DNA from: Candidatus Buchananbacteria bacterium
Lineage (GTDB): Bacteria; Patescibacteriota; Patescibacteriia; Buchananbacterales; UBA6539
NCBI GenBank assembly: GCA_013359225.1
Contig: JABWCG010000002.1
Span: 49,470-113,469 of the forward strand
Reading direction: 5' to 3'
DNA: 64,000 nt
Made by a program: the position numbers and the translations under genes. Shown in pieces: positions 1 to 64,000 of this stretch. Below the pieces are notes generated by a model. The model saw nothing but the letters and a program-made list of their open reading frames with translations, did not search any database and had not been told where the DNA came from. How positions within the stretch are numbered: position 1 is the first letter of the stretch; every line of letters begins with the position of its first letter.

Positions 1-1
1 C

Positions 2-946
2 GCTTTGGCCGAAAAAGCTTTGCGACCGATGATGCCTGATAAAGAGGTTTTCCCGTATACTATTCGCGTTGTTTCAGAAGTTTTGGGCTCAAACGGATCA
101 TCGTCAATGGGCTCAACTTGTGGTTCTAGTTTGGCATTAATGGATGCTGGGGTACCAATTAAAAAGCCGGTAGCCGGCATTGCGATGGGTGTTGCTTCTG
201 ACGAAGAGGCTGGTAAGTTTAAGGTATTGACCGATTTGCAGGATTTGGAAGACGGCGTGGGCGGTATGGACTTTAAGATTGCCGGTACTGCCGACGGCAT
301 TACTGCTATTCAGCTTGATACGAAAACTAAAGGTTTACCGCTTGAAGTTGTAAAACAAACTCTTACCCAAGGCTTAAAAGCACGCTTGGAAATCTTGCAG
401 GTAATGAATAAGGCCATTAGTGAACCGCGAACAGAGCTGTCAAAATATGCACCGCGCATTATCAGTTTCAAGATTGATCCGGAAAAGATCCGCGAAGTCA
501 TTGGTCCGGGCGGTAAGGTGATTAATAAGATTATTGAAGAAACTGGTGTTCAAATTGATATTGAACAGGATGGTACCGTGATGGTAACGGCCATTGCTGG
601 ATCGGATTCGGACAAAGCGGTTGAATGGATTAAGAATATTGTTAAAGAGGTTGAGGTTGGTGAAATTTACACCGGTAAAGTTTCACGCATTCTTGATTTT
701 GGCGCCCTGGTTGACATCTTGCCTGGTCAGGATGGCATGGTGCACATTTCTGAAATTGCGCACTACCGTGTTGGCAAGGTTAGCGATGAGTTAAAGATTG
801 GTGATGAGGTAAAAGTAAAAGTCATTGGCATTGATGAAAAGGGGAGAGTTAACCTTTCAATTAAAGCTTTGAAAGAGCGGCCCGAAGGACAAGAAGATAC
901 TCATCAGTCTCGCGATCACAAAAAACCGTTTCGCAAAAGATTTTAA
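2..946 (+). CDS. pnp: polyribonucleotide nucleotidyltransferase (PNPase), C-terminal portion with KH and S1 domains; 5' end lies upstream of the window
   Basis: Translation shows the PNPase RNase-PH core end ([22 protein letters not shown]) followed by KH ([15 protein letters not shown]) and S1 ([33 protein letters not shown]) motifs. The ORF track entry starts at an in-frame TTG, so the true start is outside the window. Confidence 0.85.
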
Positions 947-962
947 GTAAAATCAAAACGTC

Positions 963-2381
963 ATGACAGACCCCTTCACTGATTATTCAGCCCCGCTTTC
1001 AGTGAACGAACATCGTTCACAAAAAAAGCATTGGTCTTGGTTGATTGGTGGAGGGGTTTTGTGTTTGGTTTTAGTGAGTTGCTTTTTCTGGTGGTGGTTA
1101 AAAAAAATAACTGTTGATCCATTTATAACATTGGCACCCATCGATTCAGTTTTTTATTTAACGGCTCGTGATTCTGTGATGCCGTGGGGAGCCGGCATCA
1201 CAGACATTCCAATCATTTCACTATTTTCTGATTTTAATTTGTTGGTTGATAAGTCAACAAGGGTATCGTATGTCTTAGTACCTAATTCATCAAATGGACT
1301 TGAACCAGTTTATTTTTTTCAGATTAATCATCTTACTGATTTAGAAAATGTCATTTCACAATTTCCGCATCATTATCAAGGCGACAATTATATAGTAATT
1401 GCCAAAAATCAGGAAACGCTTGATAAGATTCTTGAGGTGCAAAAAGCTAAAACCTTTTCTGCTTCAGTGGTAATTGAAAATCAATTTTCAAATCAGCAAG
1501 TTAGCTTTGTTTTGAGTAGCCATAATTTGAAACAGTATCTTAGTGCATATCCAGAATTACAGTATCGATTATTAGCAAAGTTAATCACAAAAGACATTGT
1601 CGGAGTTTTGAACCAAAAAAGTGATCAGTGGATTTTTGAAATTAAAAACAATATTGGCGGAACTTCAACTACGCCGATTATAACTTCTTTGCCCCAAGAC
1701 TTTAAGGTATTTTTTTCTGGGGTAAATCTTTTTGCGGTTTTTCAAAACTGGGGTGAGGCCGATTTGGGTATTGACGCTGCGTTTAAGCAGGTTGTGAATG
1801 GCTTGCTATCAGTTTATGATTTTGATGTGACTAGTTTGGTGACAAATATCATTAACCGTCCGGCAGATATTATTTTGTTTGATGCCGGCAGTAGCAACGT
1901 TTTTGGTTTTGATTTTATGATGGTGTTTGATTTAGTACCTGAAGCTGAATTGGCCGGGCTAGAAAAACTAGTTACAATTATTTTGGCTCAAAAATTTCCG
2001 CAAGAAGTCGTTCGAGTGTTGCCTGATCAGTCGGTTGTGACCGAATTAAAGGCTGAACCCGAATATTGGCAATGGCAAACTGAAGAAATCTCAACTAGTA
2101 GTGTTATCCATTACGTATCTGAACCAAGAGTTGATTTTAATTTTGCATACGCCGCGGTTGATGGTAAGGTTTTTGTTTCTAATTCGCCCGACCGCTTAAA
2201 ACAATTTATAAGCGGGCAACTATTGCCGCTTTCGGAACTGACAAATTGCGGAGTTGGTACTCATCAGGGTGGTTTGGCAGTTATTAATCGGGGTCAGAAA
2301 TTGTTTGATTACACGCTTGATCAGTATGTAGTGATGAACCAGTTAAATAGTCAGACAACAGTTGGCTGTTTTAGTTATTAA
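963..2381 (+). CDS. hypothetical membrane-anchored protein (single N-terminal TM helix, large extracytoplasmic domain)
   Basis: 472-aa ORF with a hydrophobic segment LIGGGVLCLVLVSCFFWWWL near the N-terminus; no motif recognised. Confidence 0.5.
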   Translation: MTDPFTDYSAPLSVNEHRSQKKHWSWLIGGGVLCLVLVSCFFWWWLKKITVDPFITLAPIDSVFYLTARDSVMPWGAGITDIPIISLFSDFNLLVDKSTRVSYVLVPNSSNGLEPVYFFQINHLTDLENVISQFPHHYQGDNYIVIAKNQETLDKILEVQKAKTFSASVVIENQFSNQQVSFVLSSHNLKQYLSAYPELQYRLLAKLITKDIVGVLNQKSDQWIFEIKNNIGGTSTTPIITSLPQDFKVFFSGVNLFAVFQNWGEADLGIDAAFKQVVNGLLSVYDFDVTSLVTNIINRPADIILFDAGSSNVFGFDFMMVFDLVPEAELAGLEKLVTIILAQKFPQEVVRVLPDQSVVTELKAEPEYWQWQTEEISTSSVIHYVSEPRVDFNFAYAAVDGKVFVSNSPDRLKQFISGQLLPLSELTNCGVGTHQGGLAVINRGQKLFDYTLDQYVVMNQLNSQTTVGCFSY

Positions 2382-2500
2382 CAGTGGGGTGTGGATAAAA
2401 TGTTAATAACAAAAAGTTAAATAAACAATATTATTTTTGGTTTGTAAAGGAAAGAATATTGCTAATTTAAAGCAATATTTTTATTTTTAGTCAAAAAAGA

Positions 2501-2529
2501 TTGACAAAGTGGTTTATCCGTGATATACT
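2501..2529 (+). promoter_or_regulatory. sigma70-type promoter (TTGACA-17 nt-TATACT)
   Basis: Exact consensus -35 TTGACA at 2501-2506, 17-nt spacer, -10 TATACT at 2524-2529; no ORF follows for about 400 nt. Confidence 0.45.
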
Positions 2530-2535
2530 AATTAT

Positions 2536-2918
2536 GTAAGTTGATTCAAGCCGCTATACATTGAAAACTTTAAAAAAGTTTCCCCAAAAAAGTATTTGGA
2601 GAAATTTTTTTCTTCTCTACTACTCTTCAACAAAGGGAGTGTAAATCTGACTACATTCCACAAAAACAAAAAGCAAAAATAGCGGTTGAAAGGACCCAAC
2701 AAAGAGAGTCCTAACCAAAGAGAGGTAGAGGAGCGCTTCAGTCAGTAGAAGCTATATTACCACTTAGTGGTTGATGCTTGTGCATTCAGTGGATAGAAAA
2801 TCAGATTAACTTGGTTTTCTGCCCACTGAGTGCTCATGCGACCGCTTAAGTGTTTCTAAGGCGCGGTCGCCATTTAACAATGTTATCATTGGGCGCTCTC
2901 CGCGCCTTCTTTTTTTTG
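2536..2918 (+). ncRNA. candidate structured non-coding RNA or long cis-regulatory leader ending in an intrinsic terminator
   Basis: About 380 nt with no substantial ORF, bounded by the consensus promoter and a GC stem (ggcgcgg 2860-2866 / ccgcgcc 2900-2906) plus U-run. Internal inverted repeats (cattcagtgg...ccactgagtg; gcgaccgc 2838-2845 / gcggtcgc 2863-2870). No RNase P, SRP or tmRNA signature motifs seen. Confidence 0.3.
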
Positions 2919-2977
2919 TTTGAGAGTCAATATTGACATCATTAGGCGTTGGGCTTATCATTAATATAATAAAATAT

Positions 2978-3349
2978 ATGGATTCAAAAACCATTGAGAC
3001 AATTAAGAATAATCTTGAGGCAGAAAAAAAGCGTTTGGAAATGGCGCTGGGAGATTTTGCGACTAAAGATGAAAGCCTGCCGGGAAACTATCGGTCTGAT
3101 TTTCCTGAATATGGAAATGATGAAGATGAAAATGCAAATGAGGTTGCAGAGTATAGTGACCGATTAAGTATTGAACACACATTGGAAACGCAGCTTCGTG
3201 ATGTTAAAAAAGCTCTAGACAGTATTGCTAAGGGTGGATATGGTGTTTGCAAGCACTGTGGTAAACCGATTGAAGAGCAGCGTTTGTTAATCCGCCCGAC
3301 GTCCACGTCGTGTGTTGAATGTAAAAAGAAATTAAAGGGCGAAGCGTAG
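2978..3349 (+). CDS. dksA: DksA/TraR family C4-type zinc-finger transcription factor
   Basis: C-terminal CKHC-x17-CVEC (CxxC-x17-CxxC) signature and coiled-coil-like N-terminal part. An ATG at 2978 sits just downstream of a TTGACA-17-TATCAT promoter (2933-2961); the track's TTG at 2933 is a less likely start. Confidence 0.65.
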   Translation: MDSKTIETIKNNLEAEKKRLEMALGDFATKDESLPGNYRSDFPEYGNDEDENANEVAEYSDRLSIEHTLETQLRDVKKALDSIAKGGYGVCKHCGKPIEEQRLLIRPTSTSCVECKKKLKGEA

Positions 3350-3808
3350 ATGTTTAAAAAATTATTTCCTTGGCTTGTTGTTGCTTTGATTTTATTTCTG
3401 GTTGATCGGTGGTTAAAGTATTGGTTTATCAAAAACCCTTCTGAAATTATCGGTGAGGGTTTTTTTGATGGTGTTAGTTTTAGCTTGGCGAAAAATGCCG
3501 GTATCGCGTTTGGTTTTGGCTTTAATCGTGTGGCTTTAATCGTAATAACAATTATTTTGATTCTGATTATGTTTCGATTGTTGATTAAATCGTTTCTGGA
3601 ACAGGAATTAACGCAAGTTGTTAGTTTCATCTTAATTATTGTAGGCGCGTTTTCTAATTTGTTTGATCGTATGCGGTTTGGGTTTGTGGTTGATTATATT
3701 GATGTTGCCTGGTTTACCGTTTTTAATCTTGCTGATGCTGCAATTACCATTGGCGTTGCCGTTCTGGTCATTGTTTCTTTTTTACATGCCAAGGCTGGAC
3801 AAAACTAA
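3350..3808 (+). CDS. lspA: lipoprotein signal peptidase II
   Basis: About 150 aa, four TM segments, motifs NAGIAFGFG and FNLADAAITIGV typical of LspA. Confidence 0.75.
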   Translation: MFKKLFPWLVVALILFLVDRWLKYWFIKNPSEIIGEGFFDGVSFSLAKNAGIAFGFGFNRVALIVITIILILIMFRLLIKSFLEQELTQVVSFILIIVGAFSNLFDRMRFGFVVDYIDVAWFTVFNLADAAITIGVAVLVIVSFLHAKAGQN

Positions 3809-3884
3809 AAAAATTTTTTAAACTGGTGTAAGACAAGTAAATAACCAATCAACATAGCGCACCTAATTATTGAGGTGTGTTTTT

Positions 3885-5402
3885 ATGTCCGCCAAAGTTT
3901 ATTCCGCCGCTGTTCTCGGTTTGAATTGTGAACTGGTTGAAGTTGAAGCTGATTTAAGCCCGGCGTTGCCCGGTATTTTTGTAGTCGGTTTGCCCGATAA
4001 GGCGGTTGATGAATCGCGTGAGCGGGTCAGATCCGCAATTAAAAATTCCAGTTTGTTGATGCCACGCGGTAAAGTGACAATTAATCTCGCTCCGGCTGAC
4101 TTGAAAAAAGAAGGTCCGTCGTATGATCTGCCGATCGCCGTAAGTATTTTATTGGCGTCAAATCAAATTAAATTGGACGAAGCCCAGCAGAAACTGTTTG
4201 TCGGTGAGCTAGCCTTGGACGGCAACTTGCGGCCAATTAACGGAGTTTTGGCGATTTGTCTTTTTGCAAAAAAGCATGCCATTAAAGAGATATATTTACC
4301 AGCCGCTAATGTTAAAGAGGCAAGCCTAGTATCGGGGTTGAATTTATATGGTTGTCAGAGTTTGAAACAGTTAGTGAACCATTTTCGTCGAGAGGAAACG
4401 ATTAAACAGTATATTGCTGGTGCGTCCTCATCTCCGGAGTTACACAATTCATCCTATGATATGGCGTACGTTAAGGGCCAACAACACGTTAAGCGCGCTT
4501 TAGAGATTGCGGCTGCTGGCGGCCACAATATTCTTATGAGCGGCCCGCCTGGTTCTGGCAAGACGCTTTTAGCAAAGAGTATGACAACAATTTTGCCGGC
4601 GATGACTAAAGATGAAGCCTTAGACGTAACTATGATTTACAGTGTGGCCGGGTTATTGTCACCCGCCACCCCATTGGTGACTATTCGGCCGTTTCGTAGT
4701 CCGCATCATACAGCTTCCGGCGTGGCACTGGTGGGCGGCGGCACTTGGCCGCGGCCGGGTGAAATATCATTAGCACATCGCGGAGTGTTGTTTCTGGATG
4801 AATTTCCCGAATTCTCACGAAGCGTGTTGGAAAATTTGCGCCAGCCGCTAGAGGATGGCGTGATTTCAGTTTCACGAGCCGCCGGGACACTGCAGTTTCC
4901 GGCTCAGTTTATGCTGGTTGCGGCGATGAATCCTTGTCCGTGCGGCTATTTAAATGACCCTGAACATCAGTGTATTTGTTCGCCGTCGCAGATTATCAAT
5001 TATCAAAAAAAGATTTCCGGCCCGCTGCTTGACCGTATTGATTTGCACGTTGAGGTACCAAAAGTAAAATTTGATAAATTGACTCAAAATGTTTTATCAG
5101 AACCTTCTTCGGCGATTCGTCAGCGGGTTGAAGCGGCACGGCGCGTGGCACAACAACGGTTTAAAGATATGGCGATTATTACGAACGCTGAAATGAGTTC
5201 ACGCCTGGCAAAAGAATTTTGCACGGTTGATGATGAGACGCTAAATTTGTTGCGCCAGGCAGTCGATCAGCTTAGCCTGTCAACCCGATCATATTTTCGG
5301 ATTCTTAAATTGTCGCGCACTATTGCCGATTTGGCTGGTGAAAAAGATATTAAATTAGAACATGTAGCTGAGGCATTACAATATCGGCCAAAGATTGAAT
5401 AG
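3885..5402 (+). CDS. comM: YifB/ComM family Mg-chelatase-like AAA+ ATPase
   Basis: N-terminal Lon-like domain, Walker A GPPGSGKTLLAK, Walker B VLFLDEFPEF, C-terminal ComM-type domain. GAGGTG RBS precedes the ATG at 3885; the track ORF begins 15 nt earlier. Confidence 0.8.
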   Translation: MSAKVYSAAVLGLNCELVEVEADLSPALPGIFVVGLPDKAVDESRERVRSAIKNSSLLMPRGKVTINLAPADLKKEGPSYDLPIAVSILLASNQIKLDEAQQKLFVGELALDGNLRPINGVLAICLFAKKHAIKEIYLPAANVKEASLVSGLNLYGCQSLKQLVNHFRREETIKQYIAGASSSPELHNSSYDMAYVKGQQHVKRALEIAAAGGHNILMSGPPGSGKTLLAKSMTTILPAMTKDEALDVTMIYSVAGLLSPATPLVTIRPFRSPHHTASGVALVGGGTWPRPGEISLAHRGVLFLDEFPEFSRSVLENLRQPLEDGVISVSRAAGTLQFPAQFMLVAAMNPCPCGYLNDPEHQCICSPSQIINYQKKISGPLLDRIDLHVEVPKVKFDKLTQNVLSEPSSAIRQRVEAARRVAQQRFKDMAIITNAEMSSRLAKEFCTVDDETLNLLRQAVDQLSLSTRSYFRILKLSRTIADLAGEKDIKLEHVAEALQYRPKIE

Positions 5403-5491
5403 ATTGACAGAAAATCCATAGTGTATTACATTTTTTGTTACATTGATGTTTTGGTGTTCTTTTTCGCTGCAACCCTGAAAGGATTGGTGCC

Positions 5492-5809
5492 ATGCCTAAG
5501 AAAACGGTATGCGAGTGGTTTATCAAGCCGCTTGACGATTTTACCAACGAAGCCATTGCCCGCCTGATGGCTGATCGCTGTGAGTCAGACGTCAGCAGCT
5601 TGAATTTTTCCTTGGTGGATAATCAAGGCGAAAGCCATGATGTGTGGAGCGTTGACTATCCTGTGGTGGCAACGTTTCAAAGATCAAAACAACCAGTCCG
5701 GTTTAAGGTTTTTACCCGCGAGGGCAGATCCTCTCCGCTCCGGCCGTGGAAGTTTGGCGTTCGTCGTCGGCAGGTGAAGCCAAAAGTCCATAAGAGGGCT
5801 GTGTCGTGA
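5492..5809 (+). CDS. hypothetical small basic protein
   Basis: 105-aa ORF followed by a hairpin terminator (cccattcaagtttgaatggg + T-run about 5836-5862); no recognisable motif. Confidence 0.35.
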   Translation: MPKKTVCEWFIKPLDDFTNEAIARLMADRCESDVSSLNFSLVDNQGESHDVWSVDYPVVATFQRSKQPVRFKVFTREGRSSPLRPWKFGVRRRQVKPKVHKRAVS

Positions 5810-5933
5810 GACGCGACGATGTTGCCGTTATGGCTCGTCTTCCCATTCAAGTTTGAATGGGTTTTTCTTTATTTGGGCTTTGGCTAGACTTATTGGGATA
5901 AAAGTATTATTATAACAATGCTTTATTAATATT

Positions 5934-6488
5934 TTGATCATGAAAAATAATTTAAAGATAGCCCTTGGGGGCATTGGCGAAGTGTTTACCAAGCCTTTAT
6001 ATTTGCTATTAGCTGCTGGTATTACTCTGATATTATTTTTAGCCGGGATGTGGTTTAATAATTATGGTCTTCTTGGGCAAATTTTGTTCTCCGGAACCTA
6101 CGGAGCTACTGCTAAACTGAAAATATTCTTTAGCTCTTTTCAGATTTTATTGACTAATTATGATATTATTGATCAGTTTTTAATTGTTTTACTGTCTTTA
6201 TTAATAGGAATAAATGTTTCGTTGCAGGCGTATTATTTTAGGAAGCGTGCAACGTTACAAAAAATCGCTGGGGGCAGTTTGCTGGGGGCAGTGCTTGGGT
6301 TTTTGGGTGTCGGATGCGCGTCGTGTGGTTCAATTGTTGTTACGTCGTTATTCGGTTTTTCGGCATCAGCCGGCTTTTTGGGGGTGTTGCCCTTTGGTGG
6401 GCTGGAGTTTGGGATCGTTGGATTTTTGATTTTACTCATTTCTACGTACTTAATAGCTAAAAAAATCAACTCGCCGTTGATTTGCTGA
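5934..6488 (+). CDS. integral membrane protein with intramembrane CxxC (GVGCASCGS)
   Basis: 184 aa, 5-6 hydrophobic helices, CASC motif inside a predicted TM; lies immediately upstream of a thioredoxin-CcdA fusion gene. Confidence 0.5.
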   Translation: MIMKNNLKIALGGIGEVFTKPLYLLLAAGITLILFLAGMWFNNYGLLGQILFSGTYGATAKLKIFFSSFQILLTNYDIIDQFLIVLLSLLIGINVSLQAYYFRKRATLQKIAGGSLLGAVLGFLGVGCASCGSIVVTSLFGFSASAGFLGVLPFGGLEFGIVGFLILLISTYLIAKKINSPLIC

Positions 6489-6497
6489 TAAAATCTT

Positions 6498-7733
6498 ATG
6501 TTTAAAAAATTTTTATTTATCGTTTCGCTTGTAGTTATTGCAACGCTTGGTATTTTACCAACAATGCTATCCGCTCAAGTTCAACCTGTAGACAAGGTGA
6601 CCATTGAAGTCTTTGAACGGTTGGAATGTACGCATTGCCAGAACGAAAAAGCATTTTTGACCGATCTAGCTTCGCGCCGCGACGATTTTGTTGTTAATTT
6701 TTATGACATCGCCGAAACTCAAAATCGTGATAATTGGGTTAGACTTGCCGAGTTAAAGGGTTTACCGAAAGTAACGCCAATTACCATTATTGGTACTACT
6801 GTTATTCAGGGTTTTGACCAGCCTGAAACAACCGGACGCTATTTTGAACAGTTGATTGATGATAATAAGACGAAGCCGCGTCTTACTTTAGAAGAATTTT
6901 TAAATCAAGGTGCATCGGGGGAAGTGCAGAAAGCCAATGAGGGGTGCGACGAACACTCGGACACTTGCAGCATCGGCTCTAGTGCCGTGCCTCTTTTTGT
7001 GAGCTTGCCGTTTATCGGCCCTATTGATGTTGAAGGTTTTTCGCTCGGCGGCCTCTCGATGGTGTTGGGGTTTGTTGACGGGTTTAATCCATGTGCCATG
7101 TGGGTTTTGGTTACTTTTTTGATTGTGCTAGCACAGGTTGGTGATCGCCGTCGGATGTGGCAAGTTGCCGGGCTGTTTATTGTGGCTGAAGCAATCATGT
7201 ATTATTTGATATTAAATGTTTGGTTTACGGCTTGGGATTTTGTCGGTCTGGACGGTGTTATTACTCCACTCGTTGGTTTGGTTGCGATTGGCGGAGGTAT
7301 TTTCTTTTTGTATGAATGGCGTAAATCTGACGGAACTTGCAAGGTAACTAACTACGAGCAGCGTTCCAAGACCTCGCGAAAAATCCGTGATTTGGTTTCG
7401 CAACCGTTTACTATTTTGACTGTTGTGGGCGTTATTGCTTTGGCATTTTCAGTTAATATTATTGAATTTGCCTGTTCAATTGGCATTCCTCAGGCATATA
7501 CCAAAATTATTGAGCTTAACAATCCCGGATTTTGGCTGACGCAGTGGTTTATGGGGCTCTACATTTTGTTTTATATGGTTGATGATTTAATTGTTTTTGG
7601 TATTGCGTTGTACAGCTTTGAAAAAATTGGACTTACGACTAAATATTCCAAATGGTCTAATCTAGTTGGCGGTATATTGATGATCATGTTGGGGTTGATT
7701 TTGATATTTAAGCGCAGCTGGCTGGTTTTTTAG
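6498..7733 (+). CDS. thiol:disulfide oxidoreductase: secreted thioredoxin-fold domain (CTHC) fused to a CcdA/DsbD-like transmembrane domain
   Basis: Signal peptide, ERLECTHCQNEKAFL thioredoxin/DsbA-like CxxC, then multi-TM domain with FNPCAMW and EFACSIGIPQ (the two conserved TM cysteines of the CcdA/DsbD family). Confidence 0.55.
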   Translation: MFKKFLFIVSLVVIATLGILPTMLSAQVQPVDKVTIEVFERLECTHCQNEKAFLTDLASRRDDFVVNFYDIAETQNRDNWVRLAELKGLPKVTPITIIGTTVIQGFDQPETTGRYFEQLIDDNKTKPRLTLEEFLNQGASGEVQKANEGCDEHSDTCSIGSSAVPLFVSLPFIGPIDVEGFSLGGLSMVLGFVDGFNPCAMWVLVTFLIVLAQVGDRRRMWQVAGLFIVAEAIMYYLILNVWFTAWDFVGLDGVITPLVGLVAIGGGIFFLYEWRKSDGTCKVTNYEQRSKTSRKIRDLVSQPFTILTVVGVIALAFSVNIIEFACSIGIPQAYTKIIELNNPGFWLTQWFMGLYILFYMVDDLIVFGIALYSFEKIGLTTKYSKWSNLVGGILMIMLGLILIFKRSWLVF

Positions 7734-7743
7734 TTAAGCAATC

Positions 7744-7779
7744 AAAAAAACACCCGGAAATAAACCGGGTGTTTTTTTA
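7744..7779. terminator. bidirectional intrinsic terminator
   Basis: aaaaaaa-cacccgg-aaataaa-ccgggtg-ttttttt hairpin flanked by A- and T-runs between convergent genes. Confidence 0.6.
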
Positions 7780-7784
7780 TTTTG

Positions 7785-9026
7785 TTACTGAACGTAGTAG
7801 AGCGGATTTTTTCTGGCGCCGCCAACCCGAACCTCAAAGTGATTATGTGGTCCAGTGGATCGTCCAGTTGAACCTTCAGCTGCAATAACATCTCCCTTAC
7901 TGACGGCGTCACCAACCTTAACATACAGTTTGCTTAAATGGCCATAGAGTGTTTGAGTGCCATTACCATGGTCAATAATAATATAAGTTCCGTAGCCACC
8001 ATTCCAGCCGCTCTGGGCGGTGATTACCTTTCCAGAGTCAGCGGCATAAATGTCAGACCCAAGCGGACAGGCAATGTCGACGCCAGAGTGACGTAGACGG
8101 AAGTATTGGGTAATGCGGCGGCAGGTTGAGGGCCACTGCATTTTGCCGGTGGCAACTACCTTTGGTTGGCTAGTGGCAGGTGTTGGTGCGGTAAAACTGC
8201 GGAATGTGTACGTTGGAGCAGTTTCAATTTTTTTGCCGCCAGGAATCATTAGTTGTTCGCCAACTGTTAGATCATCAGCGGAAGCTAATTTATTGAATTC
8301 AATAATATCGTCGGACTCTACACCGTACGTTTTGGCAATTTTTGCCAGCGTGTCGCCTCTGGCGACTTTGTGTCGAATGCCCGCGGTCGGCAAAATGGTT
8401 AATTTGTCGCCAGGACGGATTAGGCTGTAGGCAGTAAGATTATTTTCCCACAAAATGGTACTGGCCGTGATGCCGAACTTTTCGGCAATTTCTGAAATAG
8501 TATCTCCTTGTTGAATAGTGTAATAGACAATTTTATCACGTTGGCGAAGTTCTTGTTCGAGCGGAGACAAAATTGGGCTGATGACAGCGCTGTCGCCGGC
8601 AACAGTCGGCGGCAATACATCGTCGGCTGAGCCGTTATCTGCGAGGGTTGGTGAAGCTTCAACGCCGGTTTCACCAAGATAGCGAGTGACTTTGCCGCTG
8701 GTAACTAGCGGTCCTTCTTCTTCAACAATGCCCAGGTCCTGGTCGCTGACTAATTGAGCAACGATGCTAGTCTGGCCGTATTCGGACCGACGGGTTTCAT
8801 AGGCATTAAGGTTGGCGGCGAGCGTTAAGATGGAAATGACAATGATAATTGTATGGGTGAGATATCGTCGTGAAAACGGATGAATGAGGTGATGTCTGAT
8901 TTTTTGCGGAGCGTAAAATTTATTAAAAATTTTTTTAAATACGGAATAGATTTTGTAAACCGGTAAAATCAGCTTTAAGAAGAAAAACCGCCCAATGGTT
9001 CCAAGCGGTTTGGCAAGCCGGCGCAA
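7785..9026 (-). CDS. LysM-domain M23 family metallopeptidase (cell-wall hydrolase)
   Basis: N-terminal TM, two LysM-like segments (DTISEIAEKFGI; DTLAKIAKTYGV), C-terminal M23 motifs HSGVDIA and GSTGRSTGPHNHFEV. The true start may be downstream of the track start. Confidence 0.8.
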   Translation of the reverse strand: MRRLAKPLGTIGRFFFLKLILPVYKIYSVFKKIFNKFYAPQKIRHHLIHPFSRRYLTHTIIIVISILTLAANLNAYETRRSEYGQTSIVAQLVSDQDLGIVEEEGPLVTSGKVTRYLGETGVEASPTLADNGSADDVLPPTVAGDSAVISPILSPLEQELRQRDKIVYYTIQQGDTISEIAEKFGITASTILWENNLTAYSLIRPGDKLTILPTAGIRHKVARGDTLAKIAKTYGVESDDIIEFNKLASADDLTVGEQLMIPGGKKIETAPTYTFRSFTAPTPATSQPKVVATGKMQWPSTCRRITQYFRLRHSGVDIACPLGSDIYAADSGKVITAQSGWNGGYGTYIIIDHGNGTQTLYGHLSKLYVKVGDAVSKGDVIAAEGSTGRSTGPHNHFEVRVGGARKNPLYYVQ

Positions 9027-9259
9027 AAATCGGGGAGATTTTTCTTTGATCGCCGCCAGGGTTCGGACGCTGCTGGCTAAGGCTTTGATTGCAATAATTT
9101 TTAACTTATCGCCGATATAGTTAGTTGTTAATTTTAAGCAAAAATTTAAACAAATAACATATATATAAATACCATATTAACCATCTCAATGTCAATTGAT
9201 AAAGTGGGGTAATTGTGGTAAATTGAGAGTGTTAAAATTAAAAAAATTAAAGTAAATTT

Positions 9260-10315
9260 ATGAGTTCGGTTTTAATTTTGGTAATCATTTTAGTAATAGT
9301 AGTTTTGGGATTTTTAATAGCCTTTTTTATGCTGAGCCGTAAAATTGCCGACTTGACCGGTTCTCAGAAGTCAGACCAGTCTTTGTTAATGTTACAAAAT
9401 CAAATTAACGAAATTACTAAAACGCTGGATAATAAACTTGGTCAGTCAACGGAAGTATTACAGCGGCAATTTAGTGATAATTTGAGTATTGTTCGTAGTG
9501 TGGCGCAGGAGTTAACCAGTTTGCGTGAAACCAACAGACAGGTTCTGGGAGTGCAGGACCAAATTCAAAAATTAGAAAAAGTGTTGACCAGTCAGAAACT
9601 GCGAGGCAATCTTGGTGAGGCGGGTTTACAGCTGGTGTTGGAAAATATCTTACCGCCGACCGCATACAAAATGCAGTATAAATTTGATGACGGTGACCAG
9701 GTTGATGCCGCCATTTTTACCAAAGACGGCATTATCCCGGTTGATGCTAAGTTTTCTTTGGAAAACTATAACCGTATTATTGACGAGGTAAACGAAGATC
9801 GGCGGCTTAAGCTGGAAAATGAATTTAAAAAGGATCTGCAAAAACGCATTGATGAAACCAGTAAATATATTAAACCGGGTTTGGGTACGCTGGATTTTGC
9901 GTTTATGTTTATTCCGGCTGAAGCAATTTTTTATGATTTGTTGGTAAACGAAATTGGTGCCGTAAAGATTAATACTCGTAATCTTATTGATTATGCTTTT
10001 AAAGAGCGACGGGTGATTATTGTGTCGCCGACCACGTTTGCGGCATATTTGCAAACAGTGTTGCAGGGGTTAAATGCTTTGAAGCTGGAACAGCAGACTA
10101 AAGAAATTATTAAACGTGTTGAAATGTTGGGCCGACACATGAATAGCTACGGCGTTTTTTTAGATAAACTTGGTAACAGTATAACTACTTCGGTTAATAT
10201 GTATAACACTGCCGCCAAAGAATTTAAAAAGATTGATAAGGATGTGGTAAAAATTTCTGGCGGCAGCAGTACGTTTGATCCGCTGCAATTAGATAAACCG
10301 TCTAATGACAAATAG
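9260..10315 (+). CDS. rmuC: DNA recombination protein RmuC
   Basis: N-terminal TM, long coiled-coil, C-terminal RmuC-type region (IPVDAKFSLENY, FMFIPAEAIFYDL, IIVSPTTFAAYLQTV). Confidence 0.7.
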   Translation: MSSVLILVIILVIVVLGFLIAFFMLSRKIADLTGSQKSDQSLLMLQNQINEITKTLDNKLGQSTEVLQRQFSDNLSIVRSVAQELTSLRETNRQVLGVQDQIQKLEKVLTSQKLRGNLGEAGLQLVLENILPPTAYKMQYKFDDGDQVDAAIFTKDGIIPVDAKFSLENYNRIIDEVNEDRRLKLENEFKKDLQKRIDETSKYIKPGLGTLDFAFMFIPAEAIFYDLLVNEIGAVKINTRNLIDYAFKERRVIIVSPTTFAAYLQTVLQGLNALKLEQQTKEIIKRVEMLGRHMNSYGVFLDKLGNSITTSVNMYNTAAKEFKKIDKDVVKISGGSSTFDPLQLDKPSNDK

Positions 10316-11273
10316 TAACCAACAACAGTTTAGTGATTTAGAAAGGTCAGTGTTACGTACTTTGGCATTTTTTGACATTTTTGATTATCCGCTGACGCTG
10401 GTTGAACTGCATAAATGGTTGTATCAGCCGGCACGGCAGCATAATTTATCGGACATTCTTACGGTTGTACAGTCTGAAAATTTGAAGGGGATAATCCAAC
10501 ATCAGTTCGGCTTTTATTTTTTTGCCGGCCGCCAAGCAATTATCCGAATTCGGCTGGAACGGTATCAAATTGCCGAAAAGAAATTTAAAATCGCTTTAAA
10601 AACGGTTCGGTTTCTGCGCTGGCTGAGCGTGGTGGAGATGGTGGCGGTTTGCAATAACGTTGGGTACAACAATGGGACTGAAAAAAGTGATATTGATTTT
10701 TTTATGATTATCAGCAAGGGTCGGTTGTGGTGGGGGAGACTAATGATTACCTTAATTACGACAATACTTGGAGTGCGGCGCCACGGTGTTCGGATTGTTG
10801 ATCGAGTATGTCTTAGTTTTTATACGGCAACTAACCACTTAAACCTTACTGACATTTCACTGAAACCATTAGACCCCTATTTGGTGTATTGGTTTGCAAC
10901 GCTGGCGCCGATTTATAGCAAACAAAAAACCTACCAAAATTTTATGGCGGCAAATGATTGGCTGAAGACTGATTTGCCTAACTTTTACCAGACGCATCTG
11001 ACTAGCCGTCGGGAAATTACTGATTCGCCATTGGTTGTGGCCTATCACAAGCTTGACCGGTTTTTTGTGACCAGCTGGCTAGGCCGCTGGGCTGAGCGTT
11101 TTGCTCAATTGATTGAAACGCGGCACGTTAAAGGGTATTTAGGGGACGCCATGAACCAAAATAATACGCATGTAATTATATCGTCTGATATGCTGAAGTT
11201 TCATAAAATTGACCGCCGCGATCAGTACCGCCAGGCTTTCTTAGACCGACTCATTAAACTTCGCCTCGTATGA
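10305..11273 (+). CDS. hypothetical protein with nucleotidyltransferase-fold signature
   Basis: GTEKSDIDFFMI resembles the G[SG]x(n)DxD polymerase-beta-type nucleotidyltransferase motif; overlaps the rmuC stop by 11 nt (operonic). Confidence 0.4.
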   Translation: MTNSNQQQFSDLERSVLRTLAFFDIFDYPLTLVELHKWLYQPARQHNLSDILTVVQSENLKGIIQHQFGFYFFAGRQAIIRIRLERYQIAEKKFKIALKTVRFLRWLSVVEMVAVCNNVGYNNGTEKSDIDFFMIISKGRLWWGRLMITLITTILGVRRHGVRIVDRVCLSFYTATNHLNLTDISLKPLDPYLVYWFATLAPIYSKQKTYQNFMAANDWLKTDLPNFYQTHLTSRREITDSPLVVAYHKLDRFFVTSWLGRWAERFAQLIETRHVKGYLGDAMNQNNTHVIISSDMLKFHKIDRRDQYRQAFLDRLIKLRLV

Positions 11274-11896
11274 TGGACTATTTAGTTGAAAGAAAAAATT
11301 ATTTGATTTTTGTTTTTACCGTTGTTTATTTGGCCGCTTTTACGATTAATGCTATCTTCCACCAAAACTACGAATTTTTATATTATACGGTGTTATTGGT
11401 GGCCTTAATTTATATTATTACAACAATCCATCACCGCCTTCATTTGGGATTTTTTATCATTATCAATCTATCGGTTCTGGGTTTTTTGCACCTGCTTGGT
11501 GGCAATTTGTATTTTGGCCATCTGCGCCTGTACGATTTTTATATCATCGCTGGAGTTATTCGGTACGATAATATCATCCATACCTATGCAACTTTTATTG
11601 CTACTCTGGGGTTATATAGTTTAATTGAGCCGTTTATTGATGTTTCGTTAAAGAAACGATATTACGCGTTTGCCCTGGTTTTGATTTTGATGGCCATCGG
11701 CTTAGGGACAATTAATGAGCTAGTTGAGCTTTTCGCCGTATTGTTGTTTGATGTCTCTGAAAAAGTCGGCGGGTATTTTAATAATGCGCTTGATTTGTTG
11801 TTTAATACTTTGGGAGCAACGGCCGCTACAGTGGTAATTTACTACTATAACTATCGACCGAAATTTATTCGTCGCATTGATGGCCAGACTAACTAA
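11270..11896 (+). CDS. hypothetical polytopic membrane protein
   Basis: 208 aa, about 6 hydrophobic helices; start overlaps upstream stop, end overlaps downstream start. Confidence 0.5.
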   Translation: MMDYLVERKNYLIFVFTVVYLAAFTINAIFHQNYEFLYYTVLLVALIYIITTIHHRLHLGFFIIINLSVLGFLHLLGGNLYFGHLRLYDFYIIAGVIRYDNIIHTYATFIATLGLYSLIEPFIDVSLKKRYYAFALVLILMAIGLGTINELVELFAVLLFDVSEKVGGYFNNALDLLFNTLGATAATVVIYYYNYRPKFIRRIDGQTN

Positions 11897-13226
11897 AACA
11901 ATTGAATATCTGTTTTATCTTTTTATTTTTTTATTGCCCTGGCAGACGAGATTAATTTGGCGCGACGCTTCACTAAACGGCTTTACGTGGGAGTATGGTC
12001 GTTTTAGTCTTTATGGAACCGAAATTTTGCTGTGGGTGATTTTATTTTTGTATGCCGCTTGGCTAATTGTTAATCGCCCGACGGCAAAACTGACCGCTAG
12101 AGAATATCTTGCTTATTTGCGTCAGCCACGTGTTATAGCGTATTGGCTGGTAGTGATTTTTTTATTGCTGGCTGGTTTTTCGGTAATCGGGTCAATTGAT
12201 GCCGTGTTAGCATATTATCACTGGTTTTGGTTGATAGAAGCAGTAGCACTTTTTTCGTTAATAGTTAATTTTAATTTTTCATTGCGCCGCTTGGCGGTAG
12301 CTTGGGTTGGTTCGGCGGCGATTCAGTCAGTATTTGCTATTTGGCAATTTTTTAATCAGTATGTGTTTGCGAATAAGTGGCTGGGGCTGGCTTGGCAGTT
12401 TCCTACCCAGGGCGGTTCAATTATTTTGCAGACCGATAGCGAGCGCTGGCTTCGGGCATACGGCAGCCTGCCGCATCCAAACATCTTGGCAGGGTTTTTG
12501 GTAGTTGCTTTGTTGTTGCTGTTGTATTTGGCATTTTCGACCAACACTCGGATTCTATTACGAATTTTTATTTTAAGCAGTTTACTGGTAATCACGCCGG
12601 CGCTGTTTTTTAGTTTTTCCCGCTCAGCCTGGATTGCGCTGATTGTCTGTTTAATCGTGCTGTCATTTTGGCTATACCGTCGCCACGATAAAGCACTAAA
12701 CCGTACTTTTTATCAAATATTTTTATTACTGGTGCTTATGGTGGTGATTTTAGGATTGAATTTAACCGATCCGCTGGTTACCCGGTTGGTCGGCCGCGAG
12801 CCATTGGAAATTAGCTCTATTAGTTTGCGCATGACGTTTACCGAACAGGCCTGGAATATTATTCAAACTCGTCCGTGGCAGGGAACGGGTGTCGGCAATT
12901 ATACTCTGGGCGTTTATCATGATATTAATAGCAGCTGGCCGGGGTATTATTATCAGCCGGTTCATAATTTGTATCTTTTAATTTTGGCTGAAATGGGGAT
13001 TTTTGGCGCGCTGACGTTTGCGGCGCTGCTGGGGTTACTTGGGTATATGGCATTTCGTCAAGGGCCATCACTTGAAAAGATGATTATTATTTTAAGCCTG
13101 GCTTCATGTTTGGTTATTAGCTTATTTGACCATTATTTTTGGACTTTATATTTTGGTGTTATGGTTTTTTGGGTGGTGCTGGCCTTGAATTTTCGGGCCT
13201 TAAAAGGGGGGTTTGACAATTCTTGA
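11877..13226 (+). CDS. O-antigen ligase (Wzy_C) family membrane protein
   Basis: More than 10 TM helices, a periplasmic loop, and FSFSRSAWIALIV resembling the O-antigen ligase domain signature. Confidence 0.55.
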   Translation: MMARLTKTIEYLFYLFIFLLPWQTRLIWRDASLNGFTWEYGRFSLYGTEILLWVILFLYAAWLIVNRPTAKLTAREYLAYLRQPRVIAYWLVVIFLLLAGFSVIGSIDAVLAYYHWFWLIEAVALFSLIVNFNFSLRRLAVAWVGSAAIQSVFAIWQFFNQYVFANKWLGLAWQFPTQGGSIILQTDSERWLRAYGSLPHPNILAGFLVVALLLLLYLAFSTNTRILLRIFILSSLLVITPALFFSFSRSAWIALIVCLIVLSFWLYRRHDKALNRTFYQIFLLLVLMVVILGLNLTDPLVTRLVGREPLEISSISLRMTFTEQAWNIIQTRPWQGTGVGNYTLGVYHDINSSWPGYYYQPVHNLYLLILAEMGIFGALTFAALLGLLGYMAFRQGPSLEKMIIILSLASCLVISLFDHYFWTLYFGVMVFWVVLALNFRALKGGFDNS

Positions 13227-13259
13227 CAGTGCTTTTAAAATAATTTAATCTATACTATG

Positions 13260-13286
13260 TTAGCACTCTAAATATTAGAGTGCTAA
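13260..13286 (+). promoter_or_regulatory. CIRCE operator (HrcA box) in the groES promoter region
   Basis: Perfect TTAGCACTC-N9-GAGTGCTAA inverted repeat 40 nt upstream of groES; a TTGACA at 13213-13218 with a 17-nt spacer to TAAAAT gives a plausible promoter. Confidence 0.8.
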
Positions 13287-13326
13287 TTTAACCCCCTAAT
13301 TATTAATCATAACAGTAAAAAAACAT

Positions 13327-13602
13327 ATGAAATTAAAACCACTAGGAGATCGTATCGTGGTTGAACCTGTGACCGAGGCCGAAACTACTAAATCAGGCAT
13401 TGTGTTGCCGGCTACCATCGATAAAGAAAAAAAAGCTGAAGGTAAAATTATTGCCATTGGCGACGGTGATGACATTAAAAAGCTTGGATTAAAAACCGGA
13501 GATCGGGTGCTGTTTGGTAAATATGCCGGTGAAGAAGTGAAAGTTGATGGCGTTGAATATAAAATTTTGACGGATGAGGACGTTTTGGCAGTCATTGAAT
13601 AA
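13327..13602 (+). CDS. groES: co-chaperonin GroES
   Basis: 91 aa starting MKLKPLGDRIVVEPV; canonical Cpn10. Confidence 0.95.
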   Translation: MKLKPLGDRIVVEPVTEAETTKSGIVLPATIDKEKKAEGKIIAIGDGDDIKKLGLKTGDRVLFGKYAGEEVKVDGVEYKILTDEDVLAVIE

Positions 13603-13629
13603 TTAATAATTAATTTTTTGTAAAACAGT

Positions 13630-15285
13630 ATGGCTAAACAATTACTCTTTAATGAAGCCGCTCGCGGAGCGGTAAAAAAAGGCATCGATAAGGTAGCTGA
13701 TGCCGTTAAAGTCAGTCTTGGCCCCAAGGGCCGACACGTAGTTATTGATCGCGGTTTTGGTTCGCCGGTAGTAACCAACGACGGCGTCACCATCGCCAAA
13801 GAAATTGATTTGGAAGACAAGTTCGAAAATGTCGGAGCCTCATTGATTAAAGAAGTATCGGAGAAAACTAATGATGTTGCCGGTGATGGGACAACCACTG
13901 CCACGGTTTTGGCTCAGGCGATGATTGAAGAAGGTTTAAAAAATGTAGCCGCCGGAACTGATCCGATTGCGTTAAAGAGTGGTATCCAAAAAGCGGTTGA
14001 AGTTGCTGTTGAGGGGTTGAAAAAAATCACCAAAGAAGTTCAGGATCAAAAAGAAATTGCTCAAGTGGCAACTATTTCTTCGTTGGACCCCAAAGTCGGT
14101 CAGATGATTGCTGACGTCATGCAGGAAGTCGGCAATGACGGCGTTGTTACCGTCGAAGAGGGTCAGACATTTGGTTTGGAAAAAGAAGTGGTTCAGGGCA
14201 TGCGGTTTGATAAAGGATATGTATCGCACTATATGGTAACTAATGCTGAACGCATGGAAGCAGTTTTTGAAGATTCGTATATCTTGTTGACTGATCAAAA
14301 AATTTCCGCGGCGGCCGATATTGTGCCGTTACTTGAAAAGGTTGCTCAATCTGGTCGCAAAGAACTGGTAATTATTGCTGATGAAATTGAAGGCGAGGCC
14401 TTGGCTACGTTTGTGGTTAATAAATTGCGCGGCACTTTTAGTGTTTTGGGCGTAAAGGCCCCGGGTTTTGGCGATCGTCGCAAAGCAATACTTGAAGATA
14501 TTGCTGTGTTAACCGGTGCTCAGGTGATTTCCGAAGAAGTAGGCTTAAAGCTTGATGGCGTAAGTATTGATCAGTTGGGTGAGGCGCGAAAAATTATTGC
14601 CAGTAAAGATTATACCACTATTGTTGACGGACAAGGTGACAAAGAAGCTATTGCTGACCGAGTGGCTCAGATTAAGCGAGAGATTGAAAATACTGATTCA
14701 GATTTCGACCGGGAAAAACTCCAGGAGCGTTTAGCCAAACTAACCGGCGGCGTCGGAGTAATTAAAGTCGGTGCGGCAACTGAAACGGAAATGAAAGAAA
14801 AGAAATTTAAGATCGAAGACGCCTTAAATGCCACCAAGGCGGCGATTGCCGAAGGCATTGTCCCTGGCGGCGGAGCGGCATTGGCCAAGGTCGCCAACGC
14901 CTTAGACAGCCTGCTTAAAGAGCATAAGGTAGAACTGACTGATGATGAAAAGATTGGCGTTAAAATTGTTCAAAAAGCGTTGACCTCGCCTTTGCGACAG
15001 ATTGCCGCCAACGCCGGCATTAAAGACATTTCGCTGATTCTTAATGACATTACCGACATCAAAGATCATAAATCAGGCTACGACTTTGCAAATAATAAGA
15101 AAGTCGACATGCTCCAGGCGGGAATTGTGGACCCGATGAAAGTAACCAGAACAGCGCTACAGAATGCCGCATCTATTGCTTCAACACTGATTACTATGGA
15201 AACGGTAGTTACTGATTTGCCACAAAAAGATGATCATAGTCACGGCGCCGGAATGCCGGGCATGGGTGGCATGGGGATGATGTAA
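13630..15285 (+). CDS. groEL: chaperonin GroEL
   Basis: 551 aa starting [11 protein letters not shown] with [13 protein letters not shown], and C-terminal [11 protein letters not shown] tail. Confidence 0.97.
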
Positions 15286-15302
15286 TAAGGTTATCATTTA
15301 AA

Positions 15303-15340
15303 AAACAGGGCTTATCCAGTAAGGGCAGGCCCTGTTTTTG
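15303..15340 (+). terminator. intrinsic terminator after groEL
   Basis: cagggc...gccctg hairpin followed by TTTTTGG. Confidence 0.5.
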
Positions 15341-15412
15341 GTTGAAAAATTTTTGCGGCAAGCCTGGTTTTTTGGTATAATAAAATTGTTAATTAACCTA
15401 AATTAAAAAAAT

Positions 15413-15745
15413 ATGACTGACACTAAATCACAAAAATCAGTAACTTCGGAAGAAAAAATTTGGGGAGCGGTGAGCTATCTTTGGATTTTAAGCCTAGTGG
15501 CACTCGCCGCGCGTAAAAATAATCAATTTGTCAGGTTTCACGCCAGTCAGGGCGCGCTGCTGTTTGCAATCTCCCTTATCTTAATGTTGATTCCGGGAAT
15601 CGGTTGGTTGCTAAATATTTTGATCGGCATTGCGGCAATCATCGGGATTATTAAAGCTTTGCAGGGAGAAAAGTGGGAAGTGCCAGCGGTTGGTCAATTT
15701 AGCACCAAATTTGCCGATTGGTTGGTTAAAACCTTGAAATTATAA
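15413..15745 (+). CDS. small membrane protein (DUF4870-like, two TM helices)
   Basis: 110 aa starting EEKIWGAVSYLWILSLVALAA with conserved-looking QGALLFAISL; topology typical of DUF4870/YIP-like small membrane proteins. Confidence 0.45.
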   Translation: MTDTKSQKSVTSEEKIWGAVSYLWILSLVALAARKNNQFVRFHASQGALLFAISLILMLIPGIGWLLNILIGIAAIIGIIKALQGEKWEVPAVGQFSTKFADWLVKTLKL

Positions 15746-17239
15746 TTGATTATGAAACGAACCAAAATTGTTTGTACCATCGGACCCGCTTCGGAAAGTA
15801 AGACTAAAATTGAGCAAATGATTAAGTCCGGACTTAACGTCGCGAGGCTTAATTTTTCTCACGGCACTTATAAGCACCACACGATGCTGATAAAAAATAT
15901 CAGAGCGGTTTCGGCAAAGCTTAATGAGCCGGTGGCTATCTTGCAGGATTTACAGGGCCCGCGGATTCGCATTGGCGGCGTGGCTAAAGAGGGTATTAAG
16001 GTTGAGGCTGGTGAAGAAATTGTTTTGGTTCCAGAAAATTTTAAAATTGAGCTTAAAAAAATTTCAACCTTCATTCCGATTCAGTACCCTGATTTGTATA
16101 AAGACGTCAAACCAAAAGATCCGATTTTAATCGATGACGCCAAAATTGAGCTTGAAGTAATTGAGATAAAAAACAAGGCGATTCGTTGCCGGGTTAGGAT
16201 TGGCGACGTGATTAATTCGCACAAGGGGATGAATTTTCCTAAAACTGAAATTAGAACGCCGGCGGTGACCAAAAAAGATCGGCAGGACCTGGCGTTTGGT
16301 TTGGGGCAGGGTATTGATTTTGTGGCGTTGTCTTTTGTTAAAAATGCCAAAGACATTATTGATTTGCGCCGCACTATTCACCAGCTAGAATCCAGATTGG
16401 GACAAAAACAAAAAGATTTTAAGAAGCCGAAACGCAGCGGGAATTGGCCGGGAACACATACTAAAATTATTGCTAAGATCGAACGTCCCGAAGCGGTCAA
16501 AAATTTTGAAGAAATTTTAGCGGCCGCTGATGGCATTATGGTTGCGCGTGGCGATTTAGGTCTGGAAATTCCTTTAGAAGATTTACCACTGATCCAAAAA
16601 AAGATTGTCCGGCGTTGTGTTGAAGAGTCTAAGCCGGTGATTGTGGCAACACAGATGTTGGATTCCATGATTCGCTATCCGGTGCCAACCAGGGCGGAAG
16701 TTTCAGACGTCGCTAATGCTATTTTGGACGGAACTGACGCCATTATGCTGTCAGGTGAGACGGCTACCGGTAAATATCCTTTAAAGGCGGTGCAAGTAAT
16801 GAGTCGGATTGCCCATCAGGTGGAAAAAACGGAAATTGCTGAATATAAAGAAATTCAAGACAGCCTAAAGAAGCTGGGGGGTATTACCGAGACGGTCAGT
16901 TATGCGGTGCAAACTATTGCCGACGACGTGAACGCTAAATTAATTATTTGTGCTACCACTTCCGGCTTTACGGCCAGATCAATTTCTAAATACCGGCCGC
17001 AGATTAGTGTGGCCGCCTTAGCGGCTTCCGAAAAAACTAAAAACCAGCTGTGTTTGAGCTGGGGCGTTAAGCCGTATTATTTAAAGTTTGGCTCGTCATT
17101 TAGCGAACTAGTGGGACAAGCCAGGAAACTTTGTCAAAATAAACGATTGGTTAAAAAGGGTGGTGTTGTCGTCATCGCTGCTGGCCATCCTTTTGGCTAT
17201 TTAGGTCAGACTAACTTAATCAAAGTAGAAACAATTTAA
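15746..17239 (+). CDS. pyk: pyruvate kinase
   Basis: MKRTKIVCTIGPAS, NFSHG, MVARGDLG, and the full 3-domain length. Confidence 0.9.
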   Translation: MIMKRTKIVCTIGPASESKTKIEQMIKSGLNVARLNFSHGTYKHHTMLIKNIRAVSAKLNEPVAILQDLQGPRIRIGGVAKEGIKVEAGEEIVLVPENFKIELKKISTFIPIQYPDLYKDVKPKDPILIDDAKIELEVIEIKNKAIRCRVRIGDVINSHKGMNFPKTEIRTPAVTKKDRQDLAFGLGQGIDFVALSFVKNAKDIIDLRRTIHQLESRLGQKQKDFKKPKRSGNWPGTHTKIIAKIERPEAVKNFEEILAAADGIMVARGDLGLEIPLEDLPLIQKKIVRRCVEESKPVIVATQMLDSMIRYPVPTRAEVSDVANAILDGTDAIMLSGETATGKYPLKAVQVMSRIAHQVEKTEIAEYKEIQDSLKKLGGITETVSYAVQTIADDVNAKLIICATTSGFTARSISKYRPQISVAALAASEKTKNQLCLSWGVKPYYLKFGSSFSELVGQARKLCQNKRLVKKGGVVVIAAGHPFGYLGQTNLIKVETI

Positions 17240-17251
17240 TAAAATAAAAAT

Positions 17252-19651
17252 ATGTTATTCAAAAAAAAGTTCATCCTGTGGTTTGATGAATTAACGATTA
17301 AAGACGTTCCAAAAGTCGGCGGTAAGAATGCGTCGCTGGGTGAGATGTACCAAAAATTAGTTCCCCAAGGGATTAACGTTCCTAATGGTTTTGCCGTTAC
17401 GGCTCAGGCTTATTTTTATTTATTAAAGAAAACCGGTATAAGATATCAGATTCAAAAAGTTTTAAGCGATCTTGATACTCATGATATGAAAAATCTGACG
17501 GAGCGCGGTCAGAAAGTTCGTGATTTAATCTTGCGGGCGGAATTTCCCAAAGATTTGGAACAGCAAATTGTGACGGCGTACCATAGTTTAGAGCAGCATT
17601 ATGGCAAAGGCGTGGACGTGGCGGTTCGGTCATCGGCCACAGCTGAAGATTTGCCGGATGCTTCGTTTGCCGGCCAGCAGGAAACTTTTTTAAATATTCG
17701 CGGCCCGCAGGGAGTAATTGATGCAACGCGTCATTGTATGGCGTCGCTATTTACCAACCGGGCGATTTCATACCGTACCGACAAAGGCTTTGATCATTTC
17801 AAGGTTGGCTTATCGGTTGGCGTGCAGCACATGGTTCGGGCCGACAAAGCCAGTTCCGGCGTGATGTTTACGATTGATACGGAAAGTGGTTTTCGTAATG
17901 CCATTTTAATCAATGGGTCCTGGGGGCTGGGTGAAAATATTGTTCAAGGCAAAGTGACGCCGGACGAATTTTATGTTTTTAAAGAAACTTTAGAACAGGG
18001 ATTTAAGCCAATTATTTTAAGAAAACTCGGCGGTAAAAAAATTAAAATGATTTACGCCGCTAAAGGCAATAAAGTGGTCAAGAATATCAGTACGACCAAA
18101 GCCGAGCAGCAAAAGTTTGTTTTAAACGATAAAGAAATCCTGAAGCTGGCCGAATGGGGGCTGATGATTGAGAAACATTACAATCGGCCAATGGATATTG
18201 AGTGGGGAAAAGACGGTAAAACCAAGAAGCTGTATATTTTACAAGCTAGGCCTGAAACTGTGCATGCGGCTAAGAACAGTCAGGTGCTTGAAGAGTATCA
18301 GTTAAAGAAGCGCGGTAAAGTGATTGTTTCCGGTTCGCCGGTCGGTAGTAAGATCGCTAGTGGCCGGGCCAATATCATTAAGGACGCCAAGCAAATTAAC
18401 CAGTTTAAGGCCGGTGAAATTTTAGTGACTGATATGACCGATCCGGACTGGGAACCGATTATGAAAATTGCCGCCGGCATTATTACTAACAAAGGCGGTC
18501 GTACATGCCATGCAGCAATCGTTTCGCGCGAGCTTGGTATTCCCTGTATTGTCGGAACGGACGACGGCACCAAGAAAATTAAGTCCGGCCAAGAAGTGAC
18601 GATTTCTTGCGGCGAAGGCGAAATTGGTTATGTTTATGACGGTAAGCTGCCGTTTGAAATTAAAAAAACCAACTTGAAAAATATTAAGCGGCCCAAAACC
18701 AAGATTATGATGAATATCGGCCAGCCCGATATTGCGTTTAGCAGTTCGTTTATCCCTAACGACGGCGTTGGTTTGGCTCGTGAAGAGTTTATCATTGCTA
18801 ATCATATCAAGGTTCATCCGCTGGCGTTGCTGCATTTTAATACCCTAAAGGATAAGCAAGCCAAGAAAAAAATTGCGGCTTTAACGGTTGGCTATCAAAA
18901 GAAAGAACAGTTTTTTATTGATAAGCTTGCCGAAGGCGTGGGCCAAATCGCTGCGGCGTTTTACCCCAAGGAAGTGATTTTTAGATTGTCGGATTTTAAA
19001 TCAAACGAATATGCCAACCTGATCGGCGGCAAAGAGTTTGAACCAATTGAATCAAACCCTATGATCGGCTGGCGCGGTGCCTCCCGGTATTATGCGCCGG
19101 AATATCAGGAAGCGTTTATCCTTGAATGTAAGGCGTTTGTGAAAGCGCGCGATGTGTTTGGTTTGAAAAATATTAAATTAATGGTGCCGTTTTGCCGCAC
19201 GGTGGAAGAAGGCAAAAAGGTGATTGAGATTATGGCTAAACACGGCCTTAAACGCGGCGAAGACGGGCTTGAGGTTTACGTGATGTGTGAGATTCCATCA
19301 AATGTCATTTTGGCCGAAGAATTCAGTAAAATTTTTGACGGTTTTTCCATCGGCTCAAACGACCTAACTCAGTTGGCTTTGGGGGTAGACCGCGATTCGG
19401 CTTTAGTAGCACACGTATATGATGAACGTAATGAAGCGGTAAAACGCCTGGTCAGTCAGGTAATTAAAATCGCCAAAAAGAATAACTGCAAGATCGGTAT
19501 TTGCGGCCAGGCACCAAGTGACTTTCCAGACTTCGCCCGATTTTTGGTCAAACAAAAAATTGACAGCATATCGTTAAATCCTGATACGGTCATTAAAACA
19601 ACGCTTGATATTCTAGCTGAAGAAAAGAAAATGAAACGTAAAAACAGGTAA
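17252..19651 (+). CDS. ppsA: phosphoenolpyruvate synthase (PEP/pyruvate-binding, phosphohistidine and PEP-utilising domains)
   Basis: 799 aa, with GGKNASLGEM ATP-grasp-like N-terminus, mobile-domain GGRTCHAAIVSRELGIPCIVG, and C-terminal PEP-utilising TIM barrel with MVPFCRT. Confidence 0.85.
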   Translation: MLFKKKFILWFDELTIKDVPKVGGKNASLGEMYQKLVPQGINVPNGFAVTAQAYFYLLKKTGIRYQIQKVLSDLDTHDMKNLTERGQKVRDLILRAEFPKDLEQQIVTAYHSLEQHYGKGVDVAVRSSATAEDLPDASFAGQQETFLNIRGPQGVIDATRHCMASLFTNRAISYRTDKGFDHFKVGLSVGVQHMVRADKASSGVMFTIDTESGFRNAILINGSWGLGENIVQGKVTPDEFYVFKETLEQGFKPIILRKLGGKKIKMIYAAKGNKVVKNISTTKAEQQKFVLNDKEILKLAEWGLMIEKHYNRPMDIEWGKDGKTKKLYILQARPETVHAAKNSQVLEEYQLKKRGKVIVSGSPVGSKIASGRANIIKDAKQINQFKAGEILVTDMTDPDWEPIMKIAAGIITNKGGRTCHAAIVSRELGIPCIVGTDDGTKKIKSGQEVTISCGEGEIGYVYDGKLPFEIKKTNLKNIKRPKTKIMMNIGQPDIAFSSSFIPNDGVGLAREEFIIANHIKVHPLALLHFNTLKDKQAKKKIAALTVGYQKKEQFFIDKLAEGVGQIAAAFYPKEVIFRLSDFKSNEYANLIGGKEFEPIESNPMIGWRGASRYYAPEYQEAFILECKAFVKARDVFGLKNIKLMVPFCRTVEEGKKVIEIMAKHGLKRGEDGLEVYVMCEIPSNVILAEEFSKIFDGFSIGSNDLTQLALGVDRDSALVAHVYDERNEAVKRLVSQVIKIAKKNNCKIGICGQAPSDFPDFARFLVKQKIDSISLNPDTVIKTTLDILAEEKKMKRKNR

Positions 19652-19850
19652 TGTATTTGACAAATTAGTATAATAATGGTACAGTTTAACTTTCAGGGTT
19701 GGGCATTCAACAAGCCAAACTCGGAAAGGAGGCTGACCTTTGAAAGATCGCCATAATCATAGCCCCCCGTAGTTGATTTCGTATCTCGAAGTCGAAGCAG
19801 TAAACTGTGTGAGCTGACTAAACAGAAACCTTCAACTGGAGAGTATGACC

Positions 19851-20075
19851 ATGGCAACACGGATTATCTGGAACGTTTCAGACGGCAACGGCGGCACCAA
19901 GTCCAAGACGGTGGTTTGCACCACCAAGCAGGCTCAGCGGAAAGCGGAGCGGCAAGCCCGTGCGGAGGCGGGAATCTTCACCAAGGAGATTGTCTCCAAC
20001 GGTCACGCTACCGACCACCACATCCGCACCAACGCCACCCGGCGCAAATCCTGCCAGCGTCCCGCCTGTGTCTAA
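19851..20075 (+). CDS. small hypothetical protein encoded in a locally high-GC segment (possibly horizontally acquired)
   Basis: 74-aa ORF with strong G/C third-position bias unlike neighbouring genes; GGAGAG RBS 7 nt upstream of the ATG at 19851; followed by a strong hairpin terminator. Confidence 0.35.
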   Translation: MATRIIWNVSDGNGGTKSKTVVCTTKQAQRKAERQARAEAGIFTKEIVSNGHATDHHIRTNATRRKSCQRPACV

Positions 20076-20108
20076 CCAGGTAATCAAGTTCTTATCGTAA
20101 TTTCGTCG

Positions 20109-20148
20109 TGCTCGCTTGACCAAGTGGTTCAAGCGAGCCTATTTTTTT
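20109..20148 (+). terminator. intrinsic terminator
   Basis: gctcgcttgacc-aagt-ggttcaagcgagc hairpin followed by a T-run. Confidence 0.55.
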
Positions 20149-20173
20149 ATTCAAACCATGCTACAATAAACCT

Positions 20174-20983
20174 ATGATTGAATTTCTTCACACGTTTAAT
20201 CCGCAGCCGATCATTTTTCAGTATGGGCTAGTAACGCTGCATTGGTATGGTATTTTTGTTGTTAGCGGTATTTTAGCCGGCTTTAAAGTCGTTTCTAGGC
20301 TGGCAAAAAAATACCAACTGGCTATTGATCAAATTTATGATCTAGGTTTTTATATGATCCTTTTTGGTTTAGTTGGTGCCAGAATTTTTTCGGTTTTTTT
20401 AGACCTGTCATATTACCGTCAACACCCGCTAGAAATTTTTGCCATTTGGCAGGGTGGTCTAGCTATTCACGGGGCAATCATCGCCGGTTTGATGGTGTTG
20501 GGTTTTTATGCTTATCGCCAAGCACTTGATTTTTGGCGCCTGGCCGATATGATCGCGCCGGCCTTAGCACTGGGCCAAGCGATTGGCCGCTGGGGTAATT
20601 ATTTCAATCAAGAAATTTTTGGCACTCCCACTAATCTGCCGTGGGGGATTCCGATTGAGTTTAAAAATCGGCCGATTGAATATCTGAGTTATGACTATTT
20701 TCATCCTACCTTTTTGTATGAATCAATTTTAAATATTTTAAATTTCGCGCTCTTGTTTTTTTTGCATTACCGATTAAAAAATAAAAAGCCAGGGTTAATT
20801 GTTCTGCTTTATTTAATTAATTATTCTTTGATTAGGCTTGCTCTAGAGACCGTGCGAACTGATGCGGTGCCGCTTTTACTCGGTCTGCGGGCAACCACGA
20901 TTTCGGCGTTAGCGCTTGCCGCCGTGGCCATTGGCATGATTGGTTGGCGGTATCGTTCAAGTTTGACACTCAAAAGACGGTAA
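20174..20983 (+). CDS. lgt: prolipoprotein diacylglyceryl transferase
   Basis: HWYGIFVVSGILAG, GGLAIHGAIIAGL, GRWGNYFNQEIFG signature motifs. Confidence 0.85.
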   Translation: MIEFLHTFNPQPIIFQYGLVTLHWYGIFVVSGILAGFKVVSRLAKKYQLAIDQIYDLGFYMILFGLVGARIFSVFLDLSYYRQHPLEIFAIWQGGLAIHGAIIAGLMVLGFYAYRQALDFWRLADMIAPALALGQAIGRWGNYFNQEIFGTPTNLPWGIPIEFKNRPIEYLSYDYFHPTFLYESILNILNFALLFFLHYRLKNKKPGLIVLLYLINYSLIRLALETVRTDAVPLLLGLRATTISALALAAVAIGMIGWRYRSSLTLKRR

Positions 20984-21003
20984 CCTATAATTAAAGCAAG
21001 TTT

Positions 21004-21399
21004 ATGAAACTAAAATTTCTCACTTTTATCAGTATATTTTCCTTGGCGCTGGCCATTGTTTTTTTAGGAGCAGCCAGCGCTGTTTTAGCCGCTGAAGGGA
21101 TTGAAAATCCATTAGGTATTGACGACCCGCGCGAAATCATTGGTAATGTCATTCGGGCGATTTTAGGTATTGTTGGTTCCTTGGCATTAGCAATTTTCAT
21201 TTTTGGCGGTTTTACTTGGATAACTTCGGCTGGTAATGATGAAAAAGTAAAAAAGGGTAAAGAGATGATTACCTGGGCGGCGTTTGGGTTGGTGGTAATC
21301 TTTTTAAGTTATGCGCTAGTGACCTTTGTGATCGGGGCGATTGTTGGTGGTTCAGGTGGTAGTCCAACTATTCCTGGTAGCGGCGACTCTTCTATTTAA
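21004..21399 (+). CDS. TrbC/VirB2-like pilin candidate (signal peptide plus two TM helices separated by a short charged loop)
   Basis: 131 aa with long signal peptide; mature part has TM1 ILGIVGSLALAIFIFGGF, loop TWITSAGNDEKVKKGKEMIT, TM2 WAAFGLVVIFLSYALVTFVIG, and a Gly/Ser-rich tail. Topology matches the VirB2/TrbC family; sequence identity not verifiable here. Confidence 0.4.
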   Translation: MKLKFLTFISIFSLALAIVFLGAASAVLAAEGIENPLGIDDPREIIGNVIRAILGIVGSLALAIFIFGGFTWITSAGNDEKVKKGKEMITWAAFGLVVIFLSYALVTFVIGAIVGGSGGSPTIPGSGDSSI

Positions 21400-21447
21400 A
21401 ATTAAAATTTGATTTATATTAAAAAACAGTTTAGGCTGTTTTTTATT

Positions 21448-21476
21448 GACAAATTCTTCAAAATATGCTATTATAA
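21448..21476 (+). promoter_or_regulatory. sigma70-type promoter (TTGACA-17-TATTAT) driving the high-GC cassette
   Basis: Consensus hexamers in the AT-rich spacer upstream of a high-GC gene block; the roughly 115-nt leader contains small hairpins (gcgctaatgcgc). Confidence 0.4.
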
Positions 21477-21592
21477 AAGGTCATGATTTTCTGGGTTTTC
21501 CTAGCAGATTATGACCCGCGTGGTCTTTACAATATAGCTAGTTTTGACTGAAATGAAACGCGCTAATGCGCTAAAACACAGGAGATCGTGAC

Positions 21593-22261
21593 ATGGCAGA
21601 AGGAAAGTTTCGAATGTTCGGTGAGTTTGGAACGGCGTTTTTGGCGGACCTGGTTTATGGCAAGACCATAGGCAAAGGTTCCGACACGGGTTCTGTCGCA
21701 GTTGGTTCCGGGCTGGCCAAGGAGTTGCGTCCTCGGCTCTTCGGTTTGGGACGCGACGACGAGGCAGCGTTTGCTCAGGCCCTGGCACAGCTCGACGCAG
21801 TCGGGCAAGCTAAGGTTTTGACCAGAATGAAGTCGTTGGGCAACCCCGACGCCGCCGACACCCCTGAGGCGAGAAGTTTTCGTCTCAGTTTCGTTACTCT
21901 CCCGGACCTGGCGTCGCGGGTAGAAGTAATGAAGATGATTGCCGATATGCCGGATTCCAAATGGCATGACTTCGTTGACGTCACCGGGTTTGCCAATTCT
22001 GGTGACCTCTTGAAGTCATTGCGCGAGTTCTATCGCCGGTTTGAAATTGAACTGGCGGTTATCATGCTGATTATGGGCGCGGCAGCGGTATACGTCGCTG
22101 GTGCCTTGGTTCGCGGTGATGAGAATGCCGCTCGTAGGCTTGAAGCCGGCGCCGCTGGACTGGAAGAGGTATCGGCAAAGGTGCGTCGTTGGGAGGAATC
22201 TCAAGACACTAAACTCAGGCAACAGAAGCGTGGCTTTTGGTCCTGGCTCTGGCCCTGGTAA
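21593..22261 (+). CDS. hypothetical protein, soluble N-domain plus single C-terminal TM (high-GC cassette gene 1)
   Basis: 222 aa; AGGAGA RBS; strong G/C third-position bias; TM LAVIMLIMGAAAVYVAGALV then charged tail ending FWSWLWPW. Confidence 0.5.
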   Translation: MAEGKFRMFGEFGTAFLADLVYGKTIGKGSDTGSVAVGSGLAKELRPRLFGLGRDDEAAFAQALAQLDAVGQAKVLTRMKSLGNPDAADTPEARSFRLSFVTLPDLASRVEVMKMIADMPDSKWHDFVDVTGFANSGDLLKSLREFYRRFEIELAVIMLIMGAAAVYVAGALVRGDENAARRLEAGAAGLEEVSAKVRRWEESQDTKLRQQKRGFWSWLWPW

Positions 22262-22297
22262 CTGTCAACAACAAACCATCTATGAGGATATACTGAC

Positions 22298-23812
22298 ATG
22301 GCTGAAAACGAGAAGAACGAGAAGAACAAAACCGTTACTCCTAGCAGTGACGGTGGCGCTGACGCAGTAATGCGTACGAAAATCGCTGGAGCGGTTCGAT
22401 CAGTAGCCGATGCTATTGAAGAACCGACGAAACTTGGAAGCGTGGCTTACACTACATCCATGGTTTCAGTCGCGATCTTGGCAGCTGTCGGCGTGTTTCT
22501 GGCGCTGTTCGGATCAAAGAGTGGTGAGCAACTTTTGGGTCGTGCCTATACTTTGCTTGAGATGATGTTGAGCGGAGCAGTCGGCACCACCAAGTGGGTT
22601 CAGTCTCAGCGACCGAAGATTCAGAAAATCCTTTGGCTGTATGGCTTGTGGATTCTTGGTACCGTGATAATGACCATCGTGGCCATCTGGATACCTTGGA
22701 CTACGCCGGCCGATATCATCCTGATCGTTTTGGCGGTCATGCCTTATGTGATGGCCTTGGTGGTTCAGGTGCTGGTAGGAAGCTTGCTCAACAATCGGCG
22801 ACTGTCTTTGGCACTCAGCCGACAGTTCGCCATCGTATCCATTGTTGAATTCTTTATTGCCGCGGGCGTGTTGTTTCTACCCGAGGAGATGAATGGGTTC
22901 TATGTGGTTACGAGTTTGGCCCTGGCAGGAATGATTGTTTGTGCTTATTCCCGGCTTGTTGGGACGAAGAGCAACGTCATTTTCCATGCCATGGTTATCA
23001 GCACTATCATGATGGCTTCGGCGGCCTTGAGCATCCACACTCTGGACGTGATTTCGCAATCAGACACCTCTCGTGGTATGGTGGCGAAAGAATTCAAGGC
23101 AACCGTTGATGCCTGGGCGTATCAGCTGACAAACTTCTTGCGTAGTGGGTACTTGGCTGAATATGTCGTTACTCAAGAGGGCGACCTCGATGTTAATGGC
23201 AATTTGGTTAAACTCACTAAGGGCACTAAGGTCTATCGTGATCTGAGCGCGAAGCCTGATTACCCGGATGGTCTGCCGCCCCGTTACAAGGTGACGGTAA
23301 ACGGCGGTACCAATGACGGCATGAAGGGATTTTTTTCTTCAAGCCTTCTGAAGCCGGCGAAGAAACCGTCCGAACCGAAAGTTGTACAACCTGCGCCTGC
23401 CCCAGCGCTAACGCCGGCGACGACGGTCACACTATCATCGCCTCCGGCCTTGACTCCTCCGGTGTCTGCCAATCCGTTGGAATCGGAAATCACCGCCGAG
23501 ACTGGGGAGTGGGAGGACATTGCTCCTTCCAGTTTAATACCCCAGGCTGGTGACATGCTGGTTTGGGGACCGCTGGACAATCCTAAGGAGTTTCGTCGGT
23601 TAGAGTTCATCGTTGGACTTAACGCCGACGATGTCTCAACACCAGTGGTGTTTGATTACCCAGGCGGTGGTTTCGTCGGTAAGACTGGTGTCACCAAGAA
23701 TGACAGTAATTCACCGTTGCGCTTTCGGGTCACCGATGGCGAGCCAATCACCTTCAAAGTGAAAGTTGAACCTGGCGAATATGCCAGATACCTCAAGCGG
23801 AAAGGAGACTGA
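22298..23812 (+). CDS. hypothetical polytopic membrane protein with Pro/Ala/Thr-rich linker and C-terminal soluble domain (high-GC cassette gene 2)
   Basis: 504 aa, about 6 TM helices in the N-terminal half, linker KPAKKPSEPKVVQPAPAPALTPATTVTLSSPPALTPP, C-terminal beta-rich-looking domain. Confidence 0.5.
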   Translation: MAENEKNEKNKTVTPSSDGGADAVMRTKIAGAVRSVADAIEEPTKLGSVAYTTSMVSVAILAAVGVFLALFGSKSGEQLLGRAYTLLEMMLSGAVGTTKWVQSQRPKIQKILWLYGLWILGTVIMTIVAIWIPWTTPADIILIVLAVMPYVMALVVQVLVGSLLNNRRLSLALSRQFAIVSIVEFFIAAGVLFLPEEMNGFYVVTSLALAGMIVCAYSRLVGTKSNVIFHAMVISTIMMASAALSIHTLDVISQSDTSRGMVAKEFKATVDAWAYQLTNFLRSGYLAEYVVTQEGDLDVNGNLVKLTKGTKVYRDLSAKPDYPDGLPPRYKVTVNGGTNDGMKGFFSSSLLKPAKKPSEPKVVQPAPAPALTPATTVTLSSPPALTPPVSANPLESEITAETGEWEDIAPSSLIPQAGDMLVWGPLDNPKEFRRLEFIVGLNADDVSTPVVFDYPGGGFVGKTGVTKNDSNSPLRFRVTDGEPITFKVKVEPGEYARYLKRKGD

Positions 23813-23815
23813 CTA

Positions 23816-24283
23816 GTGGCTAAGAAAGGCAGAAAGGTTGCAATCCGTGACGGATCGGATTTGACGGTGTTCATCACTTGGACACTCGGACACATTAAAC
23901 CCAAGGCGTTTCAGACATTACTTGGGAAGTTCGAGTTCGGCAAGGACGTTCAGATCGTCGATACCGATGATGTCATGATTTGGCGTCGGAAAGTGACCAT
24001 CGAGCCGATGCCGAAAGTCGTCAATGTGCAAGTGCAGTACACGGCTACCGTGGATGTCACGGACGAGATCGAAAATCAGTGCGCCGAAGATGCCGATAAT
24101 AAGGTGTTCAAGGTGATTGATACTTTGGTCAAGGTCAATGACGTCCCGGGCAACGATGAGCCGGAAAAGAAAGAAGAGAAGAAACCTGACCAGCAGCAAG
24201 GTCGCGGGCAACAACGCCAACAGGGCGGTGGTGGTCAAGGCGGCGGGCAGGGCGGTCGGAGTGGCCAAGGCGGTCAAACCTAG
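23816..24283 (+). CDS. hypothetical protein with Gly/Gln-rich low-complexity C-terminus (high-GC cassette gene 3)
   Basis: 155 aa, GTG start 3 nt after the upstream stop, AGGAGA RBS; tail QQGRGQQRQQGGGGQGGGQGGRSGQGGQT. Confidence 0.5.
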   Translation: MAKKGRKVAIRDGSDLTVFITWTLGHIKPKAFQTLLGKFEFGKDVQIVDTDDVMIWRRKVTIEPMPKVVNVQVQYTATVDVTDEIENQCAEDADNKVFKVIDTLVKVNDVPGNDEPEKKEEKKPDQQQGRGQQRQQGGGGQGGGQGGRSGQGGQT

Positions 24284-24498
24284 CTAAGCTAGTATCATCG
24301 ACTGAGAGTAATTTCGGGCGATGATCACGCATTTTCAAAGGACCAGTAAGTTTGTGCAAACAAGCAAGCTGGTCCTCTTTATTTTATCTTGACAGATCTA
24401 GTATTTTTTTGTAGTGTAGTTATATCAACATAGCGCCAAGAGTGTTATGTTTTTTGTTTGAACATTAACAACAAGTTTAACCTTTGGAGGGCTAAGTT

Positions 24499-24963
24499 AT
24501 GGGTATCAGAGATGTTTTAAAAGGGGCTGCTCTTGCCCTTGGTCTGGCTGGTGCTGGCTATGCTGTTGCCCAGACAGCTACATCGACGATCAGACCAACT
24601 GTTTCTTTGTGGGTTATTTTACAGAAATGTAAAGGCCAGGATGATGTGAATTGGCTGAAGCGGTTTGCCGATTTTGTAAAAATTATCGGCGATCAAAAAG
24701 CAACCAGGTTTGTCAGAAATCTTGAATTATTGGCCGGTGAAGTTGGAGTTGAAGTCGCGGCCGATTTGGTTACTTCGATTTTGGGTTTAGAGTCGCTAGA
24801 AGAAGCTTCAAACATGGCTTCAAATCTAAGATTCTTTGAACCAGCACCTTCAAACGGAACGCTTCTTGATGAATTAAGGAAGATGGATGAATCAGCTGCC
24901 GATAATATTGGTCGGCTAGGTGGTCGTTTCCGCCAGGCAATAAAAAATATCAAGGAAGCTTAG
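24499..24963 (+). CDS. hypothetical secreted/membrane-anchored small protein
   Basis: 154 aa, N-terminal hydrophobic segment GAALALGLAGAGYAVA; followed by a hairpin terminator (caggcca...tggcctg + T-run about 24989-25026). Confidence 0.4.
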   Translation: MGIRDVLKGAALALGLAGAGYAVAQTATSTIRPTVSLWVILQKCKGQDDVNWLKRFADFVKIIGDQKATRFVRNLELLAGEVGVEVAADLVTSILGLESLEEASNMASNLRFFEPAPSNGTLLDELRKMDESAADNIGRLGGRFRQAIKNIKEA

Positions 24964-25021
24964 TGGTTTCCTCGAAAAACCCTTTATCTGATAGCAGGCC
25001 AGATGTCAATTTGGCCTGTTT

Positions 25022-27073
25022 TTATTTAGTGGCCTTTTGCAATTGCCCTAAAACTTCAAGCGCCGGTTCAAACTTTGGATCAAGTTCCAAAGCTTTTTTA
25101 ATTTCCTCAACTGCCGCCGCTAAGTCTCCTTGGTTAGCAAACATTACTGCTAAATTCGTTCGCAGTTCGGGGTCATCGGGTACTGCTTCAATACCTTGAC
25201 GCAAGATGCTAATAGCTTGCTGGGGTTCATTTTGCCGGCTGTAAATTGATGCCAGGTGGCTGTAATTATCAATCAGCGTTGGGGAAAGAGCGATTGATTG
25301 GTAATAATGTTTAATGGCTTCATCAATACTTTGCAGATTGACTAAGCTAACCGCCAAACCATGATGACCGCGACCGAAATTCGGATTGATTTTTAAAGCC
25401 GCTTCAAAATTATCTTTAGCCGCTTCAAAATCACTTTGTAGTAGGTTAATCACCCCGGCGTTAGAATAGGCCAGATAGTATCGCGGCTCAACTGTAACTG
25501 CTTTTTCATATTGTTCTAAAGCCTGTTCCAGCTGGCCGAGTTTTTGATAGGTAACGCCAAAGTTGTTGTAGGTTTCAGCAATATTGGGTTGCAGTTTGAT
25601 TGCCTGTTGGTAATGTTCAATGGCTAACTTGTATTCGCCAAGCTCGTCATAAACCGTTGCCAAATTTTCATAGACAATCGCCAGGTTAGGTTCTAACGCC
25701 TTGGCTTTTTCTAGATGAGGTAAAGCTTCGTTGTAGTTTTTTTCTTTGGCATAAAGGTAGCCGATATTGTTGTGGACCCGTCCGTAATCCGGTCGTGACG
25801 CCAAGGTTTTTTGCCAAAGCGTTTTGTCGCTTTTCCAATCAAAGTTTCGGGCAAACGTTAGGCCGGCATAGCTAAATGTAATAGTAATAATCAGTAAAAC
25901 GCCACCAACCACCAAATATTTTTTGGTTGATTTTAATAGGTTATACACTAACCACCCCATTAGCAAGCAGGTACCAACTGACGCCAGGTAGGTGTATTTT
26001 TCAGCCATAATAATGCCAGTGGGAAAAACGTTGGTTACGGCGGCTAAGCTTAAGAAAAACCAACCAATCACTAAGCTAATTAGCGGCTTTCTTTTGGCGA
26101 GGTAAATCGCCAGACCAAACAGAGCGAGTAATAAAATAATTGATATTATTATTTTAGGATCAGCTAAATTTTGATTGATTTTAATTTCATGATAAACCGT
26201 CTGAGGGTAGGGAATAAACAATAAATAGATATATTTGATAAATGCTTTGCTGGTGTTAAAAACTCTGGTAATAAGACCGGATTGCTGTTCGGCATCAAAA
26301 GCGCGGCTGGCAATCGGCAGGCTGGCTCTGATGATGATCCAGACCACCACCCCTACAAAATAAGGGATATAGTTTTTGATTTTTTTGGCCATCACCCGAT
26401 ATTCAAAATTATTTTTATAAAGGTCTAGGAGGATTAACATTAATGGTAAGACGAGCGTGAATTCATAACTGAAAAATGCCAACCAACCAAAGATGATAGA
26501 CGTTAGGTAGAAATTTTGGATTCGGGCGCTGTTACTCTTCAGGTAAAAATAAACGGCGTATAAAAAGAAAACGGCGCCGATAATGTCGACACTGGTGGTA
26601 AAAAAACTGATCGCTTCAGTGTGAATTGGGTGAAGTCCAAAAAATAAGCTGCTTAAAAAAGCGACATGACGATTTTTGGTTAATTGTTCAATCAGGAGAT
26701 AGACGGCGACAACGGCTGCAAGATGAATTAGTAGTGATATCAAGTGATAGCCAAACGCATTTTCAACATGGCCGGTTTCGATCAGTTGATTTTGTCCGCC
26801 AAAAAGTTGGAAGATAAAAAGCTGAAAAATGCTGCGTAAGGGGCGATAAACGCCTTGGTGTTGAGCTGGTAGTTCGCCGCCCAAAAGCGATCCGACGCTA
26901 TCAAGACTATAAAGCGCTGGCCAGTTGCCATAGAAATCCGGGTCGTCCCAGACGAAGCCGTTTGCTAAAATATTTGAATAACTCAAAAAAGTTAAAACTA
27001 ATACAATACTAAGTGCTAGCCATTTTTTAGTTTCCAAGAAGTGTAAGATTTTTTCCATAGCTTTATTATACAA
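25022..27073 (-). CDS. membrane glycosyltransferase-like (PMT/DUF2723-type polytopic N-domain) fused to C-terminal TPR repeats
   Basis: 683 aa, 10 or more TM helices in the first 400 aa, then at least 8 TPR-like 34-aa repeats (repeating AxxYxxAIxxxP patterns). Confidence 0.7.
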   Translation of the reverse strand: MYNKAMEKILHFLETKKWLALSIVLVLTFLSYSNILANGFVWDDPDFYGNWPALYSLDSVGSLLGGELPAQHQGVYRPLRSIFQLFIFQLFGGQNQLIETGHVENAFGYHLISLLIHLAAVVAVYLLIEQLTKNRHVAFLSSLFFGLHPIHTEAISFFTTSVDIIGAVFFLYAVYFYLKSNSARIQNFYLTSIIFGWLAFFSYEFTLVLPLMLILLDLYKNNFEYRVMAKKIKNYIPYFVGVVVWIIIRASLPIASRAFDAEQQSGLITRVFNTSKAFIKYIYLLFIPYPQTVYHEIKINQNLADPKIIISIILLLALFGLAIYLAKRKPLISLVIGWFFLSLAAVTNVFPTGIIMAEKYTYLASVGTCLLMGWLVYNLLKSTKKYLVVGGVLLIITITFSYAGLTFARNFDWKSDKTLWQKTLASRPDYGRVHNNIGYLYAKEKNYNEALPHLEKAKALEPNLAIVYENLATVYDELGEYKLAIEHYQQAIKLQPNIAETYNNFGVTYQKLGQLEQALEQYEKAVTVEPRYYLAYSNAGVINLLQSDFEAAKDNFEAALKINPNFGRGHHGLAVSLVNLQSIDEAIKHYYQSIALSPTLIDNYSHLASIYSRQNEPQQAISILRQGIEAVPDDPELRTNLAVMFANQGDLAAAVEEIKKALELDPKFEPALEVLGQLQKATK

Positions 27074-27177
27074 GAAAGTGTTTGACCTGGCGATTTTTAG
27101 TTAAAAATTTAATGTAAAGTGGACTTGACATCAGATTTAATTAGTTTATACTATAAAGAGCATTTTATTTTAACTTT

Positions 27178-27387
27178 ATGGGTGAACAGGTATCAAATTT
27201 TGTTTATCAATATCGTACTAAGCAGGGAGTAACCCAAGAACAGTTAGCGTTGGCCTTAGGAGTTACTCGTCAGACGATTATTGCAATTGAGCGGGGAAAT
27301 TACACGCCGTCAGTATTGTTGGCGCTTAAGATTGCAAATTTTTTTGGCCAGCCGGTTGAAAAGATATTTATTTATGGAAATAATTAA
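27178..27387 (+). CDS. XRE-family helix-turn-helix transcriptional regulator
   Basis: QEQLALALGVTRQTIIAIERG is a classic HTH_3/Cro-C1 motif. Confidence 0.7.
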   Translation: MGEQVSNFVYQYRTKQGVTQEQLALALGVTRQTIIAIERGNYTPSVLLALKIANFFGQPVEKIFIYGNN

Positions 27388-27405
27388 AATATAAAAATAA
27401 AATTA

Positions 27406-27954
27406 ATGATCAGCACTATGAACATCACAACCCGAAAGGTAGCAGCCTTTTTTTGTTTATTGGTTTTGACAGTCATAATTTCTGCCTGTGTGCCGGCTGA
27501 ACAAAACAGCGCTAATACCGCTACAGTTCCACAGGATAAAGCGTTTCAAGAACAAGATAATGTAATGCTTGAGGCTAATAATGTGGCCGGACAAGAGGCA
27601 ACAGACAGCGCGATGGTGGAAAAAGAGGAAAAAATACTGCAGGATGCCCCGGCTAGTGATAGCAGTGTGGTAGCGCCGCAGGTTAAGACGTTTGATATTA
27701 CGGCTAGAAATTTTGCCTTTTCTCAAACGGAGATAAAAGTGAAGAAAGGGGATAAGGTGCAAATTAATTTTAAGAGTACTGACGGCTTTCATGACTGGGT
27801 TATTGATGAATTTAATGCCAAAACCGACCAGGTTAATACCGGCGGCAGTTCTAGTGTTGAGTTTTCTGCTGATCAGCAAGGAATTTTTGAATTTTATTGT
27901 AGCGTCGGCCGTCACCGTGACTTGGGCATGGTAGGAAAATTGATTGTTGAATAG
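27406..27954 (+). CDS. cupredoxin-fold (plastocyanin/azurin-like) lipoprotein
   Basis: Lipobox LTVIISAC; C-terminal domain with H, CSVGRH and GMVGKLIV motifs resembling type-1 copper ligands (H...C...H...M). Confidence 0.55.
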   Translation: MISTMNITTRKVAAFFCLLVLTVIISACVPAEQNSANTATVPQDKAFQEQDNVMLEANNVAGQEATDSAMVEKEEKILQDAPASDSSVVAPQVKTFDITARNFAFSQTEIKVKKGDKVQINFKSTDGFHDWVIDEFNAKTDQVNTGGSSSVEFSADQQGIFEFYCSVGRHRDLGMVGKLIVE

Positions 27955-27993
27955 TTTGGTTTTTTAATATAAAAAACCACAGTCAGGCCGCTG

Positions 27994-28030
27994 AAAAAGC
28001 CTCGTTATAAATGAATAACGAGGCTTTTTA
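27994..28030 (+). terminator. intrinsic terminator
   Basis: gcctcgttat-aaatga-ataacgaggc hairpin plus T-run. Confidence 0.6.
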
Positions 28031-28352
28031 TTAAAGATTATTGTCTATGGGGGTAAGTTATCAACACCGTCTTCGATAGGTGCCTTTCCCCCTTGTTTTT
28101 TGGGACTTTCTTAATGCTTGTTCGGTTATAGCAAATTGTATATAATGACTAAACCACCAAAACTCTTGAAGGGAGGGAAAGCTTATAAAACAAAAATAAA
28201 ATTTTCGCCTGAAGCTTAAAATAAGATGGAAGCAAATTCTATTAGCCTGTCTTATTTTTTATTGACTTCAAATCCCATATTTTTCCATATTTCTTCAAAA
28301 CATTATTACATTTCGAGCTTAAAAACAAATTATTTAAGGAGGTCAAAAAAAT

Positions 28353-31244
28353 ATGAACGGCAAAATCAAAAAAAGAAGCGGCGAAATCGTCGAATTCAGT
28401 CCGAATAAAATTACTAATGCGATTCGTAAAGCTTTTTCGGCTACCGGTACCAAGTTTACCGAGGAGCATCTTGGCGAGATTGTTGATGAAGCGGTGTTGG
28501 AACTTGGTAAAACGTTTAGTGAAACAACGCCAAGCGTTGAAGATGTGCAAAACATCGTTGAAAAAATTCTAATGGCCGGAGGACATTTTGATGTTGCCAA
28601 ATCTTACATTATTTATCGTTATGAACATACTAAAGTCCGAGAAGAAAAGAAAAAAGACGTTTTAGAAAAATTAAACCGTAACGATTTATTGGTTATTAAA
28701 CGTTCCGGCCGGACTGAAAAGTTTTCATCAAAGAAATTAAAAAAATCGCTTACCTGGGCAGTCGCTGGATTAGAAGGCGACATCGACGTTGATCTTATTG
28801 TCCGACAATGTGAAGCCAATTTGTATGACAATATTGCGACTAAAGAGATTTCCCGCGCTCTTGTGTTGGCAGCGAGAAGTTTGATTGAACGCGATCCGGC
28901 TTATTCAAAGGTTGCAGTTCGGCTATTGTTTGATTTGCTGTACAAAAATGTTATCGGCAATGAAAAGCTTGACTATAAAAATTTTGATCAACTGTATCGG
29001 CAGGCTTTCATTAACAATATCAAAAAGGGTGTTGAGATCGGCCGGCTTGACCCTCAGTTATTGAATTTCGACCTGGAAGAAATTTCCAAAAAATTGAAAC
29101 CGGAACGCGATGATTTGTTTATGTATCTTGGTGGTCAAACACTCTATGACCGTTACTTCATTTCTAATCCGGAAACTAAACAGATTTTAGAAACGCCGCA
29201 GGCATTTTGGATGCGCGTTTCTATGGGTTTAAGTTTGCGCGAAGATCATAAAACCGAGATGGCGGCAAAGTTTTATGATCTAATTTCTTCATTGCGTTTT
29301 GTACCATCAACACCAACCTTGTTTCATGCCGGTACGTTCCATCCACAGTTAAGCTCTTGCTATTTAACAACGATTGAAGATTCGCTTGACCATATTTTTA
29401 AGTGTGTCGCTGATAATGCCCAGATGTCTAAATGGTCGGGTGGGGTTGCTAATGACTGGACCAATCTGCGCGGTACCGGCGCTTTGATTAAAGGTACGGG
29501 TGTTGAGAGTCAGGGCGTAATTCCATTTTTGAAGATTGCTAACGACACCACAGTGGCGATTAACCGCAGCGGCCGCCGTCGCGGCGCGACCTGTGCTTAC
29601 CTGGAAACCTGGCACTATGATATTGAAGACTTTTTGGAGTTAAAGAAAAATACCGGTGACGAACGACGACGAACCCACGATATGAACACTGCTAACTGGA
29701 TTCCGGATTTGTTCATGAAGCGAGTTGAGGCGGACGGTGAGTGGACCTTGTTGTCTCCAGATGAAGCGTCTGACCTGCATCATTTATATGGTAAAGATTT
29801 TGAGCGCCGTTATCTGCAGTATGAAAAACTGGCTAAAGAGGGTAAGTTGCGTATTCATAAAATAATTCGGGCCAAAGATTTGTGGAAGAAAATGATTATG
29901 ATGCTGTTTGAAACCGGACATCCCTGGATGACCTGGAAAGATCCATCCAATTTACGATCGCCGCAAGACCATGTTGGCGTGGTGCATAGTTCAAACCTCT
30001 GTACGGAAATCACTCTTAATACTTCAGCCGAAGAGACTGCGGTGTGTAATCTTGGCTCCATCAACTTGGCTAAGCATATTAAGGATAAGAAATTGGATGT
30101 TGATGTGCTTCGTGACACGGTTACAACGGCGATGCGGATGTTGGATAACGTGATTGATGTTAATTTTTATCCGACGGTTGAGGGAAAAAATTCTAACCTC
30201 AAACACCGGCCGGTTGGTTTGGGTATTATGGGTTTTCAAGATGCCCTTTACTTGCAGGATATTGCATTTGATTCTGATGAATGTGTCAACTTCGCCGATT
30301 ATTCCCAGGAAGTAATTTCATATCATGCGATTTTAGCTTCATCAAAATTAGCTGAAGAACGCGGCACTTACCGCAGTTATCGCGGATCAAAATGGGATCG
30401 CGGCATTTTGCCGGTTGATACGTTGGATGTGCTTGAAAAAGATCGCGGCGAAAAAATTGAAGTTTCTCGCTCGGCGAAACTGGACTGGTCAGTGGTTCGT
30501 CAATCAATCCAAAAGTATGGCATGAGAAATTCCAATTGTATGGCAGTTGCCCCAACTGCGACGATTGCTAACATTGCTGGCTGTTTTCCGTCGATTGAAC
30601 CAATCTATAAGAACGTTTATGTTAAATCCAACATGAGTGGTGAGTTTATTATCGTTAATAGTTATTTGGTCGCTGATTTGAAGAAGCGGGGATTATGGAC
30701 GGAAGATATGCTTGCAGAAATCAAAGGTAATGATGGTAATATTCTAAACATTACTAGAATCCCTGAAGTTTTGCGCGATAAGTATAAGGAAGTTTTTGAT
30801 ATTGATCCGGAGTGGTTAATTCGCGCGGCAGCATATCGCGGCAAGTGGATTGACCAAAGCCAGTCATTAAATTTGTTTATCAAAGGAAATTCAGGCAAAA
30901 AGATTGCTGACGCCTACATGTATGCTTGGAAGATGGGCTTAAAGACTACGTATTATTTGCGCAGCCTGGCGGCGACAACGGTTGAGCAAAGTTCGCTTGA
31001 GCTGAGTAAACAGCAGAGCATGTCTTCGGTCAAGTCCAATTCTGCTCAGAAAGTTGAAGAGCCGGAATTAGTACCACCAACCGTTATCTCTGAAGCTAAA
31101 ACAGAGCCGGTGGTTGAGCCAGTGGCCGTTAGAGAACCGGAGTCGATAATTAAACCATTGACCGCGGTGGCGCCAATTGGTCCTTCAGCCGCCCAGTTGA
31201 TGATGTGTAAGATTGACGACCCCGACTGTGAGTCGTGTCAATAA
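28353..31244 (+). CDS. nrdA: ribonucleoside-diphosphate reductase class I alpha subunit with two N-terminal ATP-cone domains
   Basis: 963 aa; two ATP cones (VIKRSGEIVEFSPNKI; VIKRSGRTEKFSSKKL), catalytic-core motifs (NLCTEI, SNC), C-terminal CxxC (CESCQ); adjacent nrdB. Confidence 0.9.
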   Translation: MNGKIKKRSGEIVEFSPNKITNAIRKAFSATGTKFTEEHLGEIVDEAVLELGKTFSETTPSVEDVQNIVEKILMAGGHFDVAKSYIIYRYEHTKVREEKKKDVLEKLNRNDLLVIKRSGRTEKFSSKKLKKSLTWAVAGLEGDIDVDLIVRQCEANLYDNIATKEISRALVLAARSLIERDPAYSKVAVRLLFDLLYKNVIGNEKLDYKNFDQLYRQAFINNIKKGVEIGRLDPQLLNFDLEEISKKLKPERDDLFMYLGGQTLYDRYFISNPETKQILETPQAFWMRVSMGLSLREDHKTEMAAKFYDLISSLRFVPSTPTLFHAGTFHPQLSSCYLTTIEDSLDHIFKCVADNAQMSKWSGGVANDWTNLRGTGALIKGTGVESQGVIPFLKIANDTTVAINRSGRRRGATCAYLETWHYDIEDFLELKKNTGDERRRTHDMNTANWIPDLFMKRVEADGEWTLLSPDEASDLHHLYGKDFERRYLQYEKLAKEGKLRIHKIIRAKDLWKKMIMMLFETGHPWMTWKDPSNLRSPQDHVGVVHSSNLCTEITLNTSAEETAVCNLGSINLAKHIKDKKLDVDVLRDTVTTAMRMLDNVIDVNFYPTVEGKNSNLKHRPVGLGIMGFQDALYLQDIAFDSDECVNFADYSQEVISYHAILASSKLAEERGTYRSYRGSKWDRGILPVDTLDVLEKDRGEKIEVSRSAKLDWSVVRQSIQKYGMRNSNCMAVAPTATIANIAGCFPSIEPIYKNVYVKSNMSGEFIIVNSYLVADLKKRGLWTEDMLAEIKGNDGNILNITRIPEVLRDKYKEVFDIDPEWLIRAAAYRGKWIDQSQSLNLFIKGNSGKKIADAYMYAWKMGLKTTYYLRSLAATTVEQSSLELSKQQSMSSVKSNSAQKVEEPELVPPTVISEAKTEPVVEPVAVREPESIIKPLTAVAPIGPSAAQLMMCKIDDPDCESCQ

Positions 31245-31277
31245 AAGTTAATAAATTAAGATTACAACTATATCACT

Positions 31278-32288
31278 ATGGCTACCAAAAAAGGAATTAT
31301 CAATAATTCTACCACTGATCCTAATAAAATTTTGCCGTTAACCTACCCTTGGGCGCGGCAGCACTACAAAAATGGTGTTGCGAATAACTGGGTGCCGGAA
31401 GAAGTTCCGATGCAGCAGGATATTGAGCTATGGAAAAAACAAGGTGCGGGTGCATTGACCGAAGATGAACGACGAATGATTTTATGGAACTTGGGATTTT
31501 TTTCCACAGCCGAAAGTTTAACCGCCAATAATATCGTTTTAGCGGTATATTCTCATGTTACTAATCCCGAATGTCGTCAGTATCTGTTGCGTCAGGCATA
31601 CGAGGAGGCAATTCACACCGACACCTTTATTTATTGTTGTGATTCTTTGGGGCTTGATCCAGACGAAGTCTATAAGATGTATGAGACCATCCCAAGTATT
31701 AAGGATAAAGATGATTTTGTGGTAAACATGACTAAGTCAGTTTTGGATCCTAACTTTAATACCAAGGGGGTAGAGAATACACAGCGGTTTGTTCATGATT
31801 TGATTGGCTTTTATGTTATCATGGAAGGGATTTTCTTTTATGCCGGATTTGCGATGATGTTGTCATTGTTGCGTAATAATAAAATGGTTGGTGTTGGTGA
31901 GCAATTTCAGTTTATTTTGCGTGATGAATCAGTTCACTTGGCGTTTGGTACGGATTTGATTAATACGATTGTTGCTGAGAATCCGGAAATTTGGACGCCA
32001 GAATTCAAAAAACTGACTACCGATAACATTAAAAAAGCCGTTGAACTTGAACACTTATATGCTAAAGATGCGTTGCCTCGAGGCATCCTTGGTCTGCGAG
32101 AAGATATCATTAGAGAGTATTTGGAATATATTGCAGACCGCCGGCTTGAGCGAATTGGTTTGGAAAAAGTCTATGGTTCGGCTAACCCTTTCCCGTGGAT
32201 GAGTGAAATTATTGACGTGCGTAAAGAAAAAAACTTTTTTGAAACACGTGTCACGGAATATCAAACCAGCGGTAATTTAGAATGGTAA
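31278..32288 (+). CDS. nrdB: ribonucleoside-diphosphate reductase class I beta subunit
   Basis: 336 aa, ferritin-like di-iron ligand motifs (EEAIHTD; RDESVH), C-terminal acidic/aromatic tail. Confidence 0.9.
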   Translation: MATKKGIINNSTTDPNKILPLTYPWARQHYKNGVANNWVPEEVPMQQDIELWKKQGAGALTEDERRMILWNLGFFSTAESLTANNIVLAVYSHVTNPECRQYLLRQAYEEAIHTDTFIYCCDSLGLDPDEVYKMYETIPSIKDKDDFVVNMTKSVLDPNFNTKGVENTQRFVHDLIGFYVIMEGIFFYAGFAMMLSLLRNNKMVGVGEQFQFILRDESVHLAFGTDLINTIVAENPEIWTPEFKKLTTDNIKKAVELEHLYAKDALPRGILGLREDIIREYLEYIADRRLERIGLEKVYGSANPFPWMSEIIDVRKEKNFFETRVTEYQTSGNLEW

Positions 32289-32304
32289 AAACAAAGTATA
32301 AAAA

Positions 32305-32333
32305 CAGCCCTGAATAGGCAGGGCTGTTTTTTT
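32305..32333 (+). terminator. intrinsic terminator after nrdB
   Basis: cagccctg-aatagg-cagggctg plus T-run. Confidence 0.6.
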
Positions 32334-32461
32334 GTTCTGGTTAAGATTTATCTTGACGCAGCTTAATTCTTAGTGTAATATAAAAATCTTAGTTTACTAA
32401 GACACTATTTCTTTGACAATCTATTGTTAGGAAAACATCGTTCAACACAGGAGAGTTTCGT

Positions 32462-33853
32462 ATGTCAGGATTGAACCCGGATTTGTTTCATTCAGTGGGC
32501 CTAGGATTGTTTGGTGTTGCAATTGTTCACACATTCTTCACTAAGTTTTTTGAAAACCTTGGACACATTGAATTGGAACACTATCACTTTCAATCAAGGT
32601 CAGTGGCAAACGATTTTTTGTCGGAAGCCGGAAAGCTTGATTTGTTTTTGGCCAGACACGAAGCTCTGGCTAGGTTCATCTTTCGTCACCGTGGTGCTTT
32701 GCGCCTGATCGGCGAGCCGGAAATGGTATTTCCGTTTTGGGCGATTAATCTATGCATCTATATGTTTTTAGCCCTCGGCCAGGAACAGATGGTGCATTAT
32801 GTTGAAACGCTCAATTTGTCGGAACCAATGTTCGTAGCGGTGATTATGATGATTTCAGCCTCGCGGCCAGTCCGGCAGTTTGCCGAAAACGGCATGAAGT
32901 GTTTGGCTTGGCATTGCCCCGGCTCAAATAAAATCACCCTACTGTTTGTGCTGTTGTTTGTCGGACCCTTGCTGGGCAGCTTGATTACCGAACCAGCGGC
33001 CATGACCATTACAGCGTTGTTGCTGGGAAAGTTTTACTACCAGCAAATCAGTCACCGCAAACGCTATCGTCGGATGCGTTACAGTATTCTGGCGGTATTG
33101 TTGGTAAATGTTTCAATTGGTGGGGTGCTGACCCATTATGCTGCACCGCCGGTTGTTATGGTTGCCAATACGTGGAACTGGGACATGTCTTTTATGTTTT
33201 TCAACTTCGGTTGGAAAGCTGTTTTGGCCGTCTTGATCAATACGGTCTTGGTGATTGGGTTTAACTGGAAACAGTTGCAACAGTTAGATGAGCCAAGTGA
33301 CGAAGCTTTTGTTGCGAAGGTTCCTGGGCTGGTAGTTGGATTTCATCTGGTGTTGTTGGGCGGGGTTGTATACTTCAGCCACCATCCAAAGGTATTTTTG
33401 ATGATTTTTGCCATCTACTTCTTTAACGCCCTGGCATATGAACAATACCAGGATGAGAAACTGTTTTTCCGTCAAAGTATTATGGTCGGACTCTTTCTGG
33501 CCGGCCTGGTAACGATTGGTAGTTGCCAAAAGTGGTGGCTCCAGCCGCTCATTACAGGCTTGGACAGTGTGTCGCTTTTTGCCGGAACGGTTGGGTTGAC
33601 GGCGATAACTGATAATGCAGCCCTGACCTATCTTGGGTCAATTGTTGATGGTCTGACCGATCAATCAAAATATATGCTCGTTGCTGGTGCGGTTACCGGA
33701 GGCGGATTGACTATCATCGCAAATGCGCCAAACCCGGTTGGGATTAATATCCTCAAGGATTATTTTGGCTCTGACGCGGTGAGTTTTAAGAGTTTGTTTT
33801 TGTACGCCACAGCGCCGACTGCAATTGCTGCTTTGGCGTTTCTTGTTCTTTAA
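32462..33853 (+). CDS. ion-transporter (IT) superfamily permease, ArsB/NhaD-like
   Basis: 463 aa, 10 or more TMs, motifs TDNAALTYL and IANAPNPVG resembling the ArsB/NhaD/citrate-transporter family; paralogous to the gene at 44155-45600. Confidence 0.45.
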   Translation: MSGLNPDLFHSVGLGLFGVAIVHTFFTKFFENLGHIELEHYHFQSRSVANDFLSEAGKLDLFLARHEALARFIFRHRGALRLIGEPEMVFPFWAINLCIYMFLALGQEQMVHYVETLNLSEPMFVAVIMMISASRPVRQFAENGMKCLAWHCPGSNKITLLFVLLFVGPLLGSLITEPAAMTITALLLGKFYYQQISHRKRYRRMRYSILAVLLVNVSIGGVLTHYAAPPVVMVANTWNWDMSFMFFNFGWKAVLAVLINTVLVIGFNWKQLQQLDEPSDEAFVAKVPGLVVGFHLVLLGGVVYFSHHPKVFLMIFAIYFFNALAYEQYQDEKLFFRQSIMVGLFLAGLVTIGSCQKWWLQPLITGLDSVSLFAGTVGLTAITDNAALTYLGSIVDGLTDQSKYMLVAGAVTGGGLTIIANAPNPVGINILKDYFGSDAVSFKSLFLYATAPTAIAALAFLVL

Positions 33854-34803
33854 AGTGTTTTGTCCGCCATTGGTGTAGTGGCGGTTTTTATTTTCTTCAT
33901 AATATGTTTGAACGGAATAACCGTTAAGTTCCACGGAAAAACCGCCAAGATGGTTGGGATGACAATGTGAGGCTGATTGAAAAATTCATACGACAGGTAG
34001 ATCGCCGTGGTGATATTCATATACGTTAGGCAGATTGCAACGGTTACGCGATCTTGATGGCTGCGCCAAAAAACAATGAAATAACCGAATACTTGAAAAC
34101 CAATAAATAGCAACGAAACGGCTATCAGATAGATAAGTATTTTGCCATCTAGACCACCAAGAATTACGGCTGCTTGTTTAGACACGACTCCCATCATCAG
34201 TAGCCCTAACAAGATCAGGGAGATTTGGCCGAAAGACGGCTGAATTTTTTTTAGCCAGGAGCCCGAAAAATATTTCGCAATATTGGCTAGAGCAAACGGA
34301 ACCATGATGATTTTAACCAGTGACCAGAATACTCCCATAAAATCAGTTGGCACTTCGGTGGCGGCAGTTAATTTGATGACTAACGGAATAGTAAATGGCG
34401 CCAGTAGGGCGGTAGTGACCGTTAATACCAGTGCTAAACTAGGTTTACCGCCGACAATTTCTGCCAGCAGTGCCGATGCCATTGCTGTTGGCATAGCCGC
34501 AATCAGCATAAATGAAATGGCTAGTTCGGGGTAAATTATTTTCATCGCGTAGTAAATCGTCAGCGGAAAGATAAGCAGCATAATGACATTTACTAGAGTA
34601 ATAATGCCGATGCTGGTTTTTAGCTGAGTAAGAACGTCTTTTAAATTTACCTCAATGGCGATGAAAAAAAACATTGCCGCAAGCAGTAAATTGATATGTG
34701 GTGAAAAAATTTTGGTTTGTTCCGGTAATGCTAAGCCAAGTGCTAGTGATAGACAAACAATGAACAAGTAAGATTGAAAAAGTTTAGTGAGTAGTTTAAT
34801 CAT
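33850..34803 (-). CDS. bile acid:sodium symporter (BASS/ACR3-like) family transporter
   Basis: 317 aa, about 10 TMs, N-terminal region LALPEQTKIFSPHINLLLAAMFFFIAIEV typical of SBF/BASS proteins. Confidence 0.55.
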   Translation of the reverse strand: MIKLLTKLFQSYLFIVCLSLALGLALPEQTKIFSPHINLLLAAMFFFIAIEVNLKDVLTQLKTSIGIITLVNVIMLLIFPLTIYYAMKIIYPELAISFMLIAAMPTAMASALLAEIVGGKPSLALVLTVTTALLAPFTIPLVIKLTAATEVPTDFMGVFWSLVKIIMVPFALANIAKYFSGSWLKKIQPSFGQISLILLGLLMMGVVSKQAAVILGGLDGKILIYLIAVSLLFIGFQVFGYFIVFWRSHQDRVTVAICLTYMNITTAIYLSYEFFNQPHIVIPTILAVFPWNLTVIPFKHIMKKIKTATTPMADKTL

Positions 34804-34813
34804 GATGATTGGG

Positions 34814-35320
34814 TTATATTTTTCTTGAGTCGTATGCCCAGTGAAGTAATGCTTGTCGCTGCCGGCGCCGGCAGGTTATATCTCCCTGGAGACAATTATT
34901 TTTAATTTGTGCTATATGACGCCTGATCATTTTCCAACGTTTAATTTGCCGGATATCTTCTTCGGGGAGGCGCCGGCCCAGATAGTACCGGCAATACCAT
35001 TGAAACCAACCACGAGGGTCATGAGAATTGATCCAGCCTTTACGGCGCCATTCGACCAGCGGTTGACTGGCATCCACTTTAAAATAGTTAAAGTTGATAT
35101 CTTTTTTCTTCGGTGACAGTTTTGCCTTTTTAAACCAGTCTTTAGGAAATTCTTTTTGGCAGTCAGTAAGGTATTTACCTCCAAAGACTCCCAGTTCAAG
35201 CATTTGTTTTGGTGTCAGTTGAGGTTTAAAATCAGGGTTAAAATTTTTCCCCGCTGGTTCGGTTAAATAGTAAACATACTGTTTTTGCATTTTGTCGTTA
35301 ACAACAATCTTTTTTTTCAT
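34814..35320 (-). CDS. hypothetical basic cytoplasmic protein (Trp/Arg-rich)
   Basis: 168 aa; no signal peptide; WFQWYCRYYLGRRL segment; unrecognised. Confidence 0.4.
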   Translation of the reverse strand: MKKKIVVNDKMQKQYVYYLTEPAGKNFNPDFKPQLTPKQMLELGVFGGKYLTDCQKEFPKDWFKKAKLSPKKKDINFNYFKVDASQPLVEWRRKGWINSHDPRGWFQWYCRYYLGRRLPEEDIRQIKRWKMIRRHIAQIKNNCLQGDITCRRRQRQALLHWAYDSRKI

Positions 35321-35502
35321 ATGTATATTATATCAAAATTACATCATGCTGTGCTAACAATGTTTTGAGGAATTGACAAAATGCTTAAAATATGCTACTA
35401 TTTAATTATTAATTAAATAAAGTGTTTTGTGGGACTTAACGTCAGAAAACCCTAACAAGTTTACTAACCAAAGTTTGCAAAATACGCCAAGGTATTATCC
35501 CA

Positions 35503-35676
35503 ATGGACAACAGAGGCCAATTTGGTCCTCGTCAGATGGTTCAGGGAAACTGGCAGTGTTCAGAGTGCGGTGCTCAAATCACCGAGCTGCCATTTGAACC
35601 AGATGGTGACCGGCCAATTTTCTGTCGCGACTGTCATCGAAAGAAACGAGACAGTAAACCACCTAGACGATTTTAA
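35503..35676 (+). CDS. small zinc-ribbon protein (CxxC-x18-CxxC, zf-trcl-like), not in the ORF track because it is under 60 aa
   Basis: 57-aa ORF MDNRGQFGPRQMVQGNWQCSECGAQITELPFEPDGDRPIFCRDCHRKKRDSKPPRRF ending 10 nt before a strong bidirectional terminator. Confidence 0.4.
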   Translation: MDNRGQFGPRQMVQGNWQCSECGAQITELPFEPDGDRPIFCRDCHRKKRDSKPPRRF

Positions 35677-35685
35677 CAGGAAAAC

Positions 35686-35715
35686 AAAAACCCCTTAGCT
35701 AAGGGGTTTTTGTTT
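35686..35715. terminator. bidirectional intrinsic terminator
   Basis: aaaaacccctt-agct-aaggggttttt palindrome between convergent genes. Confidence 0.65.
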
Positions 35716-35725
35716 TGCAGGAATA

Positions 35726-36997
35726 TTATTTTAAAAATTGGTCAAAGAATTCGACCGTTCGTTTCATAACAGTTGGCCATGCCTGAATAAACTCATGCGG
35801 TTCGTTAGGGTAGACAAAGTATTCAACCGTTTTTGATTTATTCTTTAAGGCTGCTTCAAGTTCGTCTGACCAGGCTAGGGGAACTGACTCGTCAGCGGTG
35901 CCGTGGTGGATTTGAATTGGAGTATTGACGCGGTCAAAATAATTAATAGCTGAAATACCCTCCCAAAATTCAGGACTGGTTGTCGGGCTGCCATACAACA
36001 TCTCAATTTTAACGGCTATCTCGCGGCGTTGCCTAGTCCATTTATCATAATTTTTTTGATAGTCAGCGCTGACTGGCGCAAACAGGACGGCGGCTTTTAT
36101 TAATGTTGGCTTGATGACAAGCGTATTAAGGGTAATGCCGCCGCCCATTGAATGTCCAAGCATGCCGATATTGTCTTTGTCAAAAAAAGTAAATTCGGAA
36201 TTTTTGACGGCATAAACAGCATTGATAACGTCTTGCGTGTAGCCAAGACGAAAATCAAGTTCACTGTTAGGATCTTTGTCTGATTGGGCGTGGTTACGGT
36301 AGTCGGGATGAATAACAATATAACCTTGTCGTGCCAGGTAATCTTGTTCGCGTTTTAAGCCGCGTCCGTTGGTGTAAATTGCCGGGTCAATATAGCCGTG
36401 GTTTAAAATTAATACAGGAAATGGCCCGGCCCCTTTTGGCACATTCATGATGCCTGAAATCTTGAGGTCGCCGCTGAGGTATGTGATATAGTGGCGGGTA
36501 TAAGATTCATTTTCTGCCAGAATATTGCCCAGCGTAAGTTCGCGCCCGTCATATTGTCTTTCCATCATAGCATCGATACTAACCGGGCGAGGAGTTTTTT
36601 CTTCACCGGAGTTTGCGACCTGGCTATCAACTACGGCCGCACATTGTCCGCTCAAACAGGCGCAAGGAAACCGACTGGTCACGTCCCATTTGCTGCAGTC
36701 ACAATCAGCGTCAGCTTTGCAGCTTACTTGATAGCTTACGCTTTCTGCGGAGTTATTGGAGTGTTCCCATATTGGACATGCCACAATACAATTACCCTGC
36801 TGGCAGTAGGCCTGAAACGGACAGCTGGACCTAACGGCATATTCCATCGGCAGTGAACAATCGGCATCAGTCCGACAATCAACAGTGACATTATGATCTT
36901 GATTATTTCCAACTGGTTGGGCTTTTTTTGGGTTAACACAACCGCTGGTTAATAAGAGCAGCAGGAAACCTAAGTAGATAAAGACATTTTTTTTCAT
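35726..36997 (-). CDS. secreted alpha/beta-hydrolase (S9/dienelactone-hydrolase-like) lipoprotein with Cys-rich N-terminal domain
   Basis: Lipobox LLLTSGC (start at internal ATG 36997), about 110-aa domain with 14 Cys, then hydrolase fold with GHSMGGG nucleophile elbow and downstream D/H candidates. Confidence 0.65.
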   Translation of the reverse strand: MKKNVFIYLGFLLLLLTSGCVNPKKAQPVGNNQDHNVTVDCRTDADCSLPMEYAVRSSCPFQAYCQQGNCIVACPIWEHSNNSAESVSYQVSCKADADCDCSKWDVTSRFPCACLSGQCAAVVDSQVANSGEEKTPRPVSIDAMMERQYDGRELTLGNILAENESYTRHYITYLSGDLKISGIMNVPKGAGPFPVLILNHGYIDPAIYTNGRGLKREQDYLARQGYIVIHPDYRNHAQSDKDPNSELDFRLGYTQDVINAVYAVKNSEFTFFDKDNIGMLGHSMGGGITLNTLVIKPTLIKAAVLFAPVSADYQKNYDKWTRQRREIAVKIEMLYGSPTTSPEFWEGISAINYFDRVNTPIQIHHGTADESVPLAWSDELEAALKNKSKTVEYFVYPNEPHEFIQAWPTVMKRTVEFFDQFLK

Positions 36998-37025
36998 AGT
37001 TTTATTATTGTAGCAAAGAAAAGGC

Positions 37026-37979
37026 TTGTTGACGATTGATATTATTTTATTTATCATTATGATGATGAAACGAGAACAATTTATTCCACACTTAGAGCAA
37101 GAGCAGCCTCGAAATCTTAAGGAGATTTTGGAGGGTTTGGCGTTGCCGGCGCAAATCATTGAGCTTGATTCGTCTACTGAGGCGGAGGCTAAAAATCAGA
37201 AATCATTTCGTATTGATATTACTGATCGAGAAGCATGGGACAACGAAGAAACGGCGGAAAAGTTAACACCTTATTTGGGCGAATTGGCCTGGCTGGCATT
37301 TAGTGATCGCAACGAGAAGAGAAAGTTTGATCTTAATGATTCCGAGATGCGAGCTAAAGCTAAAGATGAAATTTTTACCAGCGATGTCGCCTTGGCTGAT
37401 CATATTTATGTTATTGCTGAAGGCGAACGGGCTCTTGGTTTTCTGGCCGCTAACGATTGGGAATTACCAGATAATGAACGGGGATGTGTTGTTGGTTTAA
37501 CTGTAGCGTTGCGTGAAGAACGCGGTAAGGGGATTGGTAAGGAGCTTTATCATAAAGTTTTTGGTTCAGGCGAGTATGATGCGATATTGGGCTGTTCCAG
37601 TACGCCGGCAGCCATTAAAAATCGGCTGGAAGTCGGTAAGGAACATGGCTATGTTGGCTATTATTGTGGTTTTAAAGATGGTGAGTACGGCAATCTTGGT
37701 TCGGAAGCTCAACAGGCTAAAGTCCAACAATTGAGCCAGGAGTTAGTTAAGGACTATGTTGATTGTGATGTGACAGTGCCGCCTGATGAGATGCCAAAAA
37801 ATTTTATTGTGGTTCGTGAAGATATCGGTCCGATCCCGCCAGTCAAAGAAAGCGATATTAGATTTGATGGGACTAATCTGGCGCTTGATCAGACTTTCCG
37901 AGAATCATTGTTAAAAACCCAGGAAAAATTTTTGCCCCATACGGTCTATGGCAATCTGATTAATTTTAAAAGTAAATAA
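37026..37979 (+). CDS. hypothetical protein with GNAT-like acetyltransferase motif
   Basis: LREERGKGIGKELYHKVF resembles GNAT motif A (R/Q-x-x-G-x-G/A); rest unrecognised. Confidence 0.35.
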   Translation: MLTIDIILFIIMMMKREQFIPHLEQEQPRNLKEILEGLALPAQIIELDSSTEAEAKNQKSFRIDITDREAWDNEETAEKLTPYLGELAWLAFSDRNEKRKFDLNDSEMRAKAKDEIFTSDVALADHIYVIAEGERALGFLAANDWELPDNERGCVVGLTVALREERGKGIGKELYHKVFGSGEYDAILGCSSTPAAIKNRLEVGKEHGYVGYYCGFKDGEYGNLGSEAQQAKVQQLSQELVKDYVDCDVTVPPDEMPKNFIVVREDIGPIPPVKESDIRFDGTNLALDQTFRESLLKTQEKFLPHTVYGNLINFKSK

Positions 37980-37990
37980 GTTTTTATTAT

Positions 37991-38024
37991 CAAAAAAACC
38001 GGTCGCCTAAGGTGACCGGTTTTG
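37991..38024. terminator. bidirectional intrinsic terminator
   Basis: aaaaaaa-accggtcgcc-taa-ggtgaccggt-tttt. Confidence 0.55.
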
Positions 38025-38032
38025 ATGTTAAT

Positions 38033-38710
38033 TTATTGGCAATTAAATGCCTGACGGCACCGTTGTTGTGCTTCAACCGGTGCCTGATCGCAGGCTAAAC
38101 ATTCTGCACTGATGGTTTTGTCGGTTGTGGCTTGTGTTTTGCTACCGGCGTTGACGTTTAGAGCGCCGTCAGTCGTTGGGACAGTCGGCATCATTTTTTG
38201 GATTGTTGCTTCTAGATCGGTGAACGTTACTTCGGCCGGCAACTCAAATTTAGTTTCATCAAGTTGCCAAGGCTCGCAGTCAACGGTCATTTTTTTGTCA
38301 ATATCAACGCGTGTGGCATCGGTGGCTTGAGCAGAGTCGGTTTGATCAAGGCCCATCATAAAACCCTGGGTTTGACCATTAAGCCAAAAATTGATTTTAT
38401 TATTGGTAGAAATCATGTGACTATTAAACATTTGGCCGTTGATGGTTGAGGAAAAATCACCCCGCATTTTGCCGCCGCCAATAAAAACAACACCCTCATT
38501 TTTAGCAGTTTCGTTTGTTTCGGCAAAGGTACAGCGCTGAGGTGTGGGACTAGTTAATAATTCGCGTAGCGATTTGCCTGGTATGGTTTCGTCAAGCACC
38601 ATGTTGGTATTGCCACTTTGATTTTTAATAGACATCATCCAGTAAACGCCGCCGGCAATGAGCGCAATAATAAGTAAGGCGATAATTCCGATTATAATAT
38701 TTTTATTCAT
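38033..38710 (-). CDS. hypothetical secreted protein with N-terminal membrane anchor
   Basis: 225 aa, N-terminal TM IIIGIIALLIIALIAGGVYWMM, C-terminal Cys pairs. Confidence 0.45.
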   Translation of the reverse strand: MNKNIIIGIIALLIIALIAGGVYWMMSIKNQSGNTNMVLDETIPGKSLRELLTSPTPQRCTFAETNETAKNEGVVFIGGGKMRGDFSSTINGQMFNSHMISTNNKINFWLNGQTQGFMMGLDQTDSAQATDATRVDIDKKMTVDCEPWQLDETKFELPAEVTFTDLEATIQKMMPTVPTTDGALNVNAGSKTQATTDKTISAECLACDQAPVEAQQRCRQAFNCQ

Positions 38711-38722
38711 AGCTGATAGTGT

Positions 38723-39652
38723 TTATAATGAATTAGTTTTTTCCTGTCGCTTTAATTCGCGATACGAGAGAGCTAAAAAGATTACTAATAGTAACATGGT
38801 GTTAAGCGGCGCTAGCCAGAAAGGATATTCTCGGCCGAAACTTTCTAAAATCATTAATGTGCCCAAGACGCCGATTGAATACATTGCACCGTTTTTAAGA
38901 TAGGCAAGTTTGGCAACAACATCAATACCTTTAACGGTAAGTTCCCGGACAACAAACGCGCCGATACCGTTACCAATAATGATGAGCGGAATAGACAGGG
39001 TGAAGGCAAATGCTCCGATAACGCCGTCAATTGAAAAGGAGGCATCTAGAATTTCCAAATAAAGGATTTTACTCCAGGCGCTGACGTGCGGATCGAGCAG
39101 GGCTTTTTCTTTTTCCTCGGCATTTTTTTTGAAACCGTCAGTAATAAAAAAAGCTGAAGCGCCAATTGATGCCGATAACGCCAGCCAGGCGTTCTCCTTA
39201 ACGGCGTAGTAGATTACGGTTGTTAGAACTAGTGAGGCGATGGCATAAAACCAAAAACCCCTCGCATGAATCCAGCGTTCACTGCGGAAAGCATATTTTT
39301 TTTCTTCCAAAAATAGCCAGCCCAAAGAAACAAAGAATAGGTACATGCCGCCGCCCAATAGTAATAAGGCTTTAGAATGGTGGAGCGATTCCTCAATTGC
39401 TTCTTCGGATGTTGATAGGGCGAGCGCAAGAATTTCACTGAATGACGCCGTTGAATTAGCCAGCCAGATAATGATAAACGGCAGGATGCCGCGAACAATA
39501 AAAACGGCGAAGATGATGCCCCAGGTCATAAAAATACGCCGGTATTTTTCCGGCATGGTTTTTAAAACATGAGCATTAATGATGGCATTGTCAACGCTTG
39601 AAATTACTTCAAACAAAATAAGGCCTAAAATGACAATAAGAGCGCTGAACAT
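38723..39652 (-). CDS. TerC/Alx family integral membrane protein
   Basis: SSVDNAIINAHV (TerC S-x-DNA signature) in the first TM, and about 8 TMs. Confidence 0.6.
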   Translation of the reverse strand: MFSALIVILGLILFEVISSVDNAIINAHVLKTMPEKYRRIFMTWGIIFAVFIVRGILPFIIIWLANSTASFSEILALALSTSEEAIEESLHHSKALLLLGGGMYLFFVSLGWLFLEEKKYAFRSERWIHARGFWFYAIASLVLTTVIYYAVKENAWLALSASIGASAFFITDGFKKNAEEKEKALLDPHVSAWSKILYLEILDASFSIDGVIGAFAFTLSIPLIIIGNGIGAFVVRELTVKGIDVVAKLAYLKNGAMYSIGVLGTLMILESFGREYPFWLAPLNTMLLLVIFLALSYRELKRQEKTNSL

Positions 39653-39702
39653 GGATGATTAATAAATAAGATAAACTTTTAAGTATAGTATATCAAATAA
39701 TT

Positions 39703-40362
39703 TTATTGCTGACCATTGTCAGTGCTACCTCGCAACAATTTGATACCCAGGTAGGAAAGCGGGGTATAAATAACTCCCATGCCGAATTTAAATAGCCACC
39801 AGGGCAAGATAATCATGATCAGGGTTTTGGGTGGGTACACTCCGGCGAAAGCAATTGTTGTCCAGATTGCCGTGTCTAAAAATTGTCCCCACAGATTAGA
39901 AAGGTTTGAGCGCAGCCAGAAGTATTTGCCGGAAAATTTAGCCCGAAGATAAAAAAAGGAAAAGACATCTTGATATTCACCGATGATGAAAGCTACCAAA
40001 GATGCCAAGGTAAAACGCCAGGACAACCCAAAAATTTGACCATAGGCATCAGCCATAAAAAAGTCAGCTGACGCCGGCATCAAATTGGATATACTATTAA
40101 ATATTAAAAAAACAATCAAGCTCATAATGCCCATACGAACAAACAGTCTTGCTGTTGCCTTGCCATATACTTCGCCGATGACATCGGTCATCAAAAAGAC
40201 TACCGGAAAAGCGAAAATCGCCGTTGAAAGATGAGTACCAAATAAAAACGGCATCAGCTTGATTCCTATCGTGTTTGACACAAATTGGCAGGTCAGGTAG
40301 AGAGTTAACGCTCCGGCCAGTTTTTTGTCGATCGCTAGGTTTGGTTGGTTTGGTGAGGGCAT
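39703..40362 (-). CDS. YhhQ/DUF165 family queuosine-precursor (vitamin-uptake-type) transporter
   Basis: FPVVFLMTDVIGEVYG resembles the conserved FPxxFxxTDxxxExYG block of E. coli YhhQ; 6 TMs, about 219 aa. Confidence 0.6.
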   Translation of the reverse strand: MPSPNQPNLAIDKKLAGALTLYLTCQFVSNTIGIKLMPFLFGTHLSTAIFAFPVVFLMTDVIGEVYGKATARLFVRMGIMSLIVFLIFNSISNLMPASADFFMADAYGQIFGLSWRFTLASLVAFIIGEYQDVFSFFYLRAKFSGKYFWLRSNLSNLWGQFLDTAIWTTIAFAGVYPPKTLIMIILPWWLFKFGMGVIYTPLSYLGIKLLRGSTDNGQQ

Positions 40363-40491
40363 GGTTTAGAGTATATCAAGAATAATCCTATAAAACAAGG
40401 GGTTTTTGCAAACCAAAGTCGAGTTGACAGCTGTAGGGTTAAGATGCTAATTTAATTAGCTGTCCTTTTTACCAGAGGGAGGGTGTTGGTC

Positions 40492-41085
40492 ATGACGATT
40501 GTAGTTAACCGCCAGGATTTTTTTGATCTGTTAGCGACGCGCCTGTCGCCAGACGACCTTGAACAAATCGGTGCTGCCTATGAGTTTTCCAAATATGGAC
40601 ATCGCAATCAGTTTCGGGACGACGGGGGACGGTATTTTGATCACCCGCGTTCCGTGGCACTGATCATCTTTGAAGAACTCAAACTTGCCGATTGGCAAAT
40701 GATTGTTGCGGCATTGCTGCACGACATTCGTGAGGATTCGTATATCCTGACCGAGCAACGCATCGCCCTCAATTTTGGCACGACGGTTGCCGGCTGGATT
40801 AAGCTGCTAACCAAAGAGTCTGGTGTTGATTATCATGCCAGATTGCAAAGTTGCCGAATTTGGCAGGTGTGGGTTTTGAAGCTATCAGACCGGCTTCATA
40901 ATTTGCGAACGCTTGACGGCTGTACGCCAGAAAAGTGCCGCCGCCAAATCACTGAAACTCGGGAAGTCTATATCCCGCTGGCCGAACAATTATTGCTTTT
41001 GTTGCCACCCGATCAAAAACACGTTGGGCAGCATCTTAAGCGAGAGATTGAGGCGCTGTGTGATCGTTATGACGCCAATCCTTGA
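40492..41085 (+). CDS. HD-domain (p)ppGpp hydrolase-like protein (RelA/SpoT HD domain, small alarmone hydrolase type)
   Basis: HPRSVALII...AALLHDIRED matches the H...HD metal-binding pattern of RelA/SpoT hydrolase domains; AGGGAGGG RBS before ATG 40492 (the track uses the upstream GTG at 40483). Confidence 0.65.
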   Translation: MTIVVNRQDFFDLLATRLSPDDLEQIGAAYEFSKYGHRNQFRDDGGRYFDHPRSVALIIFEELKLADWQMIVAALLHDIREDSYILTEQRIALNFGTTVAGWIKLLTKESGVDYHARLQSCRIWQVWVLKLSDRLHNLRTLDGCTPEKCRRQITETREVYIPLAEQLLLLLPPDQKHVGQHLKREIEALCDRYDANP

Positions 41086-41179
41086 CCGCTTGCTTTTTCC
41101 AACCCCAGGGTTTGATTGGCGTAGCGGTCTTTTTATGTAAGGTTTGATAAAAAGATTTTTTTTGTTATACTAAAACAAT

Positions 41180-41803
41180 ATGATTACTACCCTAATTGAT
41201 TTTTTAGTTCACTTCACCATTAGTGTTATTGATTTTTCAGGCTATACTGGAGTGTTTATCTTGATGTTTTTGGAAAGTTGCGGCATTCCCATTCCCTCAG
41301 AAGTGATCATGCCGTTTTCCGGGTTTTTAGTGGTTGAAGGTCGGATGTCTTTTTGGCCGTTAGTGTTGGTCGGTGCCTTTGCTAACCTAGGAGGGTCATT
41401 ATTAGCATATTGGGTTGGTGTTCGCGGTGGCAGGCCACTGATTGAAAAGTATGGACGTTATTTTTTGATTTCCCGTCACGATTTAGATTTAGCTGATCGC
41501 TGGTTTAGTCGGTATGGTGAATTAACAGTTTTTTTTGGCCGACTTTTACCGGTGGTTCGTACGTATATTTCATTTCCGGCCGGCGTGTCAAAAATGAACA
41601 TAAAGAAGTTTTCGCTGTATACATTTCTTGGTGCTTTGCCGTGGGCAGCGCTTTTCACCTGGCTGGGAATTAAGCTTGGCAGTCGCTGGGAATTAATTAG
41701 GCAGACGCTCCATAATTTTGACCTGGCAATTTTGCTACTGATTATTGTCTTAGTAGCATTATATATTTGGCGGCACGTAAAACACAGCCGCAGGCAAGGG
41801 TAA
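41180..41803 (+). CDS. DedA family membrane protein
   Basis: GYTGVFILMFLESCGIPIPSEVIMPFSGF and GRLLPVVRTYISFPAG are DedA/SNARE-associated signatures. Confidence 0.75.
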   Translation: MITTLIDFLVHFTISVIDFSGYTGVFILMFLESCGIPIPSEVIMPFSGFLVVEGRMSFWPLVLVGAFANLGGSLLAYWVGVRGGRPLIEKYGRYFLISRHDLDLADRWFSRYGELTVFFGRLLPVVRTYISFPAGVSKMNIKKFSLYTFLGALPWAALFTWLGIKLGSRWELIRQTLHNFDLAILLLIIVLVALYIWRHVKHSRRQG

Positions 41804-41875
41804 CATTGATTTTGATTATTTAAAAAGAACCAGAAAAATTTCTGGCTCTTTTTAAATTACCTTGATGTTTATTGG

Positions 41876-42835
41876 TTATGGTAGTATGGCATTAAACAGA
41901 TAACCTAAGACTATAATACCAAGACCAACCACTCCAAAAAATGACGCCAATAACTGCCACCGCATTACTTTTTTTAGAATTAATGCTTCGGGTAATGAAA
42001 GTCCGACAGTCGCCATCATAAAAGCCAGGGCAGTTCCAAGCGGAATGCCTTTTGCCACTAACGCCTGAATGATTGGGATAATACCGCTGGCGTTTGAATA
42101 TAGCGGAATGCCGATTACTACCGCCAACGGCACGGCAAAAATATTTTCTTTGGTAATATATTTTTCAAAGTAACCTTCAGGAACATAGCCATGAATAACG
42201 GCACCAAGCGCAATGCCGGCCATGAGATAGGGCAGTACCTTGCTGATGATAGTAAACGTTTCTTGAGAAATGAGAGTAAATATTTTTTGAGGTGTCAGTT
42301 GAGTGGTTTTGGCAGTGTGGGGTGTGATGTTAGTTTGCCAAATAAAATTTTGGACATATTTTTCTAAGCGAAGTTTTTCCAAAGTGTAGCCGCCGATCAT
42401 ACCGATTAAAATTCCTGATGTGGCGTACATTATAGTTATTTTCCAGCCAAATGCTCCAGCTAAAAGGACTAGTGCCACTTCATTGACGAGGGGAGAAGTA
42501 ATGAGAAACGCCAACGTCACACCAAGCGGAATTTTTGCGCCTAGAAACCCGATAAATAGAGGAATGGATGAACAAGAACAAAACGGCGTTATCGCTCCAA
42601 AGAAGGCGGCGAGGAAATAATCAAAGCCATAAAATTTTTTTGAAACCAAAAAATTTCTGATTTTTTCAATTGGTAAATAATAACGAATCAGGCTCATTAA
42701 ATAGGTGACAACTACCAGGAGCAACAAAATTTTGATGCTGTCATAGATAAAAAACTCAACACTATGGCCGAGCGCTGAATCTTTTGTCAATCCAAAAGTG
42801 TCATAAATTAAGTAGTCAGTGATAATTTCAATCAT
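41876..42835 (-). CDS. DUF318/ArsP-like permease with TPFCSCS motif
   Basis: 319 aa, about 8 TMs, ITPFCSCSSIP conserved motif of the two-Cys permease family usually found with ArsR and a thioredoxin-like partner. Confidence 0.65.
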   Translation of the reverse strand: MIEIITDYLIYDTFGLTKDSALGHSVEFFIYDSIKILLLLVVVTYLMSLIRYYLPIEKIRNFLVSKKFYGFDYFLAAFFGAITPFCSCSSIPLFIGFLGAKIPLGVTLAFLITSPLVNEVALVLLAGAFGWKITIMYATSGILIGMIGGYTLEKLRLEKYVQNFIWQTNITPHTAKTTQLTPQKIFTLISQETFTIISKVLPYLMAGIALGAVIHGYVPEGYFEKYITKENIFAVPLAVVIGIPLYSNASGIIPIIQALVAKGIPLGTALAFMMATVGLSLPEALILKKVMRWQLLASFFGVVGLGIIVLGYLFNAILP

Positions 42836-43068
42836 ACATATTGGAGTAAATCTTTTATTTCCTCAACGTTTGGTATTCGTCCAGCGATTTTCAGTTGTTC
42901 ATCTATCACTAATGCCGGCATGCTCAGAGCGCCATATTGGACAATTTTTTCAAAATCAGTGATTTTTTCAACAGTGGCATTAAGCCCTAACTCACTGACT
43001 GCTAGTCTGGTGTTTACCTCAAGCCGTTGGCAGTTGGGGCAGCCAGACCCTAATATTTTGATGATCAT
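42832..43068 (-). CDS. thioredoxin-family redox-active disulfide protein (CPNC)
   Basis: 78 aa starting MIIKILGSGCPNCQRLE; start overlaps the permease gene; classic partner of the DUF318 permease. Confidence 0.65.
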   Translation of the reverse strand: MIIKILGSGCPNCQRLEVNTRLAVSELGLNATVEKITDFEKIVQYGALSMPALVIDEQLKIAGRIPNVEEIKDLLQYV

Positions 43069-43403
43069 ATGGTTAGGATATTTTTTAATTCTTTTAGTAG
43101 AGTAGTCATCGTTTTTTGATTTAACGAGTAGACGATTTTTTTGCCGTCTCGTTGATTATTAACTATTGCAACATCAAGTAAAATTTTTAAGTGATGTGAC
43201 ACTAAGTTTTGTGGCAACTTCAAAAATTCGAATATCTCACAAACGCATTTAGGGCCAGTTTTTAGCAGGCAGATAATTTTTAGCCGGTTTGGTTCGCCAA
43301 TCACTTTTACTTGTTCGGCCAATGTATCAAGATTTTTATTAATGCAGGAGTTTTTCATATCAATATGTATTGATATATTATTAGATAATTTTTTGGTTGT
43401 CAA
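43065..43403 (-). CDS. arsR: ArsR/SmtB family metalloregulator
   Basis: LKTGPKCVCEIFEFLKLPQNLVSHHLKIL covers the CxC metal site plus winged-HTH; the true start is possibly the internal ATG at 43358. Confidence 0.75.
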   Translation of the reverse strand: MTTKKLSNNISIHIDMKNSCINKNLDTLAEQVKVIGEPNRLKIICLLKTGPKCVCEIFEFLKLPQNLVSHHLKILLDVAIVNNQRDGKKIVYSLNQKTMTTLLKELKNILTI

Positions 43404-43479
43404 GGTCTTTGGTTTAAAATAAAAATCGGCCGATTTTTGGCCGATTTTTAGTAAGGCATTATTTTTTGATGTTGTTTGG

Positions 43480-43983
43480 CTACAAGATGATATTAACGTT
43501 TGCCGGGAGGTTTGTGCGGATGATTTCCAAATCTTGGGAGGAGTAATTATTTCCCGACAAATTCAACGTTTTAAGGTTTTTTAAGTTACCCAATTCGTAG
43601 GGCAGCCCGGTTAGTTGATTGTTTGATAAATCAAGTGTTTGGAGGTTTTGTAGTTGGCCAATTTCTGCCGGTACTCCAGTCATTGTATTATTGGAAGCGT
43701 CTAAGATTTTTAAGTTTTGTAGCTGTCTGATTTCAGCTGGTAGTGCACCGGTTAGTTTATTATTGGAGATGTCCAGCTTTTCCAGATTTGTTTTTTTAAA
43801 AATTTCCTGAGAGATTTCAGTTAACCCCTGACCACTTAGATCAAGTACATTGTTATTTTCGGCAGGTTTTGTTGTTTTTTCTGGTACGATTTGGTCATCA
43901 TTGTTGATGGCGGGTACGGGAGAGATACAGCCAAATAACGTTAAGTTCATTAATAGGATTGAGGTTAAAAATATTTTTTTCAT
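43480..43983 (-). CDS. leucine-rich-repeat lipoprotein
   Basis: Lipobox LTLFGC, then 5 tandem LxxLxLSNNxLTGLPxEIGxLxNL LRR units. Confidence 0.65.
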   Translation of the reverse strand: MKKIFLTSILLMNLTLFGCISPVPAINNDDQIVPEKTTKPAENNNVLDLSGQGLTEISQEIFKKTNLEKLDISNNKLTGALPAEIRQLQNLKILDASNNTMTGVPAEIGQLQNLQTLDLSNNQLTGLPYELGNLKNLKTLNLSGNNYSSQDLEIIRTNLPANVNIIL

Positions 43984-44154
43984 ATGTTGGCATTATACCA
44001 AAAAATTGATTTTAAAGCGATTTTTTAGGGGGTATAAATGTAAAACGGTGCAATGTGTTCTGGCTGGTGTTAAAGGTAAAAATATTGGTTTAAAACTGCT
44101 TATAAAAAACCCCAGCGTACTTATTGTAAGCGTGGGGTTGTATTGTTTCCTGGG

Positions 44155-45600
44155 CTAAAACCATAGCCATACGACGAGATAGACTGGTATGAGAATCAAC
44201 AGACTGTACTTGAGTATATAGCTTAGGAAGCTGGGACATTTGACACCAGCAGCTTCCGCAATGGATTTTACCATCAGGTTAGGGCCATTGCCGATATACG
44301 TCATGGCGCCGAAGAATACTGCGCCAACTGATATTGCAATCACGTGGGCAGGGTAGAGTGCCAGCAGGTAGATCACCTGTAGTTGATCAAACGACAACGA
44401 TTCTCCGGCGTAGTATTTGTTGATGGTTGCAAGCATCAACTGAACCTCTCCGGAAACGATGGTTGGGGGTGCGGCACTGCTGAGTATGGTTTGTACCTGC
44501 GTGATTGTCTCTTGGTTTACTAGCAAGCCTGTAGCCGTGACAAGAAAATTCAAGTACGTCGGGGCATTGTCTAGTACTGACGAGAGGCTACCAGTAGCCC
44601 AAAAGAATTGTCCGGGGGTGCAGATGCCAAGCTCGCAGGCATTGCACTCCAGCCACTCCAGCGCCGGAATCATAGTGGCAAAAATCCCAAAAAAGAGAAT
44701 TGCCACTTCAGTGATCGGCCGGAATTTGAAATCGTTTTTCTGGTACACCCGGCGGCGAGTGGAAAACAACGAAGTTAGGGCGCTACCCATCATCACGATT
44801 TCGCGCAGGGGGCTATCAAGAAAGACTGCTCCCAGAATAACCCCGACAAAAAGGATGTTTTGCACTCCTTCGCTGCCGCTTGAAACGGTTTCGTCTGGTT
44901 TGTGACGGTATCTAATGGGGAATTTGTGGATGTGCCACCAGTCAATGATGTAAAACACCGTCAACACTATCGCGATCGTCGTGATCCACGGCAAGACAAC
45001 TCTGGTGGTTATCCAGAAAAACGGTATTCCCTGGAGGTATCCAAGGAATAGCGGCGGGTCACCAATCGGAGTAAGCGCTCCTCCAATGTTACTTACCACA
45101 AAGATGAAAAACACGATGTGGTGAGGTCTGACCCGACCGCGGTTGAGCCGCAGATATGGTCTGATCAAAATCATTGAAGCACCCGTTGTTCCAACAATGT
45201 TAGCAATCACCGCTCCGATTGCCAGCATAATGACGTTGGTTAGGGGAGTTGCTTGGCCTGGCACGTTGATGTGAATTCCTCCGGCTACCACATAGAGCGA
45301 ACCGATTAGGCAGATAAAGCTGATGTATTCGTAGCTTGTCTCTACTAATCTTTCGGACTGATTCAGGGACAGGTAATAGCCGATAGTAATGGCCGCCAGC
45401 CCAAAGGAGACAACGAAGTAGTATTTTTCCCACCACCGGTTCAGGAATGGCCCCAGGGCGATCGCCAGCAAGAGTGCTGCAAAAGGCAGCATCATGACCG
45501 GGCTTACGCCGCTTGAGTCTGTTGCTTCGGCAAACGCTAAATTGCTAAAGAGCACGATTGCCACAACTGTTGTCATTCTCATCTTGTTCATCCTAAACAT
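44155..45600 (-). CDS. IT-superfamily permease (ArsB/NhaD-like), higher-GC paralogue of the 32462-33853 gene
   Basis: 481 aa, signal-like N-terminus, 10 or more TMs, SVLDNAPTYL and IGNGPN motifs; noticeably higher G+C than neighbours. Confidence 0.45.
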   Translation of the reverse strand: MFRMNKMRMTTVVAIVLFSNLAFAEATDSSGVSPVMMLPFAALLLAIALGPFLNRWWEKYYFVVSFGLAAITIGYYLSLNQSERLVETSYEYISFICLIGSLYVVAGGIHINVPGQATPLTNVIMLAIGAVIANIVGTTGASMILIRPYLRLNRGRVRPHHIVFFIFVVSNIGGALTPIGDPPLFLGYLQGIPFFWITTRVVLPWITTIAIVLTVFYIIDWWHIHKFPIRYRHKPDETVSSGSEGVQNILFVGVILGAVFLDSPLREIVMMGSALTSLFSTRRRVYQKNDFKFRPITEVAILFFGIFATMIPALEWLECNACELGICTPGQFFWATGSLSSVLDNAPTYLNFLVTATGLLVNQETITQVQTILSSAAPPTIVSGEVQLMLATINKYYAGESLSFDQLQVIYLLALYPAHVIAISVGAVFFGAMTYIGNGPNLMVKSIAEAAGVKCPSFLSYILKYSLLILIPVYLVVWLWF

Positions 45601-45884
45601 GCTACGCGCCTCCTTGTTTTTGTTGAACCAACCTAGTTATGCAACCCAGGATGGCCGCATTATATGAAATATATATATTTTGTCAAGGGTCACTAAAAAT
45701 AAAAAGGCTTATTTTAGCCATTTTTAACGGTTTATAATTTTTTTCTATTTTTAATGCATAACCAGCGGGGTCAAATAATATAGATTGCCGCGGATGAATT
45801 TTTAATATTTAGCTAGGTTGACATTTTTAATGCAGGCTGATAAGGTCTAGCTGACAATTGGGTCAACTTTAGGAGGAATGTGCA

Positions 45885-46418
45885 ATGCGAAGCAGAATCT
45901 GTACCTTGTTGGTGGCTGACGCCACGGCCGAAGAATTTTCTCCTTTTGGATCGCTGATTGATCCGCAAGAGGATCAGCGGTCTGCCACTGAGGTTTTGTC
46001 CAAAGACGGGGTGTTTGCCTATTACCCGCAGGACGAAAGCAAGATGCTTAATCCCGGTGGCGAACAGCTGGTTTGTTCGCCGCTTGAGATGTGTTCCCGG
46101 CCGCGCACTGTCCGGGGGCAAATGGAGTACCACCATTGCCATGAAACGCTTTTGTTCCTGGATAACGTTATCCTGGTGGTCGGGCCGCAAGTGCCCGAAT
46201 CGGGGTCGATGGACGGTATCACCCCGCAAGACTTCGCGGCGTTTGCCGTCGAGAAGAACTGTGCCGTGGTGTTGAAACCCCGGACCCTGCATGCCCTGGC
46301 TTTTCCGCGGAGTAACCGGACCGCTCGGGGGCTGGTGTTCTTGCCCTATCAGGCCCACCAAACCGACTGTCACTTCGTCGATATCCCGGAGGGGGCGATC
46401 CTTAAGCCGCAACTTTAG
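45885..46418 (+). CDS. cupin-fold protein resembling ureidoglycolate lyase (AllA family)
   Basis: AEEFSPFGSLID and EYHHCHETLLFLD align by eye with E. coli AllA blocks (EAFSAYGDVIE; ERHPLGTQAFIPM); AGGAGG RBS; high G+C. Confidence 0.45.
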   Translation: MRSRICTLLVADATAEEFSPFGSLIDPQEDQRSATEVLSKDGVFAYYPQDESKMLNPGGEQLVCSPLEMCSRPRTVRGQMEYHHCHETLLFLDNVILVVGPQVPESGSMDGITPQDFAAFAVEKNCAVVLKPRTLHALAFPRSNRTARGLVFLPYQAHQTDCHFVDIPEGAILKPQL

Positions 46419-46585
46419 CGGCTCAGTCGACCGTGCTATATAGTTGCCGGACAGAGTGTTATGCTCTGCCCGGTTTTTATTTTTTACAAAACCAATATGT
46501 TCAATACTATTAACGATAAATATATATTGACAAACGATAAAGAATAAATTAAGATGAAAATATAACAATTTATAATAATTAATCT

Positions 46586-47074
46586 ATGAAAAAAGGCTCA
46601 ATAACATTTCTTCAGATAGTCATTGTAGTTCTGGGCATTGGTGCTCTCGCTCTCTTGCTCTGGGAACCTCGCGTTGAGGGCGTAAATGCGAACGCCACTA
46701 CGCTTCGTGAGATATATTTTGATGATCCCTTTTTGGCGTATGTGTACATCGGCTCCATTGCTTTTTTTGTTGCGCTCTATCAAGCGTTCAAACTGCTCGG
46801 GTACATAGGACGAAGTGAAGTATTTTCGCACCAGGCCGTAAAAGCTCTACGGACTATAAAATACTGCGCGTTGACCATTATTGCTTTTCTTGTGGGCGCG
46901 GAAATTTATATCAATATTGTTCAGCGCAGAGTGGAGGAAGATATTGCGGGAGGCGTCATGGTGGGTCTTTTTCTGATTTTTGTTTCAATGGTTGTCGCGA
47001 CCGCCGCGGCCGTGTTTGAAAAAACGTTACGAACCGCCGTAGAGATAAAAACCGAGAACGATTTAACAGTATAA
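46586..47074 (+). CDS. DUF2975-like membrane protein
   Basis: 162 aa, 4 TMs; immediately followed by a YozG-type HTH gene (the typical DUF2975-HTH pair). Confidence 0.45.
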   Translation: MKKGSITFLQIVIVVLGIGALALLLWEPRVEGVNANATTLREIYFDDPFLAYVYIGSIAFFVALYQAFKLLGYIGRSEVFSHQAVKALRTIKYCALTIIAFLVGAEIYINIVQRRVEEDIAGGVMVGLFLIFVSMVVATAAAVFEKTLRTAVEIKTENDLTV

Positions 47075-47084
47075 GGAGATTACT

Positions 47085-47288
47085 ATGGCAATCATCATTA
47101 ACATTGACGTTATGTTGGCAAAGCGGAAAATGAGTGTTACCGAACTTGCCGAGAAAGTCGGCATTACCATGGCTAATATTTCCGTATTGAAGAATGGCAA
47201 GGCAAAAGCTGTCCGCTTCTCAACTTTAGAGGGAATTTGTAAGGCCCTGGAATGTCAGCCCGGTGATATTTTGGAATATAGGAAGTAG
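47085..47288 (+). CDS. small Cro/C1-type HTH transcriptional regulator (YozG-like)
   Basis: 67 aa starting MSVTELAEKVGITMANISVLKNGKAKAVRFSTLEGICKALECQPGDIL. Confidence 0.7.
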   Translation: MAIIINIDVMLAKRKMSVTELAEKVGITMANISVLKNGKAKAVRFSTLEGICKALECQPGDILEYRK

Positions 47289-47326
47289 TAAAAATATAAC
47301 GGACTAAACAAAAAAAGAGCGATTGT

Positions 47327-47352
47327 GATCGTTCTTTTTTTTGTACGTTTTG
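47327..47352 (+). terminator. intrinsic terminator
   Basis: agagcgat-tgtg-atcgttct hairpin followed by TTTTTTTT. Confidence 0.5.
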
Positions 47353-47475
47353 TAAGACGTTTAGGTTTTTGTAGTGAAGTTGTAATGGCGGGACGCAGTA
47401 AAACGAGTTATAGAGTTTTTTCAGAACAACAAAGGGTATTATTACGTCCCAAAATTTTAAGTTAGTCAAAACAAT

Positions 47476-47823
47476 ATGACAGAAATCCTACATAATCCAA
47501 CAAACCCAACAGAATTGGGTACTCTGCGGGACACATCGGTTGCCAGTCAAGCACCTAAAGCAAAATTTGACGATCCTTCAAGGGTTGGTCAAAAAAAAGA
47601 GCAGAAGCGCACGCGAGAGAAGAAAGACGCGTTTGTGGCAGCTTGTAAAGGTCCCGTGAAAAGTATTGTTACCATGTGCAGAAAAGTTGGAATACACCGC
47701 GACACCTTTTATGCCTGGCGGCGAGCCGATCCGGAGTTTGTAAAAAGGATCCACAACAGCCGAGATGTTTTTTTGACTGAGTTGGAGGCAAGTCTTAAGG
47801 CGCGGGATAAATCCGACACTTAG
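47476..47823 (+). CDS. HTH DNA-binding protein of terminase-small-subunit / IS-transposase HTH type
   Basis: MCRKVGIHRDTFYAWRRADPEF is the characteristic helix-turn-helix of phage TerS / ISxxx OrfA proteins. Confidence 0.4.
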   Translation: MTEILHNPTNPTELGTLRDTSVASQAPKAKFDDPSRVGQKKEQKRTREKKDAFVAACKGPVKSIVTMCRKVGIHRDTFYAWRRADPEFVKRIHNSRDVFLTELEASLKARDKSDT

Positions 47824-48010
47824 GCGTAAAATGTAATTGACAATTTCTAACCTAAACTGCTCTTCTGAGCAGCATGGTTTAAAAACTCACGAAGATACTG
47901 AACCCCACGTTCAGCGATTCTTCGTGAGTCATATCGGGAAACTGGTATGGGGCTTAAAAACCCTGCTGGCGTGGGGCTTTGTGTATCTAAAAATTAATAA
48001 CCTAAAACTT

Positions 48011-48919
48011 ATGACCAACATAGCGCATGGAGGAAAGAAGTGGCTAACTTTGGTGGCCCTGGCTATCATAGCCACACCACTTTTAGCTGCCTGCACTCCT
48101 CAAACACCATCAGCCAATAATGGGCAGAAGCAAACTCAAGAGGCTCAGCTTGACACTACGCAAGAATCAGAAGCTGATACTAACCAGCAGCCTGCTGATA
48201 TTACTGAATCGGATCAACAAGCAGATGAAAGCTTTTTAGTCATCCGAGTAATTGACGGCGACACGGTTGAGTTGGAGGACGGTTCACGCGTCAGATATAT
48301 CGGCATCGATACTCCTGAGACCGTGGACCCTTCAAAACCAGTCCAGTGTTTTGGCAAAGAAGCCTCTCAAAAGAATACTGAGTTAGTTTTGAACAAGCAA
48401 GTCAGGTTAGAAAAAGATATCAGTGACAAAGACCGCTACGGCCGGTTGCTACGGTATGTTTATGTTGGTGACACTTTTGTAAACCTGGAATTAGTTAAGC
48501 AAGGCTTTGCCAGTTCATACTCATACCCACCAGATGTTAAATACCAAGACCAGATCGTAGCAGCGCAAACTGAAGCCAGAGAGCAGAAACGAGGTCTATG
48601 GTCAGCCTGCAATACCGGATCAACTAACAACGCAGCACCCCAACTAAACAGTGGTTCGACAAACACCAACACGAATACAGTCACGCCACAACCAACCCCA
48701 ACTACGCCGACCCCGGCTCCGCAAGAACCAGCTACGACACCAACTCAGCAATGTAATATTAAAGGCAACATTAGCGCTGCCGGTGAAAAAATTTATCACG
48801 TGCCAGGTTGTGGTAGCTACAACCAAACTAAAATTGACGAAAGCCAAGGAGAGAAATGGTTTTGTAGCGAAGCCGAGGCAGTAGCTGCTGGCTGGAGGAA
48901 GGCTAAAAACTGTCCTTGA
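48011..48919 (+). CDS. secreted thermonuclease (staphylococcal-nuclease fold) lipoprotein with Thr/Pro linker and extra C-terminal domain
   Basis: Lipobox LLAAC (start at ATG 48011), SNase motifs VIRVIDGDTVEL, RYIGIDTPE and DRYGRLLRYVYV, linker TPQPTPTTPTPAPQEPATTPT, C-terminal HVPGCGSYNQTKIDESQGEKWFCSEAEAVAAGWRKA. Confidence 0.75.
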   Translation: MTNIAHGGKKWLTLVALAIIATPLLAACTPQTPSANNGQKQTQEAQLDTTQESEADTNQQPADITESDQQADESFLVIRVIDGDTVELEDGSRVRYIGIDTPETVDPSKPVQCFGKEASQKNTELVLNKQVRLEKDISDKDRYGRLLRYVYVGDTFVNLELVKQGFASSYSYPPDVKYQDQIVAAQTEAREQKRGLWSACNTGSTNNAAPQLNSGSTNTNTNTVTPQPTPTTPTPAPQEPATTPTQQCNIKGNISAAGEKIYHVPGCGSYNQTKIDESQGEKWFCSEAEAVAAGWRKAKNCP

Positions 48920-49018
48920 TTATACCCCCTTACCTTAGATGGAAATTTTATCTGGGCCCGCTACAATCTGTTGCGGGCTTAAATAATAAAGTAAAAAATG
49001 TTATAATTACATCAAATA

Positions 49019-50194
49019 ATGTCTACACGATTACTAACAAAAATTGAATTAAAGGAGGATCTGGCAAAGGTTCTTCTTAAGCAAGGATACCGAGTTAAAA
49101 ATAGTGTTTTGCAGTTGAGGAAAGATGACCGAGAATCCAAACGTCAAGCTCATTTGCTTGCCAAAGCTGAACGAATTATAGCTCAGGAGAATTTCATTTT
49201 AAAAAACATATCACTCATTGAAAAATCTTTGATTAATGGTTGTGACTTGGATGTGAGTAAAATTAAGCCAAAATTGATCTTGGTGGAACCTCGCAGTGAG
49301 TGGGAAAAAATTTTCCGATGGTGGAGCCTTGTCTGGTGGAGCCTGCCAAATGAAAGGTCTTATGGAAGACAAATGAGATTTATAGTTTGGGACTCATACC
49401 ATAAAGCACCTATAGGTTTAATCGGTTTGCAAAGCCCTATTTTAAGTTGGTCGGTTAGAGATTCGTTTTTAAAAATCAAACCGGAAAAAAGAGATTACTG
49501 GGTAAACCAATCTTTAAGTGCACAGCGGTTGGGAGCGTTGCCCCCATACAATGATGTTTTGGGAGGCAAACTTGTTGCTTCTCTGCTTACGTCAAATGTG
49601 GTACGCAATGAATTCGAAAGAAAATATCGCAACGCTAAAACTGTAATGAAGAACCGTAAGATTCCACCAAGATTGTTATTTATAACAACTACAGGGGCTT
49701 ATGGAAAAAGTAGCATTTATTCTCGGCTCAAATTTGGTGGTCGTGAAATTGTAAAATTTATTGGGTATAGTCACGGAGTTGGCTCTTTTCACATCCCAAA
49801 TTATCTTTATGATAATTTAATAAAATATTTAGCCTCTAAAGACATCGACACCTCAAGGGGCTACGGTTCAGGTCCATCACGTAAATTACGTTTGATTGAC
49901 CAGTCAATGTCACTATTAGGATTTAAACATGGTACCAAACATGACATTAAAAGAGGTGTTTATATTTTTGAACTCACAACCAACTTGGAGGCTGTTATAA
50001 GTAAAGGCGAAAAACCAAAGTGGGTACACAGGTCAGTCAAGGCGCTGAGTAAATACTGGATGGATCGGTGGGGTATCCCTCGTAGTCAACGCGACAATAC
50101 TTACCTTAATTTTAATAAGGACAAATTTATCACCCAAACCATTAAAGAGTTAGAGGGATTTAAAAAATCATATAAAAATATCCGCAATGCCTGA
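49019..50194 (+). CDS. unrecognised basic protein, first gene of the NurA/HerA cassette
   Basis: 391 aa, no TM, Lys/Arg/Trp-rich, no motif I can assign; stop overlaps the NurA-like start by 8 nt (ATGCCTGA). Confidence 0.55.
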   Translation: MSTRLLTKIELKEDLAKVLLKQGYRVKNSVLQLRKDDRESKRQAHLLAKAERIIAQENFILKNISLIEKSLINGCDLDVSKIKPKLILVEPRSEWEKIFRWWSLVWWSLPNERSYGRQMRFIVWDSYHKAPIGLIGLQSPILSWSVRDSFLKIKPEKRDYWVNQSLSAQRLGALPPYNDVLGGKLVASLLTSNVVRNEFERKYRNAKTVMKNRKIPPRLLFITTTGAYGKSSIYSRLKFGGREIVKFIGYSHGVGSFHIPNYLYDNLIKYLASKDIDTSRGYGSGPSRKLRLIDQSMSLLGFKHGTKHDIKRGVYIFELTTNLEAVISKGEKPKWVHRSVKALSKYWMDRWGIPRSQRDNTYLNFNKDKFITQTIKELEGFKKSYKNIRNA

Positions 50195-51392
50195 TTCAAG
50201 CCAGGGACAATCGCAGGTTTATAGACACTTACCCGAAGAATTACTTGGAGATATTCTTGAACATGTTCCTCAAACTGTAGAAAAAATGAATAAAATGTTT
50301 GATATTCAGGACGAACCGATTAAACAAGGCATAGAAACATTAAAACAAAAAAACATGATCACGAGTCTCTCTGGTAATGTTTTTTCAACCTCATTAATTG
50401 CAGTAGACGGTGGAATGGTACTTGAAAAAATGTCAGGTACAGACATTTTGTTGGCCGTTGCAGTAGGAGTTGAGGGTTTGACTGAAGATAAGGGAAGCGG
50501 TTGGGAAAAGGGAAAAAATCAGTTTGTCCAGTGGCAGACTGTTCTTCCACACGACGGAGCGAATGCTCGACTTGCCCAAGGAGTTATGTTTTTGATGGAA
50601 ATGACCGTCCTTTCAAATGATTCACATGAAATACGTATTATGGATGGGACCCACTTTACTCCAATATTGAAAGTTAATAGTTTGCTATCTTCTAACGAAG
50701 AAAAGGCTGGGGCTGAATACAAGCAAGCACTAAAAGATTTTTTAAAGGAAACATATAATAAAATAATTCCTGATATACCTAACATTATTTCATCCGCTTT
50801 AACTGACGATAAGATAGTAGCCATTGCAAAGTACAGTTCCTCAAGGGATATCTTGGATGCCTACTTGAAAGATAAAAATATAAGCCTGGATGACAAAACT
50901 TTTTTTACTCTTGGGCTCTCGGAGAATGAGTATACAAAACCTTTGTCAGTTGGCCAAAGCAAGGAAGAGCGTGGAAAAGTCTGGAACGACTTGCACATAA
51001 AATGTAATTTAAAATTTAGTGATGTTAATGATAATGAGTTAGATACTTTATTTAAAAAAATTATCAAGCCTATCAGAACTCAGGAATTCCCTCATAAAGA
51101 CTCTTCATTATTTTTTACTTATTTTAAACCGTTTAACCAAGGTCCTGCCTACAGAATAGAGATAAAAAAATCTCTTGCGGATGATATCAATAGATTGGAA
51201 AAAGTTCTATTGAGTATTAAAAAGCAAATTGTATTTCCAGAAATTCGAGAACCTTTTCCTCAATACTTAGTTGATCTTATGGCTAAAAGTGTTGCTGGGG
51301 GGTTATTTGCTATTCAAGAGGCCATTAGGTTATCGCCGGAGCTTAATATTGATAAAGGCAAATTCGATTTACTTTTTCCATATAGAACATAA
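50187..51392 (+). CDS. NurA-like nuclease (RNase-H-like fold, 5'-3' exo/endonuclease partner of HerA)
   Basis: SLIAVDGGMVLEK (NurA motif I, catalytic Asp) and IMDGTH further downstream, about 400 aa, immediately upstream of a HerA-type ATPase. Confidence 0.5.
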   Translation: MPDSSQGQSQVYRHLPEELLGDILEHVPQTVEKMNKMFDIQDEPIKQGIETLKQKNMITSLSGNVFSTSLIAVDGGMVLEKMSGTDILLAVAVGVEGLTEDKGSGWEKGKNQFVQWQTVLPHDGANARLAQGVMFLMEMTVLSNDSHEIRIMDGTHFTPILKVNSLLSSNEEKAGAEYKQALKDFLKETYNKIIPDIPNIISSALTDDKIVAIAKYSSSRDILDAYLKDKNISLDDKTFFTLGLSENEYTKPLSVGQSKEERGKVWNDLHIKCNLKFSDVNDNELDTLFKKIIKPIRTQEFPHKDSSLFFTYFKPFNQGPAYRIEIKKSLADDINRLEKVLLSIKKQIVFPEIREPFPQYLVDLMAKSVAGGLFAIQEAIRLSPELNIDKGKFDLLFPYRT

Positions 51393-51411
51393 TTATTAAA
51401 TTAGACTCAAA

Positions 51412-53301
51412 ATGACAGAATCAAAGAAAATTTCAGAAGAATTACTTAAAGTCCTAAATGACCAGTCGCGCGCAATCGTTGGTATCACCGGATCACCGAG
51501 TAATACCTTGGATATAGAAATAGACATAACTGAAACAAGTAAATCAGACCGTGTTTTGGGGCAGATGGTTTATGTTGTTGTTGAGGAAGACAATAGGAAA
51601 GTCTTGGTAATTGGACAAATTATTAAGATTGAAACAAAAAACAGATGGCATGAAGACATGGCCTTTAAGGGAGTTATAAAAAGACATGGGAAGTTGCCTC
51701 ATCTGAGTGGAGCTGCCGACAATAGACTGGCTAAAATCAGCGTCCAGGCATGTTATGATTTAGGCGGTTCAGAGCCAAGAACGCACATCCTTGGAACCTC
51801 TCCTTCAACTGGTGAAAAAGTGCAGAAGATGGATAATGAAGTTATGAAAAAATTGATGGAAAACCATGGCGAATCAGTCACTTATATTGGTAAAGTCTAC
51901 GGTACAGATGTTAACCTGCCATTCTGGTTTAAACATTTTGACAAAACTCTTAGCGGAGAGTTAGGAGCAAAGGACGCTTATCATATTGGAATTTTTGGAA
52001 AGACCGGGTCAGGCAAAACTGTCACCGCTGCAATGGCTTTATTGGGGTATGCTAAGAATAAAAATAACATGAATATACTGGTTTTGGACCCACAGGGACA
52101 GTTTTATGTTGACAACGAACTATTACCTAACGACAAAAAACTTGAACAAGCCGTCGGTGATATTGGGATGAAATACAAAAAGTTTAAAATTTTGGAAGAT
52201 TTATATTTACCAGGCAATGCCTTTGACTTATTTGGTAATCTTTTATTAAAGAGTGGTTTTGTGAGTAAGTCATTCAATATCCTTAGTGACAGGGAGGTGA
52301 ATGCAGCTGACGCAATCTCAGAATATTTAGAATCGTATAATAAAAAAAGTAAGGGTAAGTCGGCAAACTTAACAAAATTATCAGACGAGGGTTATAGCCT
52401 TGATTTAATGAAAAAAACACTTCAGAAATTTACTGAGGTTACAGAAGATGCAAGTGGTAAAAAAAGTTATAGCCGGTATTTGGATATGATATACTCCGAT
52501 GGTCGAAGAAAAGATCAAGTTATTGGAAAATTAAATTCCGTCTTAAGTAATGAAACTTATATTAAAAATTTATTTGACAGACGCTGGAGCCCTGTAGCTA
52601 AGTTATTTGCACAGGTTAAAAATGATGGGACTAATAAGATTACTGTAAATGAGATAATAGATTTAGTTTCATCTGAAACCGACAAAGGAAATTTTGTAGT
52701 CCTTGATATGAGCGAGAGGGGTGGTTCAGAAATCAGTGAGAACTTACAAGCATTGTTTGTGAAGATGGTTCAAGAGGGTCTAATGGAAAAGGGGGAAGAC
52801 TTCTACACCAAAGATAAAAAAGTGAATTGTCTTGTAGTTATGGATGAAGCTCATCGTTTCATTTCTCATGCGTCATCGGACCTCCAGATAGTCGAATTAA
52901 CCAAAGATATTATTGATGCTGTTAGAACCACCCGCAAGTTTGGCATTGGCTATATGTTTATAACGCAGACCATAGAGTCTCTTGATGAGGAAATCTTGAG
53001 ACAAATGCGAATCTTTGGTTTTGGCTATGGACTTACATCTGGATCAGAACTTAGAACGGTTGGCGAAATTATTAACAACCCATCAGCCATTCAGCTATAT
53101 CGCTCTTTTATTGACCCCAGTAGTAACGGTAAGTTCCCATTTATGTTTTTTGGCCCAATTTCGCCACTTTCATTTACTGGGTCGCCATTGTTTTTAGAAG
53201 TTTTTACTGACTATGGTATGTTTGAGACCGTAAATGGTGTCACATCTAATACAGACGCTGGAGGTAAGCCCGAGGAATCAAAAAATGTTGAAAGTAGTTG
53301 A
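51412..53301 (+). CDS. HerA-like (DUF87) FtsK/HerA-superfamily ATPase
   Basis: N-terminal HAS-barrel-like segment (VGITGSP...GQMVYVVVEEDNRKVLVIGQI), Walker A GIFGKTGSGKT, Walker B LVVMDEAHRF, no TM helices (argues against a VirD4/TraG coupling protein). Confidence 0.65.
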   Translation: MTESKKISEELLKVLNDQSRAIVGITGSPSNTLDIEIDITETSKSDRVLGQMVYVVVEEDNRKVLVIGQIIKIETKNRWHEDMAFKGVIKRHGKLPHLSGAADNRLAKISVQACYDLGGSEPRTHILGTSPSTGEKVQKMDNEVMKKLMENHGESVTYIGKVYGTDVNLPFWFKHFDKTLSGELGAKDAYHIGIFGKTGSGKTVTAAMALLGYAKNKNNMNILVLDPQGQFYVDNELLPNDKKLEQAVGDIGMKYKKFKILEDLYLPGNAFDLFGNLLLKSGFVSKSFNILSDREVNAADAISEYLESYNKKSKGKSANLTKLSDEGYSLDLMKKTLQKFTEVTEDASGKKSYSRYLDMIYSDGRRKDQVIGKLNSVLSNETYIKNLFDRRWSPVAKLFAQVKNDGTNKITVNEIIDLVSSETDKGNFVVLDMSERGGSEISENLQALFVKMVQEGLMEKGEDFYTKDKKVNCLVVMDEAHRFISHASSDLQIVELTKDIIDAVRTTRKFGIGYMFITQTIESLDEEILRQMRIFGFGYGLTSGSELRTVGEIINNPSAIQLYRSFIDPSSNGKFPFMFFGPISPLSFTGSPLFLEVFTDYGMFETVNGVTSNTDAGGKPEESKNVESS

Positions 53302-53939
53302 CAGAGATAAGGCAGTTGATATAATTAAGTTATTACAATTCAAAACGCAGGTAGGAAGTATGTTACTGGGTCATTTTGACCCGGTGGGACGGACACAAAA
53401 AATCCGCACTACTCAGGACTAAAAACTTGAGCACAGCTTCTATACGCAGACGGTTGTTTACTGGGCGTACTGACCATTTGTAACATTTAGGTCAGCCTAT
53501 CGGCGGGTCTTGTGTCTTGAAAAAGCAAGATTGAGCTTAGGAGCCTCCAAATTTTTTCACGAATTAACTATTCGTCCAAAAATTTGGGGGCTTTTTGTAT
53601 TTCACCAGCTACATTCCGTCCCGAGTTGGACAGGTGCACGTAGCTGGGTACCTGTTCAGCCCGGGGCGGATTTTGCTTAATAGAGCAAATCAGCAGGCTG
53701 AAGGGATAATTTAATCAGGCTTAGGAAGGTGCTATAACCAAGATGAATATTAGAGAGGAAAATCTACAACGCTTCATCGACCTCTACGAGAGGAAATATG
53801 CTGTCCGCTTAGGCAGGCAGGAGGCTTATAATATGTTTTTAAAGCTGATAAATCTGGTAAAAATAGCCAATTTTGATGCTCACAGCCAGCAATTTACTGA
53901 CCACACTTAATGTAGTATCGTTGTGGTTGGGAGAAAAAT

Positions 53940-55601
53940 ATGCAAAATCAAGAGGAAAAATTAATCTATGTCTCCTACAGGAGAAAATCAAGCGAGTCTG
54001 AAGATCGGCAGACTTTAAGCCTGGATTCCCAAAAAAAGGAGCTTAGTGCTTTTGCCGACAAATATGGGCTAAGGGTTAAATTTGATTTTGCAGAATCTCA
54101 GTCAGCCTATAGTCGTGGCCGCCCGAAATTTTTAGAAATGGTTGAGTTAATTGAATCAGGTCAGGCTAATGCCATATTGGTTTATCATATTTCCAGATTG
54201 GCGAGGAATATGACAGACGGTGGTTTGATTATTGATATGCTAAAGGACGGAGTTATTAAAGAAATAAGAACACCGCACGAACAATATACAAAAGATTCCG
54301 GCCAGGAATTTATATTAGCCCTTAATTTTGCCATGTCAAAGAAGAGCTCTGACGATACCTCAGAGTTTGTTAAAAGAGACATTGAAGCAAAATTACGAAA
54401 GGGAGAATGGCCCGGCATGGCGCCGACAGGCTATTTGAATCTTGATAGTAATGGAAAAATAGCTGGCAAAAATTATAGTTTAGAAAAACAAATTGCATTG
54501 AGCAAAATTAAAAGACCATTGAGACGGATAGAGCATGATCCATTTTTAGCACAACTAATTTCGAAATTATTTGAGAAATCAGCGACCAACCAATACATAC
54601 TGGATGAACTGGCTGAAATGGCTATGGAGTGGGGTATTATTGGCAACAGAAGCGGCAAAAAGCTCAGCGAATCATCAGTTTATCGTATTTTAACCAACCC
54701 TTTCTATTACGGGGCTATTCGTTGGAAAGAGACTATTATTGAACCAGAGGATTTGCCAGCACAAAGCCGCCATGAAGCAATTATCAGTCGGGAGTTATTT
54801 AACAGAGTTCAGGAAGTCCTGGGTTTAAGGACAAAATACGTCAGTCCCAAACGATGTTATAAATATTCTAATATTATGACTTGTGGTATCTGCGGCGGCC
54901 ACATGTCAGGGATTACCGCCAAGGATATTACCTACTATCGTTGTTGTAAGTGCAGAGGCGTCGCTTATGTGAAAGAGGGTGAGCTTGAAAAACAGATAGT
55001 GGCTTTTTTAGAAACTATGACCATAGACGAAGATTTTTATAAGCTGGCAATCGAGGAAATAAATCATGCTAATGAGAACGAAATCAAAACCAGAGATGCA
55101 ATCAAGGACCAGCAGGATCGGGAGCTAAAACATTGTCAGATCAGATTTGATAATTTACTAAGGCTTAAAATTTCACCTGAAAATAAAAACGGAGAACTTT
55201 TAAGTGAGGCTGATTTTGTCAGACAGAAAAAGATCATTGACGAAGAGATGTCATCTATCAAGGAAAGGATTGGTGACACAGACAGGCAAAGTCAGAATTG
55301 GTTTGATTTGTGTGTAGAATACTTTGATTTTACAACCAGGCTGGTTAATAAGTTTAGAGAAGCCGGTCCGGAGAAACGTCGGGAGATATTTGAATTTTGT
55401 TACTATAACCCGCAAATAAACGCGCAAATACTAACGAATAGCGCGAATAACCCGCATAAGTTTATCATTCAGGCAAATTCCATAAACAGCGCCACTATAA
55501 CCGCAAATAATGACTTAAGTAAAACAAAAACAGCAGCCAATATGGCTTCTGTTTCCGAATGGCGGGAGCGAAGGGGCTCGAACCCTCGACCTTCTGCGTG
55601 A
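53940..55601 (+). CDS. large serine recombinase (integrase)
   Basis: N-terminal resolvase catalytic domain (YVSYRRKSSESEDRQTLSLDSQ...ILVYHISRLAR), recombinase domain, zinc ribbon (CGICGGHM...YYRCCKCRG), coiled-coil; 3' end overlaps the tRNA-Asp gene. Confidence 0.85.
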   Translation: MQNQEEKLIYVSYRRKSSESEDRQTLSLDSQKKELSAFADKYGLRVKFDFAESQSAYSRGRPKFLEMVELIESGQANAILVYHISRLARNMTDGGLIIDMLKDGVIKEIRTPHEQYTKDSGQEFILALNFAMSKKSSDDTSEFVKRDIEAKLRKGEWPGMAPTGYLNLDSNGKIAGKNYSLEKQIALSKIKRPLRRIEHDPFLAQLISKLFEKSATNQYILDELAEMAMEWGIIGNRSGKKLSESSVYRILTNPFYYGAIRWKETIIEPEDLPAQSRHEAIISRELFNRVQEVLGLRTKYVSPKRCYKYSNIMTCGICGGHMSGITAKDITYYRCCKCRGVAYVKEGELEKQIVAFLETMTIDEDFYKLAIEEINHANENEIKTRDAIKDQQDRELKHCQIRFDNLLRLKISPENKNGELLSEADFVRQKKIIDEEMSSIKERIGDTDRQSQNWFDLCVEYFDFTTRLVNKFREAGPEKRREIFEFCYYNPQINAQILTNSANNPHKFIIQANSINSATITANNDLSKTKTAANMASVSEWRERRGSNPRPSA

Positions 55602-55636
55602 CAGGCAGACGCTCTAACCAACTGAGCTACGCCCCC
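55560..55636 (-). tRNA. tRNA-Asp (anticodon GUC), CCA encoded
   Basis: The reverse complement folds as a canonical cloverleaf: acceptor GGGGGCG/CGCUCCC, D-arm GCUC-AGUUGGUUA-GAGC, anticodon arm UCUGC-CUGUCAC-GCAGA, T-arm GAGGG-UUCGAGC-CCCUU, 3' GCCA. Confidence 0.85.
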
Positions 55637-55667
55637 GTGAATGGGTCCGCATAGGACCCATTATACA

Positions 55668-56015
55668 TTATTTTTTGATTTGTTCAACAATTTTGGCAAA
55701 AGCCTTTGGTTGCTTTTCGGCCAGCTGTGACAACGCCTTGCGGTCAGCTTCGATCTTGTTGTCTTTCAACAGTTTGATGAATTTAGAATAGGTCAAACCG
55801 TTGGCGCGACAAGCGGCGTTGATGCGGATCGTCCAGGTTGAGCGATTATCTCGCTTTTTCTTGCGGCGGTCGCGCAGCGCGTGGGTGCCGGCTTTATTCA
55901 CGGCCGTTTTGGCGGCGCGAATAGTATTGCGGCGGCTCCAGCGATAACCCTTTGTCTTTTTCAACAGTCGTTTTCGTCTGGCAGCGTGGCTTGTGCCTCT
56001 TTTAACTCTCGGCAT
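55668..56015 (-). CDS. rplT: 50S ribosomal protein L20
   Basis: MPRVKRGTSHAARRKRLLKKTKGY... is canonical L20. Confidence 0.95.
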   Translation of the reverse strand: MPRVKRGTSHAARRKRLLKKTKGYRWSRRNTIRAAKTAVNKAGTHALRDRRKKKRDNRSTWTIRINAACRANGLTYSKFIKLLKDNKIEADRKALSQLAEKQPKAFAKIVEQIKK

Positions 56016-56032
56016 ACGTGTAACTTAATTTG

Positions 56033-56233
56033 TTATGAGTAGGGAATTAACCGTTTGATGTTTTTGACATCAGACTTCGACAGGTCTTGTGAACGACGCT
56101 TGCGTCGTGAAACTTTACCGGTTTCTCGAGCATTAAAATGATCTTGCCCGGCATGCTTGGTCAAAAACTTCTTTTTTTTGCCTTTAGTTACTTTAACTTT
56201 TTTGGCAGTTGATTTGTGGGTTTTTAATTTCAT
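56033..56233 (-). CDS. rpmI: 50S ribosomal protein L35
   Basis: MKLKTHKSTAKKVKVTKGKKKKFLTKHAG... Confidence 0.9.
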   Translation of the reverse strand: MKLKTHKSTAKKVKVTKGKKKKFLTKHAGQDHFNARETGKVSRRKRRSQDLSKSDVKNIKRLIPYS

Positions 56234-56284
56234 AATGTGGTGTGAAAATTAAAAAACAGCTTTTTGCTGCTGAGTGCAGATTAA

Positions 56285-56836
56285 TTATTTTTTAGCGATG
56301 ACGACTTGCAGCTTGCTGCCCAGACGATTTAACGGCTGTTCAATGACAACAGGAACTGCTTCACCGACTTTTTGGATAAACTTATCAATTATCTCTTTAG
56401 CCAAATCTTGATGCTGTCGCTCTCGTCCCTTAAGCAAGATTTCAAGCTTAACTTTATCTTCATTGGTCAAAAATTTTTGGGCTTGTTTGATTCGCACATC
56501 CGTGTCGTGCTCGGAAATCCGTAACGATAGGCGAATACCTTTGGTTTCAACCTTTTTCTGTTTGGCTTTTTCTTTGCGGCGTTCTTTTTCTTCCTGGTAT
56601 TTTAGTTTACTATAATTCAATATTTTTGCAACCGGTGGGTTGGCCAGCGGGGATACTTCAACCAAATCAAGTCCGAGGTCTCGCGCCATTTCCAGTGCCT
56701 TGGCGGTGGTGACGATTCCAATGTTTTCGCCATTCTCGTCAATCAGCCGAACCTGTTCGGAACGAATATATTGATTGGTCCGATGACGCTTGTTCTGGAC
56801 CTGATTATATCTAGGTTTTTTTCGGGAAATTCTCAA
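56285..56836 (-). CDS. infC: translation initiation factor IF-3
   Basis: IRSEQVRLIDENGENIGIVTTAKALEMARDLGLDLVEVSP and C-terminal domain; non-ATG (TTG) start, consistent with infC autoregulated unusual start codons. Confidence 0.85.
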   Translation of the reverse strand: MRISRKKPRYNQVQNKRHRTNQYIRSEQVRLIDENGENIGIVTTAKALEMARDLGLDLVEVSPLANPPVAKILNYSKLKYQEEKERRKEKAKQKKVETKGIRLSLRISEHDTDVRIKQAQKFLTNEDKVKLEILLKGRERQHQDLAKEIIDKFIQKVGEAVPVVIEQPLNRLGSKLQVVIAKK

Positions 56837-56858
56837 TTCTGTTTAGTTTAATAATAAA

Positions 56859-57251
56859 TGGTGGAGATGAGGGGAATCGCACCCCTGTCTAGAAAGAAGA
56901 GATAAAGTAGGTTTACAAGTCTATTCAGCTTTTAATCTTGATCGAAGCGTCTAAAACTGACGAAACCGCGTTCGATCCAGCCTGGGTTGTTTTAACTGAT
57001 TAGTTAGGCAGCTAAGCAGTCTAGCCTAATGTATAGCACCAGGGTCCGGCTATTAGGCGTGGTCCGGTCTGATGGCTTTGGGTTTTAGGCCAAAGCTGGA
57101 GCTAAAGCCAAGGAGCTGAAAGCGCCTCGAACTTTAGCGACAAGTGATTTGGCACTTATCTTTGATGGCAGGTTGATATTTACGAGCTAAACCGTACCAA
57201 CGCTCGACTTGAGTACTTTAAACCAAAATTCTATCGATTTTAGTCATCCCC
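56859..57251 (-). ncRNA. ssrA: tmRNA (SsrA)
   Basis: 5' GGGGAUGACU... pairs with 3' ...CAUCUCC-A-CCA including the G3:U wobble; T-arm GGGG-UGCGAUU-CCCC; internal reading frame ending ...GCU UUA GCU CCA GCU UUG GCC UAA (tag ending ALAPALA*); immediately downstream of smpB. Confidence 0.75.
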
Positions 57252-57701
57252 CTAACGCCTGATTTTATTGCGGAGTTGGCGTTCAAGGTCGCGTTTTTTG
57301 ATATCTTCGCGCTTGTCTCGCTGCTTTTTCCCCTTTACAAGACCAATTTCAATCTTGATCAGACTTCCTTTAGTATATACAGAAATAGGCATAATTGTCA
57401 AGCCTTGTTCTTTACTTTTGCCGCGTAAATAATCAACCTCTTTTTTAGTCAAAAGGAGTTTGCGGCTTTGCGTCGGATCATAGCCAATTTGAGTCCGGCT
57501 GGCGAACTTGTAAGGGGAGATATGAGCATTTAACAGCCATACTTCGTTTTTGTGGTCAACCGTCACGTGGCTACCCTTTAAGTTAATTTGCCCGCCCTTA
57601 ACTGATTTTACTTCCGGCCCGGATAATACAATACCGGCCTCGAATTTTTCCAGGACCTGATACTCGTGCAATCCTTTTTTATTGACAGTAATGCTGGGCA
57701 T
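57252..57701 (-). CDS. smpB: SsrA-binding protein SmpB
   Basis: 149 aa starting GLHEYQVLEKFEAGIVLSGPEVKSVK with ISPYKF and basic C-terminal tail. Confidence 0.9.
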   Translation of the reverse strand: MPSITVNKKGLHEYQVLEKFEAGIVLSGPEVKSVKGGQINLKGSHVTVDHKNEVWLLNAHISPYKFASRTQIGYDPTQSRKLLLTKKEVDYLRGKSKEQGLTIMPISVYTKGSLIKIEIGLVKGKKQRDKREDIKKRDLERQLRNKIRR

Positions 57702-57786
57702 ATATATTAGCAGTATACCATGAAATGTAAATTGACACTCAGAGGTGAAATTTAGTATAATTTAAAAAATAAAGCAAGTAAAAACC

Positions 57787-58869
57787 ATGGAAAATAAAAA
57801 TTTAACAATCAATATTTCCACCGGAACAATTTTAAAAATCTTAGGAATTTTGTTGGTGTTTTTGTTTATCTATTTTATCCGGGACATTATTTTGCTTTTG
57901 TTTATCTCGGTTATTTTTGCGGCGCTGATTGAGCCACTGGTTAATTGGCTGGAACAAAAAAAAGTTCCGCGCGGACTTGGGGTTGGCTTGATTTATGTCA
58001 CGCTGTTATTATTTTTGTTTTTGACGGTGCGAATGTTGATCCCGCCGATTGTTGAACAAATCGGCCTGCTGACTCAGAATTTTCCCAGCCTGTGGTCGCG
58101 TTTAATGGAAAATTTTGAAAGTGTCCGGCAGTATTCACAGGACCAGGGTTTAACGGAAAATATTTTAAGCGGCTTGCAGGGACTGCAGACCACCTTGCGC
58201 CAGGCTGCGGGCAGCGCGTATGGTTTTATCGTGACGGTTTTTGAAAATATTGTTAACTTCGTGATGATTTTAGTCATCACCTTTTATTTAGTTGTGGAAA
58301 AAGATTCGGTCGCTAGGTTGTTTCGGGCCGTGGCGCCGGCAAAATACCATCAACACTTCAGCAGTTTATTTATTGCAATCCAGAAAAAGACAGGGGACTG
58401 GGCGCGCGGCCAGTTGATTCTTGGATTATTGATTGGCATTTTATCGTTTATCGGTTTGATCTTTTTGTTGCCCAAATACGCGTTGGTGCTGGCATTGGTG
58501 GCGGGCTTAACGGAGCTGGTTCCGTATATCGGGCCGATTATTGGCGCGGTGCCGGCAGTCTTTTTGGGTTTTACCGTGCCGCCGTTTTCTTTTGGCCGCG
58601 GTATGGCGGTTTTGATTTTGTATGTGGTAATTCAGCAGGTGGAGAATAATTTGTTGGTGCCGCAGGTGATGAAAAAATCAGTCGGCTTAAACCCGGTGGT
58701 GATTATTATTGTGATGTTGATTGGTGCGCGCCTGGCCGGCATTGTCGGATTGATTTTGGCAATTCCGGTGGCAACCGCGATTGGTATTATTGTGAAAGAT
58801 TTTGTTCAAAAATCGGAGTTGTCGGAAATCAAAGCCGGACTTGATCATGACGGTGGTATTTCCAACTAA
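57787..58869 (+). CDS. AI-2E (PerM/UPF0118) family transporter
   Basis: 360 aa, 8 TMs, conserved C-terminal region ELVPYIGPIIGAVPAV. Confidence 0.7.
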   Translation: MENKNLTINISTGTILKILGILLVFLFIYFIRDIILLLFISVIFAALIEPLVNWLEQKKVPRGLGVGLIYVTLLLFLFLTVRMLIPPIVEQIGLLTQNFPSLWSRLMENFESVRQYSQDQGLTENILSGLQGLQTTLRQAAGSAYGFIVTVFENIVNFVMILVITFYLVVEKDSVARLFRAVAPAKYHQHFSSLFIAIQKKTGDWARGQLILGLLIGILSFIGLIFLLPKYALVLALVAGLTELVPYIGPIIGAVPAVFLGFTVPPFSFGRGMAVLILYVVIQQVENNLLVPQVMKKSVGLNPVVIIIVMLIGARLAGIVGLILAIPVATAIGIIVKDFVQKSELSEIKAGLDHDGGISN

Positions 58870-58955
58870 TAGATAACGTTGTATACTATAGACGTATTAA
58901 TTTATTAACGTAGGGAAGAAAATTTTTTTTCCAACATCCTTTGAAGGAGGTAAAC

Positions 58956-59513
58956 ATGGCGTACCCAATGCCACCAAAAGTTTCTAAACCAGCCGACATG
59001 GCTTCATCACGGCCAGTTGGTTTAGTCGCCAGTCCAAAAACCGGCGGCGGTTCCTGGTTTAAGGGTTTTATCACTTTGATTATTGTCTTGGTAATTATCG
59101 GCGGCGGCGTGTATCTGATTGCCAGTTACACGGGCGTTGGCACCGGTTTGATTCCAGGAACTTCATATTTTCAAAATACATGGCAGGCGGTCTTTTTGAC
59201 CAATGGTCAGGTCTACTTTGGTAAGGTTAGTAAGATTGGATCCGACTCGGTGGTATTGCATGACATCTACTATTTGCAGGTTGTAACCCAGCCATTGCAG
59301 CGCAGCCAAGATGAGCCAGCCCCAACCGAAGAGGAACAGCAGCAGGGTCAGCAGCGTCTGACTTTAATTAAGCTGGGCAATGAATTGCACGGCCCCCGTG
59401 ATGAAATGATTATCAATCGCGATCATGTGATTTTAATGGAAGATCTTAAGGAAGATTCACGAGTGGTTCAGGCCATCAATGATTATATCGCTAATCAGGG
59501 CGAAAATAAATAA
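58956..59513 (+). CDS. hypothetical membrane-anchored protein
   Basis: AAGGAGG RBS before ATG 58956; single TM ITLIIVLVIIGGGVYLIA; followed by a hairpin terminator (59536-59564). Confidence 0.45.
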   Translation: MAYPMPPKVSKPADMASSRPVGLVASPKTGGGSWFKGFITLIIVLVIIGGGVYLIASYTGVGTGLIPGTSYFQNTWQAVFLTNGQVYFGKVSKIGSDSVVLHDIYYLQVVTQPLQRSQDEPAPTEEEQQQGQQRLTLIKLGNELHGPRDEMIINRDHVILMEDLKEDSRVVQAINDYIANQGENK

Positions 59514-59625
59514 ACGAAAACATAAAACAGCAGACAGTGGCTCGGTTCAACCGGGCCACTTTTGATTCTTGGTCGATTTTTTAGTATAATAATACTAACA
59601 TTTTGACTATTTTTTTGTTGTTGTC

Positions 59626-60360
59626 ATGAAAAATAAAATAAAAAAATTTTTCGCGTTTTCCTGTATTTTGGTTGTAGGCGTTTTAAGCGTTCCGGCAAAC
59701 ATTTTTGCCCGAACCGAGAGCACTAACTATATCATCTATGCTGATGTTTTTAGTTCTGGTGGTTTAGCAACGTCAAGTTCTGATCTGTATTCATTGTATG
59801 ACACGATTGGTGAGGCAATGATTTTATCGGCAACGTCTGCCTCAACTTTATATGGATTAAAGGCCGGGTTTCAGGAAATGTATCCTGACCAATATATCAC
59901 TTTGAGTATTGCCGATACCGCCATTGAGTTGGGGGCTTTGAGTTCAAGTTCGGCTAAAACTGACAGCAACACCATGGTGGTTGATACTAATGCCTCAAAC
60001 GGTTTTAGCGTCACGGTTTCCGGATCCACATTGACCAGCGGTGCTAATACTATTACAGCCATCGGTGGTACGGCCGCTGCATCGACAGTGGGAAGCGAAC
60101 AGTTTGGAATTAATCTGGTGGCTAACACTTCGCCGGCGATAGGTTTGGCACCGTCCGGTACGGCGCCAATTGGTTCGGCGGCAGGACAGTATGCCATTGC
60201 CAATAGTTTTGCTTTTGCCAGCGGTGACACCGTAGCCTCCTCGGGCTCGGCAATTAATCAGACGACTTTTACGGTTTCATACCTTGCTAACATTTCTGCT
60301 TCAACTGAATCGGGAACATATACTACCACCTTAACGTATTCGGCGACTGCTAATTTTTAA
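59626..60360 (+). CDS. secreted Ser/Thr/Ala/Gly-rich surface protein (fibre/adhesin-like)
   Basis: Signal peptide, 244 aa, low-complexity beta-rich composition, no Cys. Confidence 0.5.
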   Translation: MKNKIKKFFAFSCILVVGVLSVPANIFARTESTNYIIYADVFSSGGLATSSSDLYSLYDTIGEAMILSATSASTLYGLKAGFQEMYPDQYITLSIADTAIELGALSSSSAKTDSNTMVVDTNASNGFSVTVSGSTLTSGANTITAIGGTAAASTVGSEQFGINLVANTSPAIGLAPSGTAPIGSAAGQYAIANSFAFASGDTVASSGSAINQTTFTVSYLANISASTESGTYTTTLTYSATANF

Positions 60361-60369
60361 ATTTACCCA

Positions 60370-61341
60370 ATGAAGCGCTTTATTTTCATCTGTATTTTTG
60401 CCGTCGGTGTGCTGTTTTTTTCTCCGGCGGCATCAGCCACCACCATATTTTCGCCGATTATTGAACTTGAAGCCGCACCCGGCGAAACGGTTAATGGTTT
60501 GGTGAAGCTGTTTAACGAAACAGCTGAAAATGTGGTTTTATCGTCTGTGGTAGAAGCATTTACCAGCGGGGATGAAACCGGCCAGCCGGTATATTTGCCG
60601 CCGGAAGCGCAGTATGATTATTTGAATTGGTTTGCTGTTGAGCAAAAAGAAATTACTTTAACGCCGCGCCAAGTGGCGTTGGTGCCATTTACCGTTAAAG
60701 TACCGTTTGATGCGGTTCCGGGCGGCTACTATGCTGTGATTTTTTGGCAAACTTCTTTGGCCGGAGAAAACCAGGCACCAGTGGGGATTAATAGCCGGGT
60801 GGGTACGTTAGTTTTTCTAAAAATTTCCGGCGCCGTTACGGAAAGCGGGGAAGTATCTGATTTTGGATTGAAGCAGCCAGACACCTTTTTTGAATTACCG
60901 GTTGATTTTACGGTTCGCTTTACTAATTCCGGAAATATTCACTTGCGGCCGACCGGGACTGTTGAGGTGAAAAATATTTTCGGCCAAAAGCATTATTTGG
61001 AAATAAATCCGGAGCGAAGAAACGTGTTGCCTAATAGTACCCGGCTGTTTGAGGTGGTTTGGGGAAGTGTTGGCAATAACACCAATTTGGTATCGACATT
61101 TTTGACAAAATTAAGCCAGGAGTTTGATTTTTTGGCGATCGGTCCGCATACTGCCACGCTTGAATTGGAGTATGGCTCAACCTCGCCACAGCGTCTGACT
61201 GAAACAATATCTTTTTCGATTTGGCCTTGGCGTTTACTGCTAACCGGCGTGGTGCTTGTTGTAATCGTTGTCTTTTTAATCAGGCTGAATAATAAGATTA
61301 ACCGTTTAAAGAAAAAACTGACCAAGAAAATCAATGAATAG
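60370..61341 (+). CDS. secreted protein with C-terminal TM anchor and basic tail
   Basis: Signal peptide MKRFIFICIFAVGVLFFSPAASA, about 270-aa extracytoplasmic domain, C-terminal LLLTGVVLVVIVVFLI + RLNNKINRLKKKLTKKINE; stop overlaps the next gene's start. Confidence 0.5.
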   Translation: MKRFIFICIFAVGVLFFSPAASATTIFSPIIELEAAPGETVNGLVKLFNETAENVVLSSVVEAFTSGDETGQPVYLPPEAQYDYLNWFAVEQKEITLTPRQVALVPFTVKVPFDAVPGGYYAVIFWQTSLAGENQAPVGINSRVGTLVFLKISGAVTESGEVSDFGLKQPDTFFELPVDFTVRFTNSGNIHLRPTGTVEVKNIFGQKHYLEINPERRNVLPNSTRLFEVVWGSVGNNTNLVSTFLTKLSQEFDFLAIGPHTATLELEYGSTSPQRLTETISFSIWPWRLLLTGVVLVVIVVFLIRLNNKINRLKKKLTKKINE

Positions 61342-64000
61342 CAGCCAAGCTAAAAAGATTTTATTTGTAAGTTTTGCCTTGACGGTTGTTTTTGGTTTTA
61401 CTTTATTATCATTAATTTTTTTACCGGTCCGTGCGGCAAGCGTTAATATCAACGCTACGGTTTCCGGCACGAGCGTCTCCTGCGGTAATGGTGTTGCTGA
61501 GGCCGGCGAAGCGTGTGATGGCACAGATGATGCAGACAGTTGTTACAATGGCAGTTGTAACTCTGATTGTACGTGTCCTGTATGTGGTGATAACGCGATT
61601 GAAGCCGGCGAAGAGTGTGAGGCTGATTCTGATTGTGCCTCTGGTGAATTTTGCAATGACAGTTGCGGTTGTCAGGTTGTCGGTCCCAGCTGTATTCCGG
61701 TTGCAACCACCTGTAGTTATGGTGCTTGTGTTGCCGGAACCAAATCGGGCTTTTGCACTAATGGCTGTTCATCTTGGCCGGTTAGCCAGCCGTGCGTAGT
61801 GCCTGGTTGCGGCAATGGTGTTATTGAGGCCGGTGAAGAGTGTGATGACACAAACTTGGTTTCAGGCGACGGCTGTTCGGCTTCGTGTCAATTGGAGTTT
61901 GGTTGCGGCAATGCTTCGATTGATCCTGGTGAGCAGTGTGATGACGGTAATGTCGTTGGCGGTGATTGCTGTTCGGGCTCGTGTCAGAGTGAAATTTTAA
62001 TTACTGGCGTTTCGGTTTCAACAACCAATACGAGCGCTGCGGTTAGCTGGACGACGCCGTGTCAGTCAACCGGGTCATTGTTGGAGTGGGGCAAGACAGT
62101 TGCCGTCAGCGAGGGTTCAGCTAGTTTGTCCGGAGGAAACTATAGTCACGCCATCAACGGATTAACGCCAAATACTGTTTATTTTTACCGTATTACCGCC
62201 ACTAGCGGCTCGTTGCAAGCGGTGCATAACGGTTCTTTTTTGACGACTGGCGGGGTTGAAAATTGTACTAATGGTTTGGACGATGATAATGACGGTTTTT
62301 GTGATTATCCGGCCTCAAATTGTTCGGACAGCTCAACACCGGGCGATCCGGAATGCTCCTGTAGCCCTAATTTTATTTGTACGCCGCAGGCTTGCAATAA
62401 TACCACTGGTAAACAAACTGTTGATTGTGTTGACCAAACTGTTCCAAAGTGCGAAAGCGATTATAGCTATGAGCAGGATTGTGATGTGTGTCCGGGCGTT
62501 ACCTGCGGCCCGTGTCAGGATTTGGACGCCAACAGCTGTTCTTGTGTCGTGCGGCCAAATTGCTGTGGCAACGGCAACTGTGAGCCGCCAGGAGAAGACC
62601 CCTATAGTTGTGTAGTTGACTGTCCGGCTGATTGTCTGTCTGATTGGGAGTGTAGCGATTGGTCACCGGCGGTTTGTCCTACGACCGGAATTCAAACTCG
62701 CGATTGTTTTGATAAAAATGCCTGTCCAGTGCCGATTAATAAACCGGCCACCAGCCAAACTTGCGGCGGGGTCTGTGTTGGCTTAAGTTGCGGCACCTGT
62801 CAGGCGATTGATGCGGCAACGTGTACTTGCGTTGAGCAAGTCACCTGTTGTGGCAATGGCATTTGTGAAAGCGGTGAAAATCATGTTGCTTGCGCCCAGG
62901 ATTGTGTTGAGGCTTGTCAACCGAACTGGACCTGTAACGGCTGGGGAGCGTGTGCTAATGGTGTCCAGAGCCGTGAATGTTATGATTTGAATAATTGCAA
63001 TCTAAACCTTGATCGTCCGCCGGAGGTTAGGGCTTGCGGCGGTGATTGTGAAGTGGCCTGTTCGACTTGTCAGCAGATTGATTTGGGCAGTTGCAGCTGT
63101 TTAGCAACCACTCCTTGTTGTGGTAATAACAGTTGCGAAACTAATGAAACGGTTTGGTCGTGTCCTGTTGACTGTGGATTGCCGCCGGAATTTCGTTTGA
63201 CGCTTACTAAATGTCTTGACGGACTGGACAATGATGGCGACGGTCTGACTGATTATCCGGCCGATCCGGGGTGTACCAAGCCATCTGACAGCAGTGAACT
63301 TAATTTAACGGAAGTATTTAATAATGTTTCAGAAGTTATTTCCGACGTCGTCGTTGATCAGGTTTTAAATAACCCGGTTGTTGAGACGGCCAACGAGACA
63401 ATTGCGCCGGTATTAGTAACGGCGGTTGCGGTTAACACCTTTGCTACTTTTTCTTTCTTCAACTTTTTCTCGTACGTTCAGTTTTTTGTCACCCAACCGT
63501 TTGCAGTGTTGTTCCGTCGTAAGCGTCGCAAGTGGGGAGTTGTTTATAATTCATTAACCAAACAGCCCGTTGATTTGGCGATTGTCCGGTTATATCGAAA
63601 AGACAACGGTCAGCTGGTTCGTTCCCAGGTTACCGACAAAGATGGGCGATATAGTTTCTTGATTGATCCCGGAAAGTATTACATGACGGTCACTAAGCCG
63701 AAGTACGATTTCCCAACACAGCACTTGAAAGATGAAAAAGAAGATGTGCGCTACCTTGATTTGTATCACGGCGAAGACGTTGACGTCACCGAACAGCGAG
63801 CGGACATTACGGCCAATATTCCCATTGATCCGATTGTGGAAGAAAAGCCAGTGGCGCGGGTTATTTTGCAGTACTATTTACGCAAAGTCCAGTACATTGC
63901 CGCTTTTTCAGCCATACCATTGGCTGCAATTTCGATGATTATTAGTCCTGGAACGCTGACGTTTGTGATGTTTGGGTTTCATTGTTTGCTGTATGTGTTA
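61334..64000 (+). CDS. giant Cys-rich secreted/surface protein (Myxococcus-type cysteine-rich repeats, FN3-like segment, DxDxDG motifs, C-terminal TM helices); 3' end beyond the window
   Basis: Open frame from ATG 61334 to the window end (no stop, hence absent from the ORF track). Signal peptide; four CGNGxxExGExCD repeats; three C-x-x-C-Q-x-(L/I)-D...CCGNGxCE modules; DDDNDGFCDYPA / DNDGDGLTDYPADPGC motifs; hydrophobic helices near the window end. Confidence 0.65.
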   Translation, partial: MNSSQAKKILFVSFALTVVFGFTLLSLIFLPVRAASVNINATVSGTSVSCGNGVAEAGEACDGTDDADSCYNGSCNSDCTCPVCGDNAIEAGEECEADSDCASGEFCNDSCGCQVVGPSCIPVATTCSYGACVAGTKSGFCTNGCSSWPVSQPCVVPGCGNGVIEAGEECDDTNLVSGDGCSASCQLEFGCGNASIDPGEQCDDGNVVGGDCCSGSCQSEILITGVSVSTTNTSAAVSWTTPCQSTGSLLEWGKTVAVSEGSASLSGGNYSHAINGLTPNTVYFYRITATSGSLQAVHNGSFLTTGGVENCTNGLDDDNDGFCDYPASNCSDSSTPGDPECSCSPNFICTPQACNNTTGKQTVDCVDQTVPKCESDYSYEQDCDVCPGVTCGPCQDLDANSCSCVVRPNCCGNGNCEPPGEDPYSCVVDCPADCLSDWECSDWSPAVCPTTGIQTRDCFDKNACPVPINKPATSQTCGGVCVGLSCGTCQAIDAATCTCVEQVTCCGNGICESGENHVACAQDCVEACQPNWTCNGWGACANGVQSRECYDLNNCNLNLDRPPEVRACGGDCEVACSTCQQIDLGSCSCLATTPCCGNNSCETNETVWSCPVDCGLPPEFRLTLTKCLDGLDNDGDGLTDYPADPGCTKPSDSSELNLTEVFNNVSEVISDVVVDQVLNNPVVETANETIAPVLVTAVAVNTFATFSFFNFFSYVQFFVTQPFAVLFRRKRRKWGVVYNSLTKQPVDLAIVRLYRKDNGQLVRSQVTDKDGRYSFLIDPGKYYMTVTKPKYDFPTQHLKDEKEDVRYLDLYHGEDVDVTEQRADITANIPIDPIVEEKPVARVILQYYLRKVQYIAAFSAIPLAAISMIISPGTLTFVMFGFHCLLYVL
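61481..61990 (+). repeat. tandem coding repeats (Myxococcus cysteine-rich repeat type) inside the giant surface-protein gene
   Basis: Four copies of about 40-45 codons sharing tgcggcaatggtgtt...gaggccggtgaagagtgtgatgac at the DNA level. Confidence 0.5.

Follow-up and report, generated by a model that had tools for sequence, protein, structure and literature searches.

A GC-rich three-gene cassette of membrane-associated proteins in a fixed, variable slot beside a VirB2-like pilin gene of Candidatus Buchananbacteria

Three co-directional genes, A, B and C, lie downstream of a VirB2-like pilin gene in a Candidatus Buchananbacteria (Patescibacteria) MAG, within the 64-kb stretch of DNA that was analyzed (the window; Table 1). 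The genes adjoining the trio are the pilin gene, an orphan ORF and a TPR gene. A and B are separated by 36 nt, and B and C by 3 nt; a first-pass annotation of the sequence had given the same spacings and protein lengths. The three genes form a genuine operon, and the trio is kept in at least eight loci, including the window. An independent Logan assembly (L001) also spans the junction of the pilin gene, A and B, which shows that the left boundary did not arise as a chimera in one assembly. Public annotation shortens A to 171 aa and B to 307 aa; the longer forms are favored because their N-terminal regions are conserved in homologues.

Table 1. Features of the pilin gene, the A-B-C cassette and its expression signals (positions in the window).
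Feature	Position	Strand	Basis or remark
VirB2-like T4SS pilin gene	21004-21399	+	Pfam PF18895 T4SS_pilin, 44 bits (cut-off 26.6); NCBIfam NF045849
Terminator-like A/U-rich hairpin, ending the pilin transcription unit	21421-21444	+	AAAAAACAG-TTTAGG-CTGTTTTTT, read from sequence
Sigma-70-type promoter, TTGACA-17-TATTAT with extended-10 TG	21446-21474	+	promoter scan
Stem-loop at predicted mRNA 5' end, 11 + 5 base pairs	21479-21516	+	-20.7 kcal/mol, z = -4.5
TTGAMAAT box (TTTACAAT in the window)	21526-21533	+	conserved, just 3' of the hairpin
Small second hairpin GCGC-TAAT-GCGC (21560-71), then Shine-Dalgarno AGGAG (21580-84)	21560-21584	+	read from sequence
Gene A	21593-22261	+	222 aa
Gene B	22298-23812	+	504 aa; polytopic membrane protein with two beta domains
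B, membrane region, ~6 hydrophobic helices, aa 46-246	22433-23035	+	hydropathy scan, AlphaFold2 helices
B, SH3-like beta-barrel, aa 286-353	23153-23356	+	AlphaFold2 model
B, Pro/Ala/Thr-rich linker, aa 357-391, predicted disordered	23366-23470	+	pLDDT < 50; composition from sequence
B, C-terminal beta-sandwich, aa 395-500	23480-23797	+	motif W-x-D-[TI]...GD-x-V-x-WGP
Gene C	23816-24283	+	155 aa; GTG start
Intrinsic terminator: compound stem 24339-24376, then U-rich tract	24339-24388	+	fold of 24284-24400, z = -5.5

The trio is clearly atypical in composition. GC content is 0.561 in A, 0.519 in B and 0.534 in C versus 0.426 for the window, and GC3 is 0.601, 0.572 and 0.622, respectively; given a mean GC3 of 0.428 (sd 0.057) for the 45 other long ORFs of the window, this corresponds to z = 2.5-3.4. 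Synonymous codons ending in G or C make up 0.568 in the trio versus 0.408 elsewhere in the window (chi-square 83, p = 6e-20), and GC1 and GC2 are likewise raised, with V, G, A, D and P commoner and I, N, L, Y and F rarer. The sharp rise in GC and GC3 over the neighboring genes that the first-pass annotation had described is borne out by these values (GC 0.52-0.56; GC3 0.57-0.62 against a mean GC3 of 0.43), and the comparison with window-wide composition and codon usage that it had proposed gives a profile far from uniform. Such deviation from the host is also a property of recently acquired islands. GC richness is confined to the coding parts: the leader (21400-21592) has a GC of 0.32, the A-B spacer 0.39 and the region 24284-24498 0.36. 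The pilin gene, of native composition (GC 0.42, GC3 0.36), is the conserved gene on the left side of the slot that the cassette occupies.

No Pfam, PHROG, PADLOC or NCBIfam hits were obtained for A, B or C, in agreement at the sequence level with the earlier statement that the proteins, described there as membrane-associated, lack a recognizable domain; their membrane association was confirmed. A had no Pfam or PDB match, neither A nor C matched known proteins, and no experiment or homology connects any of the three with a function. A has a conserved N-terminal hydrophobic helix, a LFGLGRDDEAAF motif and a helical body, with a C-terminal membrane helix only in the window and L003. Its previously noted tail (FWSWLWPW), as well as the proline-rich linker and ~6 hydrophobic helices of B and the Gly/Gln tail of C, were found again on re-examination. 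C has a basic N-terminus and a beta-rich core, and its tail follows a KKEEKK segment. The stop/start overlap or near-abutment of B and C suggests translational coupling. An exhaustive HMMER search among 1.84 billion representative proteins returned only 13 relatives of B. Homologues of A are encoded upstream of B in L003 and L008-L012 (24-48% identity), and homologues of C downstream of B in L002 and L007-L012 (20-66% identity).

The predicted folds of B are the main guide to what the cassette might do. The middle domain is modeled as an SH3-like beta-barrel, the fold of the SH3b cell-wall-binding modules found in LytB, NlpC/P60 hydrolases, phage endolysin binding domains, the lipoteichoic-acid-binding domain of SlpA and the C-terminal domain of TagH. 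Unlike these modules, it lacks a Pfam SH3 hit and membership of their sequence family, and is carried on a six-helix membrane domain rather than on a hydrolase. The modeled C-terminal beta-sandwich appears to resemble PA-IL/LecA-type galactophilic lectins such as PllA and the N-terminal domain of EclA, with a weak score and no sequence similarity; it differs from them in its attachment to a membrane protein through a proline-rich linker. Together, the SH3b-like and PA-IL-like models possibly point to binding modules. The topology of B is evenly balanced by a crude positive-inside count (10 vs. 10), and only some homologues favor an outside C-terminus; six helices after a cytoplasmic N-terminus would leave the beta domains in the cytoplasm. 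SH3 folds occur inside cells as well.

The cassette is preceded by a conserved expression platform, consisting in order of the pilin terminator, the extended-10 promoter, a 5' stem-loop, the TTGAMAAT box and a second hairpin with the Shine-Dalgarno sequence, which is kept in 13 loci regardless of cassette type. The promoter, recognized already in the first-pass annotation, matches 11 of 12 consensus positions plus TG in the promoter scan; the same sequence type lies upstream of the cassette in all 13 loci and occurs again at 35373-35401 of the window. Similar terminators are found upstream of the promoter in L008, L009 and L013. The leader is ~113 nt long (115 nt in the earlier description), the ribosome-binding sites proposed there hold, and the hairpin terminator placed at 24340-24385 corresponds to the stem and U-run of Table 1. 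The 5' hairpin occupies the same place in 13/13 loci with different arm sequences (z ≤ -2.7 in 12/13), and the TTGAMAAT box occurs in the window, L003, L008-L015, L019 and L020; L017 has a near-variant. The composite pattern of promoter plus box occurs once in the window, with 0.01 occurrences expected by chance. Hairpins of other sequence replace the second hairpin in L003, L008 and L009. Both in the window and in L003, an alternative pairing can join the 5' arm of the stem-loop to the Shine-Dalgarno region. Rfam 15 covariance models gave nothing relevant at E ≤ 10 in 20900-25100, and no gathering-threshold hit in the region.

Stem-loops at the 5' ends of bacterial mRNAs, e.g., the hairpin in the ompA 5' UTR and the 5' stabilizers of Bacillus, are known to stabilize transcripts. 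The leader of the cassette is similar in that a stable hairpin begins within a few nt of the transcription start predicted from the sequence, and in that the hairpin is conserved in position rather than sequence across the 13 loci; the conserved TTGAMAAT box that follows it has no counterpart in the ompA and Bacillus stabilizers.

A search for the trio in other genomes, which the first-pass annotation had recommended, recovered it in at least seven other Patescibacteria loci. Gene order is the same in L002/L003, L007-L012 and the window, with all three proteins homologous across these loci. Wherever the upstream flank could be read (the window, L010 and L012), the trio directly follows the pilin gene. 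L010 also resembles the window further upstream, with PEP synthase, lgt and pilin in this order; in L002 the trio is followed by HTH, cupredoxin and ribonucleotide reductase genes, as at 27178-32288 of the window. In the window, L010, L013, L014, L017 and L019, lgt lies upstream of the pilin gene, and the full order PEP synthase, lgt, pilin is found in the window, L010, L013, L017 and L019, giving the conserved bounding genes that characterize replacement islands. On the downstream side, the window, L013 and L019 have a TPR-glycosyltransferase gene; the versions in L013 and L019 are 48% identical to that of the window.

What lies between these flanks varies greatly. The window pilin shares 57-70% identity with its counterparts in L010, L012, L013, L017 and L019 (58-70% for L013, L017 and L019), and the PEP synthase of the relatives is 77-79% identical to that of the window (78-79% for the same three), so that the comparison is one of species- or genus-level relatives. 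In these relatives, which are at a similar distance, the slot holds either an A-B-C trio 20-29% identical to that of the window or a cassette sharing only the C-terminal domain of B. In L010, the flanks are 56-77% identical to those of the window versus 29% for A, 23% for B and 20% for C. Cassettes other than A-B-C occupy the slot in L013, L017 and L019 (that of L017 and L019 opens with an SPFH/Band_7 protein), and such cassettes follow the pilin gene in L013-L015, L017, L019 and L020. The cassettes fall into at least three types, every one of them coding for membrane proteins. The C-terminal beta-sandwich of B recurs in most of them and is the only module that the alternative cassettes have in common with A-B-C; in relatives P0013 and P0015 it is present in tandem copies. 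The cassette shows a GC excess over its flanks in every locus with low-GC flanks (including L010, L012 and L002), and in the L011 and L007 contigs the GC of the trio equals the local background (~0.52-0.55). By these comparisons, the slot beside the VirB2-like pilin gene is fixed and hypervariable in Ca. Buchananbacteria-like Patescibacteria. Horizontal exchange of cassettes among Patescibacteria is plausible, since slot content differs between relatives at similar distance and the trio matches the background GC in L011 and L007. A template of a diversity-generating retroelement was also looked for: no part of 21.4-24.4 kb is repeated within the window, and the ORFs that were scanned include no reverse transcriptase.

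The reading that we favor, with a probability of a little under one half (about 0.45), is that the trio is a strongly expressed, hypervariable envelope cassette, a fast-changing cell-surface module in a fixed slot; we read it this way rather than as a one-off insertion because relatives carry very different cassettes at the same place by the pilin gene. Its function, as suggested by the modeled folds, is probably glycan or cell-wall binding. High expression would follow from the strong promoter together with the 5' hairpin, which is of a type known to stabilize mRNA. B would insert in the membrane and display the SH3b-like domain and the possibly lectin-like sandwich, on a proline-rich stalk, outside the cell, where it could bind a variable glycan or cell-wall ligand, for example on the surface of a cell that serves this presumably episymbiotic bacterium as host or partner. 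On the cytoplasmic side, B would have two partners: A, a helical protein that is peripheral or tail-anchored, and C, with translation coupled to that of B and a disordered Gly/Gln tail. Diversifying selection and recombinational replacement of cassettes among Patescibacteria may keep the slot variable, and the GC excess could stem from exchange with GC-richer lineages and/or GC-biased gene conversion rather than a recent one-off transfer.

A bolder and more doubtful version of the same idea is that the site beside the pilin gene is a dedicated ‘expression site’, made up of the conserved promoter, the 5' stem-loop and the TTGAMAAT leader, into which recombination swaps interchangeable GC-rich cassettes of novel membrane proteins with a lectin-like domain in common. 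It would then serve as a host-range or surface-variation system of episymbionts, with a GC bias maintained by biased gene conversion or a separate circulating gene pool, and the leader would be a new cis-regulatory RNA or DNA element.

The recurrent position after the pilin gene, both of the trio and of the other cassettes, also raises the question of a role in secretion. VirB2-like pilins are widespread in Patescibacteria, whose T4SS have an extremely diverged or apparently absent VirB6 and no adhesin found to date (PMC12102498). The cassette could accordingly encode accessory parts of a VirB2-like pilus or T4SS-like apparatus, with B as, e.g., a diverged VirB6-type channel or platform or a pilus adhesin, and A and C assisting its assembly. 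Like VirB6, TrbL and PrgH, B is a polytopic membrane protein, and L021 and L032 have a similar pair of genes (soluble plus polytopic) upstream of a pilin gene, behind the same leader type; profile comparison with that pair, however, gave only 1-2% probability. The trio matched no TrbL/VirB6, PrgH or other T4SS profile (B and its 12 relatives had no Pfam or NCBIfam hit), no virB4 or virD4 was found among the annotated ORFs of the window, and the 27 window ORFs scanned include no T4SS ATPase, the VirB2-like pilin being the only such component that adjoins the trio. Unlike VirB6-type proteins, B has its own transcription unit, separate from that of the pilin, and is replaced in relatives; for core machinery, it would be odd to keep the pilin while the cassette is exchanged for other genes. 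We regard this explanation as unlikely. Because a terminator and a separate promoter lie between the two and no virB4 is annotated in the window, the link between pilin and cassette may be mere synteny.

A defense role is improbable as well. The slot is variable, compositionally odd and unlike between relatives, its cassettes consist of membrane proteins (in some cases including an SPFH/Band_7 protein), and rapid divergence would fit an arms race, as might be expected of an anti-phage, abortive-infection or superinfection-exclusion module in a variable hotspot, whose membrane proteins sense or block phage at the envelope. Against this, PADLOC gave no hits for A or B and only a chance-level hit (0.017) for C, and the three families contain no nuclease, NTPase, protease or other effector domain. 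The window also has a separate, more conventional candidate defense island of low GC (DruA, NurA-like, HerA-like and a serine recombinase by tRNA-Asp), and a constitutive-looking consensus promoter tightly linked to one housekeeping site is atypical of mobile defense cargo.

Recent acquisition of a foreign trio from a GC-rich donor, inserted between the pilin and TPR genes and still atypical, is more improbable still. The first-pass annotation had proposed a horizontally acquired module; the atypical composition on which this was based stands, and the presence/absence comparison it called for does show that slot content differs between relatives, but that comparison also finds the trio in this position in L010, L012 and L002, GC-enriched there as it is in the window, which speaks against a one-off insertion. 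Since its proteins there are 20-66% identical to those of the window, this presence is old. The families are extremely rare, as the HMMER search for B illustrates, word-based searches gave only the genome's own copies plus one C homologue, and L011 and L007, with their matching GC, could be donor-like lineages. Weighed against this are the confinement of GC richness to the coding parts, behind an AT-rich promoter and leader type used elsewhere in this genome, and the surroundings of 21.4-24.4 kb, where no integrase, transposase, adjacent tRNA or flanking direct or inverted (att-like) repeat was found; the only tRNA lies at 55560, 31 kb away. Neither phage, plasmid or viral-contig relatives of the trio nor a near-identical copy were found anywhere searched; a recently acquired island or integrated mobile element would be expected to be missing from this site in relatives or to have a nearly identical donor copy, which is not what was seen for the trio.

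A toxin or bacteriocin with immunity and export, or another competition module, is very improbable: a small, variable, strongly promoted operon of rapidly diverging membrane proteins would fit, but each of A, B and C is large and has no motif for cleavage of a signal or leader, the searches revealed no features of toxins, peptidases, transporters (ABC/MFS) or leader peptides, and the module shared among cassettes is a binding-type beta-sandwich. The first-pass annotation had tentatively suggested a defense, toxin or secretion module, and no test that was run lent support to any of these.

Among described systems, the envelope-cassette reading brings the slot closest to replacement-type genomic islands, known for surface structures such as O-chain clusters and cell-wall islands (the concept of Lopez-Perez and Rodriguez-Valera; PMC11898729). 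As in these flexible islands, the slot keeps one position between conserved flanks, and its content differs or has diverged extremely among related genomes; its composition is atypical, mobility genes are lacking and the products are envelope-associated. Unlike them, the A-B-C slot is tiny (~2.7 kb, three genes, no glycosyltransferases), its cassette types all share a conserved promoter and structured leader, its variation is seen between species- or genus-level relatives rather than strains, and its GC lies above that of the genome, whereas known replacement islands are usually lower in GC than the genome (PMC11898729).

For scans based on composition, the slot is a caution: when diverged genomes show a GC anomaly at one and the same site, that anomaly does not mark a recent transfer. 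Repeated import, biased gene conversion or selection could lie behind it. How candidate-phyla bacteria recognize and attach to partner cells is largely unknown, and the slot beside the pilin gene would, if the favored reading is true, be a concrete candidate for a determinant of that specificity.

Open reading frames A, B and C form an operon and a confirmed compositional island. Their GC contents are 0.561, 0.519 and 0.534, compared with 0.426 for the window, and their GC3 values (0.60, 0.57 and 0.62) correspond to z = 2.5-3.4 when set against 45 other long ORFs of the window (mean 0.428, sd 0.057). Synonymous codons ending in G or C make up 0.568 of those in the trio vs. 0.408 elsewhere (chi-square 83, p = 6e-20); GC1 and GC2 are also elevated, with V, G, A, D and P commoner and I, N, L, Y and F rarer. 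This richness is confined to coding DNA (leader, 0.32; A-B spacer, 0.39; region 3' of C, 0.36). A GGAG-type ribosome-binding site lies 8-9 nt upstream of every ORF. The first-pass annotation had described three ORFs of elevated GC and GC3, spaced 36 nt (A-B) and 3 nt (B-C), with a TTGACA-type promoter and a terminator hairpin; the computed GC profile is not uniform, and composition, spacing and both signals agree with that description. An independent Logan assembly (L001) covers the pilin gene, A and B, which rules out a single-assembly artefact at the left junction.

Features of the pilin-adjacent region (window coordinates) and of protein B (residues)
Feature	Position	Strand	Description
PEP synthase gene	17252-19651		
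lgt	20174-20983		
VirB2-like T4SS pilin gene	21004-21399		
Cassette promoter	21446-21474		TTGACA-17-TATTAT with upstream TG
Gene A	21593-22261	+	222 aa
Gene B	22298-23812	+	504 aa
Gene C	23816-24283	+	155 aa, GTG start
Terminator	24339-24376		compound stem, then U-tract
Orphan ORF	24499-24963		154 aa, native GC, N-terminal hydrophobic segment; between C and the TPR-glycosyltransferase gene
TPR-glycosyltransferase gene	25022-27073	-	between the trio and the HTH/cupredoxin/ribonucleotide reductase genes
B, hydrophobic helices	residues 46-246		about six
B, predicted SH3-like barrel	residues 286-353		AlphaFold2; reached by a long helix
B, proline-rich linker	residues 357-391		predicted to be disordered
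B, predicted beta-sandwich	residues 395-500		AlphaFold2

The same A-B-C order occurs in other fetched contigs (L-numbers), namely L002/L003 and L007 to L012, and each of the three proteins is homologous between loci by BLASTP and HMM searches (family alignments A6/A13 for A, A2 for B and A7 for C). A-like genes encode 187-237 aa (328 aa in L011), B-like genes 482-610 aa and complete C-like genes 140-173 aa. Since both order and homology are kept, these three ORFs are genuine genes of one operon, and the alternative that they are shadow frames of another gene is ruled out. The B and C genes abut or overlap in several loci, which suggests translational coupling. In sequence databases the three products correspond to hypothetical proteins HUU49_03475-85, which come from a Candidatus Buchananbacteria MAG (Patescibacteria/CPR). 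In the public NCBI record A is called as 171 aa (protein P0002) and B as 307 aa (P0001); the N-terminal regions dropped by these calls are conserved in homologues, supporting the longer ORFs, and the atypical composition probably misled start-codon calling.

All three families are without known relatives. As had been noted from the sequence, none has a recognisable domain: Pfam, PHROGs, PADLOC and NCBIfam gave no match for A, B, C or the neighbouring orphan ORF, and Pfam recognised no domain in any of 13 B-family members. These 13 were the only B relatives among 1.84 billion representative proteins in an exhaustive HMMER search (7 at E <= 1e-10). Word-indexed protein searches with A, B and C returned only the genome's own proteins and one C homologue, PDB profile searches with the A and C families gave chance-level matches alone, and a scan of genome contigs returned the L002 genome alone. 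No match was found in a first metagenome scan with the A family, in viral-contig scans with B and A, or by tblastn of B against phage and plasmid collections. A degenerate promoter-plus-box DNA pattern occurs in >120 viral contigs, none of which encodes A, B or C, and these are taken as chance matches.

The slot beside the conserved VirB2-like pilin gene is fixed; in the window, as in several other loci, lgt lies upstream. The 20-kb metagenome contig L010 runs from GroEL to pyruvate kinase, PEP synthase, two small ORFs, lgt, T4SS_pilin, A, B and C, its upstream order being that of the window; L012 reads T4SS_pilin, A, B, C. L002 carries A, B, C, HTH_3, cupredoxin and the large and small subunits of ribonucleotide reductase, the genes downstream of C matching window genes at 27178-32288. 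The orphan ORF, which has a separate TTGACA box and a hairpin (24427-24451) in front, is an additional slot occupant in this genome only, since a homologue was not found in any fetched locus. A perfect TTGACA-17-TATAAT promoter (12/12; 20963-20991) lies within the 3' end of lgt and ends 12 nt before the pilin ATG, implying a very short or leaderless pilin mRNA.

While the site is fixed, its cargo is not. Between the window and L010, PEP synthase, lgt and pilin are 77%, 56% and 57% identical, vs. 29%, 23% and 20% for A, B and C. A metagenome scan with the pilin alignment recovered L013, L017 and L019, which are about as distant from the window as L010 judging by their flanks (PEP synthase, 78-79%; pilin, 58-70%; the downstream TPR-glycosyltransferase of L013 and L019, 48%), and in all three the slot 3' of the pilin gene holds a cassette other than A-B-C. 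The L013 cassette (L006 is alike) codes for a G-rich CPxCP protein, two membrane proteins (one multi-helix, 324 aa; the other 436 aa, its C-terminus matching the C-terminal domain of B, HMM E = 5e-20) and a 222-aa protein. Those of L017 and L019 open with an SPFH/Band_7 protein (29-34 bits; cut-off 23.6 bits), after which come a membrane protein, bearing the B-type C-terminal domain in L019, and a single-helix protein rich in proline; L014, L015 and L020 hold further variants. The alternative cassettes are likewise GC-enriched relative to their flanks. Homology of A to the SPFH proteins (hhalign probability 0.1%) and of A or C to the L013 cassette proteins (profile comparisons) was rejected, and B's C-terminal domain is the sole module common to A-B-C and the alternative cassettes. 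Sequence comparison thus shows cargo that is extremely diverged or replaced among similarly distant relatives, and the best reading of A-B-C is as the cargo that now fills a conserved, hypervariable, pilin-adjacent slot in a CPR lineage.

The promoter and leader, by comparison with this cargo, form a conserved platform. Regardless of cassette, 13 loci share a layout of pilin-gene terminator, TTGACA, 17-nt spacer, extended -10, stem-loop and TTGAMAAT box; the composite promoter-plus-box pattern has one match in the window vs. 0.01 expected by chance. The stem-loop (12-21 bp) starts 4-8 nt past the -10, and its arms vary in sequence between loci while complementarity is kept. Leaders were folded one sequence at a time with shuffling controls, and the hairpin folds beat dinucleotide shuffles (z -1.4 to -8.7; 12/13 at or below -2.7); RNAalifold returned no pairs on a MAFFT leader alignment, which was not structure-aware. 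A second small hairpin of variable sequence lies 5' of the Shine-Dalgarno site. In the minimum-energy fold the 5' arm pairs with the Shine-Dalgarno region in the window and L003 but not in L008, L009 or L010, so we do not claim Shine-Dalgarno sequestration as a conserved mechanism. 5'-terminal stem-loops shield bacterial mRNAs from 5'-end-dependent decay, and by analogy we infer such a protective role for the platform hairpin.

Rfam gave no match to the leader; elsewhere in the window it identified, above gathering score, a LOOT RNA (47849-47963; 82.5 bits) overlapping the start of a staphylococcal-nuclease-domain ORF (47837-48919) and a tmRNA (56859-57251; 97.6 bits). The same promoter/hairpin/box leader occurs at two more distant pilin loci (L021, 3533-6243; L032, 3963-6258), preceding a ~200-230-aa gene and a polytopic 378-488-aa gene, both 5' of the pilin gene and with no GC excess. 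The smaller product has a motif, LPFGVGFNDE, reminiscent of A's LFGLGRDDEA; profile comparison of the pair with A and B did not establish homology (probability 1-2%). Loose promoter-plus-box matches, which could be chance, lie directly 5' of a VirB2-like pilin gene in L078 (1308-1785) and L079 (3686-4163), where that gene is the first in an array comprising at least five small pilin-like genes.

AlphaFold2 models of B, built from 13 sequences (mean pLDDT 70; 82 for the C-terminal half alone), show predicted binding-type folds. The B-type sandwich occurs in tandem copies in the fetched proteins P0013 and P0015, and behind different membrane anchors in P0007 and P0014. The positive-inside count is tied for the window's B, an outside C-terminus being favoured only in some homologues. 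A carries a conserved hydrophobic helix at its N-terminus and a LFGLGRDDEAAF motif, with a C-terminal membrane helix in the window and L003 only; in C, a basic N-terminus and a beta-rich core are joined to a Gly/Gln/Pro tail of low complexity whose general character is kept among homologues. An envelope glycan- or wall-binding role is our best-supported guess for the cassette.

The first-pass annotation had suggested a possible envelope-associated defence, toxin or secretion module. Defence is a less probable reading, favoured by a variable locus and SPFH proteins in the alternative cassettes; however, the trio has no PADLOC match and no effector domain, and a conventional candidate defence island, low in GC, is located elsewhere in the window. 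That block (49019-55636; GC 0.36-0.40) encodes a DruA-family (Druantia) protein, a NurA-domain protein, a HerA/DUF87-like ATPase and a large serine recombinase, adjoins a tRNA-Asp gene and has the appearance of a truly integrated island of mobile or defence type. The argument for a pilus or T4SS accessory role is adjacency to the pilin gene; against it, there is no profile match and no virB4 among the annotated ORFs of the window, the trio is a transcription unit separate from the pilin gene, and other genes replace it in relatives. A toxin-immunity module, another part of the earlier suggestion, has no supporting feature.

The earlier reading of the trio as a horizontally acquired, foreign module, taken as a recent one-off transfer, is contradicted, because both the site and the GC excess recur in diverged loci. 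Trio GC is 0.57-0.62 in L010 (GC3 0.60-0.71; flanks mostly 0.33-0.43), 0.50-0.54 in L012 (pilin flank 0.37) and 0.54-0.57 in L002 (flanks 0.36-0.46), and these versions are only 20-66% identical to the window's proteins, a divergence far too great for a recent insertion that has yet to drift to host composition. The excess therefore does not signal that the trio entered this genome recently. The cassette is bordered by neither direct nor inverted repeats, the 64-kb window contains no second copy of any part of it, and no recombinase lies near it; the window's sole tRNA gene is the tRNA-Asp (55560-55636, minus strand). Att sites were rejected, with no repeats at the cassette, and a diversity-generating retroelement was excluded, with no template repeat within the window. 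The promoter type, TTGACA-N9-AAAATATGCTAnTAT (TTGACAAAATGCTTAAAATATGCTACTAT), is native to this genome, as it also drives a small ORF at 35373-35677 (57 aa, CxxC...CxxC zinc-ribbon, own terminator). Contigs L011 and L007 have a GC of about 0.52-0.55 throughout, so there are GC-richer Patescibacteria whose composition the trio fits. Codon adaptation for high expression is an unlikely cause of the GC3 excess, with GroEL, the sole comparator, at 0.43. Raised GC (0.46-0.50) also occurs around diverged direct repeats (61804-61986; 74% identical) encoding Cys-rich GDGC-type motifs and around DDDxDG-type motif repeats (62261-62314 and 63209-63262); these repeats point to a repeat-rich secreted protein.

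For the slot occupant, we propose that the operon is expressed at a high level and that B would display its SH3b-like and possibly lectin-like domains on the surface via the proline-rich stalk, where they may bind a variable wall or glycan ligand (e.g., on a host or partner cell surface), with A and C acting as possible partners. Cassettes would be turned over by recombination, and the GC excess could stem from biased gene conversion, from exchange with lineages richer in GC, or from both. Among described concepts, replacement flexible genomic islands for surface structures come nearest, although such islands are usually lower in GC, larger and encode sugar-pathway enzymes (PMC11898729). In a survey of the type IV secretion systems of Patescibacteria, VirB2-like pilins proved widespread and were often arranged in variable arrays, and no adhesins were detected (PMC12102498), which makes a pilin-adjacent variable binding protein worth testing.

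Follow-up and report, generated by a model that had tools for sequence, protein, structure and literature searches.

The window (the whole stretch of 64,000 nt that was analysed, from a Candidatus Buchananbacteria (CPR) genome) contains a block of genes that ends at an intact tRNA-Asp gene, into which a large serine recombinase (LSR) gene runs from the opposite side. The following features were located (coordinates, strand, description).

47384-47393, no strand: attL core, left copy of the 10-bp direct repeat AATGGCGGGA
47386-47460, plus: detached 3' end of the recombinase gene (P' side of attP), encoding WRDAVKRVIEFFQNNKGYYYVPKF and a stop codon (translation; tail HMM)
47476-47823, plus: small HTH protein of 115 aa, with weak matches to small terminases and HTH_Tnp_1
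47849-47985, plus: LOOT RNA with a 3' extension of ~22 nt; the Rfam model RF03000 spans 47849-47963
48011-48919, plus: secreted or lipoprotein staphylococcal-type nuclease with a C-terminal sunset domain (Pfam SNase 3.6e-29; NCBIfam NucI-like and sunset domain)
49019-50194, plus: DruA/DUF4338 protein, divergent GNAT-like fold (Pfam PF14236 6.3e-56; PADLOC DruA 9.4e-87)
50187-51392, plus: NurA-like nuclease (Pfam NurA 30.4 bits, cut-off 21)
51412-53301, plus: HerA-like P-loop ATPase or translocase (Pfam DUF87 37.3 bits; PADLOC HerA 4.5e-16)
53298-53325, plus: sigma-70-type promoter match directed towards the backbone genes (TTGACA, 16 nt, TG-TATAAT; 12 of 12 positions; a consensus match only)
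53537-53597, plus: strong terminator-like hairpin followed by TTTTT (inverted repeat I6; -28.9 kcal/mol)
53743-53910, plus: ORF of the backbone, 55 aa, shortly before the recombinase gene
53940-55601, plus: LSR, integrated form, 553 aa (Resolvase, Recombinase and Zn_ribbon_recom domains); its final 12 codons come from the antisense strand of the tRNA
55558-55567, no strand: attR core, right copy of AATGGCGGGA; its TGG is the encoded CCA end of the tRNA
55560-55636, minus: tRNA-Asp(GTC), intact, the integration target and B' side of attB

The first-pass annotation had described an integrated mobile element with AT-rich accessory cargo in a housekeeping context, and this reading is supported. 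The block does stand out in composition. No other 8-kb stretch of the window has a GC content as low (0.393 vs. 0.431), and none deviates more in tetranucleotide content (0.23 vs. a median of 0.117). The genes upstream of the recombinase are present as described, but the nuclease gene is not AT-rich (GC 0.47). On the right side, rplT, rpmI, infC, the tmRNA gene and smpB were found as stated, whereas on the left a gene pair (DUF2975 and Cro/C1-HTH) borders the block directly and arsR is another 4 kb away. Missing from that inventory were the tail remnant (47386-47460), the 55-aa ORF (53743-53910) and the LOOT RNA (47849-47963).

Very probably, positions 47386-55559 form an 8,174-bp integrative element that was inserted by the LSR at the very 3' terminus of the host's tRNA-Asp gene. 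The insertion point is the junction between the discriminator base and the acceptor stem. Both ends are fixed to a single base by the repeat AATGGCGGGA, which occurs only at 47384 and 55558; none of 100 shuffled sequences contained two copies. In sister elements, GCGG alone is common to both ends, and the crossover is predicted to lie within it. ARAGORN and the Rfam tRNA model (70.9 bits) agree on the annotated tRNA-Asp gene. The element is flanked by a defined attL and attR, and its target gene is intact. On the other hand, the reconstructed attP has only modest dyad symmetry (13 of 26 positions).

The recombinase gene overlaps the tRNA gene, as had been noted, and the open reading frame covers the 3' 42 nt of tRNA-Asp in convergent orientation. 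The Pfam matches to Resolvase (9.8e-18) and Recombinase (6.3e-13) are above cut-off, and Zn_ribbon_recom reaches 23.2 bits, slightly below its cut-off of 25.3 bits. Residues 15-485 align to the solved SPbeta-type LSR YokA/SprA, and the AlphaFold2 model of a homologue (P0004) has long helices at 364-466. In a 20-sequence alignment including the window protein, Y13, R15, K16, S17, Q24, R61, R86 and R89 are invariant, as are C315, C318 and C335. The gene is not a disrupted pseudogene, as it keeps all family-invariant columns, including the Y13-R15-K16-S17 catalytic motif. Recombination of attP with attB by a 2-bp crossover is putatively attributed to this enzyme; what is visible here are the products, namely the 10-bp core, the split tail and the two junction states of a sister element.

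The left end of the element carries the missing end of the recombinase gene. Directly after the left AATGGCGGGA, the remnant at 47386-47460 consists of 24 intact codons in frame, which match the tails of free-form homologues and are the top match of the tail HMM (22.1 bits). Therefore, the recombinase gene contains attP within its 3' end. Rejoining the remnant to the gene gives a protein of 564 aa. Integration exchanges the last 22 residues for 12 read from the antisense tRNA strand, and the C-terminus changes from WRDAVKRVIEFFQNNKGYYYVPKF in the free form to WRERRGSNPRPSA in the integrated form. The free-form motif V/L-x-x-V/I-R/I-T-F/Y-F is kept in recombinases that are only 27-30% identical to the one in the window. 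In the closest pair (L036 vs. L009), the tails differ by eight synonymous codons and one amino-acid-changing codon, and integrated copies keep an open frame of ~24 codons. The tail is thus likely constrained at the protein level, with purifying selection acting in integrated copies. It is disordered in the AlphaFold2 model and no structural role is visible there. Nor is the free-form tail universal: one sister recombinase (L016) ends in a short WLRRVA.

The same arrangement recurs across the family. The 52 relatives that could be scored all come from metagenomes, and many are named Patescibacteria. In 39 of them, the LSR reading frame runs into an opposite-strand tRNA gene (Asp 19, Asn 12, Trp 5, His 2, Ser 1), mostly by 40-42 nt (10-109 nt overall). 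Tail remnants upstream of the recombinase mark out elements of ~5-11 kb. One relative (L025) is a circular contig: it is 9.2 kb long, has a terminal overlap of 123 nt, encodes an LSR with the free-form tail and lacks a tRNA gene. Two others (L015 and L016) share 3,464 nt at 100% identity and diverge precisely at the CCA end, where one enters tRNA-Asn and the other enters cargo with caspase and TIR-like genes. This pair is one sister element caught in two junction states.

Comparison of the relatives separates a conserved backbone (55-aa ORF, LSR and tail) from variable cargo. Between the tail and the 55-aa ORF, sister elements hold mostly restriction-modification and other defence genes; the cargo next to tRNA-Asp is not syntenic, since sister elements there carry quite different genes. 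The 55-aa ORF has tblastn matches in 26 loci, and in 25 of these it lies 5-175 nt before the recombinase start. Family searches with the ORF gave no known family. We regard it as a candidate accessory or directionality factor.

The cargo of the window element begins with the HTH gene, which had been called terS-like. Its product matches several PHROG small-terminase families weakly (best 1.8e-7) and Pfam HTH_Tnp_1_2 at 1.7e-5, below cut-off; all matches span the HTH domain only. The LOOT RNA that follows, an orphan structured RNA, scores 82.5 bits against a gathering score of 46.4 and covers the full model (1-121). Its 3' extension, which precedes a T-rich stretch, has a sequence complementary to the long hairpin's tip; the predicted pairing has -28.0 kcal/mol (z = -4.1 vs. 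shuffled tails). A LOOT RNA lies inside the cargo region in the window and in 5 of ~54 related loci scanned. The secreted thermonuclease gene is present as proposed, with a lipoprotein-like N-terminus as read from the sequence. Its true start is 48011, not 47837.

Three genes follow as an operon. The gene at 49019-50194 had been listed as encoding an unknown protein; the gene stands, and its product is identified by Pfam and PADLOC as DruA/DUF4338. The NurA-like and HerA-like genes were recognized correctly. In the NurA-like protein, D74 (AVDGG motif), E96, E138, D153, H156 and D363 are invariant in 25 homologues. These catalytic-type residues, together with the Pfam match, argue for a putative NurA-fold nuclease; a search of the PDB gave no sequence match to it. 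The HerA-like protein has a Walker A (GKTGSGKT) and a Walker B motif (VVMDEAH), read from the sequence, and only distant sequence matches in the PDB (E = 7e-6), to HerA (4d2i) and TdpA. The two proteins may form a physical complex and resect DNA ends.

All six further contexts that were sampled, from Acidobacteriota, Omnitrophota, Parcubacteria and soil metagenomes, also contain the DruA-NurA-HerA triad. The neighbours there include a tyrosine integrase with a relaxase, HsdR with an LSR and IS21, and PIN/MazE, FRG and HNH genes; some copies lie off recognizable mobile elements, among ordinary genes. The identity is 63-73% across phyla, which is unusually high for a defence system. This patchy distribution over unrelated phyla at such identity indicates horizontal transfer. 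Because no PADLOC v2 model matches the NurA-like protein, the library seemingly does not cover the triad as a system. From its genomic associations, the triad is most probably an anti-phage or anti-plasmid system, seemingly undescribed. In such a system, a ring of the HerA ATPase would pass DNA on to the NurA nuclease, with DruA (GNAT-like) serving as a sensor or as a component that marks self. Druantia type I was considered as an identity and ruled out: no DruE is encoded in the element, in which all large ORFs are accounted for, or in the six other triad contexts.

For the element as a whole, we propose the following cycle, modelled on known LSRs. LSR dimers would engage attP, carried by the circular element, and the chromosomal attB. 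Both duplexes would be cleaved within GCGG at a central dinucleotide, and religation would follow a rotation of 180 degrees. In the free form, attP lies inside the last codons of the gene, giving a 564-aa enzyme with the conserved tail. Integration would leave the tail at attL, after which the reading frame would continue into 12 antisense-tRNA codons, and the tRNA body would stay host-derived and intact. The region between the tail and the 55-aa ORF serves as an exchangeable cargo slot; in the window it contains the HTH protein, the LOOT RNA transcription unit, the secreted nuclease and the DruA-NurA-HerA operon. Tentatively, the recombinase might also sense the integration state and thereby set directionality, as it carries the conserved C-terminal peptide while free and loses it on integration. 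For example, integration or enzyme turnover may depend on the tail, and the tail-less form may be quiescent until the 55-aa protein triggers excision. If so, the element would possess a self-contained directionality switch with no described counterpart among serine integrases.

Other readings of the locus have to be weighed against an active element. The block could be a fixed, immobile remnant that was acquired once beside tRNA-Asp, with a domesticated or inert recombinase. An empty attB was searched for in a close relative, as was a circular-junction read of the window's own element, and neither was found; two short Logan contigs from the source samples contain the integrated junction only, and the integrated recombinase lacks the conserved tail. 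We consider this reading improbable, as the LSR and the 55-aa ORF are intact, and so are the tail remnant and both att cores. Moreover, the tail appears to be under purifying selection in integrated copies, and among the relatives there are a circular contig and a pair with alternative junctions. Even less probable is a phage satellite or prophage remnant that is packaged by a helper phage, with the terS-like HTH protein redirecting the terminase. The small size of the element and the PHROG matches are in line with it, and L016 encodes a small protein with the same weak, sub-cut-off HTH_Tnp_1_2 match. But these matches are confined to an HTH domain, the HTH gene has no tblastn-detectable homologue in the other loci, and the ORFs include no capsid, portal, primase or replication genes or other hallmarks of PICI-like satellites. 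LSR relatives were not found in IMG/VR, and the best matches among GenBank phages are at most 28% identical.

The overlap of recombinase and tRNA and the tail at attL could themselves be meaningless open-reading-frame accidents, as the antisense-tRNA extension is whatever comes after the crossover up to a stop codon and the tail is predicted to be disordered. This is unlikely in view of the 39 of 52 loci with the same arrangement, the tail motif kept in distant recombinases, the 8-to-1 excess of synonymous changes and the open frame retained in integrated copies. For the triad, a role in DNA end processing and repair, or in the element's own DNA metabolism, is conceivable but not favoured. HerA-NurA is an established end-resection machine (for example PMC9960219), with archaeal and Deinococcus precedents; the high conservation of the triad and the copies among ordinary genes also fit such a role. 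A defence function agrees better with the patchy spread over unrelated phyla and with the recurrent neighbours (integrases, relaxases, restriction subunits, toxin-antitoxin genes and insertion sequences). Moreover, the triad fills the slot that holds defence genes in sister elements, it is constantly coupled to DruA, a family otherwise known from Druantia, and no Mre11 or Rad50 partner is adjacent.

With known LSR elements and prophages (A118, SPbeta SprA/YokA, phiC31, Bxb1, TP901-1, SCCmec Ccr and XisF), the element shares the domain order of resolvase, recombinase, zinc ribbon and long coiled coil, the integrase gene at the element edge and att sites with few bases in common. As only the central dinucleotide of LSR att sites must match, few common bases are expected. 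The window element differs from them in that attP lies inside the integrase coding sequence, so that the C-terminus differs between free and integrated forms. Its clade comes from metagenome assemblies, many named Patescibacteria, and is distant from phage LSRs (at most 28% identity). Another difference is the target, a tRNA gene at its 3' end (Mageeney et al.). Serine integrases as a rule avoid tRNA genes, and the clade is an exception.

Tyrosine-integrase tRNA islands and defence islands are alike in their integration at tRNA 3' ends, the integrase beside the tRNA gene, the defence cargo and the reuse of one tRNA locus by elements with different cargo. The recombinase family and chemistry differ; the core in the window element is just 4-10 bp, there is no duplicated tRNA 3' segment, and the integrase gene is convergent with the tRNA gene and overlaps it. 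In SSV1-type integrases, attP lies in the integrase gene, which is split on integration, and in integration-dependent immunity of mycobacteriophages the repressor loses a C-terminal tag on integration. As in these cases, integration alters the product of the gene that spans attP, so that the product would report whether the element is integrated. Here, however, the gene encodes a serine recombinase that is neither split nor truncated, and only the last ~22 residues are exchanged.

To our knowledge, DruE, a large YprA-like helicase with DUF1998, defines every Druantia type. The triad shares with Druantia type I (DruA-DruE) a full-length DruA/DUF4338 protein; it lacks DruB, DruC, DruD and DruE and has NurA and HerA as partners instead. 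With HerA-NurA complexes, Sir2-HerA, DUF4297-HerA and TdpAB, it shares a HerA-type ATPase and an adjacent nuclease effector in one operon. In contrast to these, it adds a third, obligatory partner, the GNAT-like DruA; the NurA and HerA proteins of the window are very divergent from characterized ones, and the module is mobile and patchily distributed.

LOOT RNAs have been reported near tRNAs and recombinase genes. For the window copy and those in 5 of the ~54 related loci scanned, the location can be defined as the cargo region of tRNA-targeting LSR elements. The window copy matches the LOOT motif (RF03000; Weinberg et al. 2017) over the full length of the model, and beyond the model comes a conserved 3' extension, able to pair with the long hairpin's tip, and then a U-run.

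The window contains a single tRNA gene, tRNA-Asp(GTC), at 55560–55636 on the minus strand, on which ARAGORN and Rfam (70.9 bits) agree. The last 42 nt of the neighboring ORF overlap the 3' part of this gene. The encoded protein is a large serine recombinase (LSR) of 553 aa with Resolvase, Recombinase, and zinc-ribbon domains, and its residues 15–485 align with the solved SPbeta-type large serine recombinase YokA/SprA. The features discussed below are as follows.

Features of the element and its flanks (window positions; cargo genes in their order)
Immediate left flank: DUF2975 and Cro/C1-HTH gene pair, with arsR 4 kb further left
47386–55559: integrated element
47386–47460 (+): detached LSR tail remnant
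47849–47963: LOOT RNA (RF03000)
Cargo gene 1, upstream of the LSR: small HTH protein
Cargo gene 2, upstream of the LSR, 48011–48919: staphylococcal-type nuclease lipoprotein with sunset domain
Cargo gene 3, upstream of the LSR: DruA/DUF4338 protein (Pfam 6e-56, PADLOC 9e-87)
Cargo gene 4, upstream of the LSR: NurA-like protein, exceeding the Pfam gathering score
Cargo gene 5, upstream of the LSR: HerA-like ATPase with Walker A and Walker B motifs
53298–53325: sigma-70 promoter match
53537–53597: terminator-like hairpin
53743–53910: 55-aa ORF
53940–55601 (+): LSR
55560–55636 (−): tRNA-Asp(GTC)
56859–57251: tmRNA (Rfam)
Right flank: rplT, rpmI, infC, tmRNA, smpB, AI-2E transporter

The boundaries of the element were obtained from protein tails and not from repeat searches. 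Of the 70 best LSR homologues inspected, most (down to ~38% identity) have the C-terminus W-R-x-R-(D/G)-S-N-P-R-P-x-A. This peptide is the translated reverse complement of a tRNA 3' end, in which the W codon TGG corresponds to the encoded CCA. A minority of homologues carries another, conserved C-terminal tail, e.g., ...GREKVDEVITFFKEYKGYYYIPKLPN. The same tail is encoded at 47386–47460, which reads WRDAVKRVIEFFQNNKGYYYVPKF and then a stop, and this remnant starts with TGGCGGGA, identical to the tRNA end at 55560. The shared core 10-mer AATGGCGGGA lies at 47384 and 55558 with no other copy in the 64 kb, and none of 100 shuffles contained two copies. Joining 55567 to 47394 in silico yields a free-form LSR of 564 aa together with attP (...TTTCCGAATGGCGGGACGCAGTAAAACG...), and joining 47393 to 55568 yields attB (...GAAGTTGTAATGGCGGGAGCGAAGGGG...), where tRNA-Asp is followed by the left flank. 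As the two ends of sister elements have only GCGG in common, the crossover is predicted where the discriminator base adjoins the acceptor stem. The tRNA body would then be host DNA, with only the CCA and the trailer supplied by the element. Because the LSR gene spans attP in this reconstruction, the C-terminus of the enzyme is predicted to be set by the integration state.

The element measures 8,174 bp and has the lowest GC content of all 8-kb windows (0.393 vs. 0.431). Its tetranucleotide distance from the remaining window is also the largest (0.23; median 0.117), with a peak at 47,501. A generic repeat search returned no tRNA-derived direct repeat among the families listed, exact-repeat searches of the sister loci were mostly unsuccessful, and a dyad analysis of attP was too weak to fix the central dinucleotide. 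Exact-protein look-ups of the flanking genes returned either nothing or the same integrated junction, and neither an empty site nor a circular junction was found for the element of the window itself.

The first-pass annotation had read this region as an integrated mobile element with accessory cargo next to tRNA-Asp(GUC), and both observation and interpretation are supported by the base-exact ends, the split LSR tail, the compositional break, and the pattern seen across the family. Its assignments of the tRNA, the overlapping 553-aa recombinase, the secreted thermonuclease, the NurA-like nuclease, and the HerA-like ATPase were all recovered. The "terS-like" label of the HTH protein is defensible but weak, as PHROG small-terminase families match at 1.8e-7 and the Pfam HTH_Tnp_1 matches stay under the cut-off. 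The "unknown protein" is DruA. Housekeeping flanks hold for the right side (rplT-rpmI-infC-tmRNA-smpB), but on the left the DUF2975 and Cro/C1-HTH pair intervenes before arsR. To this reading, we add the base-exact ends, the predicted attP-spanning LSR gene, the tRNA-targeting clade, the identity of the DruA-NurA-HerA triad, and the LOOT RNA. Nothing here is categorically new; the locus is an LSR-driven integrative element with a plausible new defense system.

Two stretches differ in composition. The nuclease gene at 48011–48919, which encodes a secreted enzyme of the lipoprotein type with a sunset domain at its C-terminus, has a GC content of 0.47, above both the host and the remaining element, which suggests its separate acquisition. 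Outside the element, ~1 kb at 45600–46590 lies between the genes of the CitMHS_2 transporter and the DUF2975 protein. Its GC content is 0.48–0.49, both strands carry long ORFs that overlap, and the sole match, to DUF4867, is weak; this stretch may represent gene decay or a miscall.

To place the LSR in its family, 82 related loci were fetched from genome and metagenome collections, 52 of which had an evaluable LSR 3' end. In 39 of these 52, the LSR ORF overlaps a tRNA gene on the opposite strand, by 40–42 nt in most loci (full range 10–109 nt). Asp accounts for 19 of the overlapped tRNAs, followed by Asn (12), Trp (5), His (2), and Ser (1). Using a small HMM built from free-form tails, we located detached tail remnants 5–11 kb upstream of the LSR in many integrated loci (among them L006, L011, L021, L036, L009, L062, L049, L080, L058/59, L068, and L069), where they delimit the elements. 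Two further cases point to free forms. The metagenomic contig L025 (Ga0172381_10009910; 9,165 nt) has a 123-nt terminal overlap, no tRNA, and an LSR with the free-form tail, and carries a type III restriction-modification system as cargo; this contig probably represents a related element in circular form. The loci L015 (1–3464) and L016 (990–4453), from two different metagenomes, are 100% identical over 3,464 nt and split exactly after ...CTGGCTC, at the CCA end of the tRNA. Beyond this point, L015 continues into tRNA-Asn and L016 into genes for a caspase, a ThsB-like TIR protein, an S24 peptidase, and a small HTH protein. Judged from this alignment, they represent the same element in two junction states.

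The motif (V/L)-x-x-(V/I)-(R/I)-T-(F/Y)-F of the tail is kept even where the LSRs are only 27–30% identical to that of the window. In the closest pair (L036 vs. L009), the tails differ by 8 synonymous codons and 1 amino-acid-changing codon, and at the F, Y, P, and K positions the set as a whole shows synonymous variation. This synonymous excess argues that the tail is constrained as a protein; part of it is probably also the P' half-site of attP. An AlphaFold2 model of P0004, a free-form LSR homologue, is confident to ~residue 520 and leaves the tail (523–566) disordered. A structural role of the tail was rejected on this ground, and in the model the tail looks like a linear motif rather than part of a folded domain. 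The swap of tails at the attachment site offers a natural experiment on how the C-terminus of an integrase relates to directionality or stability.

A viral origin of the family was considered and rejected: no relative of the LSR was found in IMG/VR, and the LSRs of GenBank phages are at most 28% identical to that of the window. The family is known from metagenome assemblies, many of them named Patescibacteria. Serine integrases are regarded as avoiding tRNA genes (PMC7192596); Mageeney et al. counted only 14 serine-integrase/tRNA-gene cases among 297 and called for experimental proof (PMC7192596). Our literature search on Patescibacteria whose serine recombinases sit at tRNA genes returned nothing relevant. 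The loci compared here point to an LSR clade that targets tRNA genes systematically and has a conserved small partner ORF, with attP and attB predictable from sequence alone. Serine integrases are prized tools for genome engineering, and this clade could provide many new site-specific integrases with highly conserved targets. The elements also give a view on gene exchange in CPR/Patescibacteria, which have tiny genomes and poorly known mobile elements.

The partner ORF, overlooked in the first-pass annotation, encodes 55 aa at 53743–53910. It has tblastn matches in 26 loci (e.g., L001 2225–2377, L006 8879–9022, and L021 9507–9674), and in 25 of the 26 an ORF of 45–55 aa lies 5–175 nt upstream of the LSR start. 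The consensus is ISEEGLQKFIDLYEKKYSVKLxRQEAFxMFxKLINxVKIA, for which no known family was matched. By its size and position, the ORF is a candidate recombination directionality factor. It alone is conserved in this part of the element, as 53300–53740 showed no conservation. A sigma-70 promoter consensus (12/12, with extended TG motif) lies at 53298–53325, right where the HerA gene ends, and is followed ~210 nt further on (53537–53597) by a strong hairpin resembling a terminator; both are situated between cargo and backbone.

A cargo common to the window and the sister elements was rejected, as tblastn with the cargo proteins of the window gave no homologue in the sister loci. These carry type I, IIG, II, and III restriction-modification genes, Mrr with Fic, a MerR-DUF7380-DUF4209 protein, or a caspase with a TIR-like protein. 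By this content, members of the LSR family are compact shuttles for defense genes.

In the element of the window, the cargo includes the triad of DruA, NurA-like, and HerA-like genes. The source genome is a metagenome-assembled one of Candidatus Buchananbacteria, and the NCBI entries NUM25685.1 and NUM25686.1 match the DruA and NurA products at 100% identity. More than 460 relatives of the NurA-like protein were found, and the best 120 (63–73% identity) come from Saccharibacteria, Parcubacteria, Bacteroidota, Acidobacteriota, and Omnitrophota; DruA has ~1,200 relatives with a similar spread. On plasmids, only two, very distant NurA-like matches were found. The same gene order with tight spacing was seen in all six other contexts sampled.

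Other contexts of the triad
Pyrinomonadaceae genome: beside a PIN/MazE pair
Two soil contigs (L086, 6820–12626, and L087): tyrosine integrase adjoining a tRNA; relaxase with MobC upstream; PemK-like toxin gene
Omnitrophus: between hsdR and an LSR with IS21
Two Parcubacteria genomes
608-kb contig: beside FRG and HNH genes

The tyrosine integrase at a tRNA and the relaxase with MobC in the two soil contigs indicate that the triad also travels on another type of integrative mobilisable element. Judged by these contexts, the triad is a widespread, horizontally moving three-gene cassette. It shares DruA with Druantia but lacks DruE, which is absent from the window element and from all triad contexts sampled; hence, the triad is not Druantia. 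None of the PADLOC v2 models matches the NurA-like protein, a PDB sequence search with DruA and NurA was uninformative, and literature searches returned no description of DruA together with NurA and HerA.

In the NurA-like protein, D74 (AVDGG motif), E96, E138, D153, H156, and D363 are invariant. We infer that HerA and NurA would form a translocase-nuclease effector, with DruA, which has a predicted acyl-CoA-binding pocket, acting as a sensor or as a self-marking acyltransferase. Alternatively, the triad may work in DNA repair. Under the anti-phage reading, the triad is a concrete candidate for a new defense system. To our knowledge, the role of DruA in Druantia is still unexplained, and the triad may reveal what this protein does.

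The element also contains a full-length LOOT RNA at 47849–47963 (82.5 bits vs. a gathering score of 46.4), which covers the apparent N-terminus of the nuclease in the mechanical ORF list. Five of the ~54 related loci scanned have a further copy, always upstream of the LSR and within the element wherever its boundaries are known.

LOOT RNA including its 3' extension
Window: 47849–47985
L018: 937–1100
L022: 4157–4310
L021: 6170–6331 (−)
L056: 4718–4870
L063: 9450–9608 (−)

With so few copies, LOOT was rejected as a universal partner of the LSR, and as a component of the triad because it is missing from the loci L085, L086, and L088. In all six copies, the Rfam model is followed by ~22 nt complementary to the long LOOT hairpin at its tip, and then by a U-run. 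The extension duplex has −21.6 to −28.9 kcal/mol (z = −2.5 to −5.4 vs. shuffled tails), and its sequence varies among copies with the pairing kept. Every copy has a −10-like box 10–25 nt upstream and a co-oriented ORF 43–80 nt downstream, the product of which is a membrane or secreted protein in five of six cases. The extension suggests that LOOT has its own terminator or a terminator/antiterminator switch. Literature searches found no functional study of LOOT, and we know of no function assigned to it since 2017; this orphan RNA gains a defined genomic context and a testable alternative-fold model. Two other RNA elements, a group I intron and an AdoCbl-II riboswitch with scores at or just above gathering, were noted at 4417–4642 and 5603–5666 of the related locus L061, directly downstream of a distant member of the LSR family.

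What the first reader, a model, noticed from the sequence alone, without database searches (positions are those of the whole stretch)
49019..50194. Orphan 391-aa protein translationally coupled to the NurA-like gene
It is basic and Trp-rich, with no TM, no P-loop, and no nuclease or HTH motif I can recognise. Its stop overlaps the NurA start (ATGCCTGA). A dedicated third component of this kind usually specifies the sensor or effector role in HerA-containing systems.
Basis: seen in the sequence. Interest (0 to 1): 0.6.

Follow-up and report, generated by a model that had tools for sequence, protein, structure and literature searches.

The report
DruA–NurA–HerA three-gene defence cassette
The "orphan" protein belongs to the DruA (DUF4338) family known from the Druantia anti-phage system, and here it is the first gene of a widespread, apparently undescribed three-gene cassette in which DruA is joined to a NurA nuclease and a HerA DNA motor instead of the usual Druantia partners.

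Summary
The ORF is real. It runs 49019-50194 on the + strand, encodes 391 aa with pI 10.1 and 2.8% Trp, and its stop overlaps the next start (ATGCCTGA).

It is not an orphan. It matches Pfam PF14236 DruA/DUF4338 (E 6e-56) and the PADLOC DruA model (E 9e-87). It is 33% identical over 93% of its length to DruA of canonical druABCDE operons.

The window has no DruB-E. The next two genes are a true NurA-fold nuclease and a HerA-type ATPase with intact Walker motifs.

The trio is an obligate cassette:
- Among 52 DruA-anchored genome loci from more than 12 phyla, nearly all with enough sequence carry DruA, NurA and HerA.
- 59 of 60 NurA-anchored metagenome loci have DruA directly upstream, and 55 of 55 have HerA downstream.
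- The median DruA-NurA gap is 2 nt.

DruA is also a swappable module. It pairs with divergent NurA/HerA lineages, with a kinase-ORC/Cdc6 ATPase plus a CARF-like gene, with GHKL ATPases, and with DruB-E.

Its predicted fold is a divergent GNAT-like core with an invariant polar pocket.

My best reading is a mobile anti-invader system. HerA-NurA would degrade DNA, and DruA would act as an enzymatic licensing module. That role is inferred, not shown. I found no description of the cassette in the searchable literature.

The parts
48999..49007 (+). Putative extended -10 promoter element (TGtTATAAT), 11 nt upstream of the DruA ATG. It implies a very short leader or a leaderless mRNA.
   Evidence: Read directly from the sequence. 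The consensus scan did not list it because no -35 element matches. A 6-bp GC hairpin at 48956-48978 precedes it. This part is inferred only.
49019..50194 (+). druA-like gene: 391-aa DUF4338/DruA-family protein, basic, with a GNAT-like core at about aa 84-330.
   Evidence: Pfam PF14236 E 6.3e-56 and PADLOC DruA E 9.4e-87. It is 33% identical over 93% of its length to DruA of the Ralstonia pUW163a druABCDE operon. AF2 model pLDDT 87.3. Foldseek hits against PDB are weak but almost all are GNATs. Residues R117, D125, G133, R147, D148, P175-P176-Y177, G183, K184, Y203, G229, S231, Y234 and R236 are each conserved in at least 90% of 101 distant family representatives (D125, G133 and P176 in 100%).
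50187..50194 (+). Stop/start overlap ATGCCTGA, giving translational coupling of druA to nurA.
   Evidence: Across 99 non-redundant loci the DruA-stop to NurA-start gap has a median of 2 nt, 89% lie within +/-12 nt, and 36% overlap.
50187..51392 (+). nurA-like gene: 401-aa RNase H-fold NurA-family nuclease.
   Evidence: Pfam NurA 30.4 bits against a cut-off of 21. The AF2 model (pLDDT 65.5) gives Foldseek top 10 PDB hits that are all NurA (2ygk E 2.4e-9; 9x1m HerA-NurA complex), probability 1.0. D74, E138, D153, D363 and K367 are each conserved in at least 97% of 73 cassette sequences.
51412..53301 (+). herA-like gene: 629-aa HerA/FtsK-superfamily ATPase.
   Evidence: Pfam DUF87 (HerA central domain) E 4e-9 and PADLOC HerA E 4.5e-16. 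The nearest solved sequences are Sulfolobus HerA 4d2i (E 6.9e-6), TdpA and a chain deposited as a HerA central domain-containing protein (8wiv). Walker A residues G196-K202, Walker B residues D478-E479, and R505/R508 are conserved in at least 97% of 73 cassette sequences.
53940..55601 (+). Context, not core: a large serine recombinase directly downstream. It is the probable mobility gene of the island carrying the cassette.
   Evidence: Pfam Resolvase, Recombinase and Zn_ribbon_recom. Its 3' end overlaps tRNA-Asp at 55560-55636 (-). Serine recombinases also flank the cassette in L005/L006 and L145, where there are two, and in 4 of about 33 surveyed loci. The cassette has 36-37.5% GC against 42.6% for the window.

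Best explanation
The gene encodes a DruA (DUF4338) protein. It is the first gene of a self-contained, horizontally mobile three-gene cassette, druA-nurA-herA, which most likely protects the cell against invading DNA from phages or plasmids. Proposed mechanism: HerA forms the ATP-driven dsDNA translocase ring and feeds DNA into the NurA nuclease, as in solved HerA-NurA complexes. This pair is the executioner. DruA is a basic enzyme with a divergent GNAT (acyltransferase-like) core and a strictly conserved polar pocket. It acts upstream as the licensing or discrimination module that decides when, or on which DNA, the HerA-NurA machine is let loose. It probably does so through a catalytic step on a nucleic-acid-linked or nucleotide-like substrate, not by binding variable phage proteins. 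Shown here: family membership of all three proteins, obligate and tightly coupled gene linkage, sporadic distribution across phyla, and DruA's modular re-use with other NTPase modules. Inferred: the defence role, the HerA-NurA division of labour (by homology), and the role and chemistry of DruA.
For: DruA identity. Obligate triad: nearly all DruA-anchored genome loci with enough downstream DNA carry NurA plus HerA, almost always collinear. Of NurA-anchored metagenome loci, 59/60 have DruA upstream and 55/55 have HerA downstream. Gaps are tight: median 2 nt for DruA-NurA and 9 nt for NurA-HerA. All three proteins look active. This rests on conserved residues, the NurA fold and the HerA Walker motifs. 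Accessory and mobile character: the cassette occurs sporadically in Patescibacteria, Nitrospirota, several proteobacterial classes, Bdellovibrionales, Acidobacteriota, Omnitrophota, Brocadiales, Bacteroidota and Firmicutes at 45-67% identity. Its GC is lower than the window's. Its neighbours include serine recombinases, R-M methylases, EcoRV, PIN/MazE and SocA-Panacea, with no conserved fourth gene. Some copies are pseudogenised (L056, L057, L059). None was found in IMG/VR viral contigs. DruA as a portable enzymatic front end: it also pairs with DruB-E, with STK-ORC/Cdc6 AAA+ plus a CARF6-like gene, and with GHKL ATPases. It is reported fused to DndF (PMC10853773). DruA phylogeny is decoupled from its partners: Mantel r is 0.40-0.42 against 0.92 for NurA-HerA, and the L017 and L072 chimeras show the same thing. 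GNAT-like fold; PMC10853773. HerA-NurA degrading both strands of dsDNA, with a suggested antiviral role: PMC12977600.
Confidence: 0.55

Rival explanations
1. This is an R-M-like system. DruA covalently marks self DNA (or a DNA-associated molecule) by acyl transfer, and HerA-NurA destroys unmarked incoming DNA. DruA would be the 'modification' gene and HerA-NurA the 'restriction' genes.
For: DruA is an enzyme-like, highly conserved, basic protein. It is almost always the first gene, or has its own promoter when the partners are inverted. It is exchangeable between unrelated NTPase/'reader' modules, as methyltransferases are. Solitary DUF4338 genes occur in phages (Pelagibacter phage Mosig; Synechococcus phages per 10.1101/2025.08.05.668817). 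This is the pattern seen for phage-borne orphan methylases. One family representative is fused to ParB_N plus a DNA-methylase fragment, and another to DUF488. GNAT/TGT-driven DNA modification with HerA/FtsK has been proposed for BRC systems (PMC12839542). From my own memory, in type II Druantia the first gene is a methylase (DruM).
Against: DNA acylation as a self-mark has no precedent in defence systems. No acyl-CoA motif is recognisable. No reader domain for a mark is evident in NurA or HerA. The fusion evidence rests on single clusters, and the methylase hit is below the Pfam cut-off.
Confidence: 0.2
2. DruA is a second effector, a GNAT-type toxin that acylates aminoacyl-tRNA or proteins to arrest the cell (abortive infection), with HerA-NurA acting as the sensor or primary effector.
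For: GNAT toxins are established TA effectors (my own knowledge). The Aravind lab interpreted the DUF4338/GNAT domain fused to DndF as a possible co-effector acting on proteins (PMC10853773). In the kinase/ORC/CARF-partnered cassettes no nuclease is present, so DruA could be the effector there.
Against: No antitoxin-like partner is present. At 390 aa with extra N- and C-terminal domains, DruA differs from the roughly 175-aa GNAT toxins. The cassette already has a nuclease effector. DruA sits first in the operon and is co-translated with NurA, which would need tight post-translational control.
Confidence: 0.1
3. This is a housekeeping or stress DNA-repair module. NurA-HerA performs double-strand-break end resection as in Deinococcus and archaea, and DruA is a repair accessory factor.
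For: NCBI names the NurA homologues 'DNA double-strand break repair nuclease NurA'. The fold and motifs match repair HerA-NurA.
Against: The proteins score far below the NCBIfam equivalog cut-offs (NurA 25.9 against 400 bits; HerA 42 against 800). There is no Mre11/Rad50 neighbour. The distribution is sporadic and HGT-like, copies are pseudogenised, the cassette has an island-like GC and recombinase/R-M context, and its partner DruA belongs to a defence family.
Confidence: 0.07
4. The cassette serves the mobile element itself, either for DNA pumping or processing during transfer or replication of the serine-recombinase island, or as an addiction module.
For: HerA/FtsK ATPases are relatives of conjugative pumps, and there are weak hits to VirB4, TraC and TrwB. 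Serine recombinases are recurrent neighbours.
Against: Most loci have no recombinase or any other transfer gene next to the cassette. The flanks are otherwise unrelated. The cassette is absent from viral contigs.
Confidence: 0.06

Closest known systems
Type I Druantia (DruA-DruB-DruC-DruD-DruE)
   Same: The first gene is a full-length DruA/DUF4338 protein of about 390-410 aa. It is 33% identical to DruA of the Ralstonia pUW163a and Nitrosococcus pNWAT01 operons, and 54 alignment columns are invariant across both clades. Both are operons whose first gene is followed by an NTPase machine.
   Different: There is no DruB, DruC or DruD, and no giant DruE (DUF1998) helicase anywhere in the 64-kb window. 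The partners are NurA and HerA. The cassette is 4.3 kb instead of about 11.5 kb (Ralstonia operon). Canonical DruAs form a separate clade.
HerA-NurA complex of archaea and Deinococcus (DNA end processing)
   Same: Adjacent nurA and herA genes, a NurA RNase H-like fold, and a HerA ATPase with Walker A/B motifs. The presumed mechanism is a hexameric translocase feeding a NurA dimer (PMC12977600).
   Different: The sequences are very divergent and well below the equivalog cut-offs. The pair is obligately preceded by DruA. There is no Mre11/Rad50 linkage. The distribution is mobile and sporadic in bacteria.
Two-gene HerA defence systems (Sir2-HerA, DUF4297-HerA)
   Same: A HerA-family ATPase is coupled to an effector enzyme in a compact defence operon. 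PADLOC HerA models hit the window protein.
   Different: The effector is NurA, not Sir2 or DUF4297. There is a third obligatory gene, DruA. The NCBIfam 'HerA_antiphage' models score only about 16 bits against cut-offs of 800-850.
DndFGH and related HerA/FtsK 'capture' systems, and BREX-related capture (BRC) systems
   Same: A HerA/FtsK translocase is combined with nucleases and, in some members, a GNAT domain. DUF4338 is reported as an N-terminal fusion of DndF, and GNAT occurs with TGT in BRC (PMC10853773, PMC12839542).
   Different: None of the Dnd, BREX, PglZ, ORC-like or TGT components is present. DruA is free-standing and universal in this cassette, not occasional.
DruA + Ser/Thr-kinase-ORC/Cdc6 AAA+ + CARF6-like cassette (found here in L047, L050-L052)
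   Same: It uses the same DruA clade, interleaved in the tree. DruA is also the first gene, with the same tight spacing and even the same inverted variant.
   Different: The two partner genes are entirely different and include no nuclease or HerA. As far as I could find, this cassette is also undescribed.

Membership tests
DruA / DUF4338 (Pfam PF14236) | Match to the family HMM above the curated cut-off over most of the model. | tested here: met
   190.1 bits against a cut-off of 27, model positions 11-294 of 297. PADLOC DruA PDLC00002 E 9.4e-87 over aa 8-374.
DruA / DUF4338 (Pfam PF14236) | Full-length homology to DruA proteins that sit in bona fide druABCDE operons. | tested here: met
   tblastn gives 33% identity over 93% of the length, E 1e-53, to Ralstonia pUW163a DruA. 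That gene is followed by four genes, including a 1851-aa DEAD/DEAH helicase. The same holds for Nitrosococcus pNWAT01.
DruA / DUF4338 (Pfam PF14236) | Retention of the family-wide conserved residues. | tested here: met
   Every residue conserved in at least 90% of 101 distant representatives is present in the window protein: W107, S108, P110, G116, R117, D125, G133, R147, D148, G172, P175, P176, Y177, G183, K184, Y203, G229, S231, Y234, R236, G249, G253, G255, R355.
Type I Druantia system | DruB, DruC and DruD genes follow DruA. | tested here: not met
   The next genes are NurA and HerA. There are no PADLOC DruB-D hits.
Type I Druantia system | DruE, a roughly 1800-2100-aa DUF1998 superfamily-2 helicase, in the locus. 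| tested here: not met
   No ORF of 1000 aa or more exists in the whole 64-kb window. The three largest other ORFs have no DruE hit.
GNAT acyltransferase superfamily (fold level) | beta1-alpha1-alpha2-beta2-beta3-beta4-alpha3-beta5-alpha4-beta6-beta7 core recognisable by structure comparison. | tested here: inconclusive
GNAT acyltransferase superfamily (fold level) | Acetyl-CoA pyrophosphate-binding motif Q/R-x-x-G-x-G/A in the beta4-alpha3 loop. | tested here: not met
   The equivalent loop reads L-P-P-Y-N-D-V-L-G-G-K (aa 174-184). It is highly conserved in the family but does not fit the motif. No Pfam GNAT family is hit even at E<=10.
NurA nuclease family (downstream gene) | NurA/RNase H-like fold and a conserved acidic catalytic set. 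| tested here: met
   Pfam NurA is above the cut-off. The Foldseek top 10 hits are all NurA structures, with E from 2.4e-9 to 1.7e-6. D74, E138, D153 and D363 are each conserved in at least 97% of 73 sequences. Assigning these to catalytic positions is an inference.
HerA/FtsK ATPase family (third gene) | HerA central ATPase domain with Walker A and Walker B motifs. | tested here: met
   DUF87 37.3 bits against a cut-off of 23.2. GKTGSGKT and VVMDEAH are conserved in at least 97% of sequences. Sulfolobus HerA 4d2i is the best solved relative.
Housekeeping HerA-NurA DSB-repair equivalogs (NCBIfam NF041033, NF040937, NF040819) | Score above the equivalog cut-off. | tested here: not met
   NurA_Sulf scores 25.9 bits against 400. 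HerA_Thermprot scores 42.3 against 800. helicase_HerA scores 22.2 against 970.
Sir2-HerA / DUF4297-HerA defence systems | A Sir2 or DUF4297 effector gene next to HerA. | tested here: not met
   The neighbours are NurA and DruA only.
Anti-phage defence system (functional class) | Demonstrated protection against phage or plasmid. | not testable with these tools
   Only context evidence is available: a mobile, sporadic cassette with R-M, TA and recombinase neighbours.

The most novel reading that the evidence does not exclude
DruA may be a portable self-marking or signal-generating enzyme: a GNAT-fold transferase acting on DNA or a nucleotide. It would plug into at least four unrelated NTPase 'reader/executor' modules, namely DruB-E, NurA-HerA, kinase-ORC/Cdc6 plus CARF, and GHKL ATPases. 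If so, the DruA-NurA-HerA cassette would be the minimal example of an acylation-based (non-methyl, non-phosphorothioate) restriction-modification-like immunity. It would also give the first direct evidence that bacterial NurA-HerA is an antiviral DNA shredder.
Probability: 0.18. Interest if true: 0.9.

Novelty: new variant of a known kind. Interest (0 to 1): 0.6.

Why it matters
DruA is the founding Pfam marker of Druantia, yet its function is still listed as unknown. Type I Druantia is a five-gene system of about 11.5 kb in the Ralstonia operon examined here and is hard to dissect. This 4.3-kb, three-gene cassette places the same protein next to one of the best-understood DNA-degrading machines, HerA-NurA. 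That gives a much simpler system in which to find out what DruA does.

It also bears on an open question raised again in 2026 (PMC12977600): is HerA-NurA really a repair complex, or an antiviral nuclease? A widespread, mobile bacterial NurA-HerA pair that is obligately tied to a defence-family protein supports the antiviral reading.

Finally, DruA is swapped between several unrelated ATPase modules. This suggests a general, reusable front end in prokaryotic immunity.

Tried and rejected
1. Integration-site (att) repeats of the putative island. Direct and inverted repeat searches over 40000-56500 found only short AT-rich chance matches. This is not surprising for a serine recombinase, so the island boundaries remain undefined.

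2. Solved structures by sequence. There is no PDB hit for the DruA profile. For the NurA profile there were only spurious HPF hits.

4. Sequence-level link of the DruA core to Pfam GNAT families. None was found at E<=10 for six diverse cores.

5. Phage-borne copies of this DruA clade. None was found in IMG/VR. In the INPHARED phage collection there is only one distant DUF4338, in Pelagibacter phage Mosig.

6. A fourth conserved gene. A survey of 128 flanking ORFs found none. The methylases seen in about 6-7 loci differ in size, side and strand, so they are independent R-M genes.

7. Conservation of the structured HerA-recombinase intergenic region. It has no blastn match in any of the fetched loci, so it is not part of the cassette.

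8. The original Druantia paper (Doron 2018) could not be read. Statements about type II/III gene order and deletion phenotypes are from memory only.

9. Rejected: the Trp-rich stretch FRWWSLVWWSLP as a membrane segment. In the model it is helix alpha1 of the core, at high confidence.
Full report
OBSERVATION

The ORF at 49019-50194 (+) is present exactly as described.
- It starts with ATG and ends with TGA.
- Its last eight bases, ATGCCTGA (50187-50194), contain the start codon of the next ORF, 50187-51392.
- The product is 391 aa, with pI 10.14, 18.7% Lys+Arg and 2.8% Trp. The neighbouring proteins have 0.5-0.9% Trp.
- A TGtTATAAT extended -10-like element lies 11 nt upstream of the ATG, at 48999-49007 (read).
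- The three genes 49019-53301 have 36-37.5% GC, against 42.6% for the window.
- An identical protein is on record from a Candidatus Buchananbacteria MAG on a 188.5-kb contig, where it is named 'DUF4338 domain-containing protein'.

THE PROTEIN IS NOT AN ORPHAN

- It matches Pfam PF14236 (DruA, formerly DUF4338) at 190 bits against a cut-off of 27, E 6.3e-56.
- It matches the PADLOC DruA model PDLC00002 end to end, E 9.4e-87.
- Against plasmids, tblastn finds 33% identity over 93% of its length (E 1e-53) to genes annotated 'Druantia anti-phage system protein DruA'.
- In Ralstonia pUW163a and Nitrosococcus pNWAT01 those genes head classical type I Druantia operons, each with a helicase of about 1850 aa.
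- A joint alignment of both clades keeps 54 invariant columns.
- A profile search of 1.84 billion cluster representatives finds 2421 DruA-family clusters at E<=1e-3 and 508 at E<=1e-30.

THE OTHER TWO GENES

The 401-aa product of 50187-51392:
- It passes the Pfam NurA cut-off.
- Its AF2 model (pLDDT 65.5) retrieves only NurA structures as the ten best PDB matches. These include S. solfataricus 2ygk (E 2.4e-9), the T. kodakarensis HerA-NurA complexes and P. furiosus NurA.
- D74, E138, D153, D363 and K367 are each conserved in at least 97% of 73 cassette sequences.

The 629-aa product of 51412-53301:
- It has the HerA central domain (DUF87) and hits PADLOC HerA models.
- Its Walker A (GKTGSGKT) and Walker B (VVMDEAH) motifs are conserved in at least 97% of those sequences.
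- Its nearest solved relatives by sequence are Sulfolobus HerA, TdpA and a chain deposited as a HerA central domain-containing protein (8wiv).

Both proteins score far below the NCBIfam equivalog cut-offs for the repair HerA and NurA.

The window contains no DruB-D and no DruE-sized ORF. This is therefore not a Druantia type I locus.

THE TRIO IS A CONSERVED CASSETTE

Scan anchored on DruA:
- A scan of one genome per GTDB species gave 52 loci from more than a dozen phyla.
- Among the loci with enough downstream sequence, almost all carry DruA, NurA and HerA collinearly.
- In a Kaiserbacteria genome, DruA is instead convergent with HerA-NurA.

This scan was anchored on the NurA-like protein in JGI metagenomes:
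- 59 of 60 loci with at least 1.3 kb upstream have DruA immediately upstream.
- 55 of 55 loci with room have HerA downstream.
- The single exception, L121, is cut inside HerA. DruA could lie beyond the contig end, as in the convergent arrangement.

Gene spacing across 99 non-redundant loci:
- The DruA-stop to NurA-start distance has a median of 2 nt. 89% lie within +/-12 nt and 36% overlap.
- The NurA-HerA gap has a median of 9 nt.

No fourth gene is conserved. Among 128 nearest flanking ORFs:
- The commonest families are N6/N4 DNA methylases (7), serine recombinases (4) and NUDIX (3). Eco57I, PD-(D/E)XK and EcoRV also occur, among many unrelated housekeeping genes.
- The methylases vary in size, side and strand.

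Further points on context:
- Individual loci also show PIN/MazE, SocA-Panacea and Type ISP R-M neighbours.
- Large serine recombinases directly flank the cassette in the window, in L005/L006 and, on both sides, in L145, the closest relative.
- Degraded copies exist in L056, L057 and L059.
- No member of this clade was found in IMG/VR viral contigs.

DruA IS A SWAPPABLE MODULE

Four DruA-anchored loci lack NurA and HerA (L047, L050, L051, L052). There DruA is followed, equally tightly and once convergently, by two other genes:
- an 850-aa protein with a Ser/Thr kinase fused to an ORC/Cdc6-like AAA+ ATPase;
- a 380-aa CARF6/HFX_2341-like protein.

In a neighbour-joining tree these DruAs are interleaved with the triad DruAs. 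Canonical Druantia DruAs form a separate clade.

Within the triad, NurA and HerA co-evolve closely (Mantel r 0.92). DruA is only loosely coupled to either of them (r 0.40-0.42). Clear chimeras exist:
- L017 has a DruA 54% identical to the window's, but its NurA is 23% identical and its HerA 32%.
- L072 has a canonical-type DruA (28% identity to the window's; 428 bits to the Pfam model) with NurA and HerA at 66% and 53%.

Other contexts:
- On Roseivivax plasmids a longer DruA follows two GHKL ATPases.
- The Aravind lab reports DUF4338 fused to DndF, the partner of HerA-containing DndH (PMC10853773).
- Rare fusions found here join DruA to DUF488 and to ParB_N plus a methylase fragment.
- Solitary DUF4338 genes occur in Pelagibacter phage Mosig and reportedly in Synechococcus phages.
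- DruA-like folds appear in giant-virus proteins.

WHAT DruA LOOKS LIKE

- The AF2 model is confident (pLDDT 87.3, pTM 0.85).
- Residues about 84-330 follow the GNAT strand/helix order, with two helical inserts.
- Foldseek against PDB gives no significant hit (best E 0.058). Even so, nearly all of the top 50 hits are GNAT acyltransferases, which agrees with the published assignment (PMC10853773).
- The canonical acetyl-CoA loop motif is not present. In its place is a highly conserved LPPYNxxLGGK.
- No Pfam GNAT model is hit.
- Across 101 representatives only 24-52% identical to the window protein, at least 90% keep R117, D125, G133, R147, D148, P175-P176-Y177, G183-K184, Y203, G229, S231, Y234, R236 and R355. 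This is an Arg/Lys/Tyr/Asp-rich set typical of a catalytic or phosphate-binding pocket.
- DruA is about as conserved as the ATPase: mean pairwise identity is 53%, against 55% for HerA and 57% for NurA. That is unlike sensors that bind variable phage proteins.

MECHANISM

Shown here:
- family memberships of all three proteins;
- obligate and translationally coupled linkage;
- intact catalytic motifs;
- a mobile, sporadic distribution;
- modular re-use of DruA.

From established knowledge: HerA hexamers translocate dsDNA into a NurA dimer, which degrades both strands. An antiviral role has been suggested but not shown (PMC12977600).

Inferred:
- The cassette is an anti-invader system in which HerA-NurA executes.
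- DruA is an enzymatic licensing or discrimination step.

Among the specific roles for DruA, I rank a catalytic licensing or regulatory function first. An R-M-like self-marking function comes second. The evidence for self-marking:
- DruA is the first gene in the operon;
- it is exchangeable in the way methylases are;
- solitary copies occur in phages;
- one representative is fused to a ParB/methylase.

A co-effector toxin comes third. Housekeeping repair and a function for the mobile element itself are unlikely, for the reasons listed under the rival explanations.

COMPARISON AND NOVELTY

- At the protein level this is a known family, and NCBI already names close homologues DruA.
- At the system level, no paper in the searchable library combines Druantia or DruA with NurA and HerA.
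- PADLOC v2 has no model for this NurA.
- The cassette is best described as a new variant of a known kind: a Druantia-related DruA module married to a NurA-HerA executor.

Caveats:
- Subscription-only literature could not be searched, and the original Druantia paper was not readable.
- The defence role rests on context alone.

VERDICT

- Interest is 0.6. The cassette gives a minimal, tractable handle on DruA, whose function is still listed as unknown. It also bears on whether NurA-HerA is an antiviral machine.

Noticed in passing
window 47849-47963 (+): A strong match to the Rfam LOOT RNA (RF03000): 82.5 bits against a gathering score of 46.4, E 8e-15. It overlaps the 5' end of the mechanically called SNase ORF (47837-48919, TTG start). 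The true SNase start is therefore probably an internal Met preceding a lipoprotein-like signal (MTNIAHGGKKWLTLVALAIIATPLLAAC).
   Followed up: partly
window 53298-53740 (+): A perfect sigma-70 consensus (TTGACA-16-TATAAT, with TG) at 53298-53325 overlaps the HerA stop. It is followed by about 400 nt that fold far better than shuffles (MFE -152.7 against -110.5 kcal/mol, z = -7.1). The region has no Rfam match, no convincing ORF and no similarity in any fetched locus. It is a candidate unknown structured RNA between HerA and the serine recombinase.
   Followed up: partly
window 53940-55636: The large serine recombinase ORF (53940-55601, +) runs about 42 nt into tRNA-Asp(GTC) on the opposite strand (55560-55636). 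This suggests an island integrated at, or rebuilding, the tRNA 3' end. No att repeat was found.
   Followed up: partly
L047 7977-12826; L050 8001-11516; L051 8004-12747; L052 8001-12915: A second DruA cassette: DruA, then a Ser/Thr kinase fused to an ORC/Cdc6-like AAA+ ATPase (about 850 aa), then a CARF6/HFX_2341-like protein (about 380 aa). It occurs in Bacteroidota, Ignavibacteria and Gammaproteobacteria MAGs. Its DruAs are interleaved phylogenetically with the NurA/HerA-linked ones.
   Followed up: partly
L144 956-7182 (Roseivivax plasmid pTHAF40_c): A 662-aa long-form DruA, with the DUF4338 domain in its C-terminal half, directly follows two GHKL (HATPase_c_3, MORC-like) ATPase genes. This is yet another partner module for DUF4338.
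   Followed up: partly
L001/L008 8001-12239 (Candidatus Kaiserbacteria): An inverted architecture: DruA on one strand, convergent with HerA-NurA on the other, only 4 nt from the HerA stop. The locus is next to a SocA-Panacea antitoxin-like gene and inserted beside the ribosomal protein operon.
   Followed up: no
L056 7953-12143; L057 8010-8762; L059 8124-8923: Decayed copies of the cassette. In the complete genome of Ca. Zeuxoniibacter abyssi (L056), DruA and HerA are each split into two ORFs. L057 and L059 hold truncated remnants.
   Followed up: no
L145 4099-14306: In the closest relative (DruA 66% identical) the cassette is bracketed by two large serine recombinase genes, one upstream and one downstream. 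This resembles a small recombinase-mobilised island.
   Followed up: no
proteins P0369, P0482, P0397/P0409/P0416/P0418/P0427/P0429/P0443: DruA fusions among family representatives: an N-terminal DUF488-N3 domain (P0369); a C-terminal ParB_N plus a DNA-methylase fragment (P0482); and a recurrent C-terminal extension of about 250 aa with no Pfam match (seven clusters).
   Followed up: partly
L143 4575-5873 (Pelagibacter phage Mosig); BFVD hits: A solitary DUF4338 gene in a pelagiphage lies next to MazG and 2OG-Fe(II) oxygenase genes. DruA-like folds also occur inside 470-1260-aa proteins of giant viruses (Faunusvirus, Yasminevirus, Dasosvirus), with Foldseek E from 8e-16 to 2e-9.
   Followed up: no
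window 47476-48919 (+): Directly upstream of the cassette lie a 115-aa transposase-type HTH protein and a secreted staphylococcal-nuclease homologue (PADLOC C3a212 'SNc+LTD', E 9e-36). Neither is conserved next to the cassette elsewhere.
   Followed up: partly
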